A stretch of 54,793 nucleotides of DNA. Source: Candidatus Collierbacteria bacterium (GTDB lineage: Bacteria > Patescibacteriota > Microgenomatia > UBA1400 > MFAQ01). The notes beneath the pieces are model-generated. The model was not told where the DNA came from. It was given only the letters and a program-made list of their open reading frames with translations, and did no database searches. The stretch lies in assembly GCA_903886255.1 (NCBI GenBank), contig CAISLM010000033.1, forward strand, positions 1 to 54,793, read 5' to 3'. Shown here one piece after another: positions 1-54,793 of this stretch (its first letter is position 1; every line of letters starts with the position of its first letter). The position numbers were made by a program, and so were the translations under genes.

Positions 1-363
1 CTGGTTCTTTTTATCCGCCAGCTGGATTTTCAAGGCAAAAAATACACTTTCGTTGGAATTGGCGGCGTTGTTACTCATATAGACTATCGGCACAGAGGTT
101 TTGCCACCAAACTTCTCCAAAAGTCTCTAGCCAAAGTATCAAATTGTGATTTTGCTCTCTTGGCAACAGATGTGGATAAAATAGGCCCACTTTATGAACG
201 GGTCGGTTTTGTTGCCCTCGATAGACCTTATTTATTTCTGGACAAAAATGGTCTTAAAAAGCCCGATCCGGGCGGAATGATAGCTCCGCTATCTTCCCCG
301 GAAGCGGTTGATTCTATACTCCACAGCCCCACAGAAATTTTTGTCGGTGCGAGTGCTTTTTAG
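1..363 (+). CDS. GNAT-family N-acetyltransferase (5'-truncated by window edge)
   Basis: Frame 1 is open from base 1: LVLFIRQLDFQGKKYTFVGIGGVVTHIDYRHRGFATKLL. It carries acetyl-CoA motif A (V.T...YRHRG.A) and later LYERVGF. The ORF track only caught 160..363. Confidence 0.8.
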   Translation: MVLFIRQLDFQGKKYTFVGIGGVVTHIDYRHRGFATKLLQKSLAKVSNCDFALLATDVDKIGPLYERVGFVALDRPYLFLDKNGLKKPDPGGMIAPLSSPEAVDSILHSPTEIFVGASAF

Positions 364-417
364 TTCCGTCGCCCCATTTATGCTAAAGTTTATTTAGTTA
401 TAATTTTCGCCCGCCCT

Positions 418-1503
418 ATGGTAAATTTTTCGATAAATGGTTTTGGAAGAATCGGTCGTTCAGCGACAAGAGTTTGGTTGCAAAGCCACCTTGACGATGC
501 CAATCTTGTAGCTATCAATACTTCAGGCTCATTAAACGTATCCGGATGGGCGCATCTTCTTCGCTTTGATACTGCTTACGGCATACTTCCCTACCCAATA
601 TCATCCGAAGAAGTTCAACAACCAAGCGATGTTACCGATGATAAACCTCTTCTTGGCTACATCACCATCGAACATCCCAATAAAACCCTAAGAATCCCCG
701 TTTTGGCTCAAAGAGACCCTGCTAAAATCCCATGGTCCCAATATGGAGCTGAGATTGTTATCGAATCAACAGGTGCCTTTACCAGTCTGGAAAAGGCCAT
801 TCTTCACCTTCAGGGTGGTGCCAGATATGTCATCCTTTCTGCTCCCGCCAAAGGTGCCGGTGTGCCTACCGCCGTCCTGGGTGTAAATGACCAAGAAGTC
901 ATTGTCAAAGATCGCACAGGTACAATTTCGGTTATCAGTAACGCCTCTTGCACTACCAATAGCGTCGCCCCCGTGGCTGATATTCTCCATGACAAGGTTG
1001 GAATCCTTAAAGCTATGCTAACTACAGTTCACGGCTACACTGATGATCAAAATCTTCAAGACAATTCCCACAGAGACCTTCGCCGCGCCCGAGCCGCCGC
1101 CCAAAACATCGTACCCACAAGTACCGGAGCCGCCATTGCTGCGACACAAGCCATTCCCGAGCTTCAGGGGTTGTTTGATGGTATTTCACTTCGTGTCCCT
1201 GTAATCACCGGCTCAATTACCGATTTCACTTTTGTTACTCGAAGATCGACTTCAGTCGAAGAAGTTAATCAAATATTTATGGACGCAGCCAACGATCCTC
1301 GTTATCGTGGAATTTTGGCTGTCACTGACGAACCGCTTGTTTCCTCCGATATTGTTGGCCGCCCCGAATCTAGTATCGTCGATATGGATATGACCAGAGT
1401 TGTCGATGGTACTCTCGTAAAAGTTTTGGCTTGGTACGACAACGAATGGGGCTACTCCAATCGCCTAGTAGAAGAAGTCATCAAAGCCGGCGATCTTTAT
1501 TAA
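418..1503 (+). CDS. gap: Glyceraldehyde-3-phosphate dehydrogenase, type I
   Basis: INGFGRIGR Rossmann motif, catalytic ASCTTN, AAAQNIVPTSTGAA, WYDNEWGYS. Confidence 0.98.
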   Translation: MVNFSINGFGRIGRSATRVWLQSHLDDANLVAINTSGSLNVSGWAHLLRFDTAYGILPYPISSEEVQQPSDVTDDKPLLGYITIEHPNKTLRIPVLAQRDPAKIPWSQYGAEIVIESTGAFTSLEKAILHLQGGARYVILSAPAKGAGVPTAVLGVNDQEVIVKDRTGTISVISNASCTTNSVAPVADILHDKVGILKAMLTTVHGYTDDQNLQDNSHRDLRRARAAAQNIVPTSTGAAIAATQAIPELQGLFDGISLRVPVITGSITDFTFVTRRSTSVEEVNQIFMDAANDPRYRGILAVTDEPLVSSDIVGRPESSIVDMDMTRVVDGTLVKVLAWYDNEWGYSNRLVEEVIKAGDLY

Positions 1504-1512
1504 AATATTCTT

Positions 1513-2208
1513 TTAAACCTTTAAATGGTCTTGATACTTAACGTATTTATACTTCAGATAGGGAGCCTGACCAATGTTTTGATAAATAAATCCAGCAAGA
1601 TCAACTGCGTTTCTCCAGTTATACCTCAATCTGAAAGCACCATAGCCAAACGAGATTGAACTTTTTATTAATGGAAACTTTCCTAGGATTTTGTTCGCTA
1701 GTTGTTCCAAAAATATTTTACTTCCGCTTGTAAAAATAACATCTAAACGTCTATCCATAGGTTTCCCGATACTTATACACCCATCACCATCAAAATACCC
1801 TCTTAAAAAATAACTGAAATATTTTTCAGGTACATTAGGCATTTGAATAACCAGTGATTTTCTTTGGCACAACCCCAACCCAATCAAATCGTTATAAATC
1901 AATTTGTTCCCGATTCTCATAAAATACGAAATCTGGCACCAAAATTCTTTTCCATTAATTTTCATCATATGAGGATACCGAACGTGAATTGTTTGCTGTC
2001 CCGACATCGCGCTCCTAATATCCATAAGAATATCAAAATCGTTATTTGCAATAGACAAATAGCACGCCCTGGACGATTCCAGACAATTCTCCACAGCACC
2101 ATCAGCATAAATAAACCCCAATACATAGGCCATTTTTGGCGACCAGGCTTTAAAGAAATCTTCATTTACTTTCTTACGATTATGTCCGCCTCGATTATCT
2201 CTTTCCAC
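1513..2208 (-). CDS. Free-standing double-motif LAGLIDADG endonuclease-family protein
   Basis: Two LAGLIDADG helices, AYVLGFIYADGAV and YFLRGYFDGDGCI. Start moved to the in-frame GTG at 2208 because the longer ORF (to 2319) runs through tRNA-Cys. Confidence 0.85.
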   Translation of the reverse strand: MERDNRGGHNRKKVNEDFFKAWSPKMAYVLGFIYADGAVENCLESSRACYLSIANNDFDILMDIRSAMSGQQTIHVRYPHMMKINGKEFWCQISYFMRIGNKLIYNDLIGLGLCQRKSLVIQMPNVPEKYFSYFLRGYFDGDGCISIGKPMDRRLDVIFTSGSKIFLEQLANKILGKFPLIKSSISFGYGAFRLRYNWRNAVDLAGFIYQNIGQAPYLKYKYVKYQDHLKV

Positions 2209-2253
2209 ATATCCATTATTACCAAACAAAACCCAAATATCAAGTAAAAATTG

Positions 2254-2325
2254 AGGCCGGAGAGGGAATCGAACCCTCGCATAAGAGTTTTGCAGACTCC
2301 AGTGTTTCCACTTCACCATCCGGCC
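2254..2325 (-). tRNA. tRNA-Cys (GCA)
   Basis: Reverse complement GGCCGGA TG GTGAAGTGGAAACAC T GGAGT CTGCAAA ACTCT TATGC GAGGG TTCGATT CCCTC TCCGGCC T gives a full cloverleaf with U discriminator. CCA is not encoded (followed by CAA). Confidence 0.96.
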
Positions 2326-2417
2326 AATGTACGCACTATTTTATCATTACCTAAGATGTAAAATAATAAAATTCCACTTTCTTAAAATTATCATAATCTG
2401 TTATCATAGAATCAACC

Positions 2418-3299
2418 ATGAAGACAAACTTTATAAGGCTAATCCCCATCCTTGTTTTTTCTGTCCTTCTTGCCGGCTGTGATTTGAACCCATTTGCCAA
2501 GAAAGCCGGAATCCAAGTAACCGCCCATCCGGAAGCCAATGTTAGCATCAATGGCCAATCTGTCGGCAAAACCCCTGTCTATATCGATAACGAAAAAGCC
2601 GGAACTTACACTGTCCAAATGACCGCAGTCGATAGTGGCCAGACCTGGGAAGGAAAAGTAAATTTGCTCGGAGGAACTCTAACCACTGTAAATCGAGAGT
2701 TTGGTGATACTCCAGATAAATCCCACAGTTATTCTCTATCATTTGAAAAACTAAGTAGTAGCAAGGCCGCTGCTGTTAGTATTGTTAGTCTCCCCGCTAA
2801 CGCCACCATAAGTATCGATGGCAAACCCCAAGGTTTTACTCCCTTAAGTGTCGATATCGATTCCGGCCCCCACGTTTTTACCTTTACCGCTCCCGGCTTT
2901 CAAGACAAAATTGTCAATGCCTCTGTTCAGCCCGGATATCGCCTCGTTCTAAACTTTACTATGGCCGCTCTGGACATTACCCCCACCCCGACTCCAACCA
3001 TCGCTACTCCCTCAGCCGGTCTCGTCACCCCTCCTAAAACAGTCACTCCTCTCCCCAAACAAGCTTCCTCCTCAGCAACAGTTATGACCAAGCCCTATGT
3101 CGAAATACTCACTACTCCAACCGGCTGGTTAAAAGTCCGTGAAACTCCATCAACCACAGCGACGGAATTGGCCAAGGTCAACCCCGGTGATAAGTTTCCC
3201 TACAAAGCCGACCTCTCCACCGGCAGCTGGTACCAAATTGAATACGTGACCGGGCAATGGGGCTTCATCTCCTCCAGCTACGCCAAACTATTTAAGTAA
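2418..3299 (+). CDS. Lipoprotein-like protein with PEGA domains and C-terminal SH3b domain
   Basis: Lipobox LLAGC, PEGA-type segments (ANVSING..VGKTP; ATISIDG...GFTP), PT-rich linker, SH3b-like WLKVRETPS...WYQIEY...GWGFISSSY. Confidence 0.8.
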   Translation: MKTNFIRLIPILVFSVLLAGCDLNPFAKKAGIQVTAHPEANVSINGQSVGKTPVYIDNEKAGTYTVQMTAVDSGQTWEGKVNLLGGTLTTVNREFGDTPDKSHSYSLSFEKLSSSKAAAVSIVSLPANATISIDGKPQGFTPLSVDIDSGPHVFTFTAPGFQDKIVNASVQPGYRLVLNFTMAALDITPTPTPTIATPSAGLVTPPKTVTPLPKQASSSATVMTKPYVEILTTPTGWLKVRETPSTTATELAKVNPGDKFPYKADLSTGSWYQIEYVTGQWGFISSSYAKLFK

Positions 3300-3341
3300 T
3301 AGACTTTTCGTTCGATAAATTCTTATTCTTGGTTCCCGTTT

Positions 3342-4274
3342 CTACGGCAAGTAATAAAGCACCCCAACTACCATCACTACCCAAAGCCCTACAGTTGCAA
3401 TTAATGGTTTATCTGAAAGCAATATTCTTTCCGGACTTTCCCCTTCGTTTTTTTCATAAATAAGCTGCAAATATCTCATGATTCCATAAACCACAAAAGG
3501 GATGGTTATCATCATCCACTTTTCTGACAAAAGAGTGTTTGGAAGTAACAAAATGATCTTCAATGCCCTTCCTGTTGGAATAATCTTGGGATGATTAAAA
3601 GTAAATAAAGAATACGTAATCCAGGTTGCGGTTGCAAACATGGCCGTGTAAATATCTAGAAGCTGCTCGGTATAGTGTTTCAGGGTCTCTCTAGTGGCCA
3701 CCGACTTGCCCTGAGAGATCAAAAGGGTCATCTCTCCTCTTCGTTTACCCACAGCCAAAAATAGAGATGCAGAAATTATAGTCAACAAAAACCAAACATC
3801 CATATGTGCCGAAATTACAAAAGCACCGGCGTAAATTCGAATCAAATATCCCAAGGCAATTACTATCACATCAATGATCGCCACCTTTTTCAAATAGAGC
3901 GTATACAAAACCTGTATCGAAAGATAAACCAAACAACTAATAAAGAAAAAGAAATTCAAAGTATATGCCCAAGACAAGCCGACAAAAGCACCCACAATTA
4001 CTGCCAAAAATGCAATTGAAACCGGTAATTCGCCGGAAGCGATTGGTCTTTTTTTCTTGAACGGATGAAGCCGGTCGGTTTTTATATCCAGTAAATCGTT
4101 AAAAATATAAGTGGTGCTCGATAAAACAATGAACACAAAAAATGCTTGCGTTACCAATCCAAATGCACCGGGTTCGTATAAAAGCCCCGTAAAAATCAAA
4201 GCCCCGTATAGAGCAAAGTTTTTTAACCATTGTCTTGGCCTTACTGTTTTGAGAAGCGCGATGAGTATTGCCAT
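3342..4274 (-). CDS. UbiA-family prenyltransferase (decaprenyl-phosphate phosphoribosyltransferase-like)
   Basis: RPRQWLKN, YIFNDLLDIKTDRLHPFKKKRPIASG, LFLAVGKRRGE; multi-TM. Confidence 0.9.
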   Translation of the reverse strand: MAILIALLKTVRPRQWLKNFALYGALIFTGLLYEPGAFGLVTQAFFVFIVLSSTTYIFNDLLDIKTDRLHPFKKKRPIASGELPVSIAFLAVIVGAFVGLSWAYTLNFFFFISCLVYLSIQVLYTLYLKKVAIIDVIVIALGYLIRIYAGAFVISAHMDVWFLLTIISASLFLAVGKRRGEMTLLISQGKSVATRETLKHYTEQLLDIYTAMFATATWITYSLFTFNHPKIIPTGRALKIILLLPNTLLSEKWMMITIPFVVYGIMRYLQLIYEKNEGESPERILLSDKPLIATVGLWVVMVVGVLYYLP

Positions 4275-5314
4275 AAAACGAACACTGTCATTAATATTAC
4301 CAATCCTATCATGATTAGAAGCTTCGTTCTAGCTTCAAAACTCAAAGCAGCCACACCAAGAACCACTGCAGCCAGCCAATAAAACAAAGCAATTCTTCTT
4401 TTTCCCCAACCCATTGCCATCAATTTGTGGTGCAGATGGCTCTTATCCCCCCAGACGGGAGACTTGCCGGAAATTAATCTTTTTAGAACAATATATAAAA
4501 AATCTATCAAGGGAATTCCCAAGACAATAATTAAAGCCCCCACCTTTGCCGTTGCCAGTATTGATATCACTCCTAAAAGTAAACCGGCTAGAGACGTTGC
4601 CGAATAGCCCGGCATAATTTTTTGTGGATAAAAATGAAAAACTGTTAAGCCCGCGAAAGCCCCCGCGGTAGCAAACGCTAAGGTAGCCACCGGCCACTGA
4701 GCAATATCCGCGCTGTAGTTCAATGAAACCAAACCCAATACCACAGCCGCAATTGTGATTACACCACTGATTTGTCCGTCCACACCTGATGACCAATTGA
4801 TTGCATTCATTAGAGACGGAATCCATAAAAGTGCAAATAGATCGGCCAAGATCCATATCTGATGAAAACTTCCAAAAAGAAAAAACCCCAGTCTCGGCCA
4901 AGATAAATCAATTACTCCACCAAATGGATTACTAATGAAAGCAATTCCGATTCCCGACCCGACAATGATTAATGTCGCCAAAAAATTCATTCCCAATCTC
5001 GCATATGGATTAGAGCCCTTAATATCATCAACCAGCCCAACCACTACAGTAAGTAGTCCGGCCAAACCAATAGCCAACAAATGATTATCCGGTTTTAAAA
5101 GAAGCATCACAGTCACAGTTACTGCAAAAAATATCGGGATACCTCCCCCTTTTGGTACCGGTATCTTGTGAATATGCGCCGGATGGGGAGTTTTCTTTGG
5201 GTCGATAACCCAACCCATTTTTTTAAAAAACAAAATTGTCAGAGGCGTTATCACCAGGCTTATCAAAAGTGCCAAAAGAAATGGCAAAACAGTAATCATC
5301 AGTTGAGGATTCAT
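4241..5314 (-). CDS. MraY/WecA-family polyprenyl-phosphate sugar-phosphotransferase (glycosyltransferase family 4)
   Basis: PKGGG, VGLVDD, MNAINWSSGVDG, FYPQKIMPG, GDKSHLHHKL; multi-TM. Confidence 0.9.
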   Translation of the reverse strand: MNPQLMITVLPFLLALLISLVITPLTILFFKKMGWVIDPKKTPHPAHIHKIPVPKGGGIPIFFAVTVTVMLLLKPDNHLLAIGLAGLLTVVVGLVDDIKGSNPYARLGMNFLATLIIVGSGIGIAFISNPFGGVIDLSWPRLGFFLFGSFHQIWILADLFALLWIPSLMNAINWSSGVDGQISGVITIAAVVLGLVSLNYSADIAQWPVATLAFATAGAFAGLTVFHFYPQKIMPGYSATSLAGLLLGVISILATAKVGALIIVLGIPLIDFLYIVLKRLISGKSPVWGDKSHLHHKLMAMGWGKRRIALFYWLAAVVLGVAALSFEARTKLLIMIGLVILMTVFVLWQYSSRFSKQ

Positions 5315-5676
5315 ATATTTAGGAAAATCAGCATAATTTTTGCAAAACTCGCCACCATCAAAACCACCGCTATTAAAACACCAAGGCTAATCGTAGTTTG
5401 AACAGTGTTATCTCCCTTTCCTGCCCAACTGGCCAAAATTCTGGTTAAAAACAAAACAACTTCCATTCCCGCGAATATCCACACAAACCAAATTTTGTCT
5501 ACCAATTGTTTGTCACCTGAAGGAAAAGAATAAAGCCACGGCAATTGTGGGGGAAGTCGATTCCAAAAAAGTGCCAACACACCACCCATAATTAGCACCA
5601 AAATAACGCCAATCCAAAATAGCGTTGTAGAAGTTGGTATTTTTCGGCTTTCTGCCACAGCTTGAGTATATAACAA
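5311..5676 (-). CDS. Small membrane protein (DUF1648-like)
   Basis: Three hydrophobic segments, WNRLPPQLPWLYS motif, 4-bp overlap with the downstream gene. Confidence 0.65.
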   Translation of the reverse strand: MLYTQAVAESRKIPTSTTLFWIGVILVLIMGGVLALFWNRLPPQLPWLYSFPSGDKQLVDKIWFVWIFAGMEVVLFLTRILASWAGKGDNTVQTTISLGVLIAVVLMVASFAKIMLIFLNI

Positions 5677-5686
5677 TGAACCTTTA

Positions 5687-7192
5687 TTAAGCTTTTTTTT
5701 CGGTCACCCGGTACTCCATATATCTACCCATCATCAGCCTGGTATGTGCATCCAGCCCCGGTAATGCCGAAAAGAAAAAACCGACAACAGGCAGCAAAAT
5801 AAATTCAAAAGGTGAGACGATCTTTCTCCACCAGGGAAGATTTTTTACCTTAGGGCGGGATTTAAAATCTATCAAAATTATTGCCACCATACTGATTAGT
5901 GACAAAGTTAAAATTGCAGATGATACCTGAGGCAATGTTTTTCCCATCACGGTTCTGGAAAAAGTCGGATTCAAAAGGGGAGGTAGGTTAGCTGCTACTG
6001 TGATGATAAACCAATTTACCGGCCACATAAAATGATCCTCAACTACCTTGAATACTCTAATTGTTTTGTCCCAAAAGGGAGCTTCTGTATCCAGAATATA
6101 ACGCTTAATAATGTACGCGTCATCTGACGCTCCCCAGGCCCAGCGTTTTACTTGTTCATATGTATTTGTATAAGTACTCCAAAACCCTGTTGCCTCCGCC
6201 GCATCGGCAAACACGGAAATATACAATGGATCCACTTCCACTTTTCCCCCGGTAGCAAAATATGTCTTAAAGAAAATACGATAGTCTTCAGGAATCACAT
6301 CAGTATCCCAATAATCAATCGAATCCATTAGTTTCAGACTCATCGAATAAGTGGAAAAGTTAATTAACCGATCCGGTCTCGATAACTGGGCCATGTTCAA
6401 AACACTACTAAGGCGGTTAAACACTCTCATCGGCCAAGGGATCCGTTCGATGTTGTTATAAAACACAATCGCCCCTTGCCAAATCTTGTGATATCTATTC
6501 GGGTCATCCAGGAAAAAATACGTTAATGCCGCCAGATGGTTTGGGTGAAGTGCCACATCACAATCTACAGACGAAATCGTCATTTTATTTATATCCCAAT
6601 CCTTGTGTTTTTTAAGTTCCTTTTTAAACTCTTTTCCGGCCCATGCGGCATTACTGGATTTCCCCACCACTTCACCGGTTAAGTTTGCCGGATGATGGGT
6701 AAAAAATAATCCTGCGAATTTTCCGGCAAATGTTTTTCTTAGCAAATTTTCTCTTTCGTCATTTATCTCTTTTCCTGCCCTCTCCTCCATTGCAATAATT
6801 GGTATTATTTGCGCTGCACCAATTGTTTGTTTATCCAAAGCCTCCAATGTTCGCACCAATATTTCACCCGGTTCTTTGTAAGTTGGCAATACGATCACAT
6901 GCTTAACCTCTTTCCAATCGGCAAATCCTCGGACATCTCCCATCCAATCATATTTTTCCGCTGCCCGAATTCGGTAATACGACATTACAGCAGCGAGCGA
7001 CAACGTCATTGATCTATATAGCCAATAAACGTTAAAACCAATAATAAAATAGGCCACACCGACCGGCCAAAAAATTGAACCCCAAACGGGGAACAAAATA
7101 AATGACCAACTCACGAATCCTGGTAAAATTTCCAGAACTCTTTGGCTTCCGCGTGGATATTTATTTATAAGATATCTAAGGAATACAAACAT
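5687..7192 (-). CDS. Membrane glycosyltransferase family 2 (processive-type)
   Basis: LPTYKE, GKSSN, DCD (DxD), IPED and QVKRWAWG (QxxRW) motifs with N- and C-terminal TM helices. Confidence 0.88.
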   Translation of the reverse strand: MFVFLRYLINKYPRGSQRVLEILPGFVSWSFILFPVWGSIFWPVGVAYFIIGFNVYWLYRSMTLSLAAVMSYYRIRAAEKYDWMGDVRGFADWKEVKHVIVLPTYKEPGEILVRTLEALDKQTIGAAQIIPIIAMEERAGKEINDERENLLRKTFAGKFAGLFFTHHPANLTGEVVGKSSNAAWAGKEFKKELKKHKDWDINKMTISSVDCDVALHPNHLAALTYFFLDDPNRYHKIWQGAIVFYNNIERIPWPMRVFNRLSSVLNMAQLSRPDRLINFSTYSMSLKLMDSIDYWDTDVIPEDYRIFFKTYFATGGKVEVDPLYISVFADAAEATGFWSTYTNTYEQVKRWAWGASDDAYIIKRYILDTEAPFWDKTIRVFKVVEDHFMWPVNWFIITVAANLPPLLNPTFSRTVMGKTLPQVSSAILTLSLISMVAIILIDFKSRPKVKNLPWWRKIVSPFEFILLPVVGFFFSALPGLDAHTRLMMGRYMEYRVTEKKA

Positions 7193-7944
7193 AAGGCATT
7201 TTTTCCGGTCTGTTCTTCTATTTTTTGGGTATCTAAAGCCAGCTCTTTAGCTATCGCTGTAGCTACTATTTTAACATTTGCCGGTATATTTACTGTTCCC
7301 CGCACCGGTTCGGGTGCCAAATATGGGCTATCTGTTTCGATCAGGAGCCTGTTTAGGGGAACTTTGTGGAGTATTTCCCGCAGTCCAGCAGCCGACTTAA
7401 AGGTCACATTTCCTGCAAAACCGACGTAAAACCCCATTTTCAGCACAAACTTCAAGAACTTCTCGCTTCCGGCAAAACAGTGAAATTCCCCCCTCGGCAA
7501 GGTCCCCATTTTTGTCAAAATTTCGAAACACTCTTCCTCCGCCTCTCTCATATGAATCACCACCGGTAGTTTCAATCTGACCGCCAGCTCCATTTGTGCC
7601 GAAAAAATCTGAATCTGCTTTTCTTTTGTTTTCTTTTCTTTGTCCCAATAAAAATCCAAACCAATCTCGCCAATTCCGATCACTCTTTTTGAACCGCCTA
7701 CAATTTTTTCCAGCTCAGCGATCATTTCCTCCACATTGCCAACATTGTCAATATCCTCCGGATGAACCCCCACTGTTGCATATAATCCTTCTTGTTCCGC
7801 AATTGCCACCGCCCTTCTTGAGTCTTCGATCGAAGTTGACTGCAAAAACATCATTTCCACACCGGCATTATGCGCCTCATTAATCGTCTTTTTTACATCA
7901 ACAATTTTCGCGTCAGTCAGGTGGCAGTGTGTATCAATTAACAT
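7165..7944 (-). CDS. tatD: TatD-family DNase
   Basis: DTHCH, GVHP, GEIGLD, IHMR, HCF, ETDSP. Confidence 0.95.
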   Translation of the reverse strand: MLIDTHCHLTDAKIVDVKKTINEAHNAGVEMMFLQSTSIEDSRRAVAIAEQEGLYATVGVHPEDIDNVGNVEEMIAELEKIVGGSKRVIGIGEIGLDFYWDKEKKTKEKQIQIFSAQMELAVRLKLPVVIHMREAEEECFEILTKMGTLPRGEFHCFAGSEKFLKFVLKMGFYVGFAGNVTFKSAAGLREILHKVPLNRLLIETDSPYLAPEPVRGTVNIPANVKIVATAIAKELALDTQKIEEQTGKNALCLYSLDIL

Positions 7945-9358
7945 TTGCCGGCAATCTTTGGAATAAATTTTCCGATCTTTTTATTTCTTCCACGCCATAT
8001 TGTGCCATTATTTTTTCTGCGGTTGCGGGCATAAATGGAGCCAGATCCGTTCCAACTTGCCTAACTATTTTCACCAGTTCGGTTAAAGCTGTAACCTTCT
8101 CTTCACCCTCCAATTTCCAAACCTGTCTTTGATTAATTAAAGCGTCTGCACTTTTGATTAAATCCCAAATCACCGCCATCGCCTCATCAAATTTATAACT
8201 GTTTAATAAATCAACAACCTCTTTCCGGATGGTTAATTCTTCGGTAGGTACTTTAAGATTTTCCTTCTCCGACATTGCTGCCACCCTGGCACATAAATTT
8301 CCTATTCCGTTAGCCAAGCTCGCCTGAAATGCTTCTTCAAAACGATCTCTCGTCATATCCGAGTCTTCGAATACGGACAGTTCGGCTGTTAAGAAATATC
8401 GCACAGCATCGGTTCCGTATTTGGCCACATATTCCAAAGGGTCGATAACATTTCCAAGACTCTTACTCATTTTTTGCCCGTCCGATGTAATAAATCCTTC
8501 GACAATTACTTGTTTTGAAGTCGGCAGTCCGGCCGACATTAACATTGCCTGCCACATTGCAGTTTGCTGTCGCAGATTATCTTTCCCGCAAATCTGCACT
8601 CCAGGCCAAAAAGCGTTAAACTTTTCCGTGTTTTCCGGCCATCCCAAACAAGAAACATAATTAACCAGTGCATCAAACCAGACAAACATCACCTGGGTTT
8701 CGTCTCCCGGAACCGGAACTCCCCAGGGCATCTTTGCTTTCAGTCTGGAAATACTAAAATCCTGTAAACCATTCTCTACAAAAACTTTCATCTCATTCTG
8801 GCGGAATCCCGGTTGTACGAAATCGGGGTTCGCCTTGTAGAAACCCAATAATTTTTCCTGGTATTTGGAAAACCTGAAGAAATAATTTTCTTCTTCTCGA
8901 ATCTCTAGTTCCATCGTAGGATGTATCGGACACTTTCCGTCCACCAATTCCGAGTCGGTTTTTTCCAGTTCACACCCCACACAATATTTTATCTTGTAAC
9001 TCTTTTTATAGATATCGCCATTTGCGTCGCATCTTTTCCAAAACTCCTGAGCTGCTTTTATATGGTGTTCATCTGTAGTCCGGATAAAGTTGTCATAAGA
9101 CAAATTTAATGAATCTTTTAAAATTGAGAACTTGGCCGCGTTATCGTCACAATATTTCTGCGTATCGATTCCCAGCTCTTTAGCTTTTTGATATACCTTC
9201 TGTCCATGTTCATCGGTTCCGGTATTAAAGAAAACTTCATCTCCCAAAGCTCGATGTAGTCGAGCCATTACATCTGCGCGGACAATCTCCATCGCAAAGC
9301 CAATGTGCGGCTCTGCATTTACGTATGGTAATGTGGTTGTGATGTAATACTTTCCCAT
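7934..9358 (-). CDS. metG: Methionine--tRNA ligase (short monomeric type)
   Basis: TTLPYVN, HIGF, GTDEHG, YCVGCE...CPIH knuckle, WFDAL, KMSKS. Confidence 0.97.
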   Translation of the reverse strand: MGKYYITTTLPYVNAEPHIGFAMEIVRADVMARLHRALGDEVFFNTGTDEHGQKVYQKAKELGIDTQKYCDDNAAKFSILKDSLNLSYDNFIRTTDEHHIKAAQEFWKRCDANGDIYKKSYKIKYCVGCELEKTDSELVDGKCPIHPTMELEIREEENYFFRFSKYQEKLLGFYKANPDFVQPGFRQNEMKVFVENGLQDFSISRLKAKMPWGVPVPGDETQVMFVWFDALVNYVSCLGWPENTEKFNAFWPGVQICGKDNLRQQTAMWQAMLMSAGLPTSKQVIVEGFITSDGQKMSKSLGNVIDPLEYVAKYGTDAVRYFLTAELSVFEDSDMTRDRFEEAFQASLANGIGNLCARVAAMSEKENLKVPTEELTIRKEVVDLLNSYKFDEAMAVIWDLIKSADALINQRQVWKLEGEEKVTALTELVKIVRQVGTDLAPFMPATAEKIMAQYGVEEIKRSENLFQRLPANVN

Positions 9359-9379
9359 GCTCCAATTTTACCTTACTTG

Positions 9380-9414
9380 TGTCATTGCGAGGAGGTACTC
9401 CGACGCGGCATCCA
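9380..9414 (+). repeat. Short REP/RPE-like palindromic element (GTCATTGCGAG...GC(A)ATCC type)
   Basis: Intergenic TGTCATTGCGAGGAGGTACTCCGACGCGGCATCCA with inner GGAG-GTA-CTCC stem. It resembles a dispersed repeat family I recall; only one copy is in the window. Confidence 0.55.
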
Positions 9415-9419
9415 GGAAT

Positions 9420-9782
9420 TCATCCAAAGATCCTCTTTATTCTCCCCGAAATTTTGTCTGTCCATTCGGAAGCCCATTCTTCGGCCTTGATTCTCTTGAT
9501 CATTTCCTGCCATCCTGAATTCCCCAAATCTTCGGCTACAGACGCGATAGTGGCCGAGCTTACCTTCACATTGTTTTTTATATCTTCATAACTTCGTCCC
9601 TTGTCTAAATACACTGCAATTCCCAATCTCTTCAAAATTGCCATTCTTTCACCCTCGGTCAGAACATCATTCAAAACCATCTTTATTTCTTCCGGAGTAT
9701 CCAGCTCCGCCAATATTCCATACATCATCTCCGACAGTTGTTTCTCGATATTTTTGTTAAGGGGGTTGTTTGAAAGTTGCAT
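9420..9782 (-). CDS. TrpR-like (YerC/YecD) helix-turn-helix protein
   Basis: LTEGERMAILKRL...GRSYEDIKNNVKVSSATIASV, typical of the Trp-repressor family. Confidence 0.88.
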   Translation of the reverse strand: MQLSNNPLNKNIEKQLSEMMYGILAELDTPEEIKMVLNDVLTEGERMAILKRLGIAVYLDKGRSYEDIKNNVKVSSATIASVAEDLGNSGWQEMIKRIKAEEWASEWTDKISGRIKRIFG

Positions 9783-9902
9783 ATTCTGTCCAAATAATAA
9801 CTTTGATTAATTAAAGCACCTATTGTGCCTCATACATTTAATCTAGCATCTAATTAAGTTACCCGCAATGCAAAAACAATCATGTCAATTATCCCTCGCA
9901 AA

Positions 9903-10259
9903 TCAAACCTGTTTTGTTTTACTCCTGTAGAGATATACCTCCCAAACGACCAAAAGCCCAAGAATCAATATTCCATTCAACAATGATCCCAAACCCCAAA
10001 TTCTAAGATAAATAAATATCACGATCCCAATAGTCCAGCGCAGTGCTCGGACAGAGGAGAGTGTCAAAATCGACAGCAGCCAAAAAATTCCCCCGGCGAC
10101 GAGTATCCCCATTGGCAGATAGCTCCCGGGAAAAATAAAATTAGCCATATTGTCCGGGTCAATTTTCCAGATAGTCAAGGCGATCGCCACCCAATTTAAA
10201 ACCGCGAAAAAAATCAGCCATCCGTACCTCTTGTTTCTTTCGTGTTTGTTTCGTTCCAC
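9903..10259 (-). CDS. Hypothetical membrane protein
   Basis: 118 aa with about four TM segments. Confidence 0.7.
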   Translation of the reverse strand: MERNKHERNKRYGWLIFFAVLNWVAIALTIWKIDPDNMANFIFPGSYLPMGILVAGGIFWLLSILTLSSVRALRWTIGIVIFIYLRIWGLGSLLNGILILGLLVVWEVYLYRSKTKQV

Positions 10260-10276
10260 TAATGTAAAATGAATCT

Positions 10277-11260
10277 ATGTCAACTGACACTCTCATTGTA
10301 ATAGCTTTTCTCTTCCTTGGACTACTAACACTTTATTTCCTCATCAAATCTCAGCTCTCTCAACCCAAAACCGACCCCACTCTCAACGCTTGGCTCAAAT
10401 CTCTTCAGCAATCTTTTGACACCACCAATCGCACCACCACTGCTTCCCTCCAGCAAAATTATCGTGAACTATTTTCCCGTCTTGACCAGGCCACGACGGT
10501 CATTGGGGATCTAAAAAAAGAAGCCGGCGCTTTTGGCGAAGTCAGCCGCTCCATGAAAGATCTCCAGGACTATTTAAAATCTCCCAAGCTCAGAGGCAAT
10601 ATCGGTGAGCAAGTTCTTACCGACCTTATTTCTCAAATGTTTCCCAAAACGGGATACGTTCTTCAACACCATTTCAAATCCGGTCAGATCGTTGACGCCG
10701 CCATCAAAACTCAAGCCGGAATTTTACCCATTGATTCAAAGTTCCCCATGGAAAATTTTCAAAAAATCTATCAAGCCACCACCCAAGCCGAAAAAACTTT
10801 AGCCCGCTCCGCCTTTGTTCGTGACGTCAAAAAACACATTAAAGATATTTCCGGAAAATATATTCTTCCCGAAGAAGGAACCCTTGATTTTGCTCTCATG
10901 TATATCCCCTCGGAATCCGTTTACTACGAAATCGTCAACGAAACGGAAATTCTCGATGCTTCTCGGGACGCCCGCGTTTATCCCGTTTCGCCCACCACTC
11001 TCTATGCTAATCTTCAAACCATCCTTCTCTCTCTCGAAGGTCAAAAGATCGCCGGCAAAACTGCCGAGGTTTTTACTCTATTAAGAGCTGTCCAAAAGGA
11101 TTACGAAAAATTAAATGAAAACTTTGCTCTCCTCGGAAAACATTTAACCAACGCCTACAATTCTATGAACACGACCTCGCAAACCATGAATCAAATTGGT
11201 AACAAGTTGGAATCTGCCCACAGTCTCAAATCCGGACTAGACAACGAAAAAGAAGCGTAA
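10277..11260 (+). CDS. rmuC: DNA recombination protein RmuC
   Basis: N-terminal TM, coiled coil, RGNIGE, VDAAI...IDSKFP, FALMYIPSE, SPTTL. Confidence 0.93.
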   Translation: MSTDTLIVIAFLFLGLLTLYFLIKSQLSQPKTDPTLNAWLKSLQQSFDTTNRTTTASLQQNYRELFSRLDQATTVIGDLKKEAGAFGEVSRSMKDLQDYLKSPKLRGNIGEQVLTDLISQMFPKTGYVLQHHFKSGQIVDAAIKTQAGILPIDSKFPMENFQKIYQATTQAEKTLARSAFVRDVKKHIKDISGKYILPEEGTLDFALMYIPSESVYYEIVNETEILDASRDARVYPVSPTTLYANLQTILLSLEGQKIAGKTAEVFTLLRAVQKDYEKLNENFALLGKHLTNAYNSMNTTSQTMNQIGNKLESAHSLKSGLDNEKEA

Positions 11261-11275
11261 AACTTTAACCCAAAA

Positions 11276-11308
11276 GATCAAGCTCCCCGGCTGTCAGGAA
11301 GCTTGATC
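11276..11308 (-). terminator. Intrinsic terminator between convergent rmuC and the Met-rich protein gene
   Basis: GATCAAGCT...AGCTTGATC inverted repeat followed by TTTT on the minus strand. Confidence 0.6.
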
Positions 11309-11317
11309 GTTACTCCG

Positions 11318-11506
11318 TTATTCTGCTTTCCAGTTCTCTTTGATCATCTTTTCGCTTTCTTCATCAGTCATCATTGGCGCATCTTTGTGCATCTCCATCA
11401 TGTGAGCATTTCCTTTCTCCTTCATCATTTTCATTGCCTCCATTTCATCATCGGCTTCAACCATCATCACCTCTTCACACATCGGGCATTTCATCGTATA
11501 TTTCAT
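11318..11506 (-). CDS. Small Met-rich CxxC/His protein (DUF1059-like)
   Basis: MKCPMC...AHMMEMH, with a strong SD (GGAGGTGA) upstream. Confidence 0.8.
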   Translation of the reverse strand: MKYTMKCPMCEEVMMVEADDEMEAMKMMKEKGNAHMMEMHKDAPMMTDEESEKMIKENWKAE

Positions 11507-11613
11507 AATTAACTCACCTCCATTCTGAATATCTTTGTTAATTAAACTGTCCTAACATTCATTATGTAATAATTCATACATCAAAGTCAATGCTCAAATC
11601 CGTGATCTAACAC

Positions 11614-11650
11614 CCTATAGCTTGACCTACACTGCCATTTGTGTCATAAT
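11614..11650 (+). promoter_or_regulatory. Sigma70-type promoter of orphan unit A
   Basis: CCTATAGC-TTGACC(11622-27)-N17-CATAAT(11645-50), with TTGTG extended -10. Confidence 0.7.
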
Positions 11651-11692
11651 CCGCCCAGTCTTTTAAACTCACCCTCTCACAACAGGAGAAAA

Positions 11693-12100
11693 ATGGAGAA
11701 CCTTAAATCCGAGAAAAAAGGCCTCAATTCGAGGCAAATTGTCGCCCTTGTGGCATTGATCATAGGCGTTGCTTCCATCGTAATATACTCGTTGATTACG
11801 GGAACTAGTTATTTGGGCAGCGTCGTTCCCGGCAATGTACTAGCCAACATCTGTGCCTATCTGTTTTTTGCATTTGCCGTCATCCATCTGATTACGATGG
11901 TCTTCAATGTCCGCCACAAAACGCCTGCTGCCATCGCCGTCATTAGCTGGTTATATGTAAGTTTTTCAATTATTATTAGTCCCCATTCGACAGTAATCGC
12001 ACCCAACCAGCCAATTGCCTTATGGTTATCTGCGATAGTCTATTTGGGCTGGCTAGTTGTATGCCTGAAAGATTTGTTTTTTCTGCTAGCCAATGTATAA
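11693..12100 (+). CDS. Hypothetical membrane protein (orphan unit A)
   Basis: SD AGGAG before ATG 11693 (MENLKSEKK); four TM segments. Confidence 0.75.
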   Translation: MENLKSEKKGLNSRQIVALVALIIGVASIVIYSLITGTSYLGSVVPGNVLANICAYLFFAFAVIHLITMVFNVRHKTPAAIAVISWLYVSFSIIISPHSTVIAPNQPIALWLSAIVYLGWLVVCLKDLFFLLANV

Positions 12101-12104
12101 GTTT

Positions 12105-12134
12105 AAGTCCCTGGAAATCCCGGGGACTTTTTTT
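12105..12134 (+). terminator. Intrinsic terminator of orphan unit A
   Basis: AAGTCCCTGG-AAATC-CCGGGGACTT, ending in a T7 tract. Confidence 0.8.
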
Positions 12135-12159
12135 ATCCACACAGCATACAATATGTTTA

Positions 12160-15123
12160 ATGTCACTCACTACCCCCGAATTTGATCAAGCATACAAACG
12201 ATTAAACGACGCCCAAAGAAAAGCCGTCGATACTATCGAAGGTCCCGTTTTAGTACTCGCTGGCCCCGGTACAGGCAAAACTCAAGTTTTGACAACCAGA
12301 ATTGCTAATATTTTAAAAGAAACCGATACCGACCCCAGCTCCATTCTCGCTCTAACCTTTACCGAAGCCGCCACCAAAGAAATGCGCACTCGTCTCATTA
12401 ACCTCATAGGCAAAGATGGCTATCTCGTTCAAGTCACCACCTTTCATTCTTTTTGTGCCGATGTCATCGCCCAAAATCCCGAAAGATTTAGTAAACCCGC
12501 CGGCATGCAGAATGTTTCCGATCTGGAAAAGATTCAAATCATTCAAGAGATTTTAGAACAGGGAACCTTTTCACTTCTTAAACCGATAGGCGATCCTCTC
12601 TTCTATCTCCCCTACATCTTAAGTAGCATCTCCGACCTCAAGCGCGAAGGCTTTACTGTCAGTAAATATTCCGAGCTGGTCTCCATTTTAAAAGACGAAT
12701 TTGAAATTGCCAAAGATGATCTCTCCAAGACTGCCAGATTAGAACAAGAAAAGCTTGTCAACAAAAATCTTGATCTCTTAGATGTCTACGAAAAATATCA
12801 AAATAAATTGACAGTACTCGGCCGCTTCGATTTCAACGATATGATCAACTGGGTGGTCGAGGCTTTTGAATCGGACGCAGATTTCCTTTTAGGTTACCAA
12901 GAAAAATTTCAATATCTTTTAGTTGATGAATATCAAGATACTAACTCCGCCCAAAACCGCCTCATTTTTGCCCTCACCAACTACTGGGGTCCGCAAGCTA
13001 ACATCTTTGCGGTGGGAGATCCCAACCAAAGTATTTTTCGTTTTCAAGGCGCCAGTAAAGAAAATATTGTCGAATTTGCCAAAGCTTTTCCGGACCACAC
13101 TAAAATTATTCTCGACCAAAGTTATCGCTCCACTCAAACAATACTCGACTCTGCGGCCAAACTGATAGGCGAGAGCCCTCTCCACGCCAATACTTCCCTG
13201 GAAGATATCCAAATAAAAACCGCCTCTTTCAACTCTACTATCTTTGAAGACGAATTTATCACGAGCTCCATCCAAGACAAAATCAAAAATGGTGTTAAAC
13301 CCAAGGATATTGCTATTATTGTCAAAGAAAACAAAGACGTTGATATCCTTATCAATCTTTTCAAACAAAAAAATCTTCCTTATCGTCTCGAGGGCGGCAC
13401 CAATATTCTTGCCACCCCTCTTATTAGTCAGTTCCTCAAAATCCTCAAAGTTGCCACCGCTCTTCACGATACTGTCGACGATCTCGACCTCTTTACTGTT
13501 TTAAATTTTGACTATTTCCATCTCAATCCTCTTTCCATTTTAAAAATTAGCCGAGAGGCTCATCTTAATCGGAAAACCTTATTTGACACTCTTCAAGATG
13601 ATCATCCGGAACTAGACGACGCCGTAGTCGAAGTCTATCTTCGCTTTGTTTCTTGGAACTCGAAAGCCGCCACCCACACTCTCCCCGAAATGTTTCAGCT
13701 GATTCTCCAAGAATCCGGAGTTCTCGAATATATCTTGGCCCTGCCCCAACCCATTATTGAATTAAATCGTTTCGGCACTCTCTTTGACGATGTCAAAACG
13801 CAATCCGCCTCTTTCCCTGACCTCAATCTTTTTGGCTACGTCAAGAATCTCCAGATCATGGAAGAAAATAATTTGAAACTGGAAGAACAAGTCTTGATTG
13901 GTAATGACGACGCTGTCACTTTGACCACTGCCCACAAAGCCAAAGGCTTAGAGTGGCAAACCGTTTTCATCTATCGTTTCGCCGATACTCACTGGGGCAA
14001 CAAAGCCAAAAGAGAAATGATCAAACTTCCTCCCGGCATTATTGTTTACGAGGATACGGATAAAGAAGATAAAAATGCCGAAGAACGCCGTCTCTTCTAT
14101 GTCGCTCTTACTCGGGCAAAACAAGAATTAATTCTCACCGGCTGCTCCGAATATCCCAGCTCCGCCAAGATGATTTTTCCTGCCATGTTTATTGCCGATC
14201 TGCCTCCCGAGAATCTAGAAAAAATCGACACTACCAAATTTGAAAAGACATCAGCCAAAATTCTTGCCGTCTTGATGTCACCGGCCCCGGAAGAAACACT
14301 TCACCCCGGTGAAGCCGACTATCTCCGAGAAATCATCCAAGACTTCAAGCTCTCACCCACCGCTCTTAATACCTATCTTCGCTGTCCCTACAAATTCAAA
14401 CTAGATAATCTCTATCGTATTCCGAGAGCCAAGGCCCCTGCCATGTGTTTTGGTACCGCCGTTCACTACGCTCTGGAAATGTTTTATCGCGAATTAAACA
14501 ATGGCCGATTGGAATCGATAGACACCTTCATCAAAGATTTTTCCGCCGCTCTGAGAAGAGAAATCATGACCGAAACAGATTTCAAAGACAGGTTAGCCCA
14601 TGGCAAAAAAGTTCTTACCAACTACTACAACAAATACAAGGAAGAATTTACCAGTTGTCTCTTCACCGAAAAAAGTTTTGGTACTTCTCTCACTTCCCAA
14701 ATTCATCTTGACGATATTCCCTTAACCGGCAAGGTCGACCGCATTGATCTGACTAGCAAAGAAGATAAACATGTTGGTGTCGTCGATTACAAAACAGGAA
14801 AACCCAAAACCAGAGGTGAGATTGAAGGCGCGACCAAAAACTCCGATGGCGACTACAAACGTCAGCTCACTTTCTATCACCTCCTTGCCGATCTGGATAA
14901 ATCCTTCCAGTACAAAGTCCTCGAAACCGAGCTTGATTTCATCGAACCGGATGCCAAAGGGGATTTCCATCGCGAAAGATTTATGATCACTCCCGATGAA
15001 GTAAATATTCTAAAGGGAGTCATCAAAGAATCCATGCAGAAAATCCGCGCCCTCGACTTCACCCGCACCGACGATTTAAATAAGTGTTCCACCTGTCCAT
15101 TTAGAAGCCACTGTCAAAGATAG
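12160..15123 (+). CDS. UvrD/PcrA-type SF1A helicase fused to C-terminal PD-(D/E)XK nuclease (AddA/AdnAB-like)
   Basis: AGPGTGKT, VDEYQD, VGDPNQSIFRFQGA, HKAKGLEW, YVALTRA; nuclease GKVDRID...VDYKTG; Cys in RCPY plus CSTCPFRSHC. Start at ATG 12160 because the longer frame crosses a terminator. Confidence 0.92.
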   Translation: MSLTTPEFDQAYKRLNDAQRKAVDTIEGPVLVLAGPGTGKTQVLTTRIANILKETDTDPSSILALTFTEAATKEMRTRLINLIGKDGYLVQVTTFHSFCADVIAQNPERFSKPAGMQNVSDLEKIQIIQEILEQGTFSLLKPIGDPLFYLPYILSSISDLKREGFTVSKYSELVSILKDEFEIAKDDLSKTARLEQEKLVNKNLDLLDVYEKYQNKLTVLGRFDFNDMINWVVEAFESDADFLLGYQEKFQYLLVDEYQDTNSAQNRLIFALTNYWGPQANIFAVGDPNQSIFRFQGASKENIVEFAKAFPDHTKIILDQSYRSTQTILDSAAKLIGESPLHANTSLEDIQIKTASFNSTIFEDEFITSSIQDKIKNGVKPKDIAIIVKENKDVDILINLFKQKNLPYRLEGGTNILATPLISQFLKILKVATALHDTVDDLDLFTVLNFDYFHLNPLSILKISREAHLNRKTLFDTLQDDHPELDDAVVEVYLRFVSWNSKAATHTLPEMFQLILQESGVLEYILALPQPIIELNRFGTLFDDVKTQSASFPDLNLFGYVKNLQIMEENNLKLEEQVLIGNDDAVTLTTAHKAKGLEWQTVFIYRFADTHWGNKAKREMIKLPPGIIVYEDTDKEDKNAEERRLFYVALTRAKQELILTGCSEYPSSAKMIFPAMFIADLPPENLEKIDTTKFEKTSAKILAVLMSPAPEETLHPGEADYLREIIQDFKLSPTALNTYLRCPYKFKLDNLYRIPRAKAPAMCFGTAVHYALEMFYRELNNGRLESIDTFIKDFSAALRREIMTETDFKDRLAHGKKVLTNYYNKYKEEFTSCLFTEKSFGTSLTSQIHLDDIPLTGKVDRIDLTSKEDKHVGVVDYKTGKPKTRGEIEGATKNSDGDYKRQLTFYHLLADLDKSFQYKVLETELDFIEPDAKGDFHRERFMITPDEVNILKGVIKESMQKIRALDFTRTDDLNKCSTCPFRSHCQR

Positions 15124-15184
15124 GTACATAAATATTTTGACTTTGTGATAGCATTGGCATGCCAGGTCACCAATCTTTCACGAA

Positions 15185-15892
15185 ATGATCAACGAACAAA
15201 AATATTTATCGAGGTTGAACGACACATATATCTTCATAAGAGATATCGTTGGCCGTGTTGATGAAGAATATATTCTTGAGAAAGCAAATTCGATGGGCGA
15301 AGGTATAAAAGAAATAATTATAGATCCAAATCTGTGGATGGATAAAGCTGTCCCTACTGATGATAAAATTCGGAACATTGTGAGCGAAGCAGTTAAAGCA
15401 CATGCTGCAAAAGTAAGAAATTATAAGAAATGGGTTCTTGGGTATGGTTTAGTGTTGATGTGCGCAATCTTTGACGAATATCTAATTGAATTACTGGAAA
15501 ATATCCTAGATGTCAATCCTCAACTCACAAAGTGGATAAATAAGATCGAGATTATGGATAGATTTGAACACGAAGAAAAAATTAAAGAAAAATATAAAAT
15601 ATTTATTAATAAACTAAACTTTACTCAAGAAGAATTTTTTGATTTTAAGATATTCACCCCTGAGATCCAAAGAAAATATTTTGGATTTGATATTGCTAAT
15701 TTGGTTGAAATCTATAAAAAGAGAAATAAAGTCGCACATACTGATAGCTATGTAATTTATTCAATTATTGAATTGTTAAATGTTAAGGATCTACTTGAAA
15801 AAATGTGTTGGAACCTGTCCATAAAATGCCGACACAAATGGAATGTACAAAGCGAGTTTTTAGAAATAATTAATAAACATCAAAACCCATAA
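15185..15892 (+). CDS. Putative HEPN-domain protein
   Basis: AIFDEYL helix and R-x4-H motif RNKVAH; AT-rich. Confidence 0.6.
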   Translation: MINEQKYLSRLNDTYIFIRDIVGRVDEEYILEKANSMGEGIKEIIIDPNLWMDKAVPTDDKIRNIVSEAVKAHAAKVRNYKKWVLGYGLVLMCAIFDEYLIELLENILDVNPQLTKWINKIEIMDRFEHEEKIKEKYKIFINKLNFTQEEFFDFKIFTPEIQRKYFGFDIANLVEIYKKRNKVAHTDSYVIYSIIELLNVKDLLEKMCWNLSIKCRHKWNVQSEFLEIINKHQNP

Positions 15893-15956
15893 AGTATTAA
15901 CCACACTATCAACATAGGCAATAATATCTGGAAAAGGGCACACTAAATAATATTTT

Positions 15957-16697
15957 ATGGAAAATATAAGAACAAATATTTATCAATTTATCGGTATTAT
16001 TTTTCCTCCAGACATTTTAGATATAAACGATTTAAATGTTACGGCGGAAGAAATGCGAGGTATCAAGAATCAGTTTTCCGGAAAGTTAAGTTTTATGGCA
16101 AGTGGAAATAATGTAATTGTGACGTTTGAAACGGGAAATAACTTTGATGATGATCTAGAAACCCTAAAGAACACTCTCGAGAATTTTTGCTACAGCATCA
16201 TTGACGTATATAACTATTATCATTCGACATCTGCGGAATTAATTCTATGTTCAGGAGGAAATACAAAAATATCTGAGTTCACATTTCCAAGAAAACTGAG
16301 ATTTTTAAAGGAATCTGATAGATCACTTGCACCAAAAGAACTAATCTTGCTAATAGGAGGGAAACCTCTCCTGCGAAGAATTATAAGAAATTTATCTCAG
16401 GCAGTTCGTGCTCCAGAAGACGCCGGATTTTATAGTTATCTAACAATTGAAGGAGTTAGACAGAGTTATGTAAAAGAGGGAGAAAAAGATGAAGGGTCAG
16501 TAAAGAACAAAAGTTGGGAGGACATGAGAAAAACGTTGTCGATAGAAAAATCGGATATTGACTATGTTAAGAAATTTGCTGATGTACAACGGCATGGTGG
16601 AACAACAAATGGCATAAAGGGAGAGGAGCTGCAAAAAATATTAACAATCGCTTGGTCAATCGTCGACAAATATATTCTTTATGTGAGCGAATCATAA
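15957..16697 (+). CDS. Hypothetical protein, possibly ApeA/MauJ-like HEPN
   Basis: C-terminal helical domain with FYSYLTIE and ADVQRHG; AT-rich. Confidence 0.5.
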   Translation: MENIRTNIYQFIGIIFPPDILDINDLNVTAEEMRGIKNQFSGKLSFMASGNNVIVTFETGNNFDDDLETLKNTLENFCYSIIDVYNYYHSTSAELILCSGGNTKISEFTFPRKLRFLKESDRSLAPKELILLIGGKPLLRRIIRNLSQAVRAPEDAGFYSYLTIEGVRQSYVKEGEKDEGSVKNKSWEDMRKTLSIEKSDIDYVKKFADVQRHGGTTNGIKGEELQKILTIAWSIVDKYILYVSES

Positions 16698-16712
16698 AAT
16701 ATTAAACAATAA

Positions 16713-17057
16713 GTGCAAATCAATAAACTCCTCATCGTCTGTTCCCACAACAAATGGCGCAGCCCCACAGCCGAAAATCTTTACCACCATGACCCTCGTG
16801 TTTTCGTCCGCTCTGCTGGTTTGAGCTCTCATTCTCCCCACGTTCTCTCCAAGGCAGATCTCCAATGGGCCGATCTCCTTTTATATATGGAAAAAGATCA
16901 CCTCGAACGCATCAAAGCCATTTTTCCGGATACTCCACTTCCCAAATCCATCAATCTCGACATTCCCGATGGCTACACCTACATGGATCCCGAGCTCGTG
17001 GAAATACTTCACGACAAAATCGAAACCATCATTGCCAGCCCCACGATATTGGCATAG
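16713..17057 (+). CDS. Low-molecular-weight protein-tyrosine-phosphatase-like protein
   Basis: P-loop VCSHNKWRSPTAE, SAG, WADL, LDIPD.Y.YMDPEL. Confidence 0.88.
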   Translation: MQINKLLIVCSHNKWRSPTAENLYHHDPRVFVRSAGLSSHSPHVLSKADLQWADLLLYMEKDHLERIKAIFPDTPLPKSINLDIPDGYTYMDPELVEILHDKIETIIASPTILA

Positions 17058-17072
17058 TATCTATATATCCCT

Positions 17073-17657
17073 ATGAAAATAAATATTTTGCTCTGTTACG
17101 GAAATTTTGAAAAATCAAATGAAGAATATCGTCAGTATATCGAGATGGTAGTCAAAGAATCGCTGGAAAACCAAGCTGAAAAACTCATTGTCTGCGGAGG
17201 CAATACGAACAATAAAACATCAAATATTTCCGAAGCCGAAACTGTTAGAGATTACATTACAGAAATCAATCCGGATCTCAAGGTCGAACTTGAAGATCAA
17301 TCACTCACCACTTCTCAAAACTTGGAATTTGTTTCAAAAAAAATAAACCCAACAGATCAAATCACAGTTTACTGTGATCTGGCCCGCATGGCCAAAGTTA
17401 TCTGGCTTTCTCTTGCCTATTTACTCCACAAAAACCGCCAAGAAACCGGCAATATTCTTTTTGATTTCTCCCGGGAACGAAAACTAAAACATTTTAATTT
17501 TGAAAATCTCAGCGTCAAATATTTTGATTTCCCCAGTCGTGATAAATATCTCTGTATCGCCCAAACATTTTCTTCACTTCTCGAGGTAGAAGCCATTTAC
17601 GACAGATCTCTCGAAGACAAAATCACTTCCCAGCGGCGCACTGATTTCGGAATTTGA
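17073..17657 (+). CDS. YdcF/DUF218 (ElyC/SanA-like) protein
   Basis: LIVCGG, SEAE, LEDQSLTTSQNL. Confidence 0.75.
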   Translation: MKINILLCYGNFEKSNEEYRQYIEMVVKESLENQAEKLIVCGGNTNNKTSNISEAETVRDYITEINPDLKVELEDQSLTTSQNLEFVSKKINPTDQITVYCDLARMAKVIWLSLAYLLHKNRQETGNILFDFSRERKLKHFNFENLSVKYFDFPSRDKYLCIAQTFSSLLEVEAIYDRSLEDKITSQRRTDFGI

Positions 17658-17690
17658 CAAGATTTCGGAAAATAATTAATATCAGTCTAT

Positions 17691-17849
17691 ATGGCCAAAA
17701 ACAAAGGTAGGGTTGGTGCCGTAGACGATAGAGTTCAATATTTCAACCCGAAAACTAAAGAATGGGTTAAGGCTGATACAAAAACCGGTAAATTCATGGA
17801 CGTAAAAACCACCGGAGGAAATTTCAAGGGCGTCAAAAAACAAAAGTGA
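17691..17849 (+). CDS. Small basic hypothetical protein, 52 aa (not in ORF track)
   Basis: MAKNKGRVGAVDDRVQYFNPKTKEWVKADTKTGKFMDVKTTGGNFKGVKKQK, preceded by TTGACA(17654-59)-N17-TAATAT. Confidence 0.8.
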   Translation: MAKNKGRVGAVDDRVQYFNPKTKEWVKADTKTGKFMDVKTTGGNFKGVKKQK

Positions 17850-17869
17850 GTTTCTTCGCTCCAAAAGTT

Positions 17870-17907
17870 GATAAAAAAAGTCCCGGGATAAATCCCGGGA
17901 CAAAAAA
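17870..17907 (-). terminator. Intrinsic terminator of orphan unit B
   Basis: GTCCCGGGAT-TT-ATCCCGGGAC followed by T7 on the minus strand. Confidence 0.85.
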
Positions 17908-18855
17908 CTATCCGATTTCGATACGACCCATTCCTGTTCGGATATTCTTAATTACCTTCAAACATCTATTAACTTTTATACCACCCATTCCGTGTACTTC
18001 GAACGAGCCAACATCTGCCAGCCCGTCATGTTCAAAACTTCCCATGCTGGAATCATAAACGCTCAGATTGTTGACAGTTCCACCATCAAACACAACACCA
18101 CCATGACCGGACATGAAAATTTTGGCTGTTTTGAGCTGAACTTCGTCGACATTTATACCACCCATTCCAGTCATGTGTGCTGTCAGAGTTCCCGACAAGG
18201 AATTGATAGACACTCCTCCATGACCCTCGATTTCGACATCGGCAGAAGTTACTGCTACCCGCTCTGCCTCGAAACCACCCATACTTGTAATTTTCAAGGA
18301 CAAGGTTCCAAATAGTGAATCGGCGTAAAACCCCCCATGACCGGCCAGGTCAATGTAAGAGTTACCCGTCACCTTGCCGACATTGAGGCTCCCCATTCCG
18401 CCAACCTCGACCTTTAGGTTGGCGAACGACATCCCCTGGATGCTCATCATGCTGGTGCTTCGCAGGGTCAAACTCCCCCCGTTATTTTTGAAATTCATCG
18501 ATCCCAGGGCGTACTGGCCCAGCTCGATCTCTGCAGTCCAAGGTAGACTGATCGAAATATCAAGCTTTTTGGCCTCATCCAGCTTCACCCCATTTACAAT
18601 CCAGGTCTTGTTTGAATGGGACACGTTCACTTGATATTCGTCGACTTCAACCCCGGGGAGCTTCCCCGCGATGAAGATTGTGTCGCCACTTAGTGTGACT
18701 TCCACCACACGTCTCATTTCTTCGCACCCGTTTATCGTTACCACGATTTCGCGTGCGGCATTGAACGAGATTTTGAAATCGGCAAAAATCGTGCCTAAAT
18801 TCAAACATCGAGCAAACTGTCGTACAACACGCGGTTCGTCTTTTGGACTATTCAT
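17908..18855 (-). CDS. GIN/DUF2807-like beta-helix repeat protein (orphan unit B)
   Basis: Repeats of about 19-20 aa centred on xMG/GHG. SD GAGGAGG precedes ATG 18855 (MNSPKDEP). Confidence 0.75.
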   Translation of the reverse strand: MNSPKDEPRVVRQFARCLNLGTIFADFKISFNAAREIVVTINGCEEMRRVVEVTLSGDTIFIAGKLPGVEVDEYQVNVSHSNKTWIVNGVKLDEAKKLDISISLPWTAEIELGQYALGSMNFKNNGGSLTLRSTSMMSIQGMSFANLKVEVGGMGSLNVGKVTGNSYIDLAGHGGFYADSLFGTLSLKITSMGGFEAERVAVTSADVEIEGHGGVSINSLSGTLTAHMTGMGGINVDEVQLKTAKIFMSGHGGVVFDGGTVNNLSVYDSSMGSFEHDGLADVGSFEVHGMGGIKVNRCLKVIKNIRTGMGRIEIG

Positions 18856-18912
18856 TTCGAGCCTCCTCACAACAGAATAGGTTGTTAAAGTATATCCATT
18901 CGAACAGGCAAA

Positions 18913-18949
18913 ATCATACCACAATTACGCACAAAAGTCAAGCTATAGG
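18913..18949 (-). promoter_or_regulatory. Sigma70-type promoter of orphan unit B
   Basis: Minus strand CCTATAGC-TTGACT-N17-TATGAT, with TTGTG extended -10. Confidence 0.72.
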
Positions 18950-18963
18950 CTTACCGAATAGCC

Positions 18964-19392
18964 TTATTTCTTCGCCGGCTTCATAGCCATCATCATTCCC
19001 ATTCCCTGAGCAAAATCAAATACGATAGCCATAAGCAACACAATCCACCATGCGGCAATTCCCAGTCCAAATTGATCCGGTAGTCTGGCTATAATCCACA
19101 AACTCACGAAATCAATAACGAGGTATCCCACCATCCACTCCATTTTTGTTAGCATTCTGCCCTTCATCCTTTGCCAATTTTCAAACAGTGGCACAGCCAG
19201 AGTCCCAATAATCGACAAAATCAAGGCGCTATGGAATATTGCCCAGCCCAAATTAAAATTTGCCGTTCCCAAGACGATAGCTCTTGGAAAAAGAAAAGTG
19301 GCAACAGTAATTACAATCGCATTGACAATAAACTGAGTAAAAAAACCAATCGCCATTTGGCCAGAGGTAGTCACAGGTAAATCTTCTTTCAT
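18964..19392 (-). CDS. Hypothetical membrane protein
   Basis: 142 aa, four TM segments. Confidence 0.75.
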   Translation of the reverse strand: MKEDLPVTTSGQMAIGFFTQFIVNAIVITVATFLFPRAIVLGTANFNLGWAIFHSALILSIIGTLAVPLFENWQRMKGRMLTKMEWMVGYLVIDFVSLWIIARLPDQFGLGIAAWWIVLLMAIVFDFAQGMGMMMAMKPAKK

Positions 19393-19456
19393 TTGTGAAA
19401 TATATTACTAATAACTACAGTCTATCATGGTTATTGTTAAAGATCTAAAATATCTC

Positions 19457-20137
19457 ATGCCCCTTCTTTATGTAATCCTCTCTCTCGTCGTTCTTCTTCT
19501 CACCAAAAGGATAATGACGACAGACCTTGCCCGCCTGGTCCATCGTCTCGGTGGCAATCAGCACACTGCCATCATCACTTGGAGCATTATTTTTCTTCCC
19601 GGCACGATCATCCATGAAATTTCCCATTTTCTCCTCGCCGCTCTCACCGGAGCAAGAACAGGCAAGATCGAGATCTTCCCAGAATATTTGGAAGACGAAT
19701 CGGATGGCAGATCCACACGAATTGCTCTCGGATCCGTCCAAACTCAAAAGTTAAATCCCGTTCAGGGCTTTCTCGTCGGCATCGCCCCTTTTCTTTCCGG
19801 TATTGCCCTTTTGATCTGGCTCGCTTCTTTGCTCCAAACAGGTTTTGACACCAAAAATATTTGGTTAGTTATTCTTGAAGGTTATTTTTTCTTCACCATC
19901 GCCAACTCTTTTTTCCCCAGCTGGCCGGACATCAAACAAACCCTTCCCTTTATCATTATTTCGATTGTTGTTGCTCTTCTCGCCTGGTATTTTGGTTTCC
20001 AAATTTTCCTCAGCCAATCTTCCTATGTCTGGACTCTTCTCGATTTTCTCTGGAAAGCCATCTCTCTTAGCGTTCTCATCAACCTAGTCATCATCGGCAT
20101 TCTCTTCATTCTTCACAGTTTTACCAAAAGAAAATAA
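19457..20137 (+). CDS. Membrane zinc metalloprotease-like protein (M50B-like)
   Basis: LPGTIIHEISH (HExxH) and GIAPF; multi-TM; TAAAAT just before ATG 19457. Confidence 0.75.
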   Translation: MPLLYVILSLVVLLLTKRIMTTDLARLVHRLGGNQHTAIITWSIIFLPGTIIHEISHFLLAALTGARTGKIEIFPEYLEDESDGRSTRIALGSVQTQKLNPVQGFLVGIAPFLSGIALLIWLASLLQTGFDTKNIWLVILEGYFFFTIANSFFPSWPDIKQTLPFIIISIVVALLAWYFGFQIFLSQSSYVWTLLDFLWKAISLSVLINLVIIGILFILHSFTKRK

Positions 20138-20144
20138 TTCTTGA

Positions 20145-20360
20145 TTATTTTGTTTTCGTTTCTTCCTTTATATTTTGATCTAATAAAAATTTTCCCAACA
20201 ATTTGGCATGCTTTGTTGGGATAAACACCATCGCCACAACTGACGCACTTTCAACACAATCTCCATGAGTCATGAACTCAATTGTGTATCCGGAATTATC
20301 CTTTTCTTTATGGAATCCTAGCCCTTTATAATCCTGACCATTTACTGTTCCTATCTTCAT
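20145..20360 (-). CDS. Hypothetical protein
   Basis: 71-aa ATG ORF that fills the gap between neighbours, with protein-like composition. Confidence 0.55.
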   Translation of the reverse strand: MKIGTVNGQDYKGLGFHKEKDNSGYTIEFMTHGDCVESASVVAMVFIPTKHAKLLGKFLLDQNIKEETKTK

Positions 20361-20396
20361 ACCTAGATTATCTCACCCAATCGTCAAAGAGTAAGA

Positions 20397-20915
20397 TTGT
20401 TTATGCCCATATATCTAACAACCCCTTACAGCTATATCATTCTTGGTTTGTTATTTTGTCTATTACTTCTCTCCAGATATTTATTTAAGCCGACGAAACT
20501 TAAAGGAAAATATTCTCCAAAAACCAATCTTTTATCTCCATCTGAACTAGAAGCATATAAAGTTCTAAAAAATACTCTTCCCCAGGGATACGTAGTTTTT
20601 CCGCAAGTAAATTTAGACAAAATATTCGACATAAATGATGCAAACAGGTCATATACACCAAGAAATAAAATTGATCGAAAGTCAGTAGACTTTGTAGTTT
20701 TTGAAGAACAGAATTTAAAACCAGCACTCGCAATTGAGTTAGATGACCCAAGTCACCTAAGATACGATAGACAACAAAGAGATTTTTTCGTTAATCAATT
20801 ATTTATTGACACACAATTAAAACTTCTCAGAATCAACACCGGCGATGTTAGGAATATCGATCTATTAAAACAAAAACTAAATAGCAATCTGATTCAAGGA
20901 ATCACCTCACTGTAA
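20397..20915 (+). CDS. DUF2726 domain protein
   Basis: N-terminal TM, LLSPSE, VFPQV, SVDFVV, AIELDDPSH, RD.FVN. Confidence 0.88.
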   Translation: MFMPIYLTTPYSYIILGLLFCLLLLSRYLFKPTKLKGKYSPKTNLLSPSELEAYKVLKNTLPQGYVVFPQVNLDKIFDINDANRSYTPRNKIDRKSVDFVVFEEQNLKPALAIELDDPSHLRYDRQQRDFFVNQLFIDTQLKLLRINTGDVRNIDLLKQKLNSNLIQGITSL

Positions 20916-21504
20916 TCTTCATTTCCCCCTTCTTCGCCTTATAAATCTCATTGAATACTGTTTTCGTAAAATCCGCCGCCCCTCCGGTCCATCTCTCAAA
21001 AAATCCGCAAATTCTTACCCCGCCTCTCGTTTTATCAACTTTATATTTGTTGTACTTTGGCGGATTAGTCATTGTCAATCCGGACGTAACAAAATCACTT
21101 CGTACAAATCCCATATCCGCCAAAACTCCCAAAACCGGATAGAAATATTTCATAGTTCCCGCCTTTTTTCCAAGAGTCAGATCCAGCTGAATTCTTCCTC
21201 CCTTGATCCAAAAAGCCAATGAATATTTATCTTTATCAAAAAAGATCATATTGCACCCATCCACCGCCAGCTCAAAAGCATTTTCAATACATGCATTCTC
21301 GTTTCGTTTCTTGGCATATTCGTCGATTGCCATTTGCTTCTCTACCACAAACTGCACGTGATCCTTCACCACTATTTTTATTTGCCCTCCATTCTTCTGA
21401 ATCAAAATATGTTTCTTCCTCATCTCCCCCCAAAACACATAATCTTTTACCCAATTAATGCTTTTGAAAACCCAGCTCAACACTCGATAAAAATACTTCT
21501 CCAT
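20902..21504 (-). CDS. Hypothetical protein
   Basis: 200-aa ORF, no recognised motif. Confidence 0.65.
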   Translation of the reverse strand: MEKYFYRVLSWVFKSINWVKDYVFWGEMRKKHILIQKNGGQIKIVVKDHVQFVVEKQMAIDEYAKKRNENACIENAFELAVDGCNMIFFDKDKYSLAFWIKGGRIQLDLTLGKKAGTMKYFYPVLGVLADMGFVRSDFVTSGLTMTNPPKYNKYKVDKTRGGVRICGFFERWTGGAADFTKTVFNEIYKAKKGEMKITVR

Positions 21505-21586
21505 AAACTATCCCCATATTACTCTCACTTATCTATAAAGCCCAGTATTTTGTGCATAATGTAACTGATATACTTTTTTTTAGATA

Positions 21587-22036
21587 ATGTTTAATTTTCT
21601 TCGAAAATGGTATGTAGAGACGTTGGATCAAGAGCAGCAAAAAGTTAGAGTGGCTTTATATACAAATTTAAGCCGAGAGTTAGGATCAAAAATGGAGATT
21701 GAGAAGGCTAAAAAATTAGCCACTCAGGTCGTTAATTATTTAACCGGTGCAGATTTTCTAAATCAAAATAATGTTTCCCCGGAATTAATTGGAGATGCCA
21801 TAAAGCTGGGCTTGCACAAGCTTGATGAAGACAATGATCTTCGTCAGCTAATAGTTGAACTAAATAAAAGTATCGTTGATTTTCATCAATTCTTGTATGG
21901 AAGAAAATATTCAATAGATTCCGAAAATCAGAATGTAAAAGACATATTATCCCTCTACATTGAAAAATATCCCGGTGATTTCAAAATAGAAAAATTTAAA
22001 AATCTAGTTAATATCTATTGTGGAAGATTTTTGTAA
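21587..22036 (+). CDS. Hypothetical protein
   Basis: 149-aa AT-rich ORF. Confidence 0.6.
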   Translation: MFNFLRKWYVETLDQEQQKVRVALYTNLSRELGSKMEIEKAKKLATQVVNYLTGADFLNQNNVSPELIGDAIKLGLHKLDEDNDLRQLIVELNKSIVDFHQFLYGRKYSIDSENQNVKDILSLYIEKYPGDFKIEKFKNLVNIYCGRFL

Positions 22037-22094
22037 GTTAAAGATTGTTTGACGAACATTTTAAATATGATACGTTTGATGTTAGAATTTGCTC

Positions 22095-23585
22095 ATGGCC
22101 AATTATGGTAAAAACAAGAACCCAATTGGCTGGATTTTTCGTAGTCGGCTTTTTCTCATGCTTCTTTTGGGCATAATAATATTTTTTTCGCAAAACAAAA
22201 CATTTTCCAACACGGAAATGGATATCGATATCATCAGTGCATTATTTTTATGCATTTATTTTGCCGTTAACGAACTCCGATTTTTGAAGCATATTAAGAA
22301 GTTAATCTTAAAAATTGCCATATACTTATTGGCAGTATTTGCCTCCTATTTTCTTCAAGATTATGCTAATAAGTTGCAATCAATTTTCTTTTGGTCTGTC
22401 GTCACCAATATTAGTCAAGCATTACTGGTTTCATTTGTAGTCTTACTGTTTTGGTGGATAATACCGCTATTCAAAATTCTAGTTAAATTTGTAAAACAAC
22501 TTCCGAAATTTTTATATAAAATATTTCAAAACAAAAAATTCACTTACTCCTTAATTATTTTTCTCATCTTTGCATATATCTTTAGTGTTGAGTATCGCCT
22601 CTACCGCCTCTACTCCGATACCGGTGGTTACTCTCAATTTTTCTGTTCCGAAAACTCCACCAAAAACAAAACAAAAAACTCCGTTGTCCGTATTGTCGGC
22701 GCTCTTAGTGAGGGCACCGGTTTCTTCGTCAAGCCCGATGAAGTCCTCACCAATAATCACGTCATCGAAGGTGAAACCAGTCCCAAAGTAATTCTTCCCA
22801 ATGGTAAGTTTCTCATCCCTAAGAAAATTGAAACCTACAAAGACGGAGATCTCGCCATCATCACCATTAGTGAATCTCACCCGGAATTGGTGTTGAACAT
22901 TCTCGACAGTGATTCCAATTTGGTCGCCAACGAAACCATTATCGCCGTTGGTTTTCCCTTAGGAACGGATATCAAAGGAGAAGCAACCATTTTGCAAGGC
23001 ACTTTTCAGAATTTCCGGGATCTAAAAGGCAATGACTTGCAATATATCCAAACCAATATTCCCTTGGTCGAAGGCATGAGCGGCGGCCCTGCCGTTGACC
23101 GCTGTGGCAACGTCGTCGGTGTCAACACCCTGGCTGTTTCCGGCACTTCCTTTCTCATCCGGATGAGTCAATTTGGCCAAGCCTGGTCCAGATTCACACT
23201 TTCCGATCAAACTCAGGTAAGGCTCGATCCTGGTAAATCTCCCCAAGAAGCCGTCGAAGCCTACTATACCTTTCTAAAAGTAAGAGATATGAAGTCAGGC
23301 TTTGATCTTCTTAGTCAAGAATATCTTCAAAAAACAGATTTTAGCGAATGGACAAGCCGCTTCCCCGATGTTATCGATGTCTCCATCATCAACGCTCAAA
23401 TGGTAGAGAATTCAAAAGACACTGTCTTTGTAAAGTTTGTCACAAGCAACTGGAATAATAATGATCTTGTAAGACACTTCTATGAAGGCACTTGGCAAAC
23501 AATCTTTGAAAACGGCAAATACAAAATGTTAAAAAGTAAAATAATAGAAGTGATCTCTCCGGATGATTTCTGGTTTTACGAATAA
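22095..23585 (+). CDS. Membrane-anchored trypsin-like serine protease (S1C/HtrA-like, no PDZ recognised)
   Basis: Multi-TM N-terminus; triad LTNNHV / GDLA / GMSGGP; extra C-terminal domain (PQEAVEAYY). Confidence 0.85.
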   Translation: MANYGKNKNPIGWIFRSRLFLMLLLGIIIFFSQNKTFSNTEMDIDIISALFLCIYFAVNELRFLKHIKKLILKIAIYLLAVFASYFLQDYANKLQSIFFWSVVTNISQALLVSFVVLLFWWIIPLFKILVKFVKQLPKFLYKIFQNKKFTYSLIIFLIFAYIFSVEYRLYRLYSDTGGYSQFFCSENSTKNKTKNSVVRIVGALSEGTGFFVKPDEVLTNNHVIEGETSPKVILPNGKFLIPKKIETYKDGDLAIITISESHPELVLNILDSDSNLVANETIIAVGFPLGTDIKGEATILQGTFQNFRDLKGNDLQYIQTNIPLVEGMSGGPAVDRCGNVVGVNTLAVSGTSFLIRMSQFGQAWSRFTLSDQTQVRLDPGKSPQEAVEAYYTFLKVRDMKSGFDLLSQEYLQKTDFSEWTSRFPDVIDVSIINAQMVENSKDTVFVKFVTSNWNNNDLVRHFYEGTWQTIFENGKYKMLKSKIIEVISPDDFWFYE

Positions 23586-23824
23586 ACAAACCATAGCATG
23601 GTTATGATTCCGTATCCGTATCTGGGGCACAATTCAAAAAACTTTTGGATCGACTATTTAAATTATTGAAGAGGATAGAAATAATCATTGACTTCGGGTA
23701 TTGTTTGGTATCTAATGAATATACACATAATTCAATCTATAGAAATAACTCAAAATATCCTCAATAAAATATTTAAAAGTCTTGAATAGGACCATATGAT
23801 CTTTATAAATATATAATTCAAACA

Positions 23825-24811
23825 ATGAATAAAATGATAAACAATCATAAGAATAAATCGGCAGATGGTACCAAGTTGAAGGTATTTGAAGCATTTGCTG
23901 GTTATGGAGGCGCTTCTTTTGGGCTTAAAAGAGCAAAAATTCCTTTCGAAGTAATTGGGTACTCAGAGAACGATAAGTTTGCAATTGAACTTTATGATAA
24001 TAATCATCCGGGAATATTAAACTATGGAGATATAACCAAGATTAATCCGAACGACATTCCGGATTTTGACCTAATCACTGGTGGATTTCCTTGTCAACCA
24101 TTTTCACAAGTCGGATTGGGTAAAGGTGAAGCGGACATTAGAGGTACTTTGTTTCATGATTTGATCAGAATCTGCGAGGTGAAGAGGCCAAAACATATAC
24201 TATTTGAAAATGTAAAGGGCTTGAGTACAGCGAGACATGGAAAGACATTGGAAACTATTGTAAAAAGTTTGCAAAAGCTTGGCTATGATGTAATCTGTGA
24301 ACTCCTAAACACAAAAGACTATGGTATTCCGCAAAATAGGCAAAGGTTATGGATTTACGGATATCACGGGACTTTACCATTAACATTTCACCTGGCCCCA
24401 CCGAAAAAGAAGATGGAATTATATTTCAAGGATTTTCTTGATAAGAAGCCAGATGAGGCACTTTTCAAAAATCAGGTGGAGATTGAGCGACTCAAAGAAC
24501 TGTACGGACTTGACTTTATAGTTAAAGAACCATCGTGCGCGGATCTTTACAACAAGAATATTCGTAGTGATGGAATTAGTATTACTCTTCTCGAACCCCA
24601 TCACAATAAAATGAGAGTTGTTCACCCACCCAAAAACAATGAATTACGTGTGAGAAAATATTCGATAACCGAGCATTTTCGTCTTATGGGATTCAAAGAC
24701 GGGGAAATTAATTTCGGCGGCCAATCATATCAACAATTGTGCAAAAGAGCAGCAAATGGATGGGATATTAATTTAGTATCACTTATATTCAAGCAAATTT
24801 TTCAGCAGTAG
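23825..24811 (+). CDS. DNA (cytosine-5)-methyltransferase
   Basis: Motif I FAGYGG, IV GGFPCQPFS, VI ENVKG, VIII PQNRQR, IX RLMGF. Confidence 0.95.
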   Translation: MNKMINNHKNKSADGTKLKVFEAFAGYGGASFGLKRAKIPFEVIGYSENDKFAIELYDNNHPGILNYGDITKINPNDIPDFDLITGGFPCQPFSQVGLGKGEADIRGTLFHDLIRICEVKRPKHILFENVKGLSTARHGKTLETIVKSLQKLGYDVICELLNTKDYGIPQNRQRLWIYGYHGTLPLTFHLAPPKKKMELYFKDFLDKKPDEALFKNQVEIERLKELYGLDFIVKEPSCADLYNKNIRSDGISITLLEPHHNKMRVVHPPKNNELRVRKYSITEHFRLMGFKDGEINFGGQSYQQLCKRAANGWDINLVSLIFKQIFQQ

Positions 24812-25684
24812 TGTAGCCTTGCCATATACCACTACATTTTCGTGAAAATATTTGATAGGTAGAGGTTGAGCCCTATCTATTAGTAGCGATAAAGTGTCCT
24901 CACTATACATATTGAATCGTACTTGTCGGTAGTGAATACGGCTATCATTTCTGATCTCAATTTCCACTATATTTTTTGCCCGTACAGGAGTTTTCATATA
25001 GCAAAGTAGTGTTTTTTGCCCAGCAACATTGTAGTCTTCTGGAACACGACCGGCGATCGATATCGAAGGAAACAGCTCTGAAGATAAAATGTCTAGAACG
25101 TCTTCCCTTGCGAAGATTTTAAATAATCCGTCTTTTTTGTAGGTGTCATCTTTTATTGCCAGGAATTCAACCTCCCCACTGTTAAAAAGTGCTTCGTCCA
25201 GGAACTTATGCAGAAAATCCTTATTTTTCAATGCACTACAGGTAGAGATTGTGGTTTTTGCAAGCTGGTTTTTTGATTCGACATAGGCATTGGCGCCCAA
25301 TTGCTTGATGACAACTTCATTGGATAGGCGACGTGTTGCATCTTTACCATGGTTCTTAACATATCCTTCTTTAAAAGAGATACATTTTGTGCGGTCTTTT
25401 ACATACTGATTGAAATCTTTAGGAAATGCGTCTAGACATGGTCGCAAAATGTTAAGGTAACGGCTTTCACAGATCCTTTCATAGCCATAGAGAAACACTT
25501 GCCATTTCTTTCCGCTTTTTACCGAGTGAAGGTTTCCGATTTTGTCTTTTACATCACCCTTTTGGGTTCCATTAATCACCTTTCCCCCAATCAGTGTTGC
25601 ATAGTCACCTTCACGCTGATGACCACCAAGTTTTTTATCACTTGATACCTTACTTGATGGCGCCCGTCTTCGATTTATTGTCAT
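24779..25684 (-). CDS. Putative type II restriction endonuclease
   Basis: Convergent and overlapping with the C5-MTase; PD-(D/E)xK-like E...KGDV...SVK. Confidence 0.55.
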   Translation of the reverse strand: MTINRRRAPSSKVSSDKKLGGHQREGDYATLIGGKVINGTQKGDVKDKIGNLHSVKSGKKWQVFLYGYERICESRYLNILRPCLDAFPKDFNQYVKDRTKCISFKEGYVKNHGKDATRRLSNEVVIKQLGANAYVESKNQLAKTTISTCSALKNKDFLHKFLDEALFNSGEVEFLAIKDDTYKKDGLFKIFAREDVLDILSSELFPSISIAGRVPEDYNVAGQKTLLCYMKTPVRAKNIVEIEIRNDSRIHYRQVRFNMYSEDTLSLLIDRAQPLPIKYFHENVVVYGKATLLLKNLLEYK

Positions 25685-26093
25685 TTTTCTCTCTTTACGT
25701 AAAATAGGTTTGAATAAACCAATTTATCTTTGTTAATTATGTTCCTTTGCAACATAGTAATATTTATACTCTGTTTCCATAGCACAGATTACACCCTTAT
25801 AAGCAATTTGGATACAAAAAGTTCAATTATTTTGTTTGTTCCGGATCTTCTGACTTTCCGGATCGTCGATCAAGATCTATTTCTGGACTACAGGAATCAA
25901 TACAAGCCAGAAAATCGAATCTTGATTACCTCCACACGGATACAGGACAATACGAGGTGAAAAGTTTCTCGATGGCAAAAGCGTCTCGATAACAATTGGC
26001 AGTGACTGGAAAAATTTCTTCATCAACCTCACCCCTCCGGGACTGAAGAACGGCGAGGGTTGCAAGTTCAATGTTGTGACAAGAAAAGAGTAA

Positions 26094-26750
26094 TTATTCT
26101 TTTACTTCTACCTTTTTCTTGGCAACTTTTGCTTTTTTCTTGGCAGGAGTAACTTCTTTGCCGGAATTAGTTTCGATTGTCTCAATTATCTTCTCCGTTA
26201 TACTTTTGGGAGTCTCGGGAGTAAGTATTTTGATGATTCTATCCAATTTGGCATTTATTTCACTCAAATCAACACTGCTTGAAGCCGGTCTGGCTGAAGG
26301 AGAGAAAGATCGGGAATCGCCTCTGCCGTCTTTTTTGGCAAAACAATTGCTGCACAATACCGGTTTACCATTTCTTGGTTCAAAAGGAACCTGGCAGTTA
26401 TTACCACATTCATCACAAACAGCATTAAACATTGGTTTGTCGGCAAAACTTCTGGAATCTCGGGAATCTCTACTTCCAAAACTTCTGGAATCACCTCTGC
26501 TCTCAAATCTACTTGCACCTCTGGGCTCTTCGCCATTCATTTCACCAAAACATTTACTACAGAAAACTTCTTTTCTGCCATTTGGCTTGAAAGGAACCTG
26601 GCAATTGGCACCACACTTGGCACAAACTGCGTCGAACATGGCTGGCCTCTCTCTATCACCACCACGATCAAATCCGCGGTCGTTTCCGCCTTTGGATCCG
26701 TAAAACTGGCTTCTACTGTCTCCACCTCCACCTCGGTTAAAATATGTCAT
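26094..26750 (-). CDS. CxxC-x17-CxxC zinc-ribbon domain protein (two copies)
   Basis: MFDAVCAKCG..CQVPFKP....VFCSKCF and MFNAVCDECG..CQVPFEP....VLCSNCF; RG/SR-rich linkers; INAKLDRII coiled coil. Confidence 0.92.
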   Translation of the reverse strand: MTYFNRGGGGDSRSQFYGSKGGNDRGFDRGGDRERPAMFDAVCAKCGANCQVPFKPNGRKEVFCSKCFGEMNGEEPRGASRFESRGDSRSFGSRDSRDSRSFADKPMFNAVCDECGNNCQVPFEPRNGKPVLCSNCFAKKDGRGDSRSFSPSARPASSSVDLSEINAKLDRIIKILTPETPKSITEKIIETIETNSGKEVTPAKKKAKVAKKKVEVKE

Positions 26751-26867
26751 ATCCTATATTATACCATCCTTTTGGTTAATATGCTGTTTATCCGTCTACA
26801 TCCATAAAAAGACCTCTTCCAGGCACAAACATGTTAAATTAGACCTGCCATACTATTATTAAAGACA

Positions 26868-27332
26868 ATGAAGCTAACAATTCAATATTCTCTCGTAAAA
26901 GAGCTCAAGGAAGCAGTTAATGTTTTGTTGCATCTCGATGATTACAAAAATCTTCGTTCCTTCATTTCTCCAACTCCAAAATCGATCTATTCATTCGCCA
27001 TAGCCAAAAACGATGCTCTCAAACATACGGAAAAAGTCTGGCTTTCGGCAAAACCACAAGTTGAAAAAGCCTTTTCCGATCTGGGAATTAAAGATCCCGG
27101 AGTTATGCCCTGTTTCCTAAATGGAATTTCCTGCGAGGGTTGGTTTGATACCGACGATAACTCCATCCATGTTCGTTTTCCCCAAAACGGAGGCGACAAA
27201 GAATTACTCGACACCATTATTCACGAAATACTTCATCTGGCTACATACGACGATAAATACGATTACGACGAACGTGAAGATATAGTCGATAAATATCTCA
27301 CCAAACCACAGTTCAAGAAAATCTTGCAATAG
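26868..27332 (+). CDS. Hypothetical zincin-like protein
   Basis: TIIHEILH (HExxH). Confidence 0.65.
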   Translation: MKLTIQYSLVKELKEAVNVLLHLDDYKNLRSFISPTPKSIYSFAIAKNDALKHTEKVWLSAKPQVEKAFSDLGIKDPGVMPCFLNGISCEGWFDTDDNSIHVRFPQNGGDKELLDTIIHEILHLATYDDKYDYDEREDIVDKYLTKPQFKKILQ

Positions 27333-27336
27333 AAAA

Positions 27337-28200
27337 TTATTGAATCCAACCACTTGGCCGGCGAGGATTTGTGCAACCCCAGTTGTAATCGCTAGGGGAT
27401 GAAACGAAGCTCTTTATCGAGCAACCCGCTTCTGCTCCAGATACACAATAATATTCTGTAGTTGTAGTCATGCCAGCCAGACACGTATCAACAGCATGTC
27501 CTTGAGTTGCATAATAAGTTTTTGCCAATCGCCTTTCTCCCGCCGGACAGCCTTTTCCACAACCCAGATCGGCAACACAATAATTTGTACAGCCATAACT
27601 ACTCCACTTAGATGAAGAATTACAAGTAAATGCATATTTTGGATATTCCGGATCAAAATTATCACAAATGCCCGGCGTTGGCGTTGGTGTCGGCCCCGTT
27701 GCGATCACACCTCCGACCGGCTGCATCGATCCAACACAAACGTAACAATCCTGAGTATCACAATTTTCTTTTGGTATCCCCGTCGTGTCATATCTTGCCT
27801 CGCTTGACTTCATTGCTTTTGATTCGGGGAGAAAACAAACAGACACCCAAGATCCATTCATCAATGCTGTGGCGTACATATTGGTAGTCAAACCAGCGGT
27901 AGCAGAAAAACTACTTTTTAATTCACCTCTTTGAATCAGTAAATCAGTTAGGGTTTTCCCGGTTGTGGAATTAACTTGCAGTCCAATGTAGTTTCCGTTC
28001 CAGGGGAATTTACCGCTCGTTCCCATCGAATTAATTATGGCAGAGTACACATTAGTGGCGATATCCCGCCTTGTCGCATCCCTGCTCTTTTTTAATTGTT
28101 CAAACGGATCAATTACAGCCAAAAGTCCGGCCGCCAGTATTCCCAAAACACCAACGACTATCAACAATTCCATTAAAGTAAAACCGGATTTATTTTTCAT
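27337..28200 (-). CDS. Type IV pilin-like protein with Cys-rich C-terminal domain
   Basis: Class III signal KSG|FTLMELL, hydrophobic helix, SRDATR, PTPTP linker, Cys-rich tail. Confidence 0.9.
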   Translation of the reverse strand: MKNKSGFTLMELLIVVGVLGILAAGLLAVIDPFEQLKKSRDATRRDIATNVYSAIINSMGTSGKFPWNGNYIGLQVNSTTGKTLTDLLIQRGELKSSFSATAGLTTNMYATALMNGSWVSVCFLPESKAMKSSEARYDTTGIPKENCDTQDCYVCVGSMQPVGGVIATGPTPTPTPGICDNFDPEYPKYAFTCNSSSKWSSYGCTNYCVADLGCGKGCPAGERRLAKTYYATQGHAVDTCLAGMTTTTEYYCVSGAEAGCSIKSFVSSPSDYNWGCTNPRRPSGWIQ

Positions 28201-28268
28201 TGCAGGTATATTTCAGTATACCTTTTGCCGGCATGAGAGTTAAGTGGTTAATAATTTATAATTCCCTT

Positions 28269-28868
28269 ATGGACAACTCTGTCGCTCTAAACCATCTTCG
28301 CCAAGACAAAATTCTGGAAACGATCATTGATAAATATCAAGTTTCTTCTCCCTCTATTTCCGCCAATCTTTTCCGCGACCTTATGGAAGCCATCGTTAGT
28401 CAGCAACTCTCCAACAAAGCCGCCGCTACCATCTTCGGCCGTTTTCTGGCTCTTTTTCCCAACAATACAATTCCCAAACCCGATGACATTCTCAAACTTT
28501 CTGAAGAAGTACTCCGATCGTGTGGTCTGTCTCATCAAAAATCTTCGTATCTCAAATCACTTTCCCAAGAAATAATTTCTGACCAATTAGTTCTTGAGAA
28601 TTTACATCTACTTCCTGACGAAGACGTTATTACTGCCCTAACCAAAGTCAAAGGCATTGGCCGCTGGACCGCCGAAATGTTTTTAATCTTTTCTCTGGGG
28701 AGACTGGATACTTTTTCTGTTGGCGATCTCGGCCTCCGCACCGCAGTTTCTAAACTCTATGAAGTCGATAGGGAAGACAAAAATAAAATAGAAGAGATAT
28801 CAAAACAGTGGAGTCCCTACCGCTCTCTCGCCAGCCTCTATCTCTGGAAAAGTTTGGAAAATTCCTAA
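28269..28868 (+). CDS. alkA: DNA-3-methyladenine glycosylase II (HhH-GPD)
   Basis: IVSQQLS, HhH VKGIGRWTAEMF, DLGL, WSPYRS; TATAAT 6 nt before ATG 28269. Confidence 0.92.
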   Translation: MDNSVALNHLRQDKILETIIDKYQVSSPSISANLFRDLMEAIVSQQLSNKAAATIFGRFLALFPNNTIPKPDDILKLSEEVLRSCGLSHQKSSYLKSLSQEIISDQLVLENLHLLPDEDVITALTKVKGIGRWTAEMFLIFSLGRLDTFSVGDLGLRTAVSKLYEVDREDKNKIEEISKQWSPYRSLASLYLWKSLENS

Positions 28869-28891
28869 AATAATTGTTATACTCCAGGTAT

Positions 28892-29506
28892 ATGAGAAAC
28901 AAATCAAAATTCTCTCTTATTATCCTTTCCGCCGTTTTCCTTTCTGCTTGTGGTGCCAGTACACCAGGAACCCAGAACCAAGCCGCCCAACCCACCCCTA
29001 CTCCCACCGAAGTCAACCAATCTTTTTCCCTTCGTGACCTTATGGGCATGGGTAAAGACCAAACTTGTACCTTCGCCGTCACTTCCTCCGATGGCAGTAC
29101 CAACACCGCCACTAGCGGCACCATTTATATTTCCGGACAAAAGCTTGCAGAGAATCTTCAAATGACCAGCTCAGATAAAACTGTGGCCGTTAAAAACATG
29201 AATATTATTTCCGATGGCACCTTTGTTTACACCTGGGGTCTCGGGGAAAAACTTCCCGGCATGAAATTCAAACTCGCCGAAATCACTCCCACCGGCACCA
29301 CCGCCGCCCTCACCAACAATCAAGCTCAAGGTGCTGACATGGATAAAAAGATGAGTATGAAATGTTCTCCTTGGACCGCCGATGCCGGTAAATTTATCGT
29401 TCCGACAACTATCAAATTTACTGATATCTCTTCTATCATCGAAAAAGCCAAAGCCAATATTCCTACCATGCCGGCTAATATACCCACCATTCCCTCCGGA
29501 GACTAA
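28892..29506 (+). CDS. Hypothetical lipoprotein
   Basis: Lipobox FLSAC, beta-rich body, CSPW..D..KF.VP. Confidence 0.75.
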   Translation: MRNKSKFSLIILSAVFLSACGASTPGTQNQAAQPTPTPTEVNQSFSLRDLMGMGKDQTCTFAVTSSDGSTNTATSGTIYISGQKLAENLQMTSSDKTVAVKNMNIISDGTFVYTWGLGEKLPGMKFKLAEITPTGTTAALTNNQAQGADMDKKMSMKCSPWTADAGKFIVPTTIKFTDISSIIEKAKANIPTMPANIPTIPSGD

Positions 29507-29508
29507 TC

Positions 29509-30171
29509 ATGGCAGTCAAGCTGGAACCATCGTGGAAAGATTTGCTCAAAGACGAGTTTGATAAACCATATTTCAAAACTCTTTCCGACTTTGTCCACGA
29601 GGAATACAAAATAAGCACCATTTATCCTCCCGCCAAATTTATTTTCAACGCATTAGATAGTTTGCCGGTCGATAAAGTTAAGGTTGTTATCATCGGCCAA
29701 GATCCATATCATGGCCCGGGCCAAGCTCACGGGCTCTCCTTCTCGGTTCCCGACGGAGTTGCCCTCCCTCCTTCACTGCAAAATATTTATAAAGAGCTGA
29801 AAACGGATCTCGGCAAAACAGTTCCCCAATCCGGCAATTTAGACCATTGGGTCAAAGAGGGTATTCTCTTACTAAATGCCACCCTAACAGTCCGGGCTCA
29901 TCAAGCCGGTTCTCATCAGAATAAAGGCTGGGAACAATTCACCGATGCCGTTATTCATCACCTGGCCGACGCGAAAGAAAATCTTGTCTTCATTCTCTGG
30001 GGAAACTACGCCCAAAGAAAAGGTGATTTTATCGATACCAGTAAACACTTGGTCATAAAATCCGCCCACCCCTCACCTTTATCAGCTTACAATGGTTTTT
30101 TTGGCAGCCGCCCCTTTAGTAAAACCAACGAATACTTAGCCGCCCACGGGAAGACTCCCGTCAATTGGTAA
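29509..30171 (+). CDS. ung: Uracil-DNA glycosylase family 1
   Basis: GQDPYH, GLSFS, LLLN, HPSPLS. Confidence 0.98.
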   Translation: MAVKLEPSWKDLLKDEFDKPYFKTLSDFVHEEYKISTIYPPAKFIFNALDSLPVDKVKVVIIGQDPYHGPGQAHGLSFSVPDGVALPPSLQNIYKELKTDLGKTVPQSGNLDHWVKEGILLLNATLTVRAHQAGSHQNKGWEQFTDAVIHHLADAKENLVFILWGNYAQRKGDFIDTSKHLVIKSAHPSPLSAYNGFFGSRPFSKTNEYLAAHGKTPVNW

Positions 30172-30172
30172 C

Positions 30173-30439
30173 ATGCGATTAACTATCGTTGCCAAACCAA
30201 AGAAAAAACAGGAAAAAGTTATTCAAATATCTCCGACGTCGTATTCAGTTTCCGTCAAAGAGCCACCGGTAGAAGGCCGTGCCAACGAGGCCATCATTAA
30301 ATCCCTTGCCAAATACTTTTCTGTTTCTCCTTCTCAGATTAATCTAGTCTCGGGGCATACAGGGAAAATAAAAATCGTCGAAGTTCCTGATTCCTTAGCA
30401 AATTTTGAAACTCTTCCCAAACAAAAACCACTTTTCTGA
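30173..30439 (+). CDS. DUF167/YggU family protein
   Basis: PPVEGRANEA...SGHTGKIK. Confidence 0.9.
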   Translation: MRLTIVAKPKKKQEKVIQISPTSYSVSVKEPPVEGRANEAIIKSLAKYFSVSPSQINLVSGHTGKIKIVEVPDSLANFETLPKQKPLF

Positions 30440-30482
30440 TTCTTTACTGTAACAAAAATAACAAACCTGCTATCATTTAAAC

Positions 30483-30956
30483 ATGACATTAAAAGTTGGC
30501 GACAAAGTTCCGGATATTTCTCTGCCGGATCAGAACGGCAAAGAAAGAAAACTATCCGATTATCAAAAAAAATATTTACTACTGTATTTCTATCCCAAAG
30601 ATTTCACTTTTGGTTGCACCAAAGAGGCCTGTAATTTTCGCGATTCTTTCCACAATTTCAATCCTAACGTTATTACAGTTATTGGTGTTAGTACCGACTC
30701 TGTCGAAAGTCACAAAAAATTTGTTGACGAATATTCGTTACCATTTTCACTACTGGCAGACACGGAAAAAAAGATGGTTCAAGCCTTTGGAGTTTGGCAG
30801 CCCAAAAAAATCTTCGGAAAGGAAATCGTCGGGACTGTTCGTACCTCTTTTCTCATCGACCCCAAAGGAGTGATCGCCAAAGTTTACGAAAGGGTAAACC
30901 CGCTTGCCCACGCCGGTGAGGTGGAAAAAGATCTTCAGTCTCTCGCTAAACTCTAA
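30483..30956 (+). CDS. bcp: Peroxiredoxin BCP/PrxQ
   Basis: YFYPKDFTFGCTKEAC, RTSFLID. Confidence 0.95.
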   Translation: MTLKVGDKVPDISLPDQNGKERKLSDYQKKYLLLYFYPKDFTFGCTKEACNFRDSFHNFNPNVITVIGVSTDSVESHKKFVDEYSLPFSLLADTEKKMVQAFGVWQPKKIFGKEIVGTVRTSFLIDPKGVIAKVYERVNPLAHAGEVEKDLQSLAKL

Positions 30957-31002
30957 ATTGGTATAAAATACCCTTAAATCTTGCACCTTTATAGGAGGAG
31001 TA

Positions 31003-31623
31003 ATGCTCACTCGTGAATATTACGATGAATGGACAGCGGTTGGTGAATTAATCGCCGATGGTGGTTTAATTGGCAGAAGCGATCTTTATGCAATCTACGA
31101 TAACCTTGATATCGGCCATATCAGACCAGACTATTTACCCACTGAAAAAAACGTAAACGGCAAAACTTCCGAACGGAAAATTGCCGACTTCTTAACTGTT
31201 CAGAAACTCTGGGACCATGCTCCAGACGACTGGTTGGTAATTGAACAGACTCGTCTCAAAGAAGCCCGGGAAATAAGTGGCAGCACGGAAACGGGTGGAA
31301 AAGACAGTCTCTACGATGTGGTTTCCACCGAAATATTACTGCGGATTTTTGCTGCGGCCAAACTTGTCACCGAAGATAAATATGACAAGGAAATATCTGA
31401 TGAAGCCATCCGTGCCCTCAACCTCTATCTTTCCGAGGTCTGTGCAAGGGGCCGTACCCGGATGATGATGATTGATGGACAATCGGTTTACAGCAAATTG
31501 AAAAAGGGAGGTCTTTTGATCGGTTCCGGTGGCAGATACTTACCCAACCCGAAACGGGGCTTACCCTTCCTGCTGGTTCTCCTAAATAAAGAGTCGGTTA
31601 ACCCCGACGCCTATCAGAAATAA
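31003..31623 (+). CDS. Hypothetical protein (orphan unit E)
   Basis: SD AGGAGGAG; own terminator downstream. Confidence 0.75.
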   Translation: MLTREYYDEWTAVGELIADGGLIGRSDLYAIYDNLDIGHIRPDYLPTEKNVNGKTSERKIADFLTVQKLWDHAPDDWLVIEQTRLKEAREISGSTETGGKDSLYDVVSTEILLRIFAAAKLVTEDKYDKEISDEAIRALNLYLSEVCARGRTRMMMIDGQSVYSKLKKGGLLIGSGGRYLPNPKRGLPFLLVLLNKESVNPDAYQK

Positions 31624-31632
31624 ATTTTTCCC

Positions 31633-31658
31633 AACCCACTCAATTGAGTGGGTTTTTT
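31633..31658 (+). terminator. Intrinsic terminator
   Basis: AACCCACTC-AATT-GAGTGGGTT plus T tract, between convergent genes. Confidence 0.8.
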
Positions 31659-31908
31659 ATTTTCTTCTGTTTGCCTCTTGTATCGTTTTAATTGACCAAA
31701 GCAGGTCGTGAGGTTCCCCGAATAGTTTCCTGTTTAATTTTTTCCAGCCGCTTTCGGGCATTTTTTTCGATCCGAGTGACAATTTTCCATCAATTCTTTG
31801 TGTGTAATAAACGACACCTTCCTCGTCATTTCTCATAAACCAGCCAATATAATTGCAATCTTTGCAGCCAAATCCTTCACAGTTTTGACATTGTATTGGT
31901 GTAATCAT
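31657..31908 (-). CDS. Small DnaJ-type zinc-finger protein
   Basis: MITPIQCQNCEGFGCKDCNYIGW; ATGA overlap with the Clp stop codon. Confidence 0.7.
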   Translation of the reverse strand: MITPIQCQNCEGFGCKDCNYIGWFMRNDEEGVVYYTQRIDGKLSLGSKKMPESGWKKLNRKLFGEPHDLLWSIKTIQEANRRK

Positions 31909-34046
31909 GTTATTTTTATACCGGCTGGGCTCCAATTAATAGTTTGCCCCGAAGCAACTTGGTTTCTAATTATCATTTCCGATATAGGGGTTTCAATCGC
32001 CTCCTTTATTGCTCTTTCAATCGACCTTGCCCCAAACTTTTGATCGGCATTATTTTTAACAAAAGTATCCATATCATTTTCGGCGATTTCCAACTTTATT
32101 CCCTTATCCGTCAAAACGTGTTCCAAATTTCCGAGTTTGAGTCTGGCAATCTTTTTAAATGGTTCTAGGCTTAATGGATTGAAAATAATTATTTCATCAA
32201 ACCGGTTGATCATCTCAATCCGGAAATAATTTTTTATCAGCGGTAAAATCGTTTGCTGATACAGAATTTGTTTATCAATAGCCGGGTCTTTAGTCACCGC
32301 AGCGAAGATTTCTTCGGCTCCGATATTACTGGTAAATATTAATATTGTATTTTTAAAATCCACTAAATTCCCCTTTGAATCCGTTAACCTTCCTTCATCA
32401 AGTATTTGTAGAAAAATATCAAAAACTTTCGGGTGAGCCTTCTCAATTTCATCAAATAATACCAAACAATAAGGTTTCTTTAATACTGCATTTGTTAGCT
32501 GGCCTCCCTCATCATAGCCGACGTATCCCGGGGGTGAACCGATAAGCCGCATGACAGTATTTGGTTCTGAAAATTCAGACATATCCAAGCGGATAAATGC
32601 TTTTTCGTCACCAAAATATTTGCTCCCCAGTGTTTTTGCCAATTCCGTTTTTCCCACACCGGTGGGACCAAGAAATAAAAATGATCCAATCGGTTTTTTT
32701 GGGTCCTTTAGACCTGAACGGGAGCGCCTTATTGCTTGCGATATCAGTTTGATTGCTTCATCTTGACCAATTACTTTTTCGGATAGAACTTGCTCCAGAT
32801 TACTCAAAACATCCTTCTCCGACTCTGTTAATTTAGCAAGCGGTAAATTTGTTTTTTGGGCTATCACATCCATGAGGATGTCTTCCGATATGGCCGATTT
32901 ACCACTAATTCTCGCTTGTGCAGCCAGTTCGGAAATTAGTCCAATTGCTTTTTCCGGGAAAGCTATGCCCGGCAAATATCTTTTTGACATTTCATAAATC
33001 TTTTCTCCCAGTCCTTGTTCGTTTCCAATTTTCTCCGACTCACTCAGCTGTTTCAGTTTGAAATCGATGACCTTTAAAATCGTCGATTTGTCCATCTCAT
33101 CAATTGAAATTTTATTCAATCGTTGTAATTCCGGGCGGTTTTCCAAAAATGTTTTATAAAAAGAATCTTCAGTCAAGATGATAGTTTTTACTTCTGTTTG
33201 ACTTCGAATTGTCTCTATTAAATCCAGTGCCACTTTCCAATCGGATTCAAAAAATTCAATCCCTTTTATAATTAATATCACCGGTTCGTTTGCCTGAATT
33301 TCTTCGATACTTGACTGCACCACAGCATCAATTTTTTCATTTGACCCCACCAAAGATGAAAGTTCCATTTTATAAACACTCGTAAACCGGAAGTCGGGAA
33401 TATTTGTTCTCAAAGTCTTTAACGCGTTCATAACCGAGGCAAATGCATCGACTCCTCTTCTGGCCAAAATAATCAAACCGGTCGATTCTTTTACCGACAA
33501 TCCCCGGATAATCTGTTCGTAATAAACATCAAAAAAACGATTATATCCGTCCTCATCTATCGGTCGCTCAAGAACTCCGGATAAGTCGGACGATATCTTG
33601 GATTTTCTTTTAATAAAAATCAAATCGGCGCATTTGCCCCAACCGGGATTTGCCTTAATAAGATTTACAATTCTTGGCATAGAAATTCCCGCCATTAAAA
33701 TATCCTCCGGCTCCGTCAACTGACCCACTTTCTTCATAAATGCATTTATGATCATTATTTTTGCCTCCGGAGCCAAAAAAATCATATCAGTGAAATCCTT
33801 CTTATACCCATGGCTCAATTCGCCGGAATATTTTTTGCCAAATTCAAAATCGGAATCACTAATGTTACTTGAATATTCACTTGAAAGAAACGCTTGAAGG
33901 AATATATCTACTTCGGAGATAACGGATTGTTTTTGTCCTTTACAATACTCGACCGATTTTTCTATAACACTCAAGACCTTATCACTTAGCAAAGGAGAAA
34001 TATCTTTTGACACGCCCGTTTGCGGCATCGAATTATTACTATCCAT
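31905..34046 (-). CDS. Clp/Hsp100 AAA+ ATPase with degenerate NBD1 and intact NBD2
   Basis: NBD2 has GQDEA, GPTGVGKT, RLDMSE, PPGYVGY, LFDEIEKAH, GRLTD, GAR. NBD1 Walker motifs are eroded. Confidence 0.9.
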   Translation of the reverse strand: MDSNNSMPQTGVSKDISPLLSDKVLSVIEKSVEYCKGQKQSVISEVDIFLQAFLSSEYSSNISDSDFEFGKKYSGELSHGYKKDFTDMIFLAPEAKIMIINAFMKKVGQLTEPEDILMAGISMPRIVNLIKANPGWGKCADLIFIKRKSKISSDLSGVLERPIDEDGYNRFFDVYYEQIIRGLSVKESTGLIILARRGVDAFASVMNALKTLRTNIPDFRFTSVYKMELSSLVGSNEKIDAVVQSSIEEIQANEPVILIIKGIEFFESDWKVALDLIETIRSQTEVKTIILTEDSFYKTFLENRPELQRLNKISIDEMDKSTILKVIDFKLKQLSESEKIGNEQGLGEKIYEMSKRYLPGIAFPEKAIGLISELAAQARISGKSAISEDILMDVIAQKTNLPLAKLTESEKDVLSNLEQVLSEKVIGQDEAIKLISQAIRRSRSGLKDPKKPIGSFLFLGPTGVGKTELAKTLGSKYFGDEKAFIRLDMSEFSEPNTVMRLIGSPPGYVGYDEGGQLTNAVLKKPYCLVLFDEIEKAHPKVFDIFLQILDEGRLTDSKGNLVDFKNTILIFTSNIGAEEIFAAVTKDPAIDKQILYQQTILPLIKNYFRIEMINRFDEIIIFNPLSLEPFKKIARLKLGNLEHVLTDKGIKLEIAENDMDTFVKNNADQKFGARSIERAIKEAIETPISEMIIRNQVASGQTINWSPAGIKIT

Positions 34047-34314
34047 TTTTGAAAAATACGGCGATTAATGTTACAACCCCCAAAAACAAAATAAAAAACA
34101 TAGAAACATACAAAATCACATTTCTTTTGATCATTTTTCTCCTGGCGAAGTCAACAAAACCGGGCAATCTTAAATAATTCTCTGTATTACTCTTAATAAT
34201 TTTTATTCCAATCCCATTGCATTTATCACATTTGTTGGCTGAATATAAAGGTGAGACTCCCCATCCGCCGCAAACAGGACAATATATGGTGTTTTTTGAT
34301 TGGGCAGACTCCAT
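34039..34314 (-). CDS. Small DnaJ-type zinc-finger membrane protein
   Basis: CPVCGGWG...CDKCNGIG plus a C-terminal TM helix; 8-bp overlap with the Clp start. Confidence 0.75.
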   Translation of the reverse strand: MESAQSKNTIYCPVCGGWGVSPLYSANKCDKCNGIGIKIIKSNTENYLRLPGFVDFARRKMIKRNVILYVSMFFILFLGVVTLIAVFFKNG

Positions 34315-34363
34315 ATAGTAATAATAAACTATAAAGCCGTCAAAATATTACTTTCTGCGTAGT

Positions 34364-35188
34364 TTATAGCCAGCGGAAATATCCACCGGGAAACTGAACC
34401 AATTTTCCTCCAAACCGCCTCTTGAATTCTGTGAATCCGACCCATCTTTTTTGAGGCCATCGAGGGTCAAACACACCCTCAAAGTCAAAAAATTTTAAGC
34501 CTCTATTTTTTGCCCGTAACATTTCTTCCCAAACTAGTTTGTAATGCGCTCCGGATTTTCTGCCCGCCTCACTTGTCCAGGTCATATAGTAATTGGCTTC
34601 GTCTTTTGAATCGATTACCATCAATCCTGATTGGTACTCGTCACCAATCCTGCTCATAGTCAATCTCACTTTATTTTTTCCAAAACTTTTAATTAAATTT
34701 TCCACTTCGGCAGGATTCATTATCCAGATCTTCGATGATTTTTTCCAATACTTACAAAATTTTTCTGGTTCAACCTCTTCGATGATTACGTCTTTATTTT
34801 TCTTTATTAATCTTTTTGCGTTTTCCGATAAATCGTCCCAAAGTTCCTTTTCTGTTTTTGTTAGGTCATTTATATATGTGCTGACTGCCAAATAAGGAAA
34901 ATTTGTTAAGCGATATCCGGCTCTTCTAAATACATCAGGATCTTGAACTCTCTGCGGCTCAATAATCGAGTTGGCCACCCAATGCTTTCTCTTTAATCTC
35001 TTTAATTCATTAAAGTCAGGATCATAATTAGACCGCTGTATCTTCATCATGGTAAAAGGCCACCAACCTAGCCGTAAAATAAATACCTGCATTGAATGTC
35101 TGCCATCGGAAGCGCCAACTCTAATCGTTTCCCAGCTACGATGTTTCAAGTGCCCGCCCCAACCCTTTGATTGCCGGATATCTTCCAT
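34364..35188 (-). CDS. FemABX-family peptidoglycan aminoacyltransferase
   Basis: DIRQS..W, DL......LWDDLSENAKRLIKK, FDFEG, GFTEFKRRFGG. Confidence 0.88.
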   Translation of the reverse strand: MEDIRQSKGWGGHLKHRSWETIRVGASDGRHSMQVFILRLGWWPFTMMKIQRSNYDPDFNELKRLKRKHWVANSIIEPQRVQDPDVFRRAGYRLTNFPYLAVSTYINDLTKTEKELWDDLSENAKRLIKKNKDVIIEEVEPEKFCKYWKKSSKIWIMNPAEVENLIKSFGKNKVRLTMSRIGDEYQSGLMVIDSKDEANYYMTWTSEAGRKSGAHYKLVWEEMLRAKNRGLKFFDFEGVFDPRWPQKRWVGFTEFKRRFGGKLVQFPGGYFRWL

Positions 35189-36207
35189 TATTTTCGAAGT
35201 CGCGCCAATAATTTCAGTCCGAACCAGCGCACTTTATCCGACAGGCCATAAAGTTTATAGAGAGTCGGATTCACTACCAAGTCAAAGCTCCCCAAAAATT
35301 CTACCAACTCTGCACCATAACCTTGTTTAAATTTGTGGAATCCATACCAAGGATCGGCAGTATCGGGATCCGGTCCCAAACTTCCCCACATGTCAAACAA
35401 TTTGCAACCCTGTTTTTTTCCATATCTGATTACCTCCCACATCATCAAGTTACTCGCCATCACCTCGCGGTTTTCATTACCGGAAGCGCCATAGGGGTAA
35501 TAAATAGTATCGTTTAATATAAACACCATCCACGCAGTTAAGGTTTTTTCTTCATAGACTGCTTTAAACAGGTGGCCCATTCCCGACTCGGTCATCGTCT
35601 GCCACATTTTTTGATGATATTCCTTAGTATGAGCAAAGAACCCCTGTCTTTTCGTCGTTTCTTCCATTAGCTTCCAATAGTCCTCAAAACCTTTTAACGT
35701 ATTATCCTCAATTATTTCCACACCTTTTTTCTCCGCCAGACGCAGATTGTATCGGGTCTTCTGATGCATATTTTTCAAAAGATCTTCTTCGGTTTTGGAA
35801 ATATCCAGCTGAAAAGTGTACTTGGTAAACAGAGGTTTACCCTTTACCCAATTAAAGTTACTGGCAAGTGATGAAATTTCCTTTTCTGTTTCCGGATTTA
35901 TCTTTTCATTTGGTTCAAATTTTACAAATATCGCTCCTCTCTTTTGGGCCTCTTTGAAAATAGCCTCGACTTCTTCTTTATCTGGGACAGAAGATTTTGG
36001 GCAATATCCGATCCGGAAATTTGTATGAGGAATTTTATGCCAGGTGATCTGGAAAACCGTTTTTATTTTTCCGTTTTCTCTATTTGTTAGCCGGCTAAGG
36101 CCGACCCCTGTTTTTTTGCGGAACTCACCCCACTCCCAGGATTGCAGTGGATGACGGGCTGCTTTGTCAAAAGTTTGCTTATCTTTTTCCGTAAATTCAT
36201 TAATCAC
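35188..36207 (-). CDS. FemABX-family peptidoglycan aminoacyltransferase
   Basis: HPLQSWEWGEF, KTRYNLRLAEKKGV, YPYGAS, GFHKFKQGYG. Confidence 0.93.
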   Translation of the reverse strand: MINEFTEKDKQTFDKAARHPLQSWEWGEFRKKTGVGLSRLTNRENGKIKTVFQITWHKIPHTNFRIGYCPKSSVPDKEEVEAIFKEAQKRGAIFVKFEPNEKINPETEKEISSLASNFNWVKGKPLFTKYTFQLDISKTEEDLLKNMHQKTRYNLRLAEKKGVEIIEDNTLKGFEDYWKLMEETTKRQGFFAHTKEYHQKMWQTMTESGMGHLFKAVYEEKTLTAWMVFILNDTIYYPYGASGNENREVMASNLMMWEVIRYGKKQGCKLFDMWGSLGPDPDTADPWYGFHKFKQGYGAELVEFLGSFDLVVNPTLYKLYGLSDKVRWFGLKLLARLRK

Positions 36208-36246
36208 CCTTACATTTTATCCTGTTTTAACCACAATAGGCATCAA

Positions 36247-36275
36247 TTGCTCCCCACAGGCTTATAACGTATAAT
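36247..36275 (+). promoter_or_regulatory. Sigma70-type promoter of orphan unit D
   Basis: TTGCTC-N17-TATAAT. Confidence 0.6.
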
Positions 36276-36313
36276 TCCTCAAAGTTTACCTTAAAATTTT
36301 ATAAGGAGAAGCC

Positions 36314-36616
36314 ATGATTACCCTTGGAGAAAAAGGAAAAGTTAAAGGGGAGGAATATCTGGTTCCTCTCGACGATCAAACTTATGCCCACCCGGAAAGT
36401 TTTGGCAAGCCAACATATTTCCCGATACTGAAACCTAAACAGTCGCTCGTGTGTGCCTTTCACCGCTTTGTAAAAGTTGATCTCTTTATCTGCGAAACCA
36501 TTGGTGATGTTCACTTGCTCTGGTATCTTCTCTACGATCGAGGTGCCGGCGAAAAACTCGAATGGTTCACCGGTTTCATTGAAAAAGGCATATTTTTTCC
36601 ACCATCCCGACCCTAA
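36314..36616 (+). CDS. Hypothetical protein (orphan unit D)
   Basis: SD AAGGAG; own promoter and terminator. Confidence 0.7.
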   Translation: MITLGEKGKVKGEEYLVPLDDQTYAHPESFGKPTYFPILKPKQSLVCAFHRFVKVDLFICETIGDVHLLWYLLYDRGAGEKLEWFTGFIEKGIFFPPSRP

Positions 36617-36632
36617 CCGGTCGGGTTTTTTC
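36606..36632 (+). terminator. Intrinsic terminator
   Basis: CCCGACC-CTAACC-GGTCGGG followed by T7. Confidence 0.75.
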
Positions 36633-38548
36633 TACCAATTATCAATCTCGGCAAAATCATCTTTTGTCTCCTCGGCAATTTCCCAATCCTGGACAATTCT
36701 CCTTTTTTTCTCGCCGAACTCATCCAAACCGAGAGAAGGAGAAGACATTTTCCTTTCCACTTCCCGGACACCCCCAACTTTCTTTAATAAATTCTCAGGA
36801 ATTTCAGACAAAAATCTTGACGGAATCGAACCATGCCGACCCCCAAAAACCAAACGGCTTCTGGCCCATGATAATGTTAATCTTTTCTTTGCCCTGGTCA
36901 TCGCCACATACATCAGCCGGCGTTCTTCCTCGATTTCCTCTTTTTCTCCCGAAAGCATAGACCGGGAATGGGGGAACAGTCCCTCTTCCAAACCCACTAC
37001 AAATACATTTTCAAATTCCAGCCCTTTTGCCGCATGAACCGTCATCAGTGTAATTTTTGCATTTGATCTGTGCTGCTTTATTTCCGACTCGGACAAGGCC
37101 GCACTTTCCAAAAACTTTTCGATATCCGGATAATCCGACGCCACAGCTAAAAGTTCATTTATATTTTCAATTCTCGCCACATCATCCTCGTCCCGCTCAT
37201 CGAATCTCTCCAAAAATCCTACCGCATTGATTATTTCTTCCAAAAGCTGACCGGGATTCCCTTGACCTTGCTTTTTCGATAATTTCTCCAGCCATTTGTA
37301 AAAAACCTCCGCCCGTCTTTTGCCCAACTTCTCTATTCTGGCCCTGCTAATTTCTTCTTCGGGATTATTTACAATTCGCAGATAAGCAATCAGGTCTTTA
37401 ATTTCCGCCCGGTTGTAGAAGCGCAAACCCCCAACTAATTTATAAGGAATATCCCGCCGCATCAGCTCATCTTCAAAAGCGCGTGATTGGGCATTTGTTC
37501 GATAAAGAACGGCCACTTGTGCACCTTCATCAGATAGTTTTCTGCTTTGCTCCACGACATATTTTGCCTCATCTCGTTCATCCATTGCCTCAAAAAAATC
37601 TACTCGTTCACCAGTTCCTTCCGTAGTTTCCAGATGTAATGTCGGATGAGTTGTATTGTGGCTAATGACTCCATATGCCGTATCCAAAATATTTTGAGTA
37701 CTCCGATAGTTCATCGGCAAGCTAACAGTGGCTGCTTTTGGATATTCATTTTTAAACAAAACCAAATTTCGGTAATCGGCCCCCCTGAAGGAATAAATCG
37801 CTTGGGCCGCATCTCCCACAGCCGTAATATTTTGCTTTTCACCTGCCAGCAGTTTTGTTAGCTCGAACTGCGCCCTATTCGTATCCTGATATTCGTCCAC
37901 GAGTATCCATTCCAGCTTGTTGTTTACTTCGTCTCTAACTCGGTCAATCTTCAAAAGCGCCACAGCCTTTACCAGCAAGTCATCAAAATCAACTGCGTTA
38001 TTTTTTTTCAATTTATCCTGGTATGCTTTCCAAACTTTTACAACTGTCCTCCGGAAATAATCTCCCGCTGCCGCCTCTGCTTCTGAAATGCTTACCAAAT
38101 CATTTTTCATTTTACTGATGACAGCCAGGAACATCGCCGGCTTGTGTTCTTTTGGATCGATATCCAGCTCTTTGAGCACTCTTTTCATAGCCGCCTCCGA
38201 ATCATCGCTATCAAAGATCACATAATTTGGCTCTACGGCTACATTTGTTCCATATTCCCTCAGCAGTCTCGCACAAAATGTATGAAACGTTCCCGCAAAA
38301 CCCAGAGTCCCCGTTTTTTCACCAATTTTTTTTACCCTTTCCCTCATTTCTTCGGCCGCCTTGTTTGTAAAAGTCAGTAAGGCAATCTTTCCCGGGTCGA
38401 CCTTCATATCCTGAATTAAATAGGCTGTCCTATATGTTAGTACCCTGGTTTTTCCCGATCCTGCCCCGGCCAAAATCAAAAGTGGGCCGCCTCCATAGGT
38501 AACGGCTTCTTTCTGCTCTTGGTTTAATTCTTCTAGATAGTTGCTCAT
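36632..38548 (-). CDS. pcrA: ATP-dependent DNA helicase PcrA/UvrD
   Basis: AGAGSGKT, VDEYQDTN, YRSTQNIL, LYRTNAQSR, HAAKGLEF, YVAMTRA; start taken at MSNYLEEL. Confidence 0.95.
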   Translation of the reverse strand: MSNYLEELNQEQKEAVTYGGGPLLILAGAGSGKTRVLTYRTAYLIQDMKVDPGKIALLTFTNKAAEEMRERVKKIGEKTGTLGFAGTFHTFCARLLREYGTNVAVEPNYVIFDSDDSEAAMKRVLKELDIDPKEHKPAMFLAVISKMKNDLVSISEAEAAAGDYFRRTVVKVWKAYQDKLKKNNAVDFDDLLVKAVALLKIDRVRDEVNNKLEWILVDEYQDTNRAQFELTKLLAGEKQNITAVGDAAQAIYSFRGADYRNLVLFKNEYPKAATVSLPMNYRSTQNILDTAYGVISHNTTHPTLHLETTEGTGERVDFFEAMDERDEAKYVVEQSRKLSDEGAQVAVLYRTNAQSRAFEDELMRRDIPYKLVGGLRFYNRAEIKDLIAYLRIVNNPEEEISRARIEKLGKRRAEVFYKWLEKLSKKQGQGNPGQLLEEIINAVGFLERFDERDEDDVARIENINELLAVASDYPDIEKFLESAALSESEIKQHRSNAKITLMTVHAAKGLEFENVFVVGLEEGLFPHSRSMLSGEKEEIEEERRLMYVAMTRAKKRLTLSWARSRLVFGGRHGSIPSRFLSEIPENLLKKVGGVREVERKMSSPSLGLDEFGEKKRRIVQDWEIAEETKDDFAEIDNW

Positions 38549-38594
38549 GCCAATAATATTGTAGTTGAAACTTGGCATATAATTAACTCAAACC

Positions 38595-39290
38595 ATGAAG
38601 TACATTATTGGAAATTGGAAAAGTAACCAAAATCTTACCGAGTCTCTTGTTTGGATTGATAGTATTCAAGCAATAAAACCAAGATTTAATAAAGATATTT
38701 CCGTAATTTTATGTTTGCCCTTTACGGATATTGCCGGTTTCAACCATAAATTGGCAGACCTTGAGATGCCCATCACTACAGGTGCACAGAACGTATCTCA
38801 TCTAGCACCCGGAAAGCATACCGGAGAAATTAACGCTGCCATGCTCGCCGAACTTGTGAGCTTTTGCATTGTTGGCCATTCCGATCGCCGCCGGGAATTT
38901 GCCGAGACGAGTGAAATGGTCGCCAAAAAGGCTCGCCTCCTCCTTGAAAATTCCATTACCCCCATTGTCTGTCTCGATCTTCCTTATCTGGATGAGCAGA
39001 TCAAAGAATTATTCCAAAAAAATATTGACGTTTCCCGCTGCATTTTTGTTTACGAACCAATCGCCGCTGTGGGAACCGGCCGCCCAATTGACCCCGTCGA
39101 TGCCAATCACACTGCCAATCAAATTAGTTTCTTGATCGACAACGCCGCGCCAATTCTTTATGGCGGTTCCGTCACCTCCGACAATGTAAAATCATTTGTC
39201 AGTCAAAACCGTATTGATGGGGTTTTAGTTGGGACAGATAGTCTTGAGCCTACACTATTCGCCGAAATCATCAATAGTCTGGGAAATTAA
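38595..39290 (+). CDS. tpiA: Triosephosphate isomerase (divergent)
   Basis: GNWKS, GAQN, TGEI, GHSDRR, YEPI, LYGGSV. Confidence 0.9.
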   Translation: MKYIIGNWKSNQNLTESLVWIDSIQAIKPRFNKDISVILCLPFTDIAGFNHKLADLEMPITTGAQNVSHLAPGKHTGEINAAMLAELVSFCIVGHSDRRREFAETSEMVAKKARLLLENSITPIVCLDLPYLDEQIKELFQKNIDVSRCIFVYEPIAAVGTGRPIDPVDANHTANQISFLIDNAAPILYGGSVTSDNVKSFVSQNRIDGVLVGTDSLEPTLFAEIINSLGN

Positions 39291-40361
39291 ATGAAATTAA
39301 ACCATATCAGACCTGCAAGGGTCTTCATCCGTATTGCCTCTTTTATCAGGCTTCACTTGACGATTTTAATCGTGGCAATCATTGTTGGTTTTCTCGGATA
39401 CCTTGGCTACCAAGGTTTAAGTCTCCTCAACCATATGCATGTAAAGCCGCAAGACCTTCTCAGCTTCCTGGGAACCCCATCTCAAAATCTCGATAGCACT
39501 AACGGCGTCACTAATATTCTTATTCTCGGTATAAGAGGGGAAGGTGATGACTCGCCAAATCTGGCCGATACTATGATTGTCTTATCCTATGATCACAATA
39601 CAAAAATTCCTACCTTAATAAGTATTCCCCGTGATCTTTGGGTGCCTTCACTCCAGGCAAAAATAAATTCAGCCTATTATTATGGTGAAGAAGCCAGCCC
39701 AGGCGCCGGAATAAAAATGGCCCAAGCTGCCGTTCTTGAAGATATTGGTCTTCCCATCAACTACACCGCGGTCGTCAACTTCACCATTTTTAAAGAAACC
39801 ATCGATTTGCTTGGCGGCATCGACATAAATGTAAACCCCGGATTTACCGACAATCTTTTTCCCATACCCGGTATGGAAAATGCCCAACCTGAATCGGCTC
39901 GCTACGAAACAATCTCTTTCGCTACCGGTTCTGCCCATATGAACGGAGATACCGCTCTCAACTTTGTCCGTTCACGGCACGCTGTTGGCGAAGAAGGAAC
40001 CGATTTCGCCCGTTCCCGCCGCCAGCAGCAGGTTATCTCTGCCATTAAATCCAAAATGCTCACTCCGGCCTTCCTTCTCGACAAAAACAAACTCGATGCT
40101 TTCTTTTCTATTCTTGATCGAAACTTAAAAACCAATATTCCTCAGAGTTTGTATCCCACCTTAGCTAAGGCTGCCCTGGATTCCAAAAACATACCGGTTC
40201 GTTCCATCACCTTTTCCAATTTACCTGATAGCAATGGAATTACTATTCTTTATAATCCCCCGGCCAATCAATACAAAGGAGTCTACGTCCTTATCCCCAA
40301 AGACAACAACTGGACTGCCCTTAAAAAATACATTGATAATCTTCTCAAGGGTAAACAGTAG
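39291..40361 (+). CDS. LytR-CpsA-Psr (LCP) family protein
   Basis: NILILG, DTMIV, SIPRDLW, KINSAY, FVRSRH, DFARSRRQQ. Confidence 0.95.
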   Translation: MKLNHIRPARVFIRIASFIRLHLTILIVAIIVGFLGYLGYQGLSLLNHMHVKPQDLLSFLGTPSQNLDSTNGVTNILILGIRGEGDDSPNLADTMIVLSYDHNTKIPTLISIPRDLWVPSLQAKINSAYYYGEEASPGAGIKMAQAAVLEDIGLPINYTAVVNFTIFKETIDLLGGIDINVNPGFTDNLFPIPGMENAQPESARYETISFATGSAHMNGDTALNFVRSRHAVGEEGTDFARSRRQQQVISAIKSKMLTPAFLLDKNKLDAFFSILDRNLKTNIPQSLYPTLAKAALDSKNIPVRSITFSNLPDSNGITILYNPPANQYKGVYVLIPKDNNWTALKKYIDNLLKGKQ

Positions 40362-42317
40362 TTAATTTACCTTTATCAAGTATGTGTCTCCCTGTTTCCA
40401 TACGATCTTTCCGAGCTGCCAAAGCTTTTCCTCGTTTACCTTATAAGTGATTGTTTCGTCCTGGCCGACCAATATCCAGCCGATATTATATTTCTTAATT
40501 ATCGTCTCCGATTTTTTTATATCTTCAGCTTGATAAATTTCTCTCACCTCGGCTTCTCTGGCCGCCACTATATCGTAGCTTCCCCTCCACAACCATTCGT
40601 GAACTCTCCAGCCTTCTATCGAAGGCACTCCCGAAAAAACCGAGACTACATTCAATAAGGTATAGCTGTCACCGACTGCCTCCACTAAATTTTTTCCATT
40701 TCTATTTGCCGACAAATATTGCACCGCACCATAGTTTTCCGGCATTTTTGTCTGCATCCATTTCTCGCCGTCGAGTCCCAGATAATATGAAAAATTACTG
40801 TAATAAGTCGAAAATGCCTTGATTGGGAATATCATAGTTCCCATAAAAATCGAAAATAAAATTAGCATAACCGGCATCCTCCATATCAACGCCATCTTCC
40901 TTTCCTTATCTGCCAGTTTACCCATTGTCGCCCCCATCAAAATTCCCATCAAAATAAATGCCTGGTAGGTAAGTTTAAACATAGTATTTGCTCTTGGCCA
41001 ATCCGGATAAATATCACGCGCATAGATGAATTCCGGGATAATAATCAAAAGAACTGAAGTCAAAGCGAGAGTTCTGACGGCCATTTTTTGTTCGCCTTTG
41101 CCTTCAGTAATTACGGCGGCAATATTTACGATCATTCCTCCTCCCCATAAAGCTAATAGCTGCCATAGAGGCGATCTTTCCGTTACGATTCCAATTCCGC
41201 TGGAAATATTTTTAAACGAAAGCCACCAGGGGAGAGCCACGATCGCCATTAATAAAAATATAATTCCTGCCGTCACAAATAATTTTCGTATATCTTCGTG
41301 TTTGCGCACAATTATTTGCAAACCCAACACCAAAAGCACCAAACCATAAACAGCTACATCCCAGGTGTTTGTCATCATCATCACTCCCAAAAGTATTCCC
41401 ATCACCACTTCGTAAATTCGGTTTCTATTTTCTACCCAGGCAAACATTACCACCAAGAAAATTAAAACAATGGGAAGATCCAGTACATGCCCGTGTAAAT
41501 CGGAAACTACAAAACTATAGCTGGGGAACTCGTGAATGGTATTGTGAATGAATCTGGTGGCTTCAGCATACCAATATCCGTTTAGATTACCATTCTTTAG
41601 GAAATACCAGATAACGTGACTGTTCCCCGCGATCATCACCGATAAGGCTCCAATAATTCCTCCAAAAGTTGATGCTCTGGAATATTTATTTCCGCTCAGA
41701 AGTTTGCAAACCAGAAACACAAGACTCATTGATGTTCCAAAAATGTAGGCCAACATCAAGTTGTATCCTACCGCCGGCTCCACACCCCAAATTCTCACCC
41801 AAATACTCGCCCAGAAATGTCCAAATGAATAGTAATTAATTGTTTGTCCCGCCTGCCACATATCTGTGACCGGAAGTTTTGCCGAAACTAAGTATTGCTT
41901 AAGAAATCCAAAGTCCATAAATTTTTCCAAACTATCTAGGCTCGGAGCGTATGCCCGTATCAAAGCCATGATCAAAAACCCCACCAAAAACAAATATTCT
42001 TCAATCGCAATTATTTTGGCCGTCTCCTTGGCAACCATTAATGATTTCCATCCCTTAGTAATGACTATCCACAAACTAAACATCCCAAATATTGCCAATA
42101 GAGCATAAAGTTTGTTGACATTATTATCCGTAAAACCCAAGTAAGCCAGCTCCCAAAAGACCAGGGCGCTGACAATCGTAATTAAAACCCTACCTAAAGC
42201 CCAGCCGGCATCGGGAAGTTTCCCGAAAAATTTTTTTATCAAAGGCCAAACCAAAAGCTGTAAACCAAGACCAATGGCATATGTTTTTAAAATAATTAAA
42301 ATATCAACGCTAAACAT
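40362..42317 (-). CDS. DUF2298 membrane protein (putative GT-C glycosyltransferase)
   Basis: EKFMDFGF, INYYSFGH, IHEFPSYSF..DLHGH, NTWD, RANTMFK, GW.VHE..WRG; many TM. Confidence 0.85.
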   Translation of the reverse strand: MFSVDILIILKTYAIGLGLQLLVWPLIKKFFGKLPDAGWALGRVLITIVSALVFWELAYLGFTDNNVNKLYALLAIFGMFSLWIVITKGWKSLMVAKETAKIIAIEEYLFLVGFLIMALIRAYAPSLDSLEKFMDFGFLKQYLVSAKLPVTDMWQAGQTINYYSFGHFWASIWVRIWGVEPAVGYNLMLAYIFGTSMSLVFLVCKLLSGNKYSRASTFGGIIGALSVMIAGNSHVIWYFLKNGNLNGYWYAEATRFIHNTIHEFPSYSFVVSDLHGHVLDLPIVLIFLVVMFAWVENRNRIYEVVMGILLGVMMMTNTWDVAVYGLVLLVLGLQIIVRKHEDIRKLFVTAGIIFLLMAIVALPWWLSFKNISSGIGIVTERSPLWQLLALWGGGMIVNIAAVITEGKGEQKMAVRTLALTSVLLIIIPEFIYARDIYPDWPRANTMFKLTYQAFILMGILMGATMGKLADKERKMALIWRMPVMLILFSIFMGTMIFPIKAFSTYYSNFSYYLGLDGEKWMQTKMPENYGAVQYLSANRNGKNLVEAVGDSYTLLNVVSVFSGVPSIEGWRVHEWLWRGSYDIVAAREAEVREIYQAEDIKKSETIIKKYNIGWILVGQDETITYKVNEEKLWQLGKIVWKQGDTYLIKVN

Positions 42318-42320
42318 AAC

Positions 42321-43571
42321 TTATTTTAAGTCCCTTAATATCCCTACGGCTACGGCAACACCCATCTTAACTGCATAATTTGTACCCCGATCAAACGGAT
42401 AAACCATACTCATGTTGGCTAGATACAATCCTCTAACGGGAGATTTAATTTTAGAAATTTCTTTGGAATAATTAACCGGAAATACCGGCTGAGCAAAAGG
42501 TTTCCTGAAGACTAAAACATTTTTAATCCAGGCTTTTTTAAAATGCTTATTAATTTTTCTTAAATATGGTAGGTAGGCAGAGACAAGTGCCTCCTTGCTC
42601 ATCTTTAATTGTTTGTGCCCTTCGGGAAGATAATTCCCCAAATAAACAATTCGATTGTTTCCATAATATTTTTTATCAATCAGATTCGTGTGTTCCACCA
42701 GTACCAAAAATGGCCAATTGTTCTCCAAAATATTCATCCAGTAACTGGGAATCACCCTCTCTTTCAACTGGAGAATTACTGTTTGACCCCATAAATAATC
42801 AAGGTCAGGAAATTCAATTTTTTTCCCCAACAACTTTTCCATTACCGGAGCCGGTGTGGTTACCAACACTCCATCGAATTCTTCTTTTCCGATTATCCAT
42901 TTTCCGTTTTCCTGCTTATTTATTTTTTCAACCGGCTTACGTAGAAAAATCTTTCCACCCATACCGGTAATTTTCTCGCCCGTTTTATTTGCCAAATTTT
43001 GGAATCCTCCTTCAAAATAAACTAAGTTTTTTGTTCTTTTAGCTACCCTTGCCCAAAACCAGGCCATATTTACTTTATTTGCAAACGGACCGAATTTTGC
43101 TTTTAAAAGTTTTTCCCAAATCACCACATATCCTTCTTTCCCGATTATTCGGGGAAGGAGTTCGGCAACTCTATATTTTTCCAGAAACAAGCCGTTAGGA
43201 ATAAGCTTTAATAACGCCAATCCCGCACCCATTCTTAACCTGCCGACAATGCTAAGTTCCGAAAACTTTAATACGGAAATAGGGGAATCCAGCTGTAATT
43301 CTTTTTTATTAATAAAACCAGTCGTAATTGGTTTTTTAATTAAAGGTTTCACCCCAACTTTTTTCGCCAAATCAATAACTTCCTTATCATTTGTAAAAGC
43401 GTGATGGTAAAAATATTCCAAACTCCACTTCCAATCTTTTTCAACCACTCCTCCGGCTAATCCTCCCAGAGTGTTTTCTTCTTCATACAAAATCACCTCC
43501 ACGCCACTCTCTACAAGTGAAAGGGCACAAGCAAGACCGGTAAATCCTCCTCCAACTACGGCGATCTTCAT
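42321..43571 (-). CDS. FAD-dependent oxidoreductase (amine oxidase/protoporphyrinogen oxidase-like)
   Basis: VVGGGFTGL, LGGLA, LEYFYHH, AQPV, YPFDRG.N. Confidence 0.85.
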   Translation of the reverse strand: MKIAVVGGGFTGLACALSLVESGVEVILYEEENTLGGLAGGVVEKDWKWSLEYFYHHAFTNDKEVIDLAKKVGVKPLIKKPITTGFINKKELQLDSPISVLKFSELSIVGRLRMGAGLALLKLIPNGLFLEKYRVAELLPRIIGKEGYVVIWEKLLKAKFGPFANKVNMAWFWARVAKRTKNLVYFEGGFQNLANKTGEKITGMGGKIFLRKPVEKINKQENGKWIIGKEEFDGVLVTTPAPVMEKLLGKKIEFPDLDYLWGQTVILQLKERVIPSYWMNILENNWPFLVLVEHTNLIDKKYYGNNRIVYLGNYLPEGHKQLKMSKEALVSAYLPYLRKINKHFKKAWIKNVLVFRKPFAQPVFPVNYSKEISKIKSPVRGLYLANMSMVYPFDRGTNYAVKMGVAVAVGILRDLK

Positions 43572-43573
43572 TT

Positions 43574-45202
43574 TTACAAAGCTAGCAGAATTCCCACTAC
43601 GGCCATGAACAATCCTCCACCAAAGGCAGCTACGCCGGGGATATCAAGGACTCCGGTTTCAGGTAACACTGTGGGAGTAACTGTTGTTGGAGCTGCGGTG
43701 ACCACTGCAGTAGCAGTAGCGATTGCTCTTGTTGCGGTAGGAATGATCGCGACAGCACAAGTACAATCATCTTCACTAGTACAGGCCTGTTTACGACAGG
43801 TACTGGTTGTGGTATCGCAGACTAGACCTGTTGAACATTCGTCGCTTGTAGTACAAGTATTGTTGCAGCCAACGACTGTGCTTACAGTCAGATCTTTTGT
43901 AAGAGCTAACGGATTGCCGTTGTAGGTGACATTAGCGGTGTTGGAAATAATATCTCCATTAGCTATTCCGGCCGATGCTCTCACTCTTAATGAGAATGTC
44001 TTTGATTGATTGGGATCGATCGAAGTATTGCAAGTAAGCATCAAGGCCGAATTATCCCAAGTACAACCATTTACTGTATCTACAAAAGTCAACATGGCAA
44101 GGCTTGCCAACGAATCTTTTACTGATACTCCGGTTGCTTGAGTCGTACTCGAATTTGTCAATGTCATTGTGTAAACATAAGTCTGTCCTTTGGATACTGT
44201 GGCCATTTCTGTTGCCAGGGCATAGTTGCCGGGAGTATTGGTAGATACATCTTTGTAGGCGGTCTTTGTTCCGGTAAGAACAGCAGTGGTAGCCGTCACG
44301 GCGGCAGTCAAAGTATTGGTTCCTTGCAATGTTTGTCCGGCATACACAGCTGAGAAAGTGTTGACGATGGATGTTCCATCCGTAATATCTCCTGCAACTT
44401 TCACTCTGAAGCCTTTTCCATAAGTTCCGGATGCAATGGATACATTTGTGCAAGTAACTGTTCTAGTTGCAGCAGCATAAGTGCATCCTGTATCGGCATC
44501 TAAGAAAGTTAACTTATCAAGGTTTGTTCCGGTTAAAACATCTGTCAAGGTCACACCTGTCATAGTTGTAGTCAATGGATTTGTAACCCACATTTCATAT
44601 ACATAAGTTTCATTAGGAATTACTGTTGCACCATCACCAGTCTTCTTAAGAGCATCGGTATGAGAATATGAACCGGCAGTATTTGTAGATGCATTTGTGA
44701 AAGCCTCTTTGCTAACTGTCCAAGAAGCACAAGCCGCCGTCGCTGCGCAAGCTTTTGTTGTTGCTGCCCCACACGAATCAGTGCAGGTTGTAATTGTTGA
44801 AGCAGCATGTCCACAATCGGTAGGACAATCGGGATTACAAGTTACCACGTCGGTAGGAGTACATATTGGAGAAGCTACCCCTGCCACTGTGCAAGCCGCA
44901 CTACCCACCCAGTTGGAAACACATAGTCCATTTAATGCAGTCTGATCTGCCGGACAGCACCAAAGTACCCCGGTCGCTCCATTGGCCGGAATTGTATTGT
45001 CGCATTGGGCCGCTCCCGAAATTTGGGTTCCGGAACAATTTAATCCTGAGGCACAAGACTCAAAAGCTGCCGGTTTACTCGTTGGGGCATTTGGCGACAC
45101 TGATGGTCTGGATGTTAGCTGAGTCGCTACATATATAGAAGCTCCACCCAAAATCACTACTAGCAGAACGAGGATGATGGTTATAATATTTTTCTTTTTC
45201 AT
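43574..45202 (-). CDS. Cys-rich surface protein with two DUF11-like Ig domains and LPETG-TM tail
   Basis: N-terminal TM, Cys-rich modules, two K.A...Y.Y.....N...TGV...D repeats, C-terminal LPETG plus hydrophobic segment. Confidence 0.85.
   Translation of the reverse strand: MKKKNIITIILVLLVVILGGASIYVATQLTSRPSVSPNAPTSKPAAFESCASGLNCSGTQISGAAQCDNTIPANGATGVLWCCPADQTALNGLCVSNWVGSAACTVAGVASPICTPTDVVTCNPDCPTDCGHAASTITTCTDSCGAATTKACAATAACASWTVSKEAFTNASTNTAGSYSHTDALKKTGDGATVIPNETYVYEMWVTNPLTTTMTGVTLTDVLTGTNLDKLTFLDADTGCTYAAATRTVTCTNVSIASGTYGKGFRVKVAGDITDGTSIVNTFSAVYAGQTLQGTNTLTAAVTATTAVLTGTKTAYKDVSTNTPGNYALATEMATVSKGQTYVYTMTLTNSSTTQATGVSVKDSLASLAMLTFVDTVNGCTWDNSALMLTCNTSIDPNQSKTFSLRVRASAGIANGDIISNTANVTYNGNPLALTKDLTVSTVVGCNNTCTTSDECSTGLVCDTTTSTCRKQACTSEDDCTCAVAIIPTATRAIATATAVVTAAPTTVTPTVLPETGVLDIPGVAAFGGGLFMAVVGILLAL
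44729..44864. repeat. Cys-rich module, copy 1 (copy 2 at 45516..45651)
   Basis: 136-bp ungapped match; about 19 mismatches by hand count. Confidence 0.9.
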
Positions 45203-45203
45203 T

Positions 45204-47183
45204 TTATGGAGTGGTGCTAACTTGAGCATCAAATGTATAGTTTCCGGCAGTGGCGACTGCGTAGTCAGGATAAGTCACCAGTTTCTTATTTGTGGCGTCA
45301 ATCGTTCCACTTAACCATGACCCTACAGAAGTGGTTGCGGTGGTAGCTATTGTGACCCTAAACCTACCTCTAAGATTATCTGCACTTGAAGTCAAAGTAA
45401 ACTTCAACACATCACCTACCTTAAGTGTTTGTAGCTGTGCTGCTGTTAAAGGAGTCGTTCCGTAAGCATTGCCAACTTTTTTATAAATATTTATTAGCAT
45501 ACAAGCTCCCTGTGTACAATCCGCCGTTGCTGCGCAAGCTTTTGTTGTCGCGGCTCCACACGAATCTGTGCAGGTTGTAATTGTTGAAGCAGCATGTCCG
45601 CAGGTAGTAGGACAATCAGGATTACAAGTAACTGTACCGGAAGGAGTACATTTTTCGTATCCAAACGCCAAAGTAAAATCGTTGTAGTCCCAGTCTTGTG
45701 TATCATCCAAGGGGCTTCTTTGTGAATCACCCCAACATTGTACCGGTGCACTTACTCCGGCTACATCAAGCGCACCTTTAGCTGCATTTATCACTCCACT
45801 TGCGTCTACCAGATCACCACATTTTCCTGTTGGCTTGCTATTTGAATCGATGGCCACCCCCGGGGTCTTTACCGGACCACACTTGGTTCCTTGTGGAAGA
45901 ATCCAACCATAAGACGCCTTACCATTTTCTTTTGAATCAGACTCGTGTACAACAATTGTGTATGTTTCACCTGCCGCCACTACAAATGGAGCACTTGCTG
46001 TGGCCTTTGTTGCGTTACCTTGAGTTGTCGTAAATGTCTTCGTCTTAGAACCTGAAGTTAATGTTACAGTTCCTGCCGCACCTCGGCTATAAAGGTCGAC
46101 TGTACCGGCCTTGGTAAATGTAATTGTCTGAGGACTTGCCAAAGGATCTCTTTTTGTTGCATCACAATCTGGGTAGGTAATTGATTTACCGCAAGCGCTT
46201 GAGCCACAACCCGTATCGAAGCAATAAATTCCGCAAGCGTAAGTATATTTTCCACAAGAGCTTCCACAGGCACCATTTACGCTACTTTTATAATCGCATG
46301 AACTCAAATTATTGGGATATGTTCCATATTGAAAAGTTCCACCCTTGTCACAGGTGGTACCACCTCCACCACCACCATTACAATATGCATTACAACCCTG
46401 TCCACTAGGCAGAGTGACACAACCACCGCAGGCGGAACAATAAGTTTGGCTTCCAGTACACCCGCTACTTCCGTGGCAACCCTGAGACGCATTGCAAGTT
46501 TGTCCTGGACTGCAGCAAGAATTTCCGTTACAGCAAAATTCTCCCCCGCTATAGTTACAACTGGCAGTGCAATCAGATGCCAATGGTTTACTCGTTGGCG
46601 CATCTGGCGCTACCGCTTGGCGATTTGATAACTGATTAGAAACATAATAGGCCGCTCCGGCCACACCTACTACTAATAGTAGGGCTACAATTCCACCGAT
46701 CACCGGCAGAATCTTGTTCTTTTTTTTACCGACTGGCATTGGTACCTCAGGGGTTTGTATCGAAGGGGTAGGAATTGTAGTCGAGACTGTTGATGTGTAT
46801 GTCGTTGTTGTTTCCGGCATGGGAGTCGGAACCGGCTCGGTTACTGTCGGAGTGGGCATGGGAATCGGAGAAACTTCCGGAGCCGGAGTGATTAGGGGTG
46901 TCGCGTCTACCGGAGTAAGGGTCGGTTCGGGAGCCGGCCATGGGGCAATCGTATTCTCTTGCATTGGTGCCGTCTGTGGTTCAGGAGCAGAAGGTACAGC
47001 CAACGCCTCCGGCTTTGCCTCCACCGGTTCAGGAGCAGTCCAAGGTGCAACCGGCTCAGCAGGAGTTGGAGCCGCACTCGCCATTGGTGTATCGGTAGGG
47101 GTAATATCCTCTATGGGAAGATTCGTGGTTCCTGCAACTACATTTGTATCAATCGGTTGATTGGTTTTATTTTGGTCGTCCAT
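45204..47183 (-). CDS. Membrane-anchored Cys-rich protein with Pro/Thr-rich N-terminus
   Basis: Long P/T/E-rich N-terminus, KKKNK plus TM, Cys/Gly-rich ectodomain, DWDYND motif. Confidence 0.85.
   Translation of the reverse strand: MDDQNKTNQPIDTNVVAGTTNLPIEDITPTDTPMASAAPTPAEPVAPWTAPEPVEAKPEALAVPSAPEPQTAPMQENTIAPWPAPEPTLTPVDATPLITPAPEVSPIPMPTPTVTEPVPTPMPETTTTYTSTVSTTIPTPSIQTPEVPMPVGKKKNKILPVIGGIVALLLVVGVAGAAYYVSNQLSNRQAVAPDAPTSKPLASDCTASCNYSGGEFCCNGNSCCSPGQTCNASQGCHGSSGCTGSQTYCSACGGCVTLPSGQGCNAYCNGGGGGGTTCDKGGTFQYGTYPNNLSSCDYKSSVNGACGSSCGKYTYACGIYCFDTGCGSSACGKSITYPDCDATKRDPLASPQTITFTKAGTVDLYSRGAAGTVTLTSGSKTKTFTTTQGNATKATASAPFVVAAGETYTIVVHESDSKENGKASYGWILPQGTKCGPVKTPGVAIDSNSKPTGKCGDLVDASGVINAAKGALDVAGVSAPVQCWGDSQRSPLDDTQDWDYNDFTLAFGYEKCTPSGTVTCNPDCPTTCGHAASTITTCTDSCGAATTKACAATADCTQGACMLINIYKKVGNAYGTTPLTAAQLQTLKVGDVLKFTLTSSADNLRGRFRVTIATTATTSVGSWLSGTIDATNKKLVTYPDYAVATAGNYTFDAQVSTTP
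45516..45651. repeat. Cys-rich module, copy 2
   Basis: Encodes CTP...VTCNPDCPTTCGHAASTITTCTDSCGAATTKACAATADC. Confidence 0.9.
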
Positions 47184-47248
47184 GAGTATGCGTCAAAGTC
47201 CAATTAAATTTAGACTTAATTACACTATAAAGAAATAATTGTTATTCG

Positions 47249-48610
47249 TCAATCCTTCCACCATTTTTTTGATACCCTACCGAAAATAAATAATATTAAA
47301 CCGGCTGCCCCCATTATTAATGTTGCGTCCATTGCACCTGTACTCGTTATGGTTCCGGAAGTTGTTGCCGGCATGGTTGAAGTCATTGTTGGAGTCAAGG
47401 ATGGAGTACCTGTGGGTGTAATTGTTATGGTAGCGGACGGAGTGGCCGTAAATGCCGGTATGCCGCCGGTATTGTCGGCAGCCAAAACTGTAAACGATCT
47501 GACTACTTGTTGGAACACATTATTTGCATCCGTATATTCAAGTGTTATGGTATGAATTCCCGGTTCCAACCCCTGTGGGGGAGTCCATTTCCATTGGCCA
47601 CTAGGATCGGCCTTAATCACTTGGGTTAACTCCGTTGCCGAATGAACAGTAATTCTGATTGATGTTCCTGGTGCCAACTTTCCTGAAAACTCCGGTGAAC
47701 TGGTCGCAATCATTTCTCCGTTTATTGCTGGATTGGTGATTATTTGCGATCCAGGCGCAGAGTTGTCTGTAGTTACAGGTGCTGCTTGTTCTGTAATACT
47801 CTTGAAACCGCCGCTTTTTATTGTTCCACTATCAATTGCCCCTGATTGCGTTGCTGTTGAAGTATCAATGAAGCTTTGGTTCTTACCCAAAACGATATCC
47901 GGTACCGGCTTATCTTTACCTGTATTTGTAATTGCCGTCGCCGTCCCGGAAATTCCTGCCTGAACAAAAATAGAGATCAAAGTCGTTGCCGGATCATATG
48001 TAAGGACAGCCCCGGTATCAGTTCTCGATAAAGCCAAATTCAATCTCCATGTCCCATCCGCCTTGGTCATTGCCGATAATGTTTGGCTGCCTTCGGCCTC
48101 GACATAAACAATTGCATTATTAATAGGGCTCCCATCGGCACCAATTACTTTTCCGGTTATTACGTCTTCCGGAGGAGCAATCACTTGTTGCAATATTCTT
48201 ACTTCAAAAGGTTTTCCGGTGTCATCATATAGCTGTGATCCGGAGCCAATCATAAAATAGTTTGTTTTGTCTGGATTGAGACCCGTCACACTAACATAAT
48301 GATTTGTATAAGATTGCGAACTTCCGGATATTTGATCGCGTATATCGCCCCCCGGAGTATTTATCTTTGTTGGATCCTCAGAATATTTTATATAACCGGT
48401 AACCGGCGTATCTGTCGTCCAGCTTACTGTAAAAGTATTTGATCCCAAGTTAGAGATTTTTACATTTTTAGGTGCCTCTGTTGGTCCCGCCTTCGTCAAC
48501 AATCCTTGACGGCCATTCACCAACACCACTCCGGCAAAAAGACCGCCCAATAAAATTAGGATTCCTACGATGGTCGGTATTCTTTTACCCATTAATCCGG
48601 ATTTTGCCAT
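47249..48610 (-). CDS. Surface protein with FN3-like and Ig-like domains and C-terminal anchor
   Basis: PKNVKISN....FTVSWTT...HYV...GL.P; ADPSGQWKWTPP..L.PG.H; ITSTG-TM-KK tail. Confidence 0.82.
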   Translation of the reverse strand: MAKSGLMGKRIPTIVGILILLGGLFAGVVLVNGRQGLLTKAGPTEAPKNVKISNLGSNTFTVSWTTDTPVTGYIKYSEDPTKINTPGGDIRDQISGSSQSYTNHYVSVTGLNPDKTNYFMIGSGSQLYDDTGKPFEVRILQQVIAPPEDVITGKVIGADGSPINNAIVYVEAEGSQTLSAMTKADGTWRLNLALSRTDTGAVLTYDPATTLISIFVQAGISGTATAITNTGKDKPVPDIVLGKNQSFIDTSTATQSGAIDSGTIKSGGFKSITEQAAPVTTDNSAPGSQIITNPAINGEMIATSSPEFSGKLAPGTSIRITVHSATELTQVIKADPSGQWKWTPPQGLEPGIHTITLEYTDANNVFQQVVRSFTVLAADNTGGIPAFTATPSATITITPTGTPSLTPTMTSTMPATTSGTITSTGAMDATLIMGAAGLILFIFGRVSKKWWKD

Positions 48611-48612
48611 TT

Positions 48613-48924
48613 TTATTGTGTTGTTGCCGAATTGGTAGATATCGGTGCGGTAGGAGTAATTGCCGCTTCCGGAGTGGCTACTACTGCTGTGCCGAGTGAA
48701 AGGCTCATTTCTGCATTCGAATAGACAACCCTCTTTTTTAGACTATCTATTGTTGCTTGATCAATCACTCCATCCAGCGGTTTTATCGCCGCCGTTTGCT
48801 CGGCTGTATTTTGAGTTTTGATTGCCGAAGAATATATTTGATAAGCTACAATTCCTCCAACCATCGACAAACCCATTACTCCTACTAATAATATATATGA
48901 TGATATTGTTCTGTTCGCTTTCAT
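48613..48924 (-). CDS. Small single-TM protein in the pil operon
   Basis: N-terminal TM; 4-bp overlap with pilO. Confidence 0.7.
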   Translation of the reverse strand: MKANRTISSYILLVGVMGLSMVGGIVAYQIYSSAIKTQNTAEQTAAIKPLDGVIDQATIDSLKKRVVYSNAEMSLSLGTAVVATPEAAITPTAPISTNSATTQ

Positions 48925-49583
48925 TTGTGTTCAGAATAGAAATAAAAGGTCACCTGACCGGAGGCTTTAAGAACATCCGACGCCTTATCTATGCCAATTT
49001 GTTTTAATAGCGAAACGCTATTTATCCCTGCCAGTCTATCCATATTTTCAACTGCGCTTAAAAAAGTAATGACATCTTGTGGTTTTCCGCTAACCGAAAA
49101 AGTTATTGGATCAAGAAGAATATTGTCGGCAGATGGCACCGGAATTTTTGCCATCCAGGCGGTGGCGGCTGTACCACCTTTGAGTAGTGTTGTTCCGGAA
49201 AAGTTCAGAGAATCTATTGAAAGATTATTTGTCTTGGCGACAAATTCCAGTCTTTTTGCATCATCCGTATAGGAAAAATTGTCGGGAACTGCCGAATCAA
49301 ACAAACCCAAATCGTTTTGAAAATTAGTTAGCTGTGTCTGTGCATTAAAAAGCTGTGCTATTTTATTGTCGGCTTTTTTGTTCACCACTTCCTGGTCCGT
49401 AATTTTTTTCTGCAGGGAAACAACATTGGCGAGAGTCGGTCTGATGGCCACAAAAATCAAAAATGCCACTGTAAACACCGACAAAATAACCTCTAGAGAT
49501 GCCCGAATCTCCGGCCGTTTATAAAGAAGGCCAACCTTTCTAAAATATAGCGAATATTGTTCTGACGATAAAAGGCCTGCCAT
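48921..49583 (-). CDS. pilO: Type IV pilus assembly protein PilO-like
   Basis: TM (FVAIRPT), coiled coil, SVSG....V..FL..VEN..RL..I. Confidence 0.75.
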   Translation of the reverse strand: MAGLLSSEQYSLYFRKVGLLYKRPEIRASLEVILSVFTVAFLIFVAIRPTLANVVSLQKKITDQEVVNKKADNKIAQLFNAQTQLTNFQNDLGLFDSAVPDNFSYTDDAKRLEFVAKTNNLSIDSLNFSGTTLLKGGTAATAWMAKIPVPSADNILLDPITFSVSGKPQDVITFLSAVENMDRLAGINSVSLLKQIGIDKASDVLKASGQVTFYFYSEHK

Positions 49584-50128
49584 TATAAATAACTAATTTG
49601 AATACTAAATTTAACACTACCGGATGTTTGATCAAAGCTTGTATCTCTTAGACTAATTTTCTTCACGCCGGACATTTTTTTTATTCCGCTTACAAACTGA
49701 GCAAAGCCATATTCGGATTGTGAATTTCCTTCAATAACCACACCACTGCTGTCCAACGATAAGCTGCTCAGCACTGTACCTGTCGGAAGAATTTGCGCCA
49801 AACTGCTTATTTTGGTGCCAAATCCCAATCCGCCTTTTTGTAACGTTTCAATCGGAGTTTGTTTGGCCAGTACCTTCCTCATTTGAGCTTCAACATCTAC
49901 ATAAGCATTAATTTGGGCTTCCTTCTGTACTAATATGGTTGAAAGGTCATCTAATTTTTTATCAAAATAAAATCTCGATGCAAAAGCCAAGAGCACTACA
50001 AATTCGGTAAGAACCACCAGTACTCTACCCACAGTCGTCACCCATTTTAAAATCTTCCCCGTTGTAGAGAACTCAAAACTATCCTTTGGCAATAAGTTAA
50101 TACTAGAAACACCATGAGCAGTAGCCAC
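49583..50128 (-). CDS. pilN: Type IV pilus assembly protein PilN-like
   Basis: INLLP motif, TM, coiled coil, LP.G..LSSL...IEG. Confidence 0.8.
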   Translation of the reverse strand: MATAHGVSSINLLPKDSFEFSTTGKILKWVTTVGRVLVVLTEFVVLLAFASRFYFDKKLDDLSTILVQKEAQINAYVDVEAQMRKVLAKQTPIETLQKGGLGFGTKISSLAQILPTGTVLSSLSLDSSGVVIEGNSQSEYGFAQFVSGIKKMSGVKKISLRDTSFDQTSGSVKFSIQISYL

Positions 50129-50150
50129 ACCTTCAGTGTATCAAAAATCC

Positions 50151-50393
50151 TTACTTTTTGGGGGAAATTTTCTTAGACAAACGTGCCTTCATTCTGTCGG
50201 CTTTTCCTTTTTTCAAAACGCCTTTTTTGGCAGCTTTGTCTAGCATGGAGAAGGCAACTGATAATGATTCGACGGAAAGAGCTTTCTTAAAAGCATCAAC
50301 AGCGGTCTTTGTTTTTGTCTTAGTAGATTTGTTGAAACCGGCTTTTTTCTCGTCGGATCTGAGTTTTTTTATTGCTGATTTTGTTATTGGCAT
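50151..50393 (-). CDS. rpsT: 30S ribosomal protein S20
   Basis: MPITKSAIKKLR...LDKAAKKGV.KK.KADR.KARL. Confidence 0.96.
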   Translation of the reverse strand: MPITKSAIKKLRSDEKKAGFNKSTKTKTKTAVDAFKKALSVESLSVAFSMLDKAAKKGVLKKGKADRMKARLSKKISPKK

Positions 50394-50455
50394 GCGCTAA
50401 TTTTACCACGAGCTCCACCTAGCGCAAGTGAAGCTCATGAATTAAAATCAACACA

Positions 50456-52102
50456 GTGGTTCAAAAACTAATATCCAAGTCCCAAGATCTCCTTAACCGG
50501 AAGAGTTCCAGTATTCTTTCCGCAGCCGGTATCATTGGCGCATCATATCTACTATCGGCCTTGTTGGGTCTTGTCCGGAATCATCTTTTGGTAGCCCGGT
50601 TCTTTAGCCAGGCGGCCAATCTTGATGTCTATTTTGCAGCCTTTGTTGTTCCTGATACGGTTTTCCAGCTTCTCGTCGTCGGTGCCGTTTCCGCCGCCTT
50701 TATCCCCATCTATCAGGAATATTTTGCTAAATCCAAAGAAGAAGCTAACCATCTTGCCAACGCTGCTCTCACTGTTGTCGGCCTATTTTTCTTCATCTTC
50801 TCTCTCTTAATTGTTATTTTTGCCCGCCCCATTGCCGGTCTTTTAGCCCATTACCCACCCCAAGAGCTCGACCTAATGGCTAACTTAATTCGTATTATGT
50901 CTATTGGTCAGATGCTTTTCACTGTATCTTCCTTCCTTACCGGCGTTCTCCAGTCTCACCGCCGTTTCCTTATCCCTGCCATTGCCCCTTTGCTTTACAA
51001 CGTCGGCACTATTGCCGGAATTTATTTTCTCTCATCCAGATTTGGAATTTATTCCGCTGCCATAGGTGTTGTTTTTGGAGCTCTTCTCCATATGTTGATC
51101 CAGCTTCCGGCCGCCGGCGCCTTGGGTTATTGGCCAAAAATTATTTTTCAACCAAAACATCAAGGTGTAAAAACCATGGTTCGTCTGATGCCGCCACGTG
51201 CTCTTGCACTTGGGTTGGACCAAATCGAACGTTGGGTTGCTGTCAATCTCACCTCGTTCCTGGCCGCCGGCTCTCTTTCAATTTTTAATTTTGCCCGACA
51301 GCTTTATGTTCTTCCCATTTCCCTGTTTGGTGTTTCACTAAGTCAAGCTTCTTTTCCGGCTCTTGCCGAAGAAGCAATTCTCCCCGACAAAACAAAATTC
51401 AAAGAGACACTTAGTAAATCCATTCTCCAAATATTTTTCTTCGCTCTACCGGCCAGTGTTTTGGTTTTGGTTTTACGTATTCCTCTGGTCCGTATTGCCT
51501 TTGGAGCAAAATCTTTTCCCTGGGATGCTACTCTCCTCACCGGTCGCTCTCTTGCCTATCTTTCCCTTGCCATTGCACCCCAAGCTGTCACCAACACTCT
51601 AACTCGTGCCCTTTATGCCATGAAAAATACCAGGACATCTTTAATCATTGGTTTTATCACTATGGTTGTTTTTGTCAGCCTGGCCTATTTATTTGATGGC
51701 ACGATTGAAAGAGATGTTGCCGGCATTACGCTCGCCATGTCCATCGGTAACCTTTTGGACTTTTTCCTCTCTTATCGTGCTGTTAGTTCCCGGGTCGGTG
51801 CCCTTGGCATATCCAAGCGGATTATCAAGATGCTTATCGTTAGTGTTTTTACCGGCATCGCCCTTTGGGTTCCCATGCACCTTCTTGACCAGTATGTTTT
51901 TGATACCACTAGAACCATTCCTCTTATTGGCCTAACTCTCACAGTTTCCATTGTCGGCTTCTCTGTTTATCTCTTCTTCTGTTGGCTTTTTAAGATTGAA
52001 GAATTGGCCGATGTTCTCGCCATCATAAAAAAGATTGGTAATTGGCGTAAAATACTGGGCGAGAGTGATGAAGTCATTGAGTCCACTCCCGACAGTATCT
52101 AA
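50456..52102 (+). CDS. murJ: Lipid II flippase MurJ/MviN
   Basis: LGLVR, YFAAFVVPD, SAAFIP, LPISLFGVS; many TM. Confidence 0.95.
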   Translation: MVQKLISKSQDLLNRKSSSILSAAGIIGASYLLSALLGLVRNHLLVARFFSQAANLDVYFAAFVVPDTVFQLLVVGAVSAAFIPIYQEYFAKSKEEANHLANAALTVVGLFFFIFSLLIVIFARPIAGLLAHYPPQELDLMANLIRIMSIGQMLFTVSSFLTGVLQSHRRFLIPAIAPLLYNVGTIAGIYFLSSRFGIYSAAIGVVFGALLHMLIQLPAAGALGYWPKIIFQPKHQGVKTMVRLMPPRALALGLDQIERWVAVNLTSFLAAGSLSIFNFARQLYVLPISLFGVSLSQASFPALAEEAILPDKTKFKETLSKSILQIFFFALPASVLVLVLRIPLVRIAFGAKSFPWDATLLTGRSLAYLSLAIAPQAVTNTLTRALYAMKNTRTSLIIGFITMVVFVSLAYLFDGTIERDVAGITLAMSIGNLLDFFLSYRAVSSRVGALGISKRIIKMLIVSVFTGIALWVPMHLLDQYVFDTTRTIPLIGLTLTVSIVGFSVYLFFCWLFKIEELADVLAIIKKIGNWRKILGESDEVIESTPDSI

Positions 52103-52110
52103 AATTATTT

Positions 52111-53880
52111 ATGCCATCTCAAACCAGAAACTTTTCTATTATTGCTCATATTGATGCCGGTAAATCCACTCTAGCGGATCGTATGCTGGAAATCACCGGT
52201 ACTGTTCAAAAAGACAAGATGACTCCTCAGCTTCTCGACAGCAATCCCATCGAACGGGAAAGGGGGATCACCATCAAGCTCGCTCCCGTTACCATGAACT
52301 ACAAAGGGTTTACTTTGAATCTCATCGACACTCCCGGCCATGTGGATTTTAATTACGAAGTCGAACGGGCTCTGGAGGCCTGTGATGGTGCCATCCTTTT
52401 GGTCGATGCCACCAAAGGTGTTCAGGCCCAAACTGTCGCCAACCTGAGACTGGCCCGGAATCTTGGGCTCACTATAATTCCCGTAGTTAATAAAATCGAT
52501 GCCCCTCTCGCCGATGTTGCCGCCGCCACCCGTCAAATAAAACAATTACTAAGTATTTCCTCAGAACCATTTTTTGTTTCCGCCAAAACCGGCGAAGGTG
52601 TTGCAGACTTACTCGATAAAATTATTTCCGACCTACCCGCACCCAAAACGGAAAATAAACCTCTTCAAGCCCTCGTTTTTAATTCTGTTTTTGATACTCA
52701 CCTCGGGGTTATCGCCTTTGTTCGTGTCATTACCAGTGACATTCATACCGGCGATAAATTGGAATTTCTAAACTCCGGCCAAGTTTTAACCGCTTCAGAA
52801 ATTGGCGTTTTCAGCCCCAAGCGCGAAGCCAGAAAAATTATCACTTCCGGGAATGTCGGCTATATTATTACAGGACTCAAAGATATTCATCGAATTTTAG
52901 TTGGGGACACACTTTGTCTAGCTTCCCAAAGTAAAGATGTTGCTCCATTTCCCGGATTTAGAAAGATTCACCCTAATGTTTTCTTGGATATGTATCCCTC
53001 CGACGGTTCGCAATATCGTGATTTGGTCGACGCGCTGGAAAAATTAAAATTAAACGACTCGGCTCTTACCACTCAAGGAATTAATTCACCCATTTTGGGA
53101 CAAGGGGTTAAGGTCGGTTTCTTAGGGTTACTTCATTCCGAAGTTGTGGGTGAACGTCTCGAGCGCGAGTTTGATCTTCCGGTCATTGCCGTTTCCCCTT
53201 CGGTCGAATATAAAGTGAAACTGCGAAATGGTACCGAAAAAATCTTTAGTTCTGCCGCCGATTTTCCCGATCCGGCCATCATTGCCCAAGGTTTCGAACC
53301 CATGGCTACAGTAAAGATAGTTGTCACCGACAAATATGTCGGCGCCGTTATGCAGCTCTGCCAGGATCTCCGCGGCAGTCTCGTCAATGTTTCCTATTTG
53401 GATCAATTGGTTGAAATAGATTATTTACTACCCTTAATCGAGGTCATCACTGCCCTCCATGACAGTCTCAAAAGTGTTTCCCAGGGTTTTGCTTCCCTCG
53501 ACTACGAGCTTTCCGGTTGGCACGAAGCCGACCTGGTTCGTCTCGACGTTTTACTCAATCACGAAGTATTTACACCCATGAGTATCATCACTGTCAAAGA
53601 AAAAGCCAACTTCAAAGCCAAAGCCATCGCCGACAAGCTCAAAGAAGCCATTCCCCGCCAGCAATTTGAAATCCCCATCCAAGTCGCCATTGGTGGCCAG
53701 ATCATTGCCCGGGAGACCATTAAAGCCTATCGTAAAGACGTTGATGCCAAGCTCCATGGCGGGGATTTCACTCGTAATTTGAAGCTACTCAACAAGCAGA
53801 AAAAGGGTAAGGCCCGTATGAAGCAGTTCGGCAAGGTCCAGCTTCCCCAATCCGCCTTCCTCGCCGTCGTCAAGGCCTAA
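52111..53880 (+). CDS. lepA: Elongation factor 4 (LepA)
   Basis: RNFSIIAHID.GKSTLADR, ERGITIK, DTPGHVDF, GFLGLLH, IPRQQFEIPIQ, KQKKGK.RMK. Confidence 0.98.
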   Translation: MPSQTRNFSIIAHIDAGKSTLADRMLEITGTVQKDKMTPQLLDSNPIERERGITIKLAPVTMNYKGFTLNLIDTPGHVDFNYEVERALEACDGAILLVDATKGVQAQTVANLRLARNLGLTIIPVVNKIDAPLADVAAATRQIKQLLSISSEPFFVSAKTGEGVADLLDKIISDLPAPKTENKPLQALVFNSVFDTHLGVIAFVRVITSDIHTGDKLEFLNSGQVLTASEIGVFSPKREARKIITSGNVGYIITGLKDIHRILVGDTLCLASQSKDVAPFPGFRKIHPNVFLDMYPSDGSQYRDLVDALEKLKLNDSALTTQGINSPILGQGVKVGFLGLLHSEVVGERLEREFDLPVIAVSPSVEYKVKLRNGTEKIFSSAADFPDPAIIAQGFEPMATVKIVVTDKYVGAVMQLCQDLRGSLVNVSYLDQLVEIDYLLPLIEVITALHDSLKSVSQGFASLDYELSGWHEADLVRLDVLLNHEVFTPMSIITVKEKANFKAKAIADKLKEAIPRQQFEIPIQVAIGGQIIARETIKAYRKDVDAKLHGGDFTRNLKLLNKQKKGKARMKQFGKVQLPQSAFLAVVKA

Positions 53881-53910
53881 AAATACCCGGATCAAAGCGC
53901 ACCCAAATAC

Positions 53911-53948
53911 CCTATATATTTGACTTTTAGGCACTTTTGTGATACCAT
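53911..53948 (+). promoter_or_regulatory. Sigma70-type promoter of orphan unit C
   Basis: CCTATATAT-TTGACT(53920-25)-N17-TACCAT(53943-48), with TTGTG extended -10. Confidence 0.68.
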
Positions 53949-53999
53949 ACCATCATCCAATTCAACCTATTCGCACCTGAAAAAAGAGAGGAAAATTAA

Positions 54000-54602
54000 A
54001 TGGAACCTACCATGGAAGGGCTTCTGAATCTTTACGCTCGTTTCTGGTTTGGCGGTCGGCAGGCCGTTTACGCCATCAGAGAGCGCAAGTTGACGAACGT
54101 CTACCCTGCTCATCTCACAGATCGCTCGAACCGGTTAACCTGCCAAAAACTGGCCGTTGATTTTCCCGAAAATGGCTGTCCCCAGACCATTGTCTTCGAA
54201 AAAGACGACACTTTGGAGCAGTGGACCCAGACAAACATCATAAACGGCGTCACATACACGACTCGGGAACTGATCGATTTCGCTGAGAAGATGGCCCATT
54301 CACTTCCTGGTGACTATCATGCGCCTGTCCCCACCATGGCCGATTTATGGGCCATTTATTTCTGTAACTATCCGGCCCTGGACTCGATCGTTCGGCCGCT
54401 TGTTTCAAGCGACGCGGATATATATCCGTTTGTCGTCACCTACCCAAACACCCGTTACCCGGCCGATTTGGTCGTTACCTCGAAATACGGAGAAACGCTC
54501 GTTATTCGGCCTGATTCAAACGAAATGGATCCTAATTATTTTTATGACTTATCCAAGTCTGACTGGATCAGTCTGCAAGATGTTATTTCCTTTTTAGGTT
54601 AG
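54000..54602 (+). CDS. Hypothetical protein (orphan unit C)
   Basis: GAGAGG SD, 200 aa, own terminator. Confidence 0.75.
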   Translation: MEPTMEGLLNLYARFWFGGRQAVYAIRERKLTNVYPAHLTDRSNRLTCQKLAVDFPENGCPQTIVFEKDDTLEQWTQTNIINGVTYTTRELIDFAEKMAHSLPGDYHAPVPTMADLWAIYFCNYPALDSIVRPLVSSDADIYPFVVTYPNTRYPADLVVTSKYGETLVIRPDSNEMDPNYFYDLSKSDWISLQDVISFLG

Positions 54603-54609
54603 TAAAACC

Positions 54610-54635
54610 AAACACCTCCACCCGGAGGTGTTTTT
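54610..54635 (+). terminator. Intrinsic terminator
   Basis: AAACACCTCC-ACCC-GGAGGTGTTT, ending in a T tract. Confidence 0.8.
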
Positions 54636-54700
54636 ATTAAAAATGAAAGTGATATAATACCCCATAACTTCATTTTCTATGTTCTTTAATAGGAGACCTG

Positions 54701-54793
54701 ATGGACAAACAAAATCCTCATGCGATTGGGCCGAGTGAAAAACTGACTCCTCAACAGCTTTTAGAACGTTATTTACTTTTCCACGTCTCCAGC
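54701..54793 (+). CDS. Hypothetical protein, 3'-truncated (orphan unit F)
   Basis: TG-A-TATAAT (54653-58), SD AGGAG, ATG 54701 MDKQNPHAIG..., open to the window end. Confidence 0.6.
   Translation, partial: MDKQNPHAIGPSEKLTPQQLLERYLLFHVSS

Follow-up and report, generated by a model that had tools for sequence, protein, structure and literature searches.

A promoter box shared by unrelated single-gene units in a Microgenomates-type Patescibacterium

Three genes whose products are mutually unrelated by sequence comparison lie behind one and the same promoter box in a 54,793-nt stretch of DNA from an uncultured Microgenomates-type Patescibacterium with a tiny genome (the whole stretch is referred to as the window; its G+C content is 41.6%). 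In these units, named A, B and C, the box is followed by a sigma-70/sigma-A type promoter with extended -10, a leader of 35-50 nt with strong Shine-Dalgarno (SD) sequence and, past the stop codon, an intrinsic terminator. In our best explanation, which we hold with roughly even confidence, A, B and C would be insulated single-gene units under one lineage-specific class of housekeeping-sigma promoters, sharing a cis-site and constituting a small accessory regulon.

The window and its relatives

All data are sequence from metagenome assemblies. NCBIfam and Pfam scans of the 58 ORFs of the window revealed housekeeping genes, with weak scores and deep branching. The UvrD-like helicase (12160-15123) has its nearest relatives at 76-84% amino acid identity and more distant ones at 58-66% (L001-L011). 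These relatives are metagenome-assembled genomes labelled Woesebacteria or Collierbacteria, some of the labels being evidently wrong. Sequence of relatives used in box and profile searches comprised 30 loci, and the survey of the box covers the ~55 kb window together with ~170 kb of relatives (~225 kb). The promoters studied represent about five independent lineages, namely the A slot, B, C and a phosphatase slot that has two cargos.

None of the 58 ORFs matches an NCBIfam model of integrase or transposase. This agrees with the preliminary description, in which no integrase was visible; integron-like or transposon-like machinery is likewise not seen among these ORFs. Repeats listed for the window include no terminal or direct repeats at unit ends. 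The sole regulator-like gene of the window is a YerC/TrpR-like ORF (9420-9782), and nothing ties it to the box. Coordinates of the units and their parts are given in Table 1.

Table 1. Units A-F and the 62-aa ORF in the window
Feature	Position	Strand	Remarks
62-aa ORF diverging from unit A	11318..11506	-	own -35/-10, leader, SD GGAGG; terminator 11276-11308; no box
Unit A upstream box ACACCCTATAGC	11610..11621	+	core CCTATAG 11614-11620; invariant block in alignment with L001, L002 and L003 units
Unit A promoter	11622..11650	+	-35 TTGACC, 17-nt spacer (...TTGTGT, TGTG 11640-11643), -10 CATAAT; 10/12, TG before -10
Unit A SD AGGAG	11684..11688	+
Unit A CDS	11693..12100	+	135-aa hydrophobic protein, no family
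Unit A intrinsic terminator	12105..12136	+	GTCCCTGG / CCGGGGAC stem + T7; -16.8 kcal/mol
Unit B intrinsic terminator	17873..17901	-	palindromic GTCCCGGGA / TCCCGGGAC + T7; -21.5 kcal/mol
Unit B CDS	17908..18855	-	315 aa, DUF2807 (GIN head, beta-helix-like), E 8e-11
Unit B SD GAGGAGG	18862..18868	-
Unit B promoter	18913..18941	-	-35 TTGACT, 17-nt spacer ending TTGTGG, -10 TATGAT; 10/12 with TG
Unit B upstream box CCTATAG	18943..18949	-
Unit E	30960..31655	+	extended -10 TGGTATAAA, SD AGGAGG, 206-aa CDS 31003-31623, terminator CCCACTC / GAGTGGG; no box
Unit D	36240..36631	+	TTGCTC-17-TATAAT, SD AAGGAG, 100-aa CDS 36314-36616, own terminator; no box
Unit C box promoter	53905..53948	+	AATACCCTATA-TAT-TTGACT-TTTAGGC...TTGTGA-TACCAT; nearest to family consensus; CCTATA-to--10 part 53911-53948, 17-nt spacer
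Unit C SD GAGAGGA	53986..53992	+
Unit C CDS	54000..54602	+	200 aa, tiny family, confident model without PDB fold match
Unit C intrinsic terminator	54613..54635	+	unrelated to those of A and B
Unit F, cut by window end	54645..54793	+	extended -10 TGATATAAT, SD AGGAG, ATG at 54701; no box

A composite box upstream of the -35

An exact 13-mer had been described as running into the -35 of units A and B, with a -10 beyond a 17-nt spacer that ends TTGTGn, and all of these elements were located. The 13-mer (CCTATAGCTTGAC) occurs exactly at 11614-11626 (+) and 18937-18949 (-), each copy running into the -35. Taken alone, this exact repeat is unremarkable: there are 2 matches at up to 2 mismatches, a number reached by 16 of 100 shuffled sequences. 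The composite CCTATA-N2-4-TTGAC has 3 matches in the window against 0.02 expected, and none of 100 shuffles reaches 3. Unit C carries the same box as A and B, offset by one base.

The box is present at 3 of the 45 sigma-70-like matches in the window; it was found at none of the other listed gene-upstream regions or surveyed promoters there. Among 17 promoter-like sites between 11200 and 19500, only those of A and B combine a score of 10/12 with TG before the -10. The promoter of C scores 9/12, with TTGTGA before TACCAT.

Eight sites in the window and its relatives (see below) make up the promoter family. Their box has the consensus AATACCCTATAG, and 2-4 nt further downstream the -35 begins, which is near consensus, TTGAC(T); between CCTATA and TTGAC there are 2, 3 or 4 nt. 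Such variation is unusual for a fixed protein contact and may speak against a regulon. TTTAGG often stands just 3' of the -35; a 17-nt spacer ending TRTGn and the -10 follow, and the full consensus is approximately AATACCCTATAGC-TTGACTTTTAGGC-...-TGTGG-TATACT. The box spans about -38 to -49. With 8 of 12 positions A/T and a CCC core, it has the place of an UP element and another composition.

Over 48 promoter positions, A and B agree at 26/48, A and C at 29/48, and B and C at 28/48. The closest pair consists of window C and the A-slot promoter of L001 (36/48); window A and the same L001 promoter agree at 31/48. Promoters of non-orthologous genes are thus sometimes more alike than those of orthologous ones, an observation that runs against the regulon reading and fits copying as well as selection.

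Several other interpretations of the box were considered and rejected. For a dyad operator CCTAWA...TWTAGG around the -35, the spacing of half-sites varies (8-10 nt), and A, B and L002 A have no right half. A tandem promoter with the box as its -10 would require T at position 6, where the box has C or A. The box also resembles, on the opposite strand, the sequence ...CTATAGGG of T7/SP6-like phage promoters; a promoter of this type would read antisense into the neighbours at B and C. Avoidance of CCTATA throughout the genome was considered on the basis of 8 window copies versus 17.8 in dinucleotide shuffles, but 34 copies are observed over 177 kb versus 33 under a Markov-4 model. Copies of CCTATAG near promoters of unit E orthologues (L003 17772, L006 15271) have other geometry and profile E-values of 15-35, and were excluded from the box count.

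The box in related genomes

L001, L002 and L003 each have a single copy of the composite, immediately behind rmuC, and 26 of the 30 loci have none. In these three it precedes a small hydrophobic ORF with SD, which in L001 and L002 is followed by a terminator with TCCCCGG/CCGGGGA stem. The encoded proteins are clearly related among themselves and 12-19% identical to window A; tblastn gave no match to window A in relatives and did not link the three proteins with it. When the DNA of the four A-slot units is aligned, CCTATA plus TTGAC stands out as the longest block without any change; variation affects the spacer, the leader and most of the coding sequence. The helicase beside the slot is 81-84% identical. 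Because the box survives where surrounding neutral sequence does not, it is likely to be functional. The L001 box variant CCCATAA contains the stop codon of the upstream gene and TAG of the L003 box is the rmuC stop codon, therefore conservation of the box could partly be coding-driven.

A profile constructed from 6 promoters detects 8 sites at E <= 1.4e-6 in the window and the 30 loci, and the next match has E = 0.57. Two further members found in this way carry the box variant CCCATAAC and lie just after a gene for LMW phosphotyrosine phosphatase, in L001 (117-aa ORF) and L002 (182-aa ORF). Neither ORF is related to the other or to A, B or C, and neither belongs to a Pfam family. Their promoters agree at 34/48, with homology that stops inside the spacer.

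The L009 homologue of B (26% identity) is preceded by TTTAGCC-N5-TGTGG-TAATAT, the spacer and -10 of the family; the contig ends at the position of -35 and box. The helicase of L009 is only 65% identical to that of the window. The sequence at L004 7595 resembles the promoter of window A but has a longer spacer and lacks an ORF, and is an apparent relic.

Variable slots between core genes

Empty sites or swapped cargo, suggested earlier as signs to look for, were both encountered: the rmuC-helicase slot is empty in 3 of the 7 relatives that have these two genes adjacent, and two other slots hold different cargo. The comparison covered the slots of units A, D and E, the phosphatase slot and the stretch from the helicase to the gene at 19427; C and F lie downstream of lepA. 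The rmuC-helicase slot contains the A-type unit in L001-L003, a different small ORF on the other strand in L004, and at most ~35 nt in L005, L006 and L010. Only a homologue of the 62-aa ORF adjoins the helicase in L009, and L007 has a homologue of the window gene 18964-19392. From the helicase to the gene at 19427, gene content differs in every relative.

Unit D is found in the femX-pcrA slot of none of the 4 relatives that have both flanks. In L004 and L006 its place is taken by an unrelated ORF of ~45 aa that has an SD and is preceded by a TTGACA promoter; L003 has an opposite-strand ORF, and L005 has 129 nt without any ORF of at least 25 aa. The first ~25 nt of the slot are alike in the window, L004 and L006, and the cargo differs.

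Unit E, for its part, is located between a DUF167 gene and a femAB pair in 4 of 4 relatives holding both flanks, and the proposal that E is mobile cargo finds no support. Its terminator stem is kept in L001, L004 and L006 and altered in L003. It is bcp and the clp operon that are absent from that locus in relatives and, judged from this synteny, E is vertically inherited.

Turnover of this kind could mean that the expression frame itself is portable. The promoter core, in A and B also the terminator, would then be copied or recombined between slots, and different cargo would stand behind the same ~25-45 nt of promoter, through promoter reuse or integrase-free exchange at short homologies. We regard this as possible but doubtful. 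The phosphatase slot, with its similar promoters and unrelated ORFs, fits well, as do the femX-pcrA slot with its common start, the empty rmuC-helicase sites and the relic in L004. Runs shared by promoters within one genome (the 13-mer of window A and B, a 14-mer of L002 A and L002 b) and the fact that promoter similarity does not track orthology point the same way. Window A, unmatched by tblastn, may be replaced cargo rather than a diverged orthologue. On the other hand, neither a recombinase or transposase nor terminal or direct repeats were found at unit ends, similarity is short (for A and B only about half of the 48 positions), and terminators are unshared beyond A, its positional counterparts and B, with no conserved 3' site. 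Unit B keeps its promoter type in L009, at the low helicase identity given above, which indicates long-term retention and not recent capture. Neutral copies should have decayed at such divergence, and the box persists.

Terminators and leader sequences

Units A to E each have an intrinsic terminator, i.e. a GC-rich hairpin with a T-run after the stop codon, with folding energies of -13.3 to -21.5 kcal/mol and z of -3.4 to -6.0. The 3' arms of the A and B terminators are near-identical, as originally described, and both hairpins fold strongly. The pair matches over 21 nt at 90%, 7 of the 21 being the T-run, and has the top identity among the 25 longest of 140 inverted pairs. Because its listed neighbours reach 86%, the pair represents the edge of the chance distribution, and the likeness seems to exceed chance only weakly. 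Only A and B, together with the positional counterparts of A in L001 and L002, have stems in common; those of D and E are unrelated. The notion of a common terminator frame is not supported for the units as a whole.

The 10-mer CAACCTATTC, also pointed out before, is indeed present in the leaders of both B and C, its distance to the -10 being 28 nt (B) and 14 nt (C). Since at up to 1 mismatch it has 4 matches versus 4.4 expected, this sharing is probably due to chance.

Could the same be said of all similarities between the units? Convergence would then have led strong promoters to TTGAC, TRTGn and TATAAT, and terminators to GC stems followed by a T-run. All the core promoter elements (-35, TRTGn, -10) are generic, and a TRTG motif at -16 is described for Bacillus-type promoters. 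Repeats of a 13-mer are not rare, the terminator pair is close to the upper end of a wide range of chance similarities, and the 10-mer of B and C occurs at chance level. The box, however, lies outside the generic elements, the composite far exceeds its expected count, and the same box recurs at a syntenic site in three other species and in two further promoters. From these counts and positions, chance appears largely refuted for the box, and we consider this explanation very improbable.

Expression signals of core and accessory genes

Strong SD sequences (at least 5 nt, at -18 to -4) precede 7 of the 58 window genes, which are exactly A-F and the 62-aa ORF (11318-11506). Read from their upstream sequence, most window genes would have no leader. 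As a mark of leaderless genes we took TANNNT 5-13 nt before the start codon. It is found in none of the 7 SD-led genes, in 31 of the 51 others and in 41 of 326 internal in-frame ATG controls (Fisher p = 6e-13). The -10-like hexamer of these 31 genes suggests that their mRNAs may be leaderless. Since most other genes have no SD and many have such a hexamer before the start, the units form a separate expression class.

The grouping of A-F by promoter, leader and SD, made before, is thus meaningful: SD sequences stand out against a seemingly leaderless default. D, E and F do have the similar layout attributed to them, D and E with terminators of their own, but no box lies upstream of any of the three, and their membership of the box family is not supported.

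Relatives display similar features. TACAAT 7-10 nt before the helicase ATG is kept in all relatives examined, and tblastn alignments of core genes begin at residue 1 for most, which backs the start codons chosen for them. Likely true starts led by SD, picked by eye in relatives, again belong to slot genes, i.e. to the A-type units, both ORFs of the phosphatase slot, the orthologues of E, the homologue of B and small ORFs in slots. Loss of the anti-SD is reported for some Parcubacteria only, and frequent absence of bS21 for Collierbacteria (PMC9297842). In the literature on Patescibacteria, our search met with no description of a promoter class like this one or of core and accessory genes differing in SD use.

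Cargo proteins

Unrelated and near-orphan genes behind the box, as proposed initially, were confirmed by protein comparisons and searches. In a word-indexed protein search, A and B match only themselves and C has one relative (80%). Full phmmer search for C retrieved 7 proteins, including C itself, from 1.84 billion representatives. C is modelled with pLDDT 90, and the model resembles no PDB structure (best E 0.12); from the ESM Atlas, no usable result was obtained for A or C. As to function of the cargo, Pfam, NCBIfam, PADLOC and PHROGs returned only DUF2807, for B. The A product is probably a membrane protein, as read from its hydrophobic sequence.

That the SD-led units are foreign modules, recently acquired with their own expression signals from phages or SD-using donors, would agree with an SD and leader architecture unlike the host default, near-orphan distribution and GC3 above the window mean of 0.41 (sd 0.07) in most units (C 0.56, 62-aa ORF 0.54, B 0.52, A 0.50, E 0.47; D, with 0.42, is at the mean), but this is the least probable of the explanations, as a search of 50,697 phage records yielded no match to B, C or E, none of 8 proteins tested matches PHROGs, the sole PADLOC match is weak (E 0.0095), E is syntenic in relatives, and the box promoter is clade-specific and conserved within the clade.

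Cassettes or a regulon

The preliminary description left a choice between a cassette family and a regulon. What stands of it is the non-random box, the variable slots and the distinct expression class; the common terminator, membership of D, E and F, and mobility of E find no support. As expected of a regulon, the same motif is found at a comparable place in unlinked promoters above chance, and it is conserved while neighbouring non-coding bases drift. In the ~225 kb surveyed, every gene found behind the box is poorly conserved, monocistronic and SD-led and occupies a variable slot flanked by core genes. As to the choice between regulon and captured cargo, conservation of the box across species favours a functional cis-site. 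Both readings can be true at once.

A regulon of accessory units could operate as follows. At its position, the box would lie where activators or the alpha subunit of RNA polymerase contact DNA and, by virtue of this, would be a functional cis-site giving common control or strength. Leader and SD would free expression from the exact -10-to-ATG spacing of leaderless genes, which would explain their use by genes with fast turnover. Turnover of the slots themselves would proceed by ordinary deletion, insertion or recombination, without dedicated cassette machinery.

One may go further and suppose that a host leaderless by default keeps a portable frame of box promoter, leader, SD and terminator, which would let new or fast-evolving genes be expressed at all. 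The core of ~25 nt would serve as substrate for short-homology recombination, by which cargo is exchanged between slots or deleted, i.e. an integrase-free cassette system. We consider this extended scenario improbable.

How Patescibacteria express their genes is almost unstudied, and for many of these genes no function is known. The split seen here places leaderless core genes without SD on one side and fast-turnover orphans in full promoter-leader-SD-terminator modules, some of them under one conserved box, on the other. If it holds genome-wide, it would offer a way to pick accessory genes from sequence only, possibly including genes for host interaction. The box is a candidate regulatory motif, and the slots are places where gene gain, loss and replacement can be followed in metagenomes. 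This touches on the general question of how newly gained genes are expressed where default initiation needs exact promoter-to-ATG spacing.

Comparison with known systems

Putative mobile promoters are defined by at least 80% identity over at least 50 nt in the -150..-50 region of unrelated genes of one genome (Matus-Garcia, Nijveen, van Passel 2012; commentary PMC3575422). Similarly, homologous promoter DNA lies here before non-homologous genes, within and across related genomes, and no known mobile element is involved. In contrast to mobile promoters, the family of A, B and C shares a core of 12-45 nt at 54-75%, the best pair remaining below the threshold with 36/48, and the box is conserved between species like a regulatory site. 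Miniature repeats that bear promoters include Correia elements, ERIC and REPIN (PMC3575422). These can supply promoters and terminator-like hairpins to neighbouring genes, as in the window units. Unlike Correia-like or MITE repeats, the units have no terminal inverted repeats, target duplication or multi-copy body among the repeats listed around them.

Integron cassettes have no promoter of their own, and at their end lies an attC site on which the IntI integrase acts. They resemble the window units in being single-gene, with variable and often orphan cargo between fixed landmarks, and in leaving empty sites. The window units differ in having their own promoter and terminator, in being dispersed and not arrayed, in 3' hairpins that vary from unit to unit, and in the lack of an integrase among the 58 window ORFs.

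Operator or activator sites next to the -35 are known from class II-type activation and UP-like contacts. As in a regulon built on such sites, several unlinked promoters have a short motif directly adjoining the -35, and this motif is conserved from species to species. Unlike there, box spacing varies by 2-4 nt, and the motif is not the A/T-rich UP consensus; the UP element is an A/T-rich tract at -40 to -60 with proximal consensus AAAAAARNR.

Bacteroidota, Actinomycetota and Deinococcota have genomes with low SD use or many leaderless genes. The window is similar to them: SD sequences are absent from most genes, and in many a -10 directly precedes the start codon. It differs in that its few SD-led genes are accessory, fast-evolving single-gene units.

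Neighbourhood of the units in the window and in related loci

Unit E, one of the single-gene transcription units of the window, is flanked by bcp and by a clp operon, in which clp is accompanied by one small ORF rich in Cys and another of the zinc-finger type. Both bcp and the clp operon are absent from this place in four loci of related metagenome-assembled genomes (L001, L003, L004 and L006), and it is therefore the supposedly "conserved" neighbours that constitute the variable part there.

The place occupied in the window by unit B together with the gene at 18964-19392 harbours a MerR-family gene and a very small Cys-rich ORF in L001, L003 and L004. The spacer of the promoter found with this pair is 19 nt long and includes the palindrome TTCCAGTnACTGGAA. 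Convergent with unit B in the window is a 51-aa basic ORF, for which no matching family was found. Judged from the position of its promoter, this ORF looks leaderless. It terminates at the palindromic hairpin of unit B, which may act bidirectionally.

The gene for LMW phosphotyrosine phosphatase is complete in the window and in L001, and only its N-terminal remnant is found in L002 and L004. In L002, this remnant directly continues into a promoter carrying the box, a CCTATA-type motif located shortly upstream of -35. The box also overlaps stop codons of upstream genes: that of rmuC is TAG of the box CCTATAG in L003, and that of the phosphatase gene is TAA of the box CCCATAAC in L001.

In L004, the interval separating the MerR gene from the 3' terminus of a CxxC-protein gene contains the sequence CCTATAAATTGACTTACAC...TGTGTCCTCATAAA, similar to the unit A promoter of the window, with a spacer approximately 10 nt longer. 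No ORF was found downstream of it, and it may represent a relic of a lost unit. The variable slot between femX and pcrA is occupied in L006 by a small ORF with strong Shine-Dalgarno sequence (SD) AGGAGG. No ATG, GTG or TTG is present at the expected distance from this SD; translation from ATC yields 45 aa similar to a 46-aa ORF of L004, and the start codon may be non-canonical.

Coordinates of features in the window and in related loci
Feature	Locus	Position	Strand	Promoter
tRNA-Cys	window	2253-2325	-
Longest ORF overlapping tRNA-Cys	window	1513-2319
Conserved -10 and helicase start	window	12140-12162
Phosphatase gene, complete	window	16713-17057
Phosphatase gene, remnant	L002	15525-15662
Phosphatase gene, remnant	L004	6436-6530
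51-aa basic ORF	window	17691-17846	+	TTGACA-17-TAATAT, 8 nt 5' of ATG
MerR-family gene, then Cys-rich ORF	L001	15567-15980	-
MerR-family gene, then Cys-rich ORF	L003	13800-14280	-
MerR-family gene, then Cys-rich ORF	L004	7040-7528	-
C5 cytosine methyltransferase region	window	23825-25684
bcp	window	30483-30956
clp operon	window	31655-34314
Large ORFs with direct repeat	window	43574-45232, 45204-47183
139-nt direct repeat	window	44729-44867, 45516-45654
Box at rmuC stop codon	L003	9280-9286
Box at phosphatase stop codon	L001	14968-14975
Promoter-like sequence	L004	7595-7650
Small ORF in femX-pcrA slot	L006	17970-18110

Probable leaderless layout of core genes

A conserved -10 of TACAAT type lies 7-10 nt upstream of ATG of the UvrD-like helicase gene in the window and in L001-L006 and L009, and no SD was detected before the helicase start in any of them. 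This combination suggests that the helicase mRNA is leaderless. The same layout is displayed by rpsT, rmuC, bcp, dcm and many other genes.

Other features

CCCGGG, the stem-forming sequence in terminators of units A and B, is commoner than expected in the window and L001-L006 taken together (177 kb; 42 observed vs 27 expected, z = 2.9, Markov-4 model).

The C5 cytosine methyltransferase gene overlaps tail-to-tail with a 301-aa ORF, for which no family was found; no homologues of the surrounding stretch (~20.4-26 kb) were found in the relatives' loci. The two genes may form a restriction-modification pair. Taken at its greatest length, the ORF at 1513-2319 extends at its 5' end into tRNA-Cys, and the true start of that gene must be located further downstream. 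Finally, two neighbouring large ORFs, one of which contains a DUF11-type repeat, carry copies of a direct repeat (86% identity), probably representing paralogous surface-protein domains.
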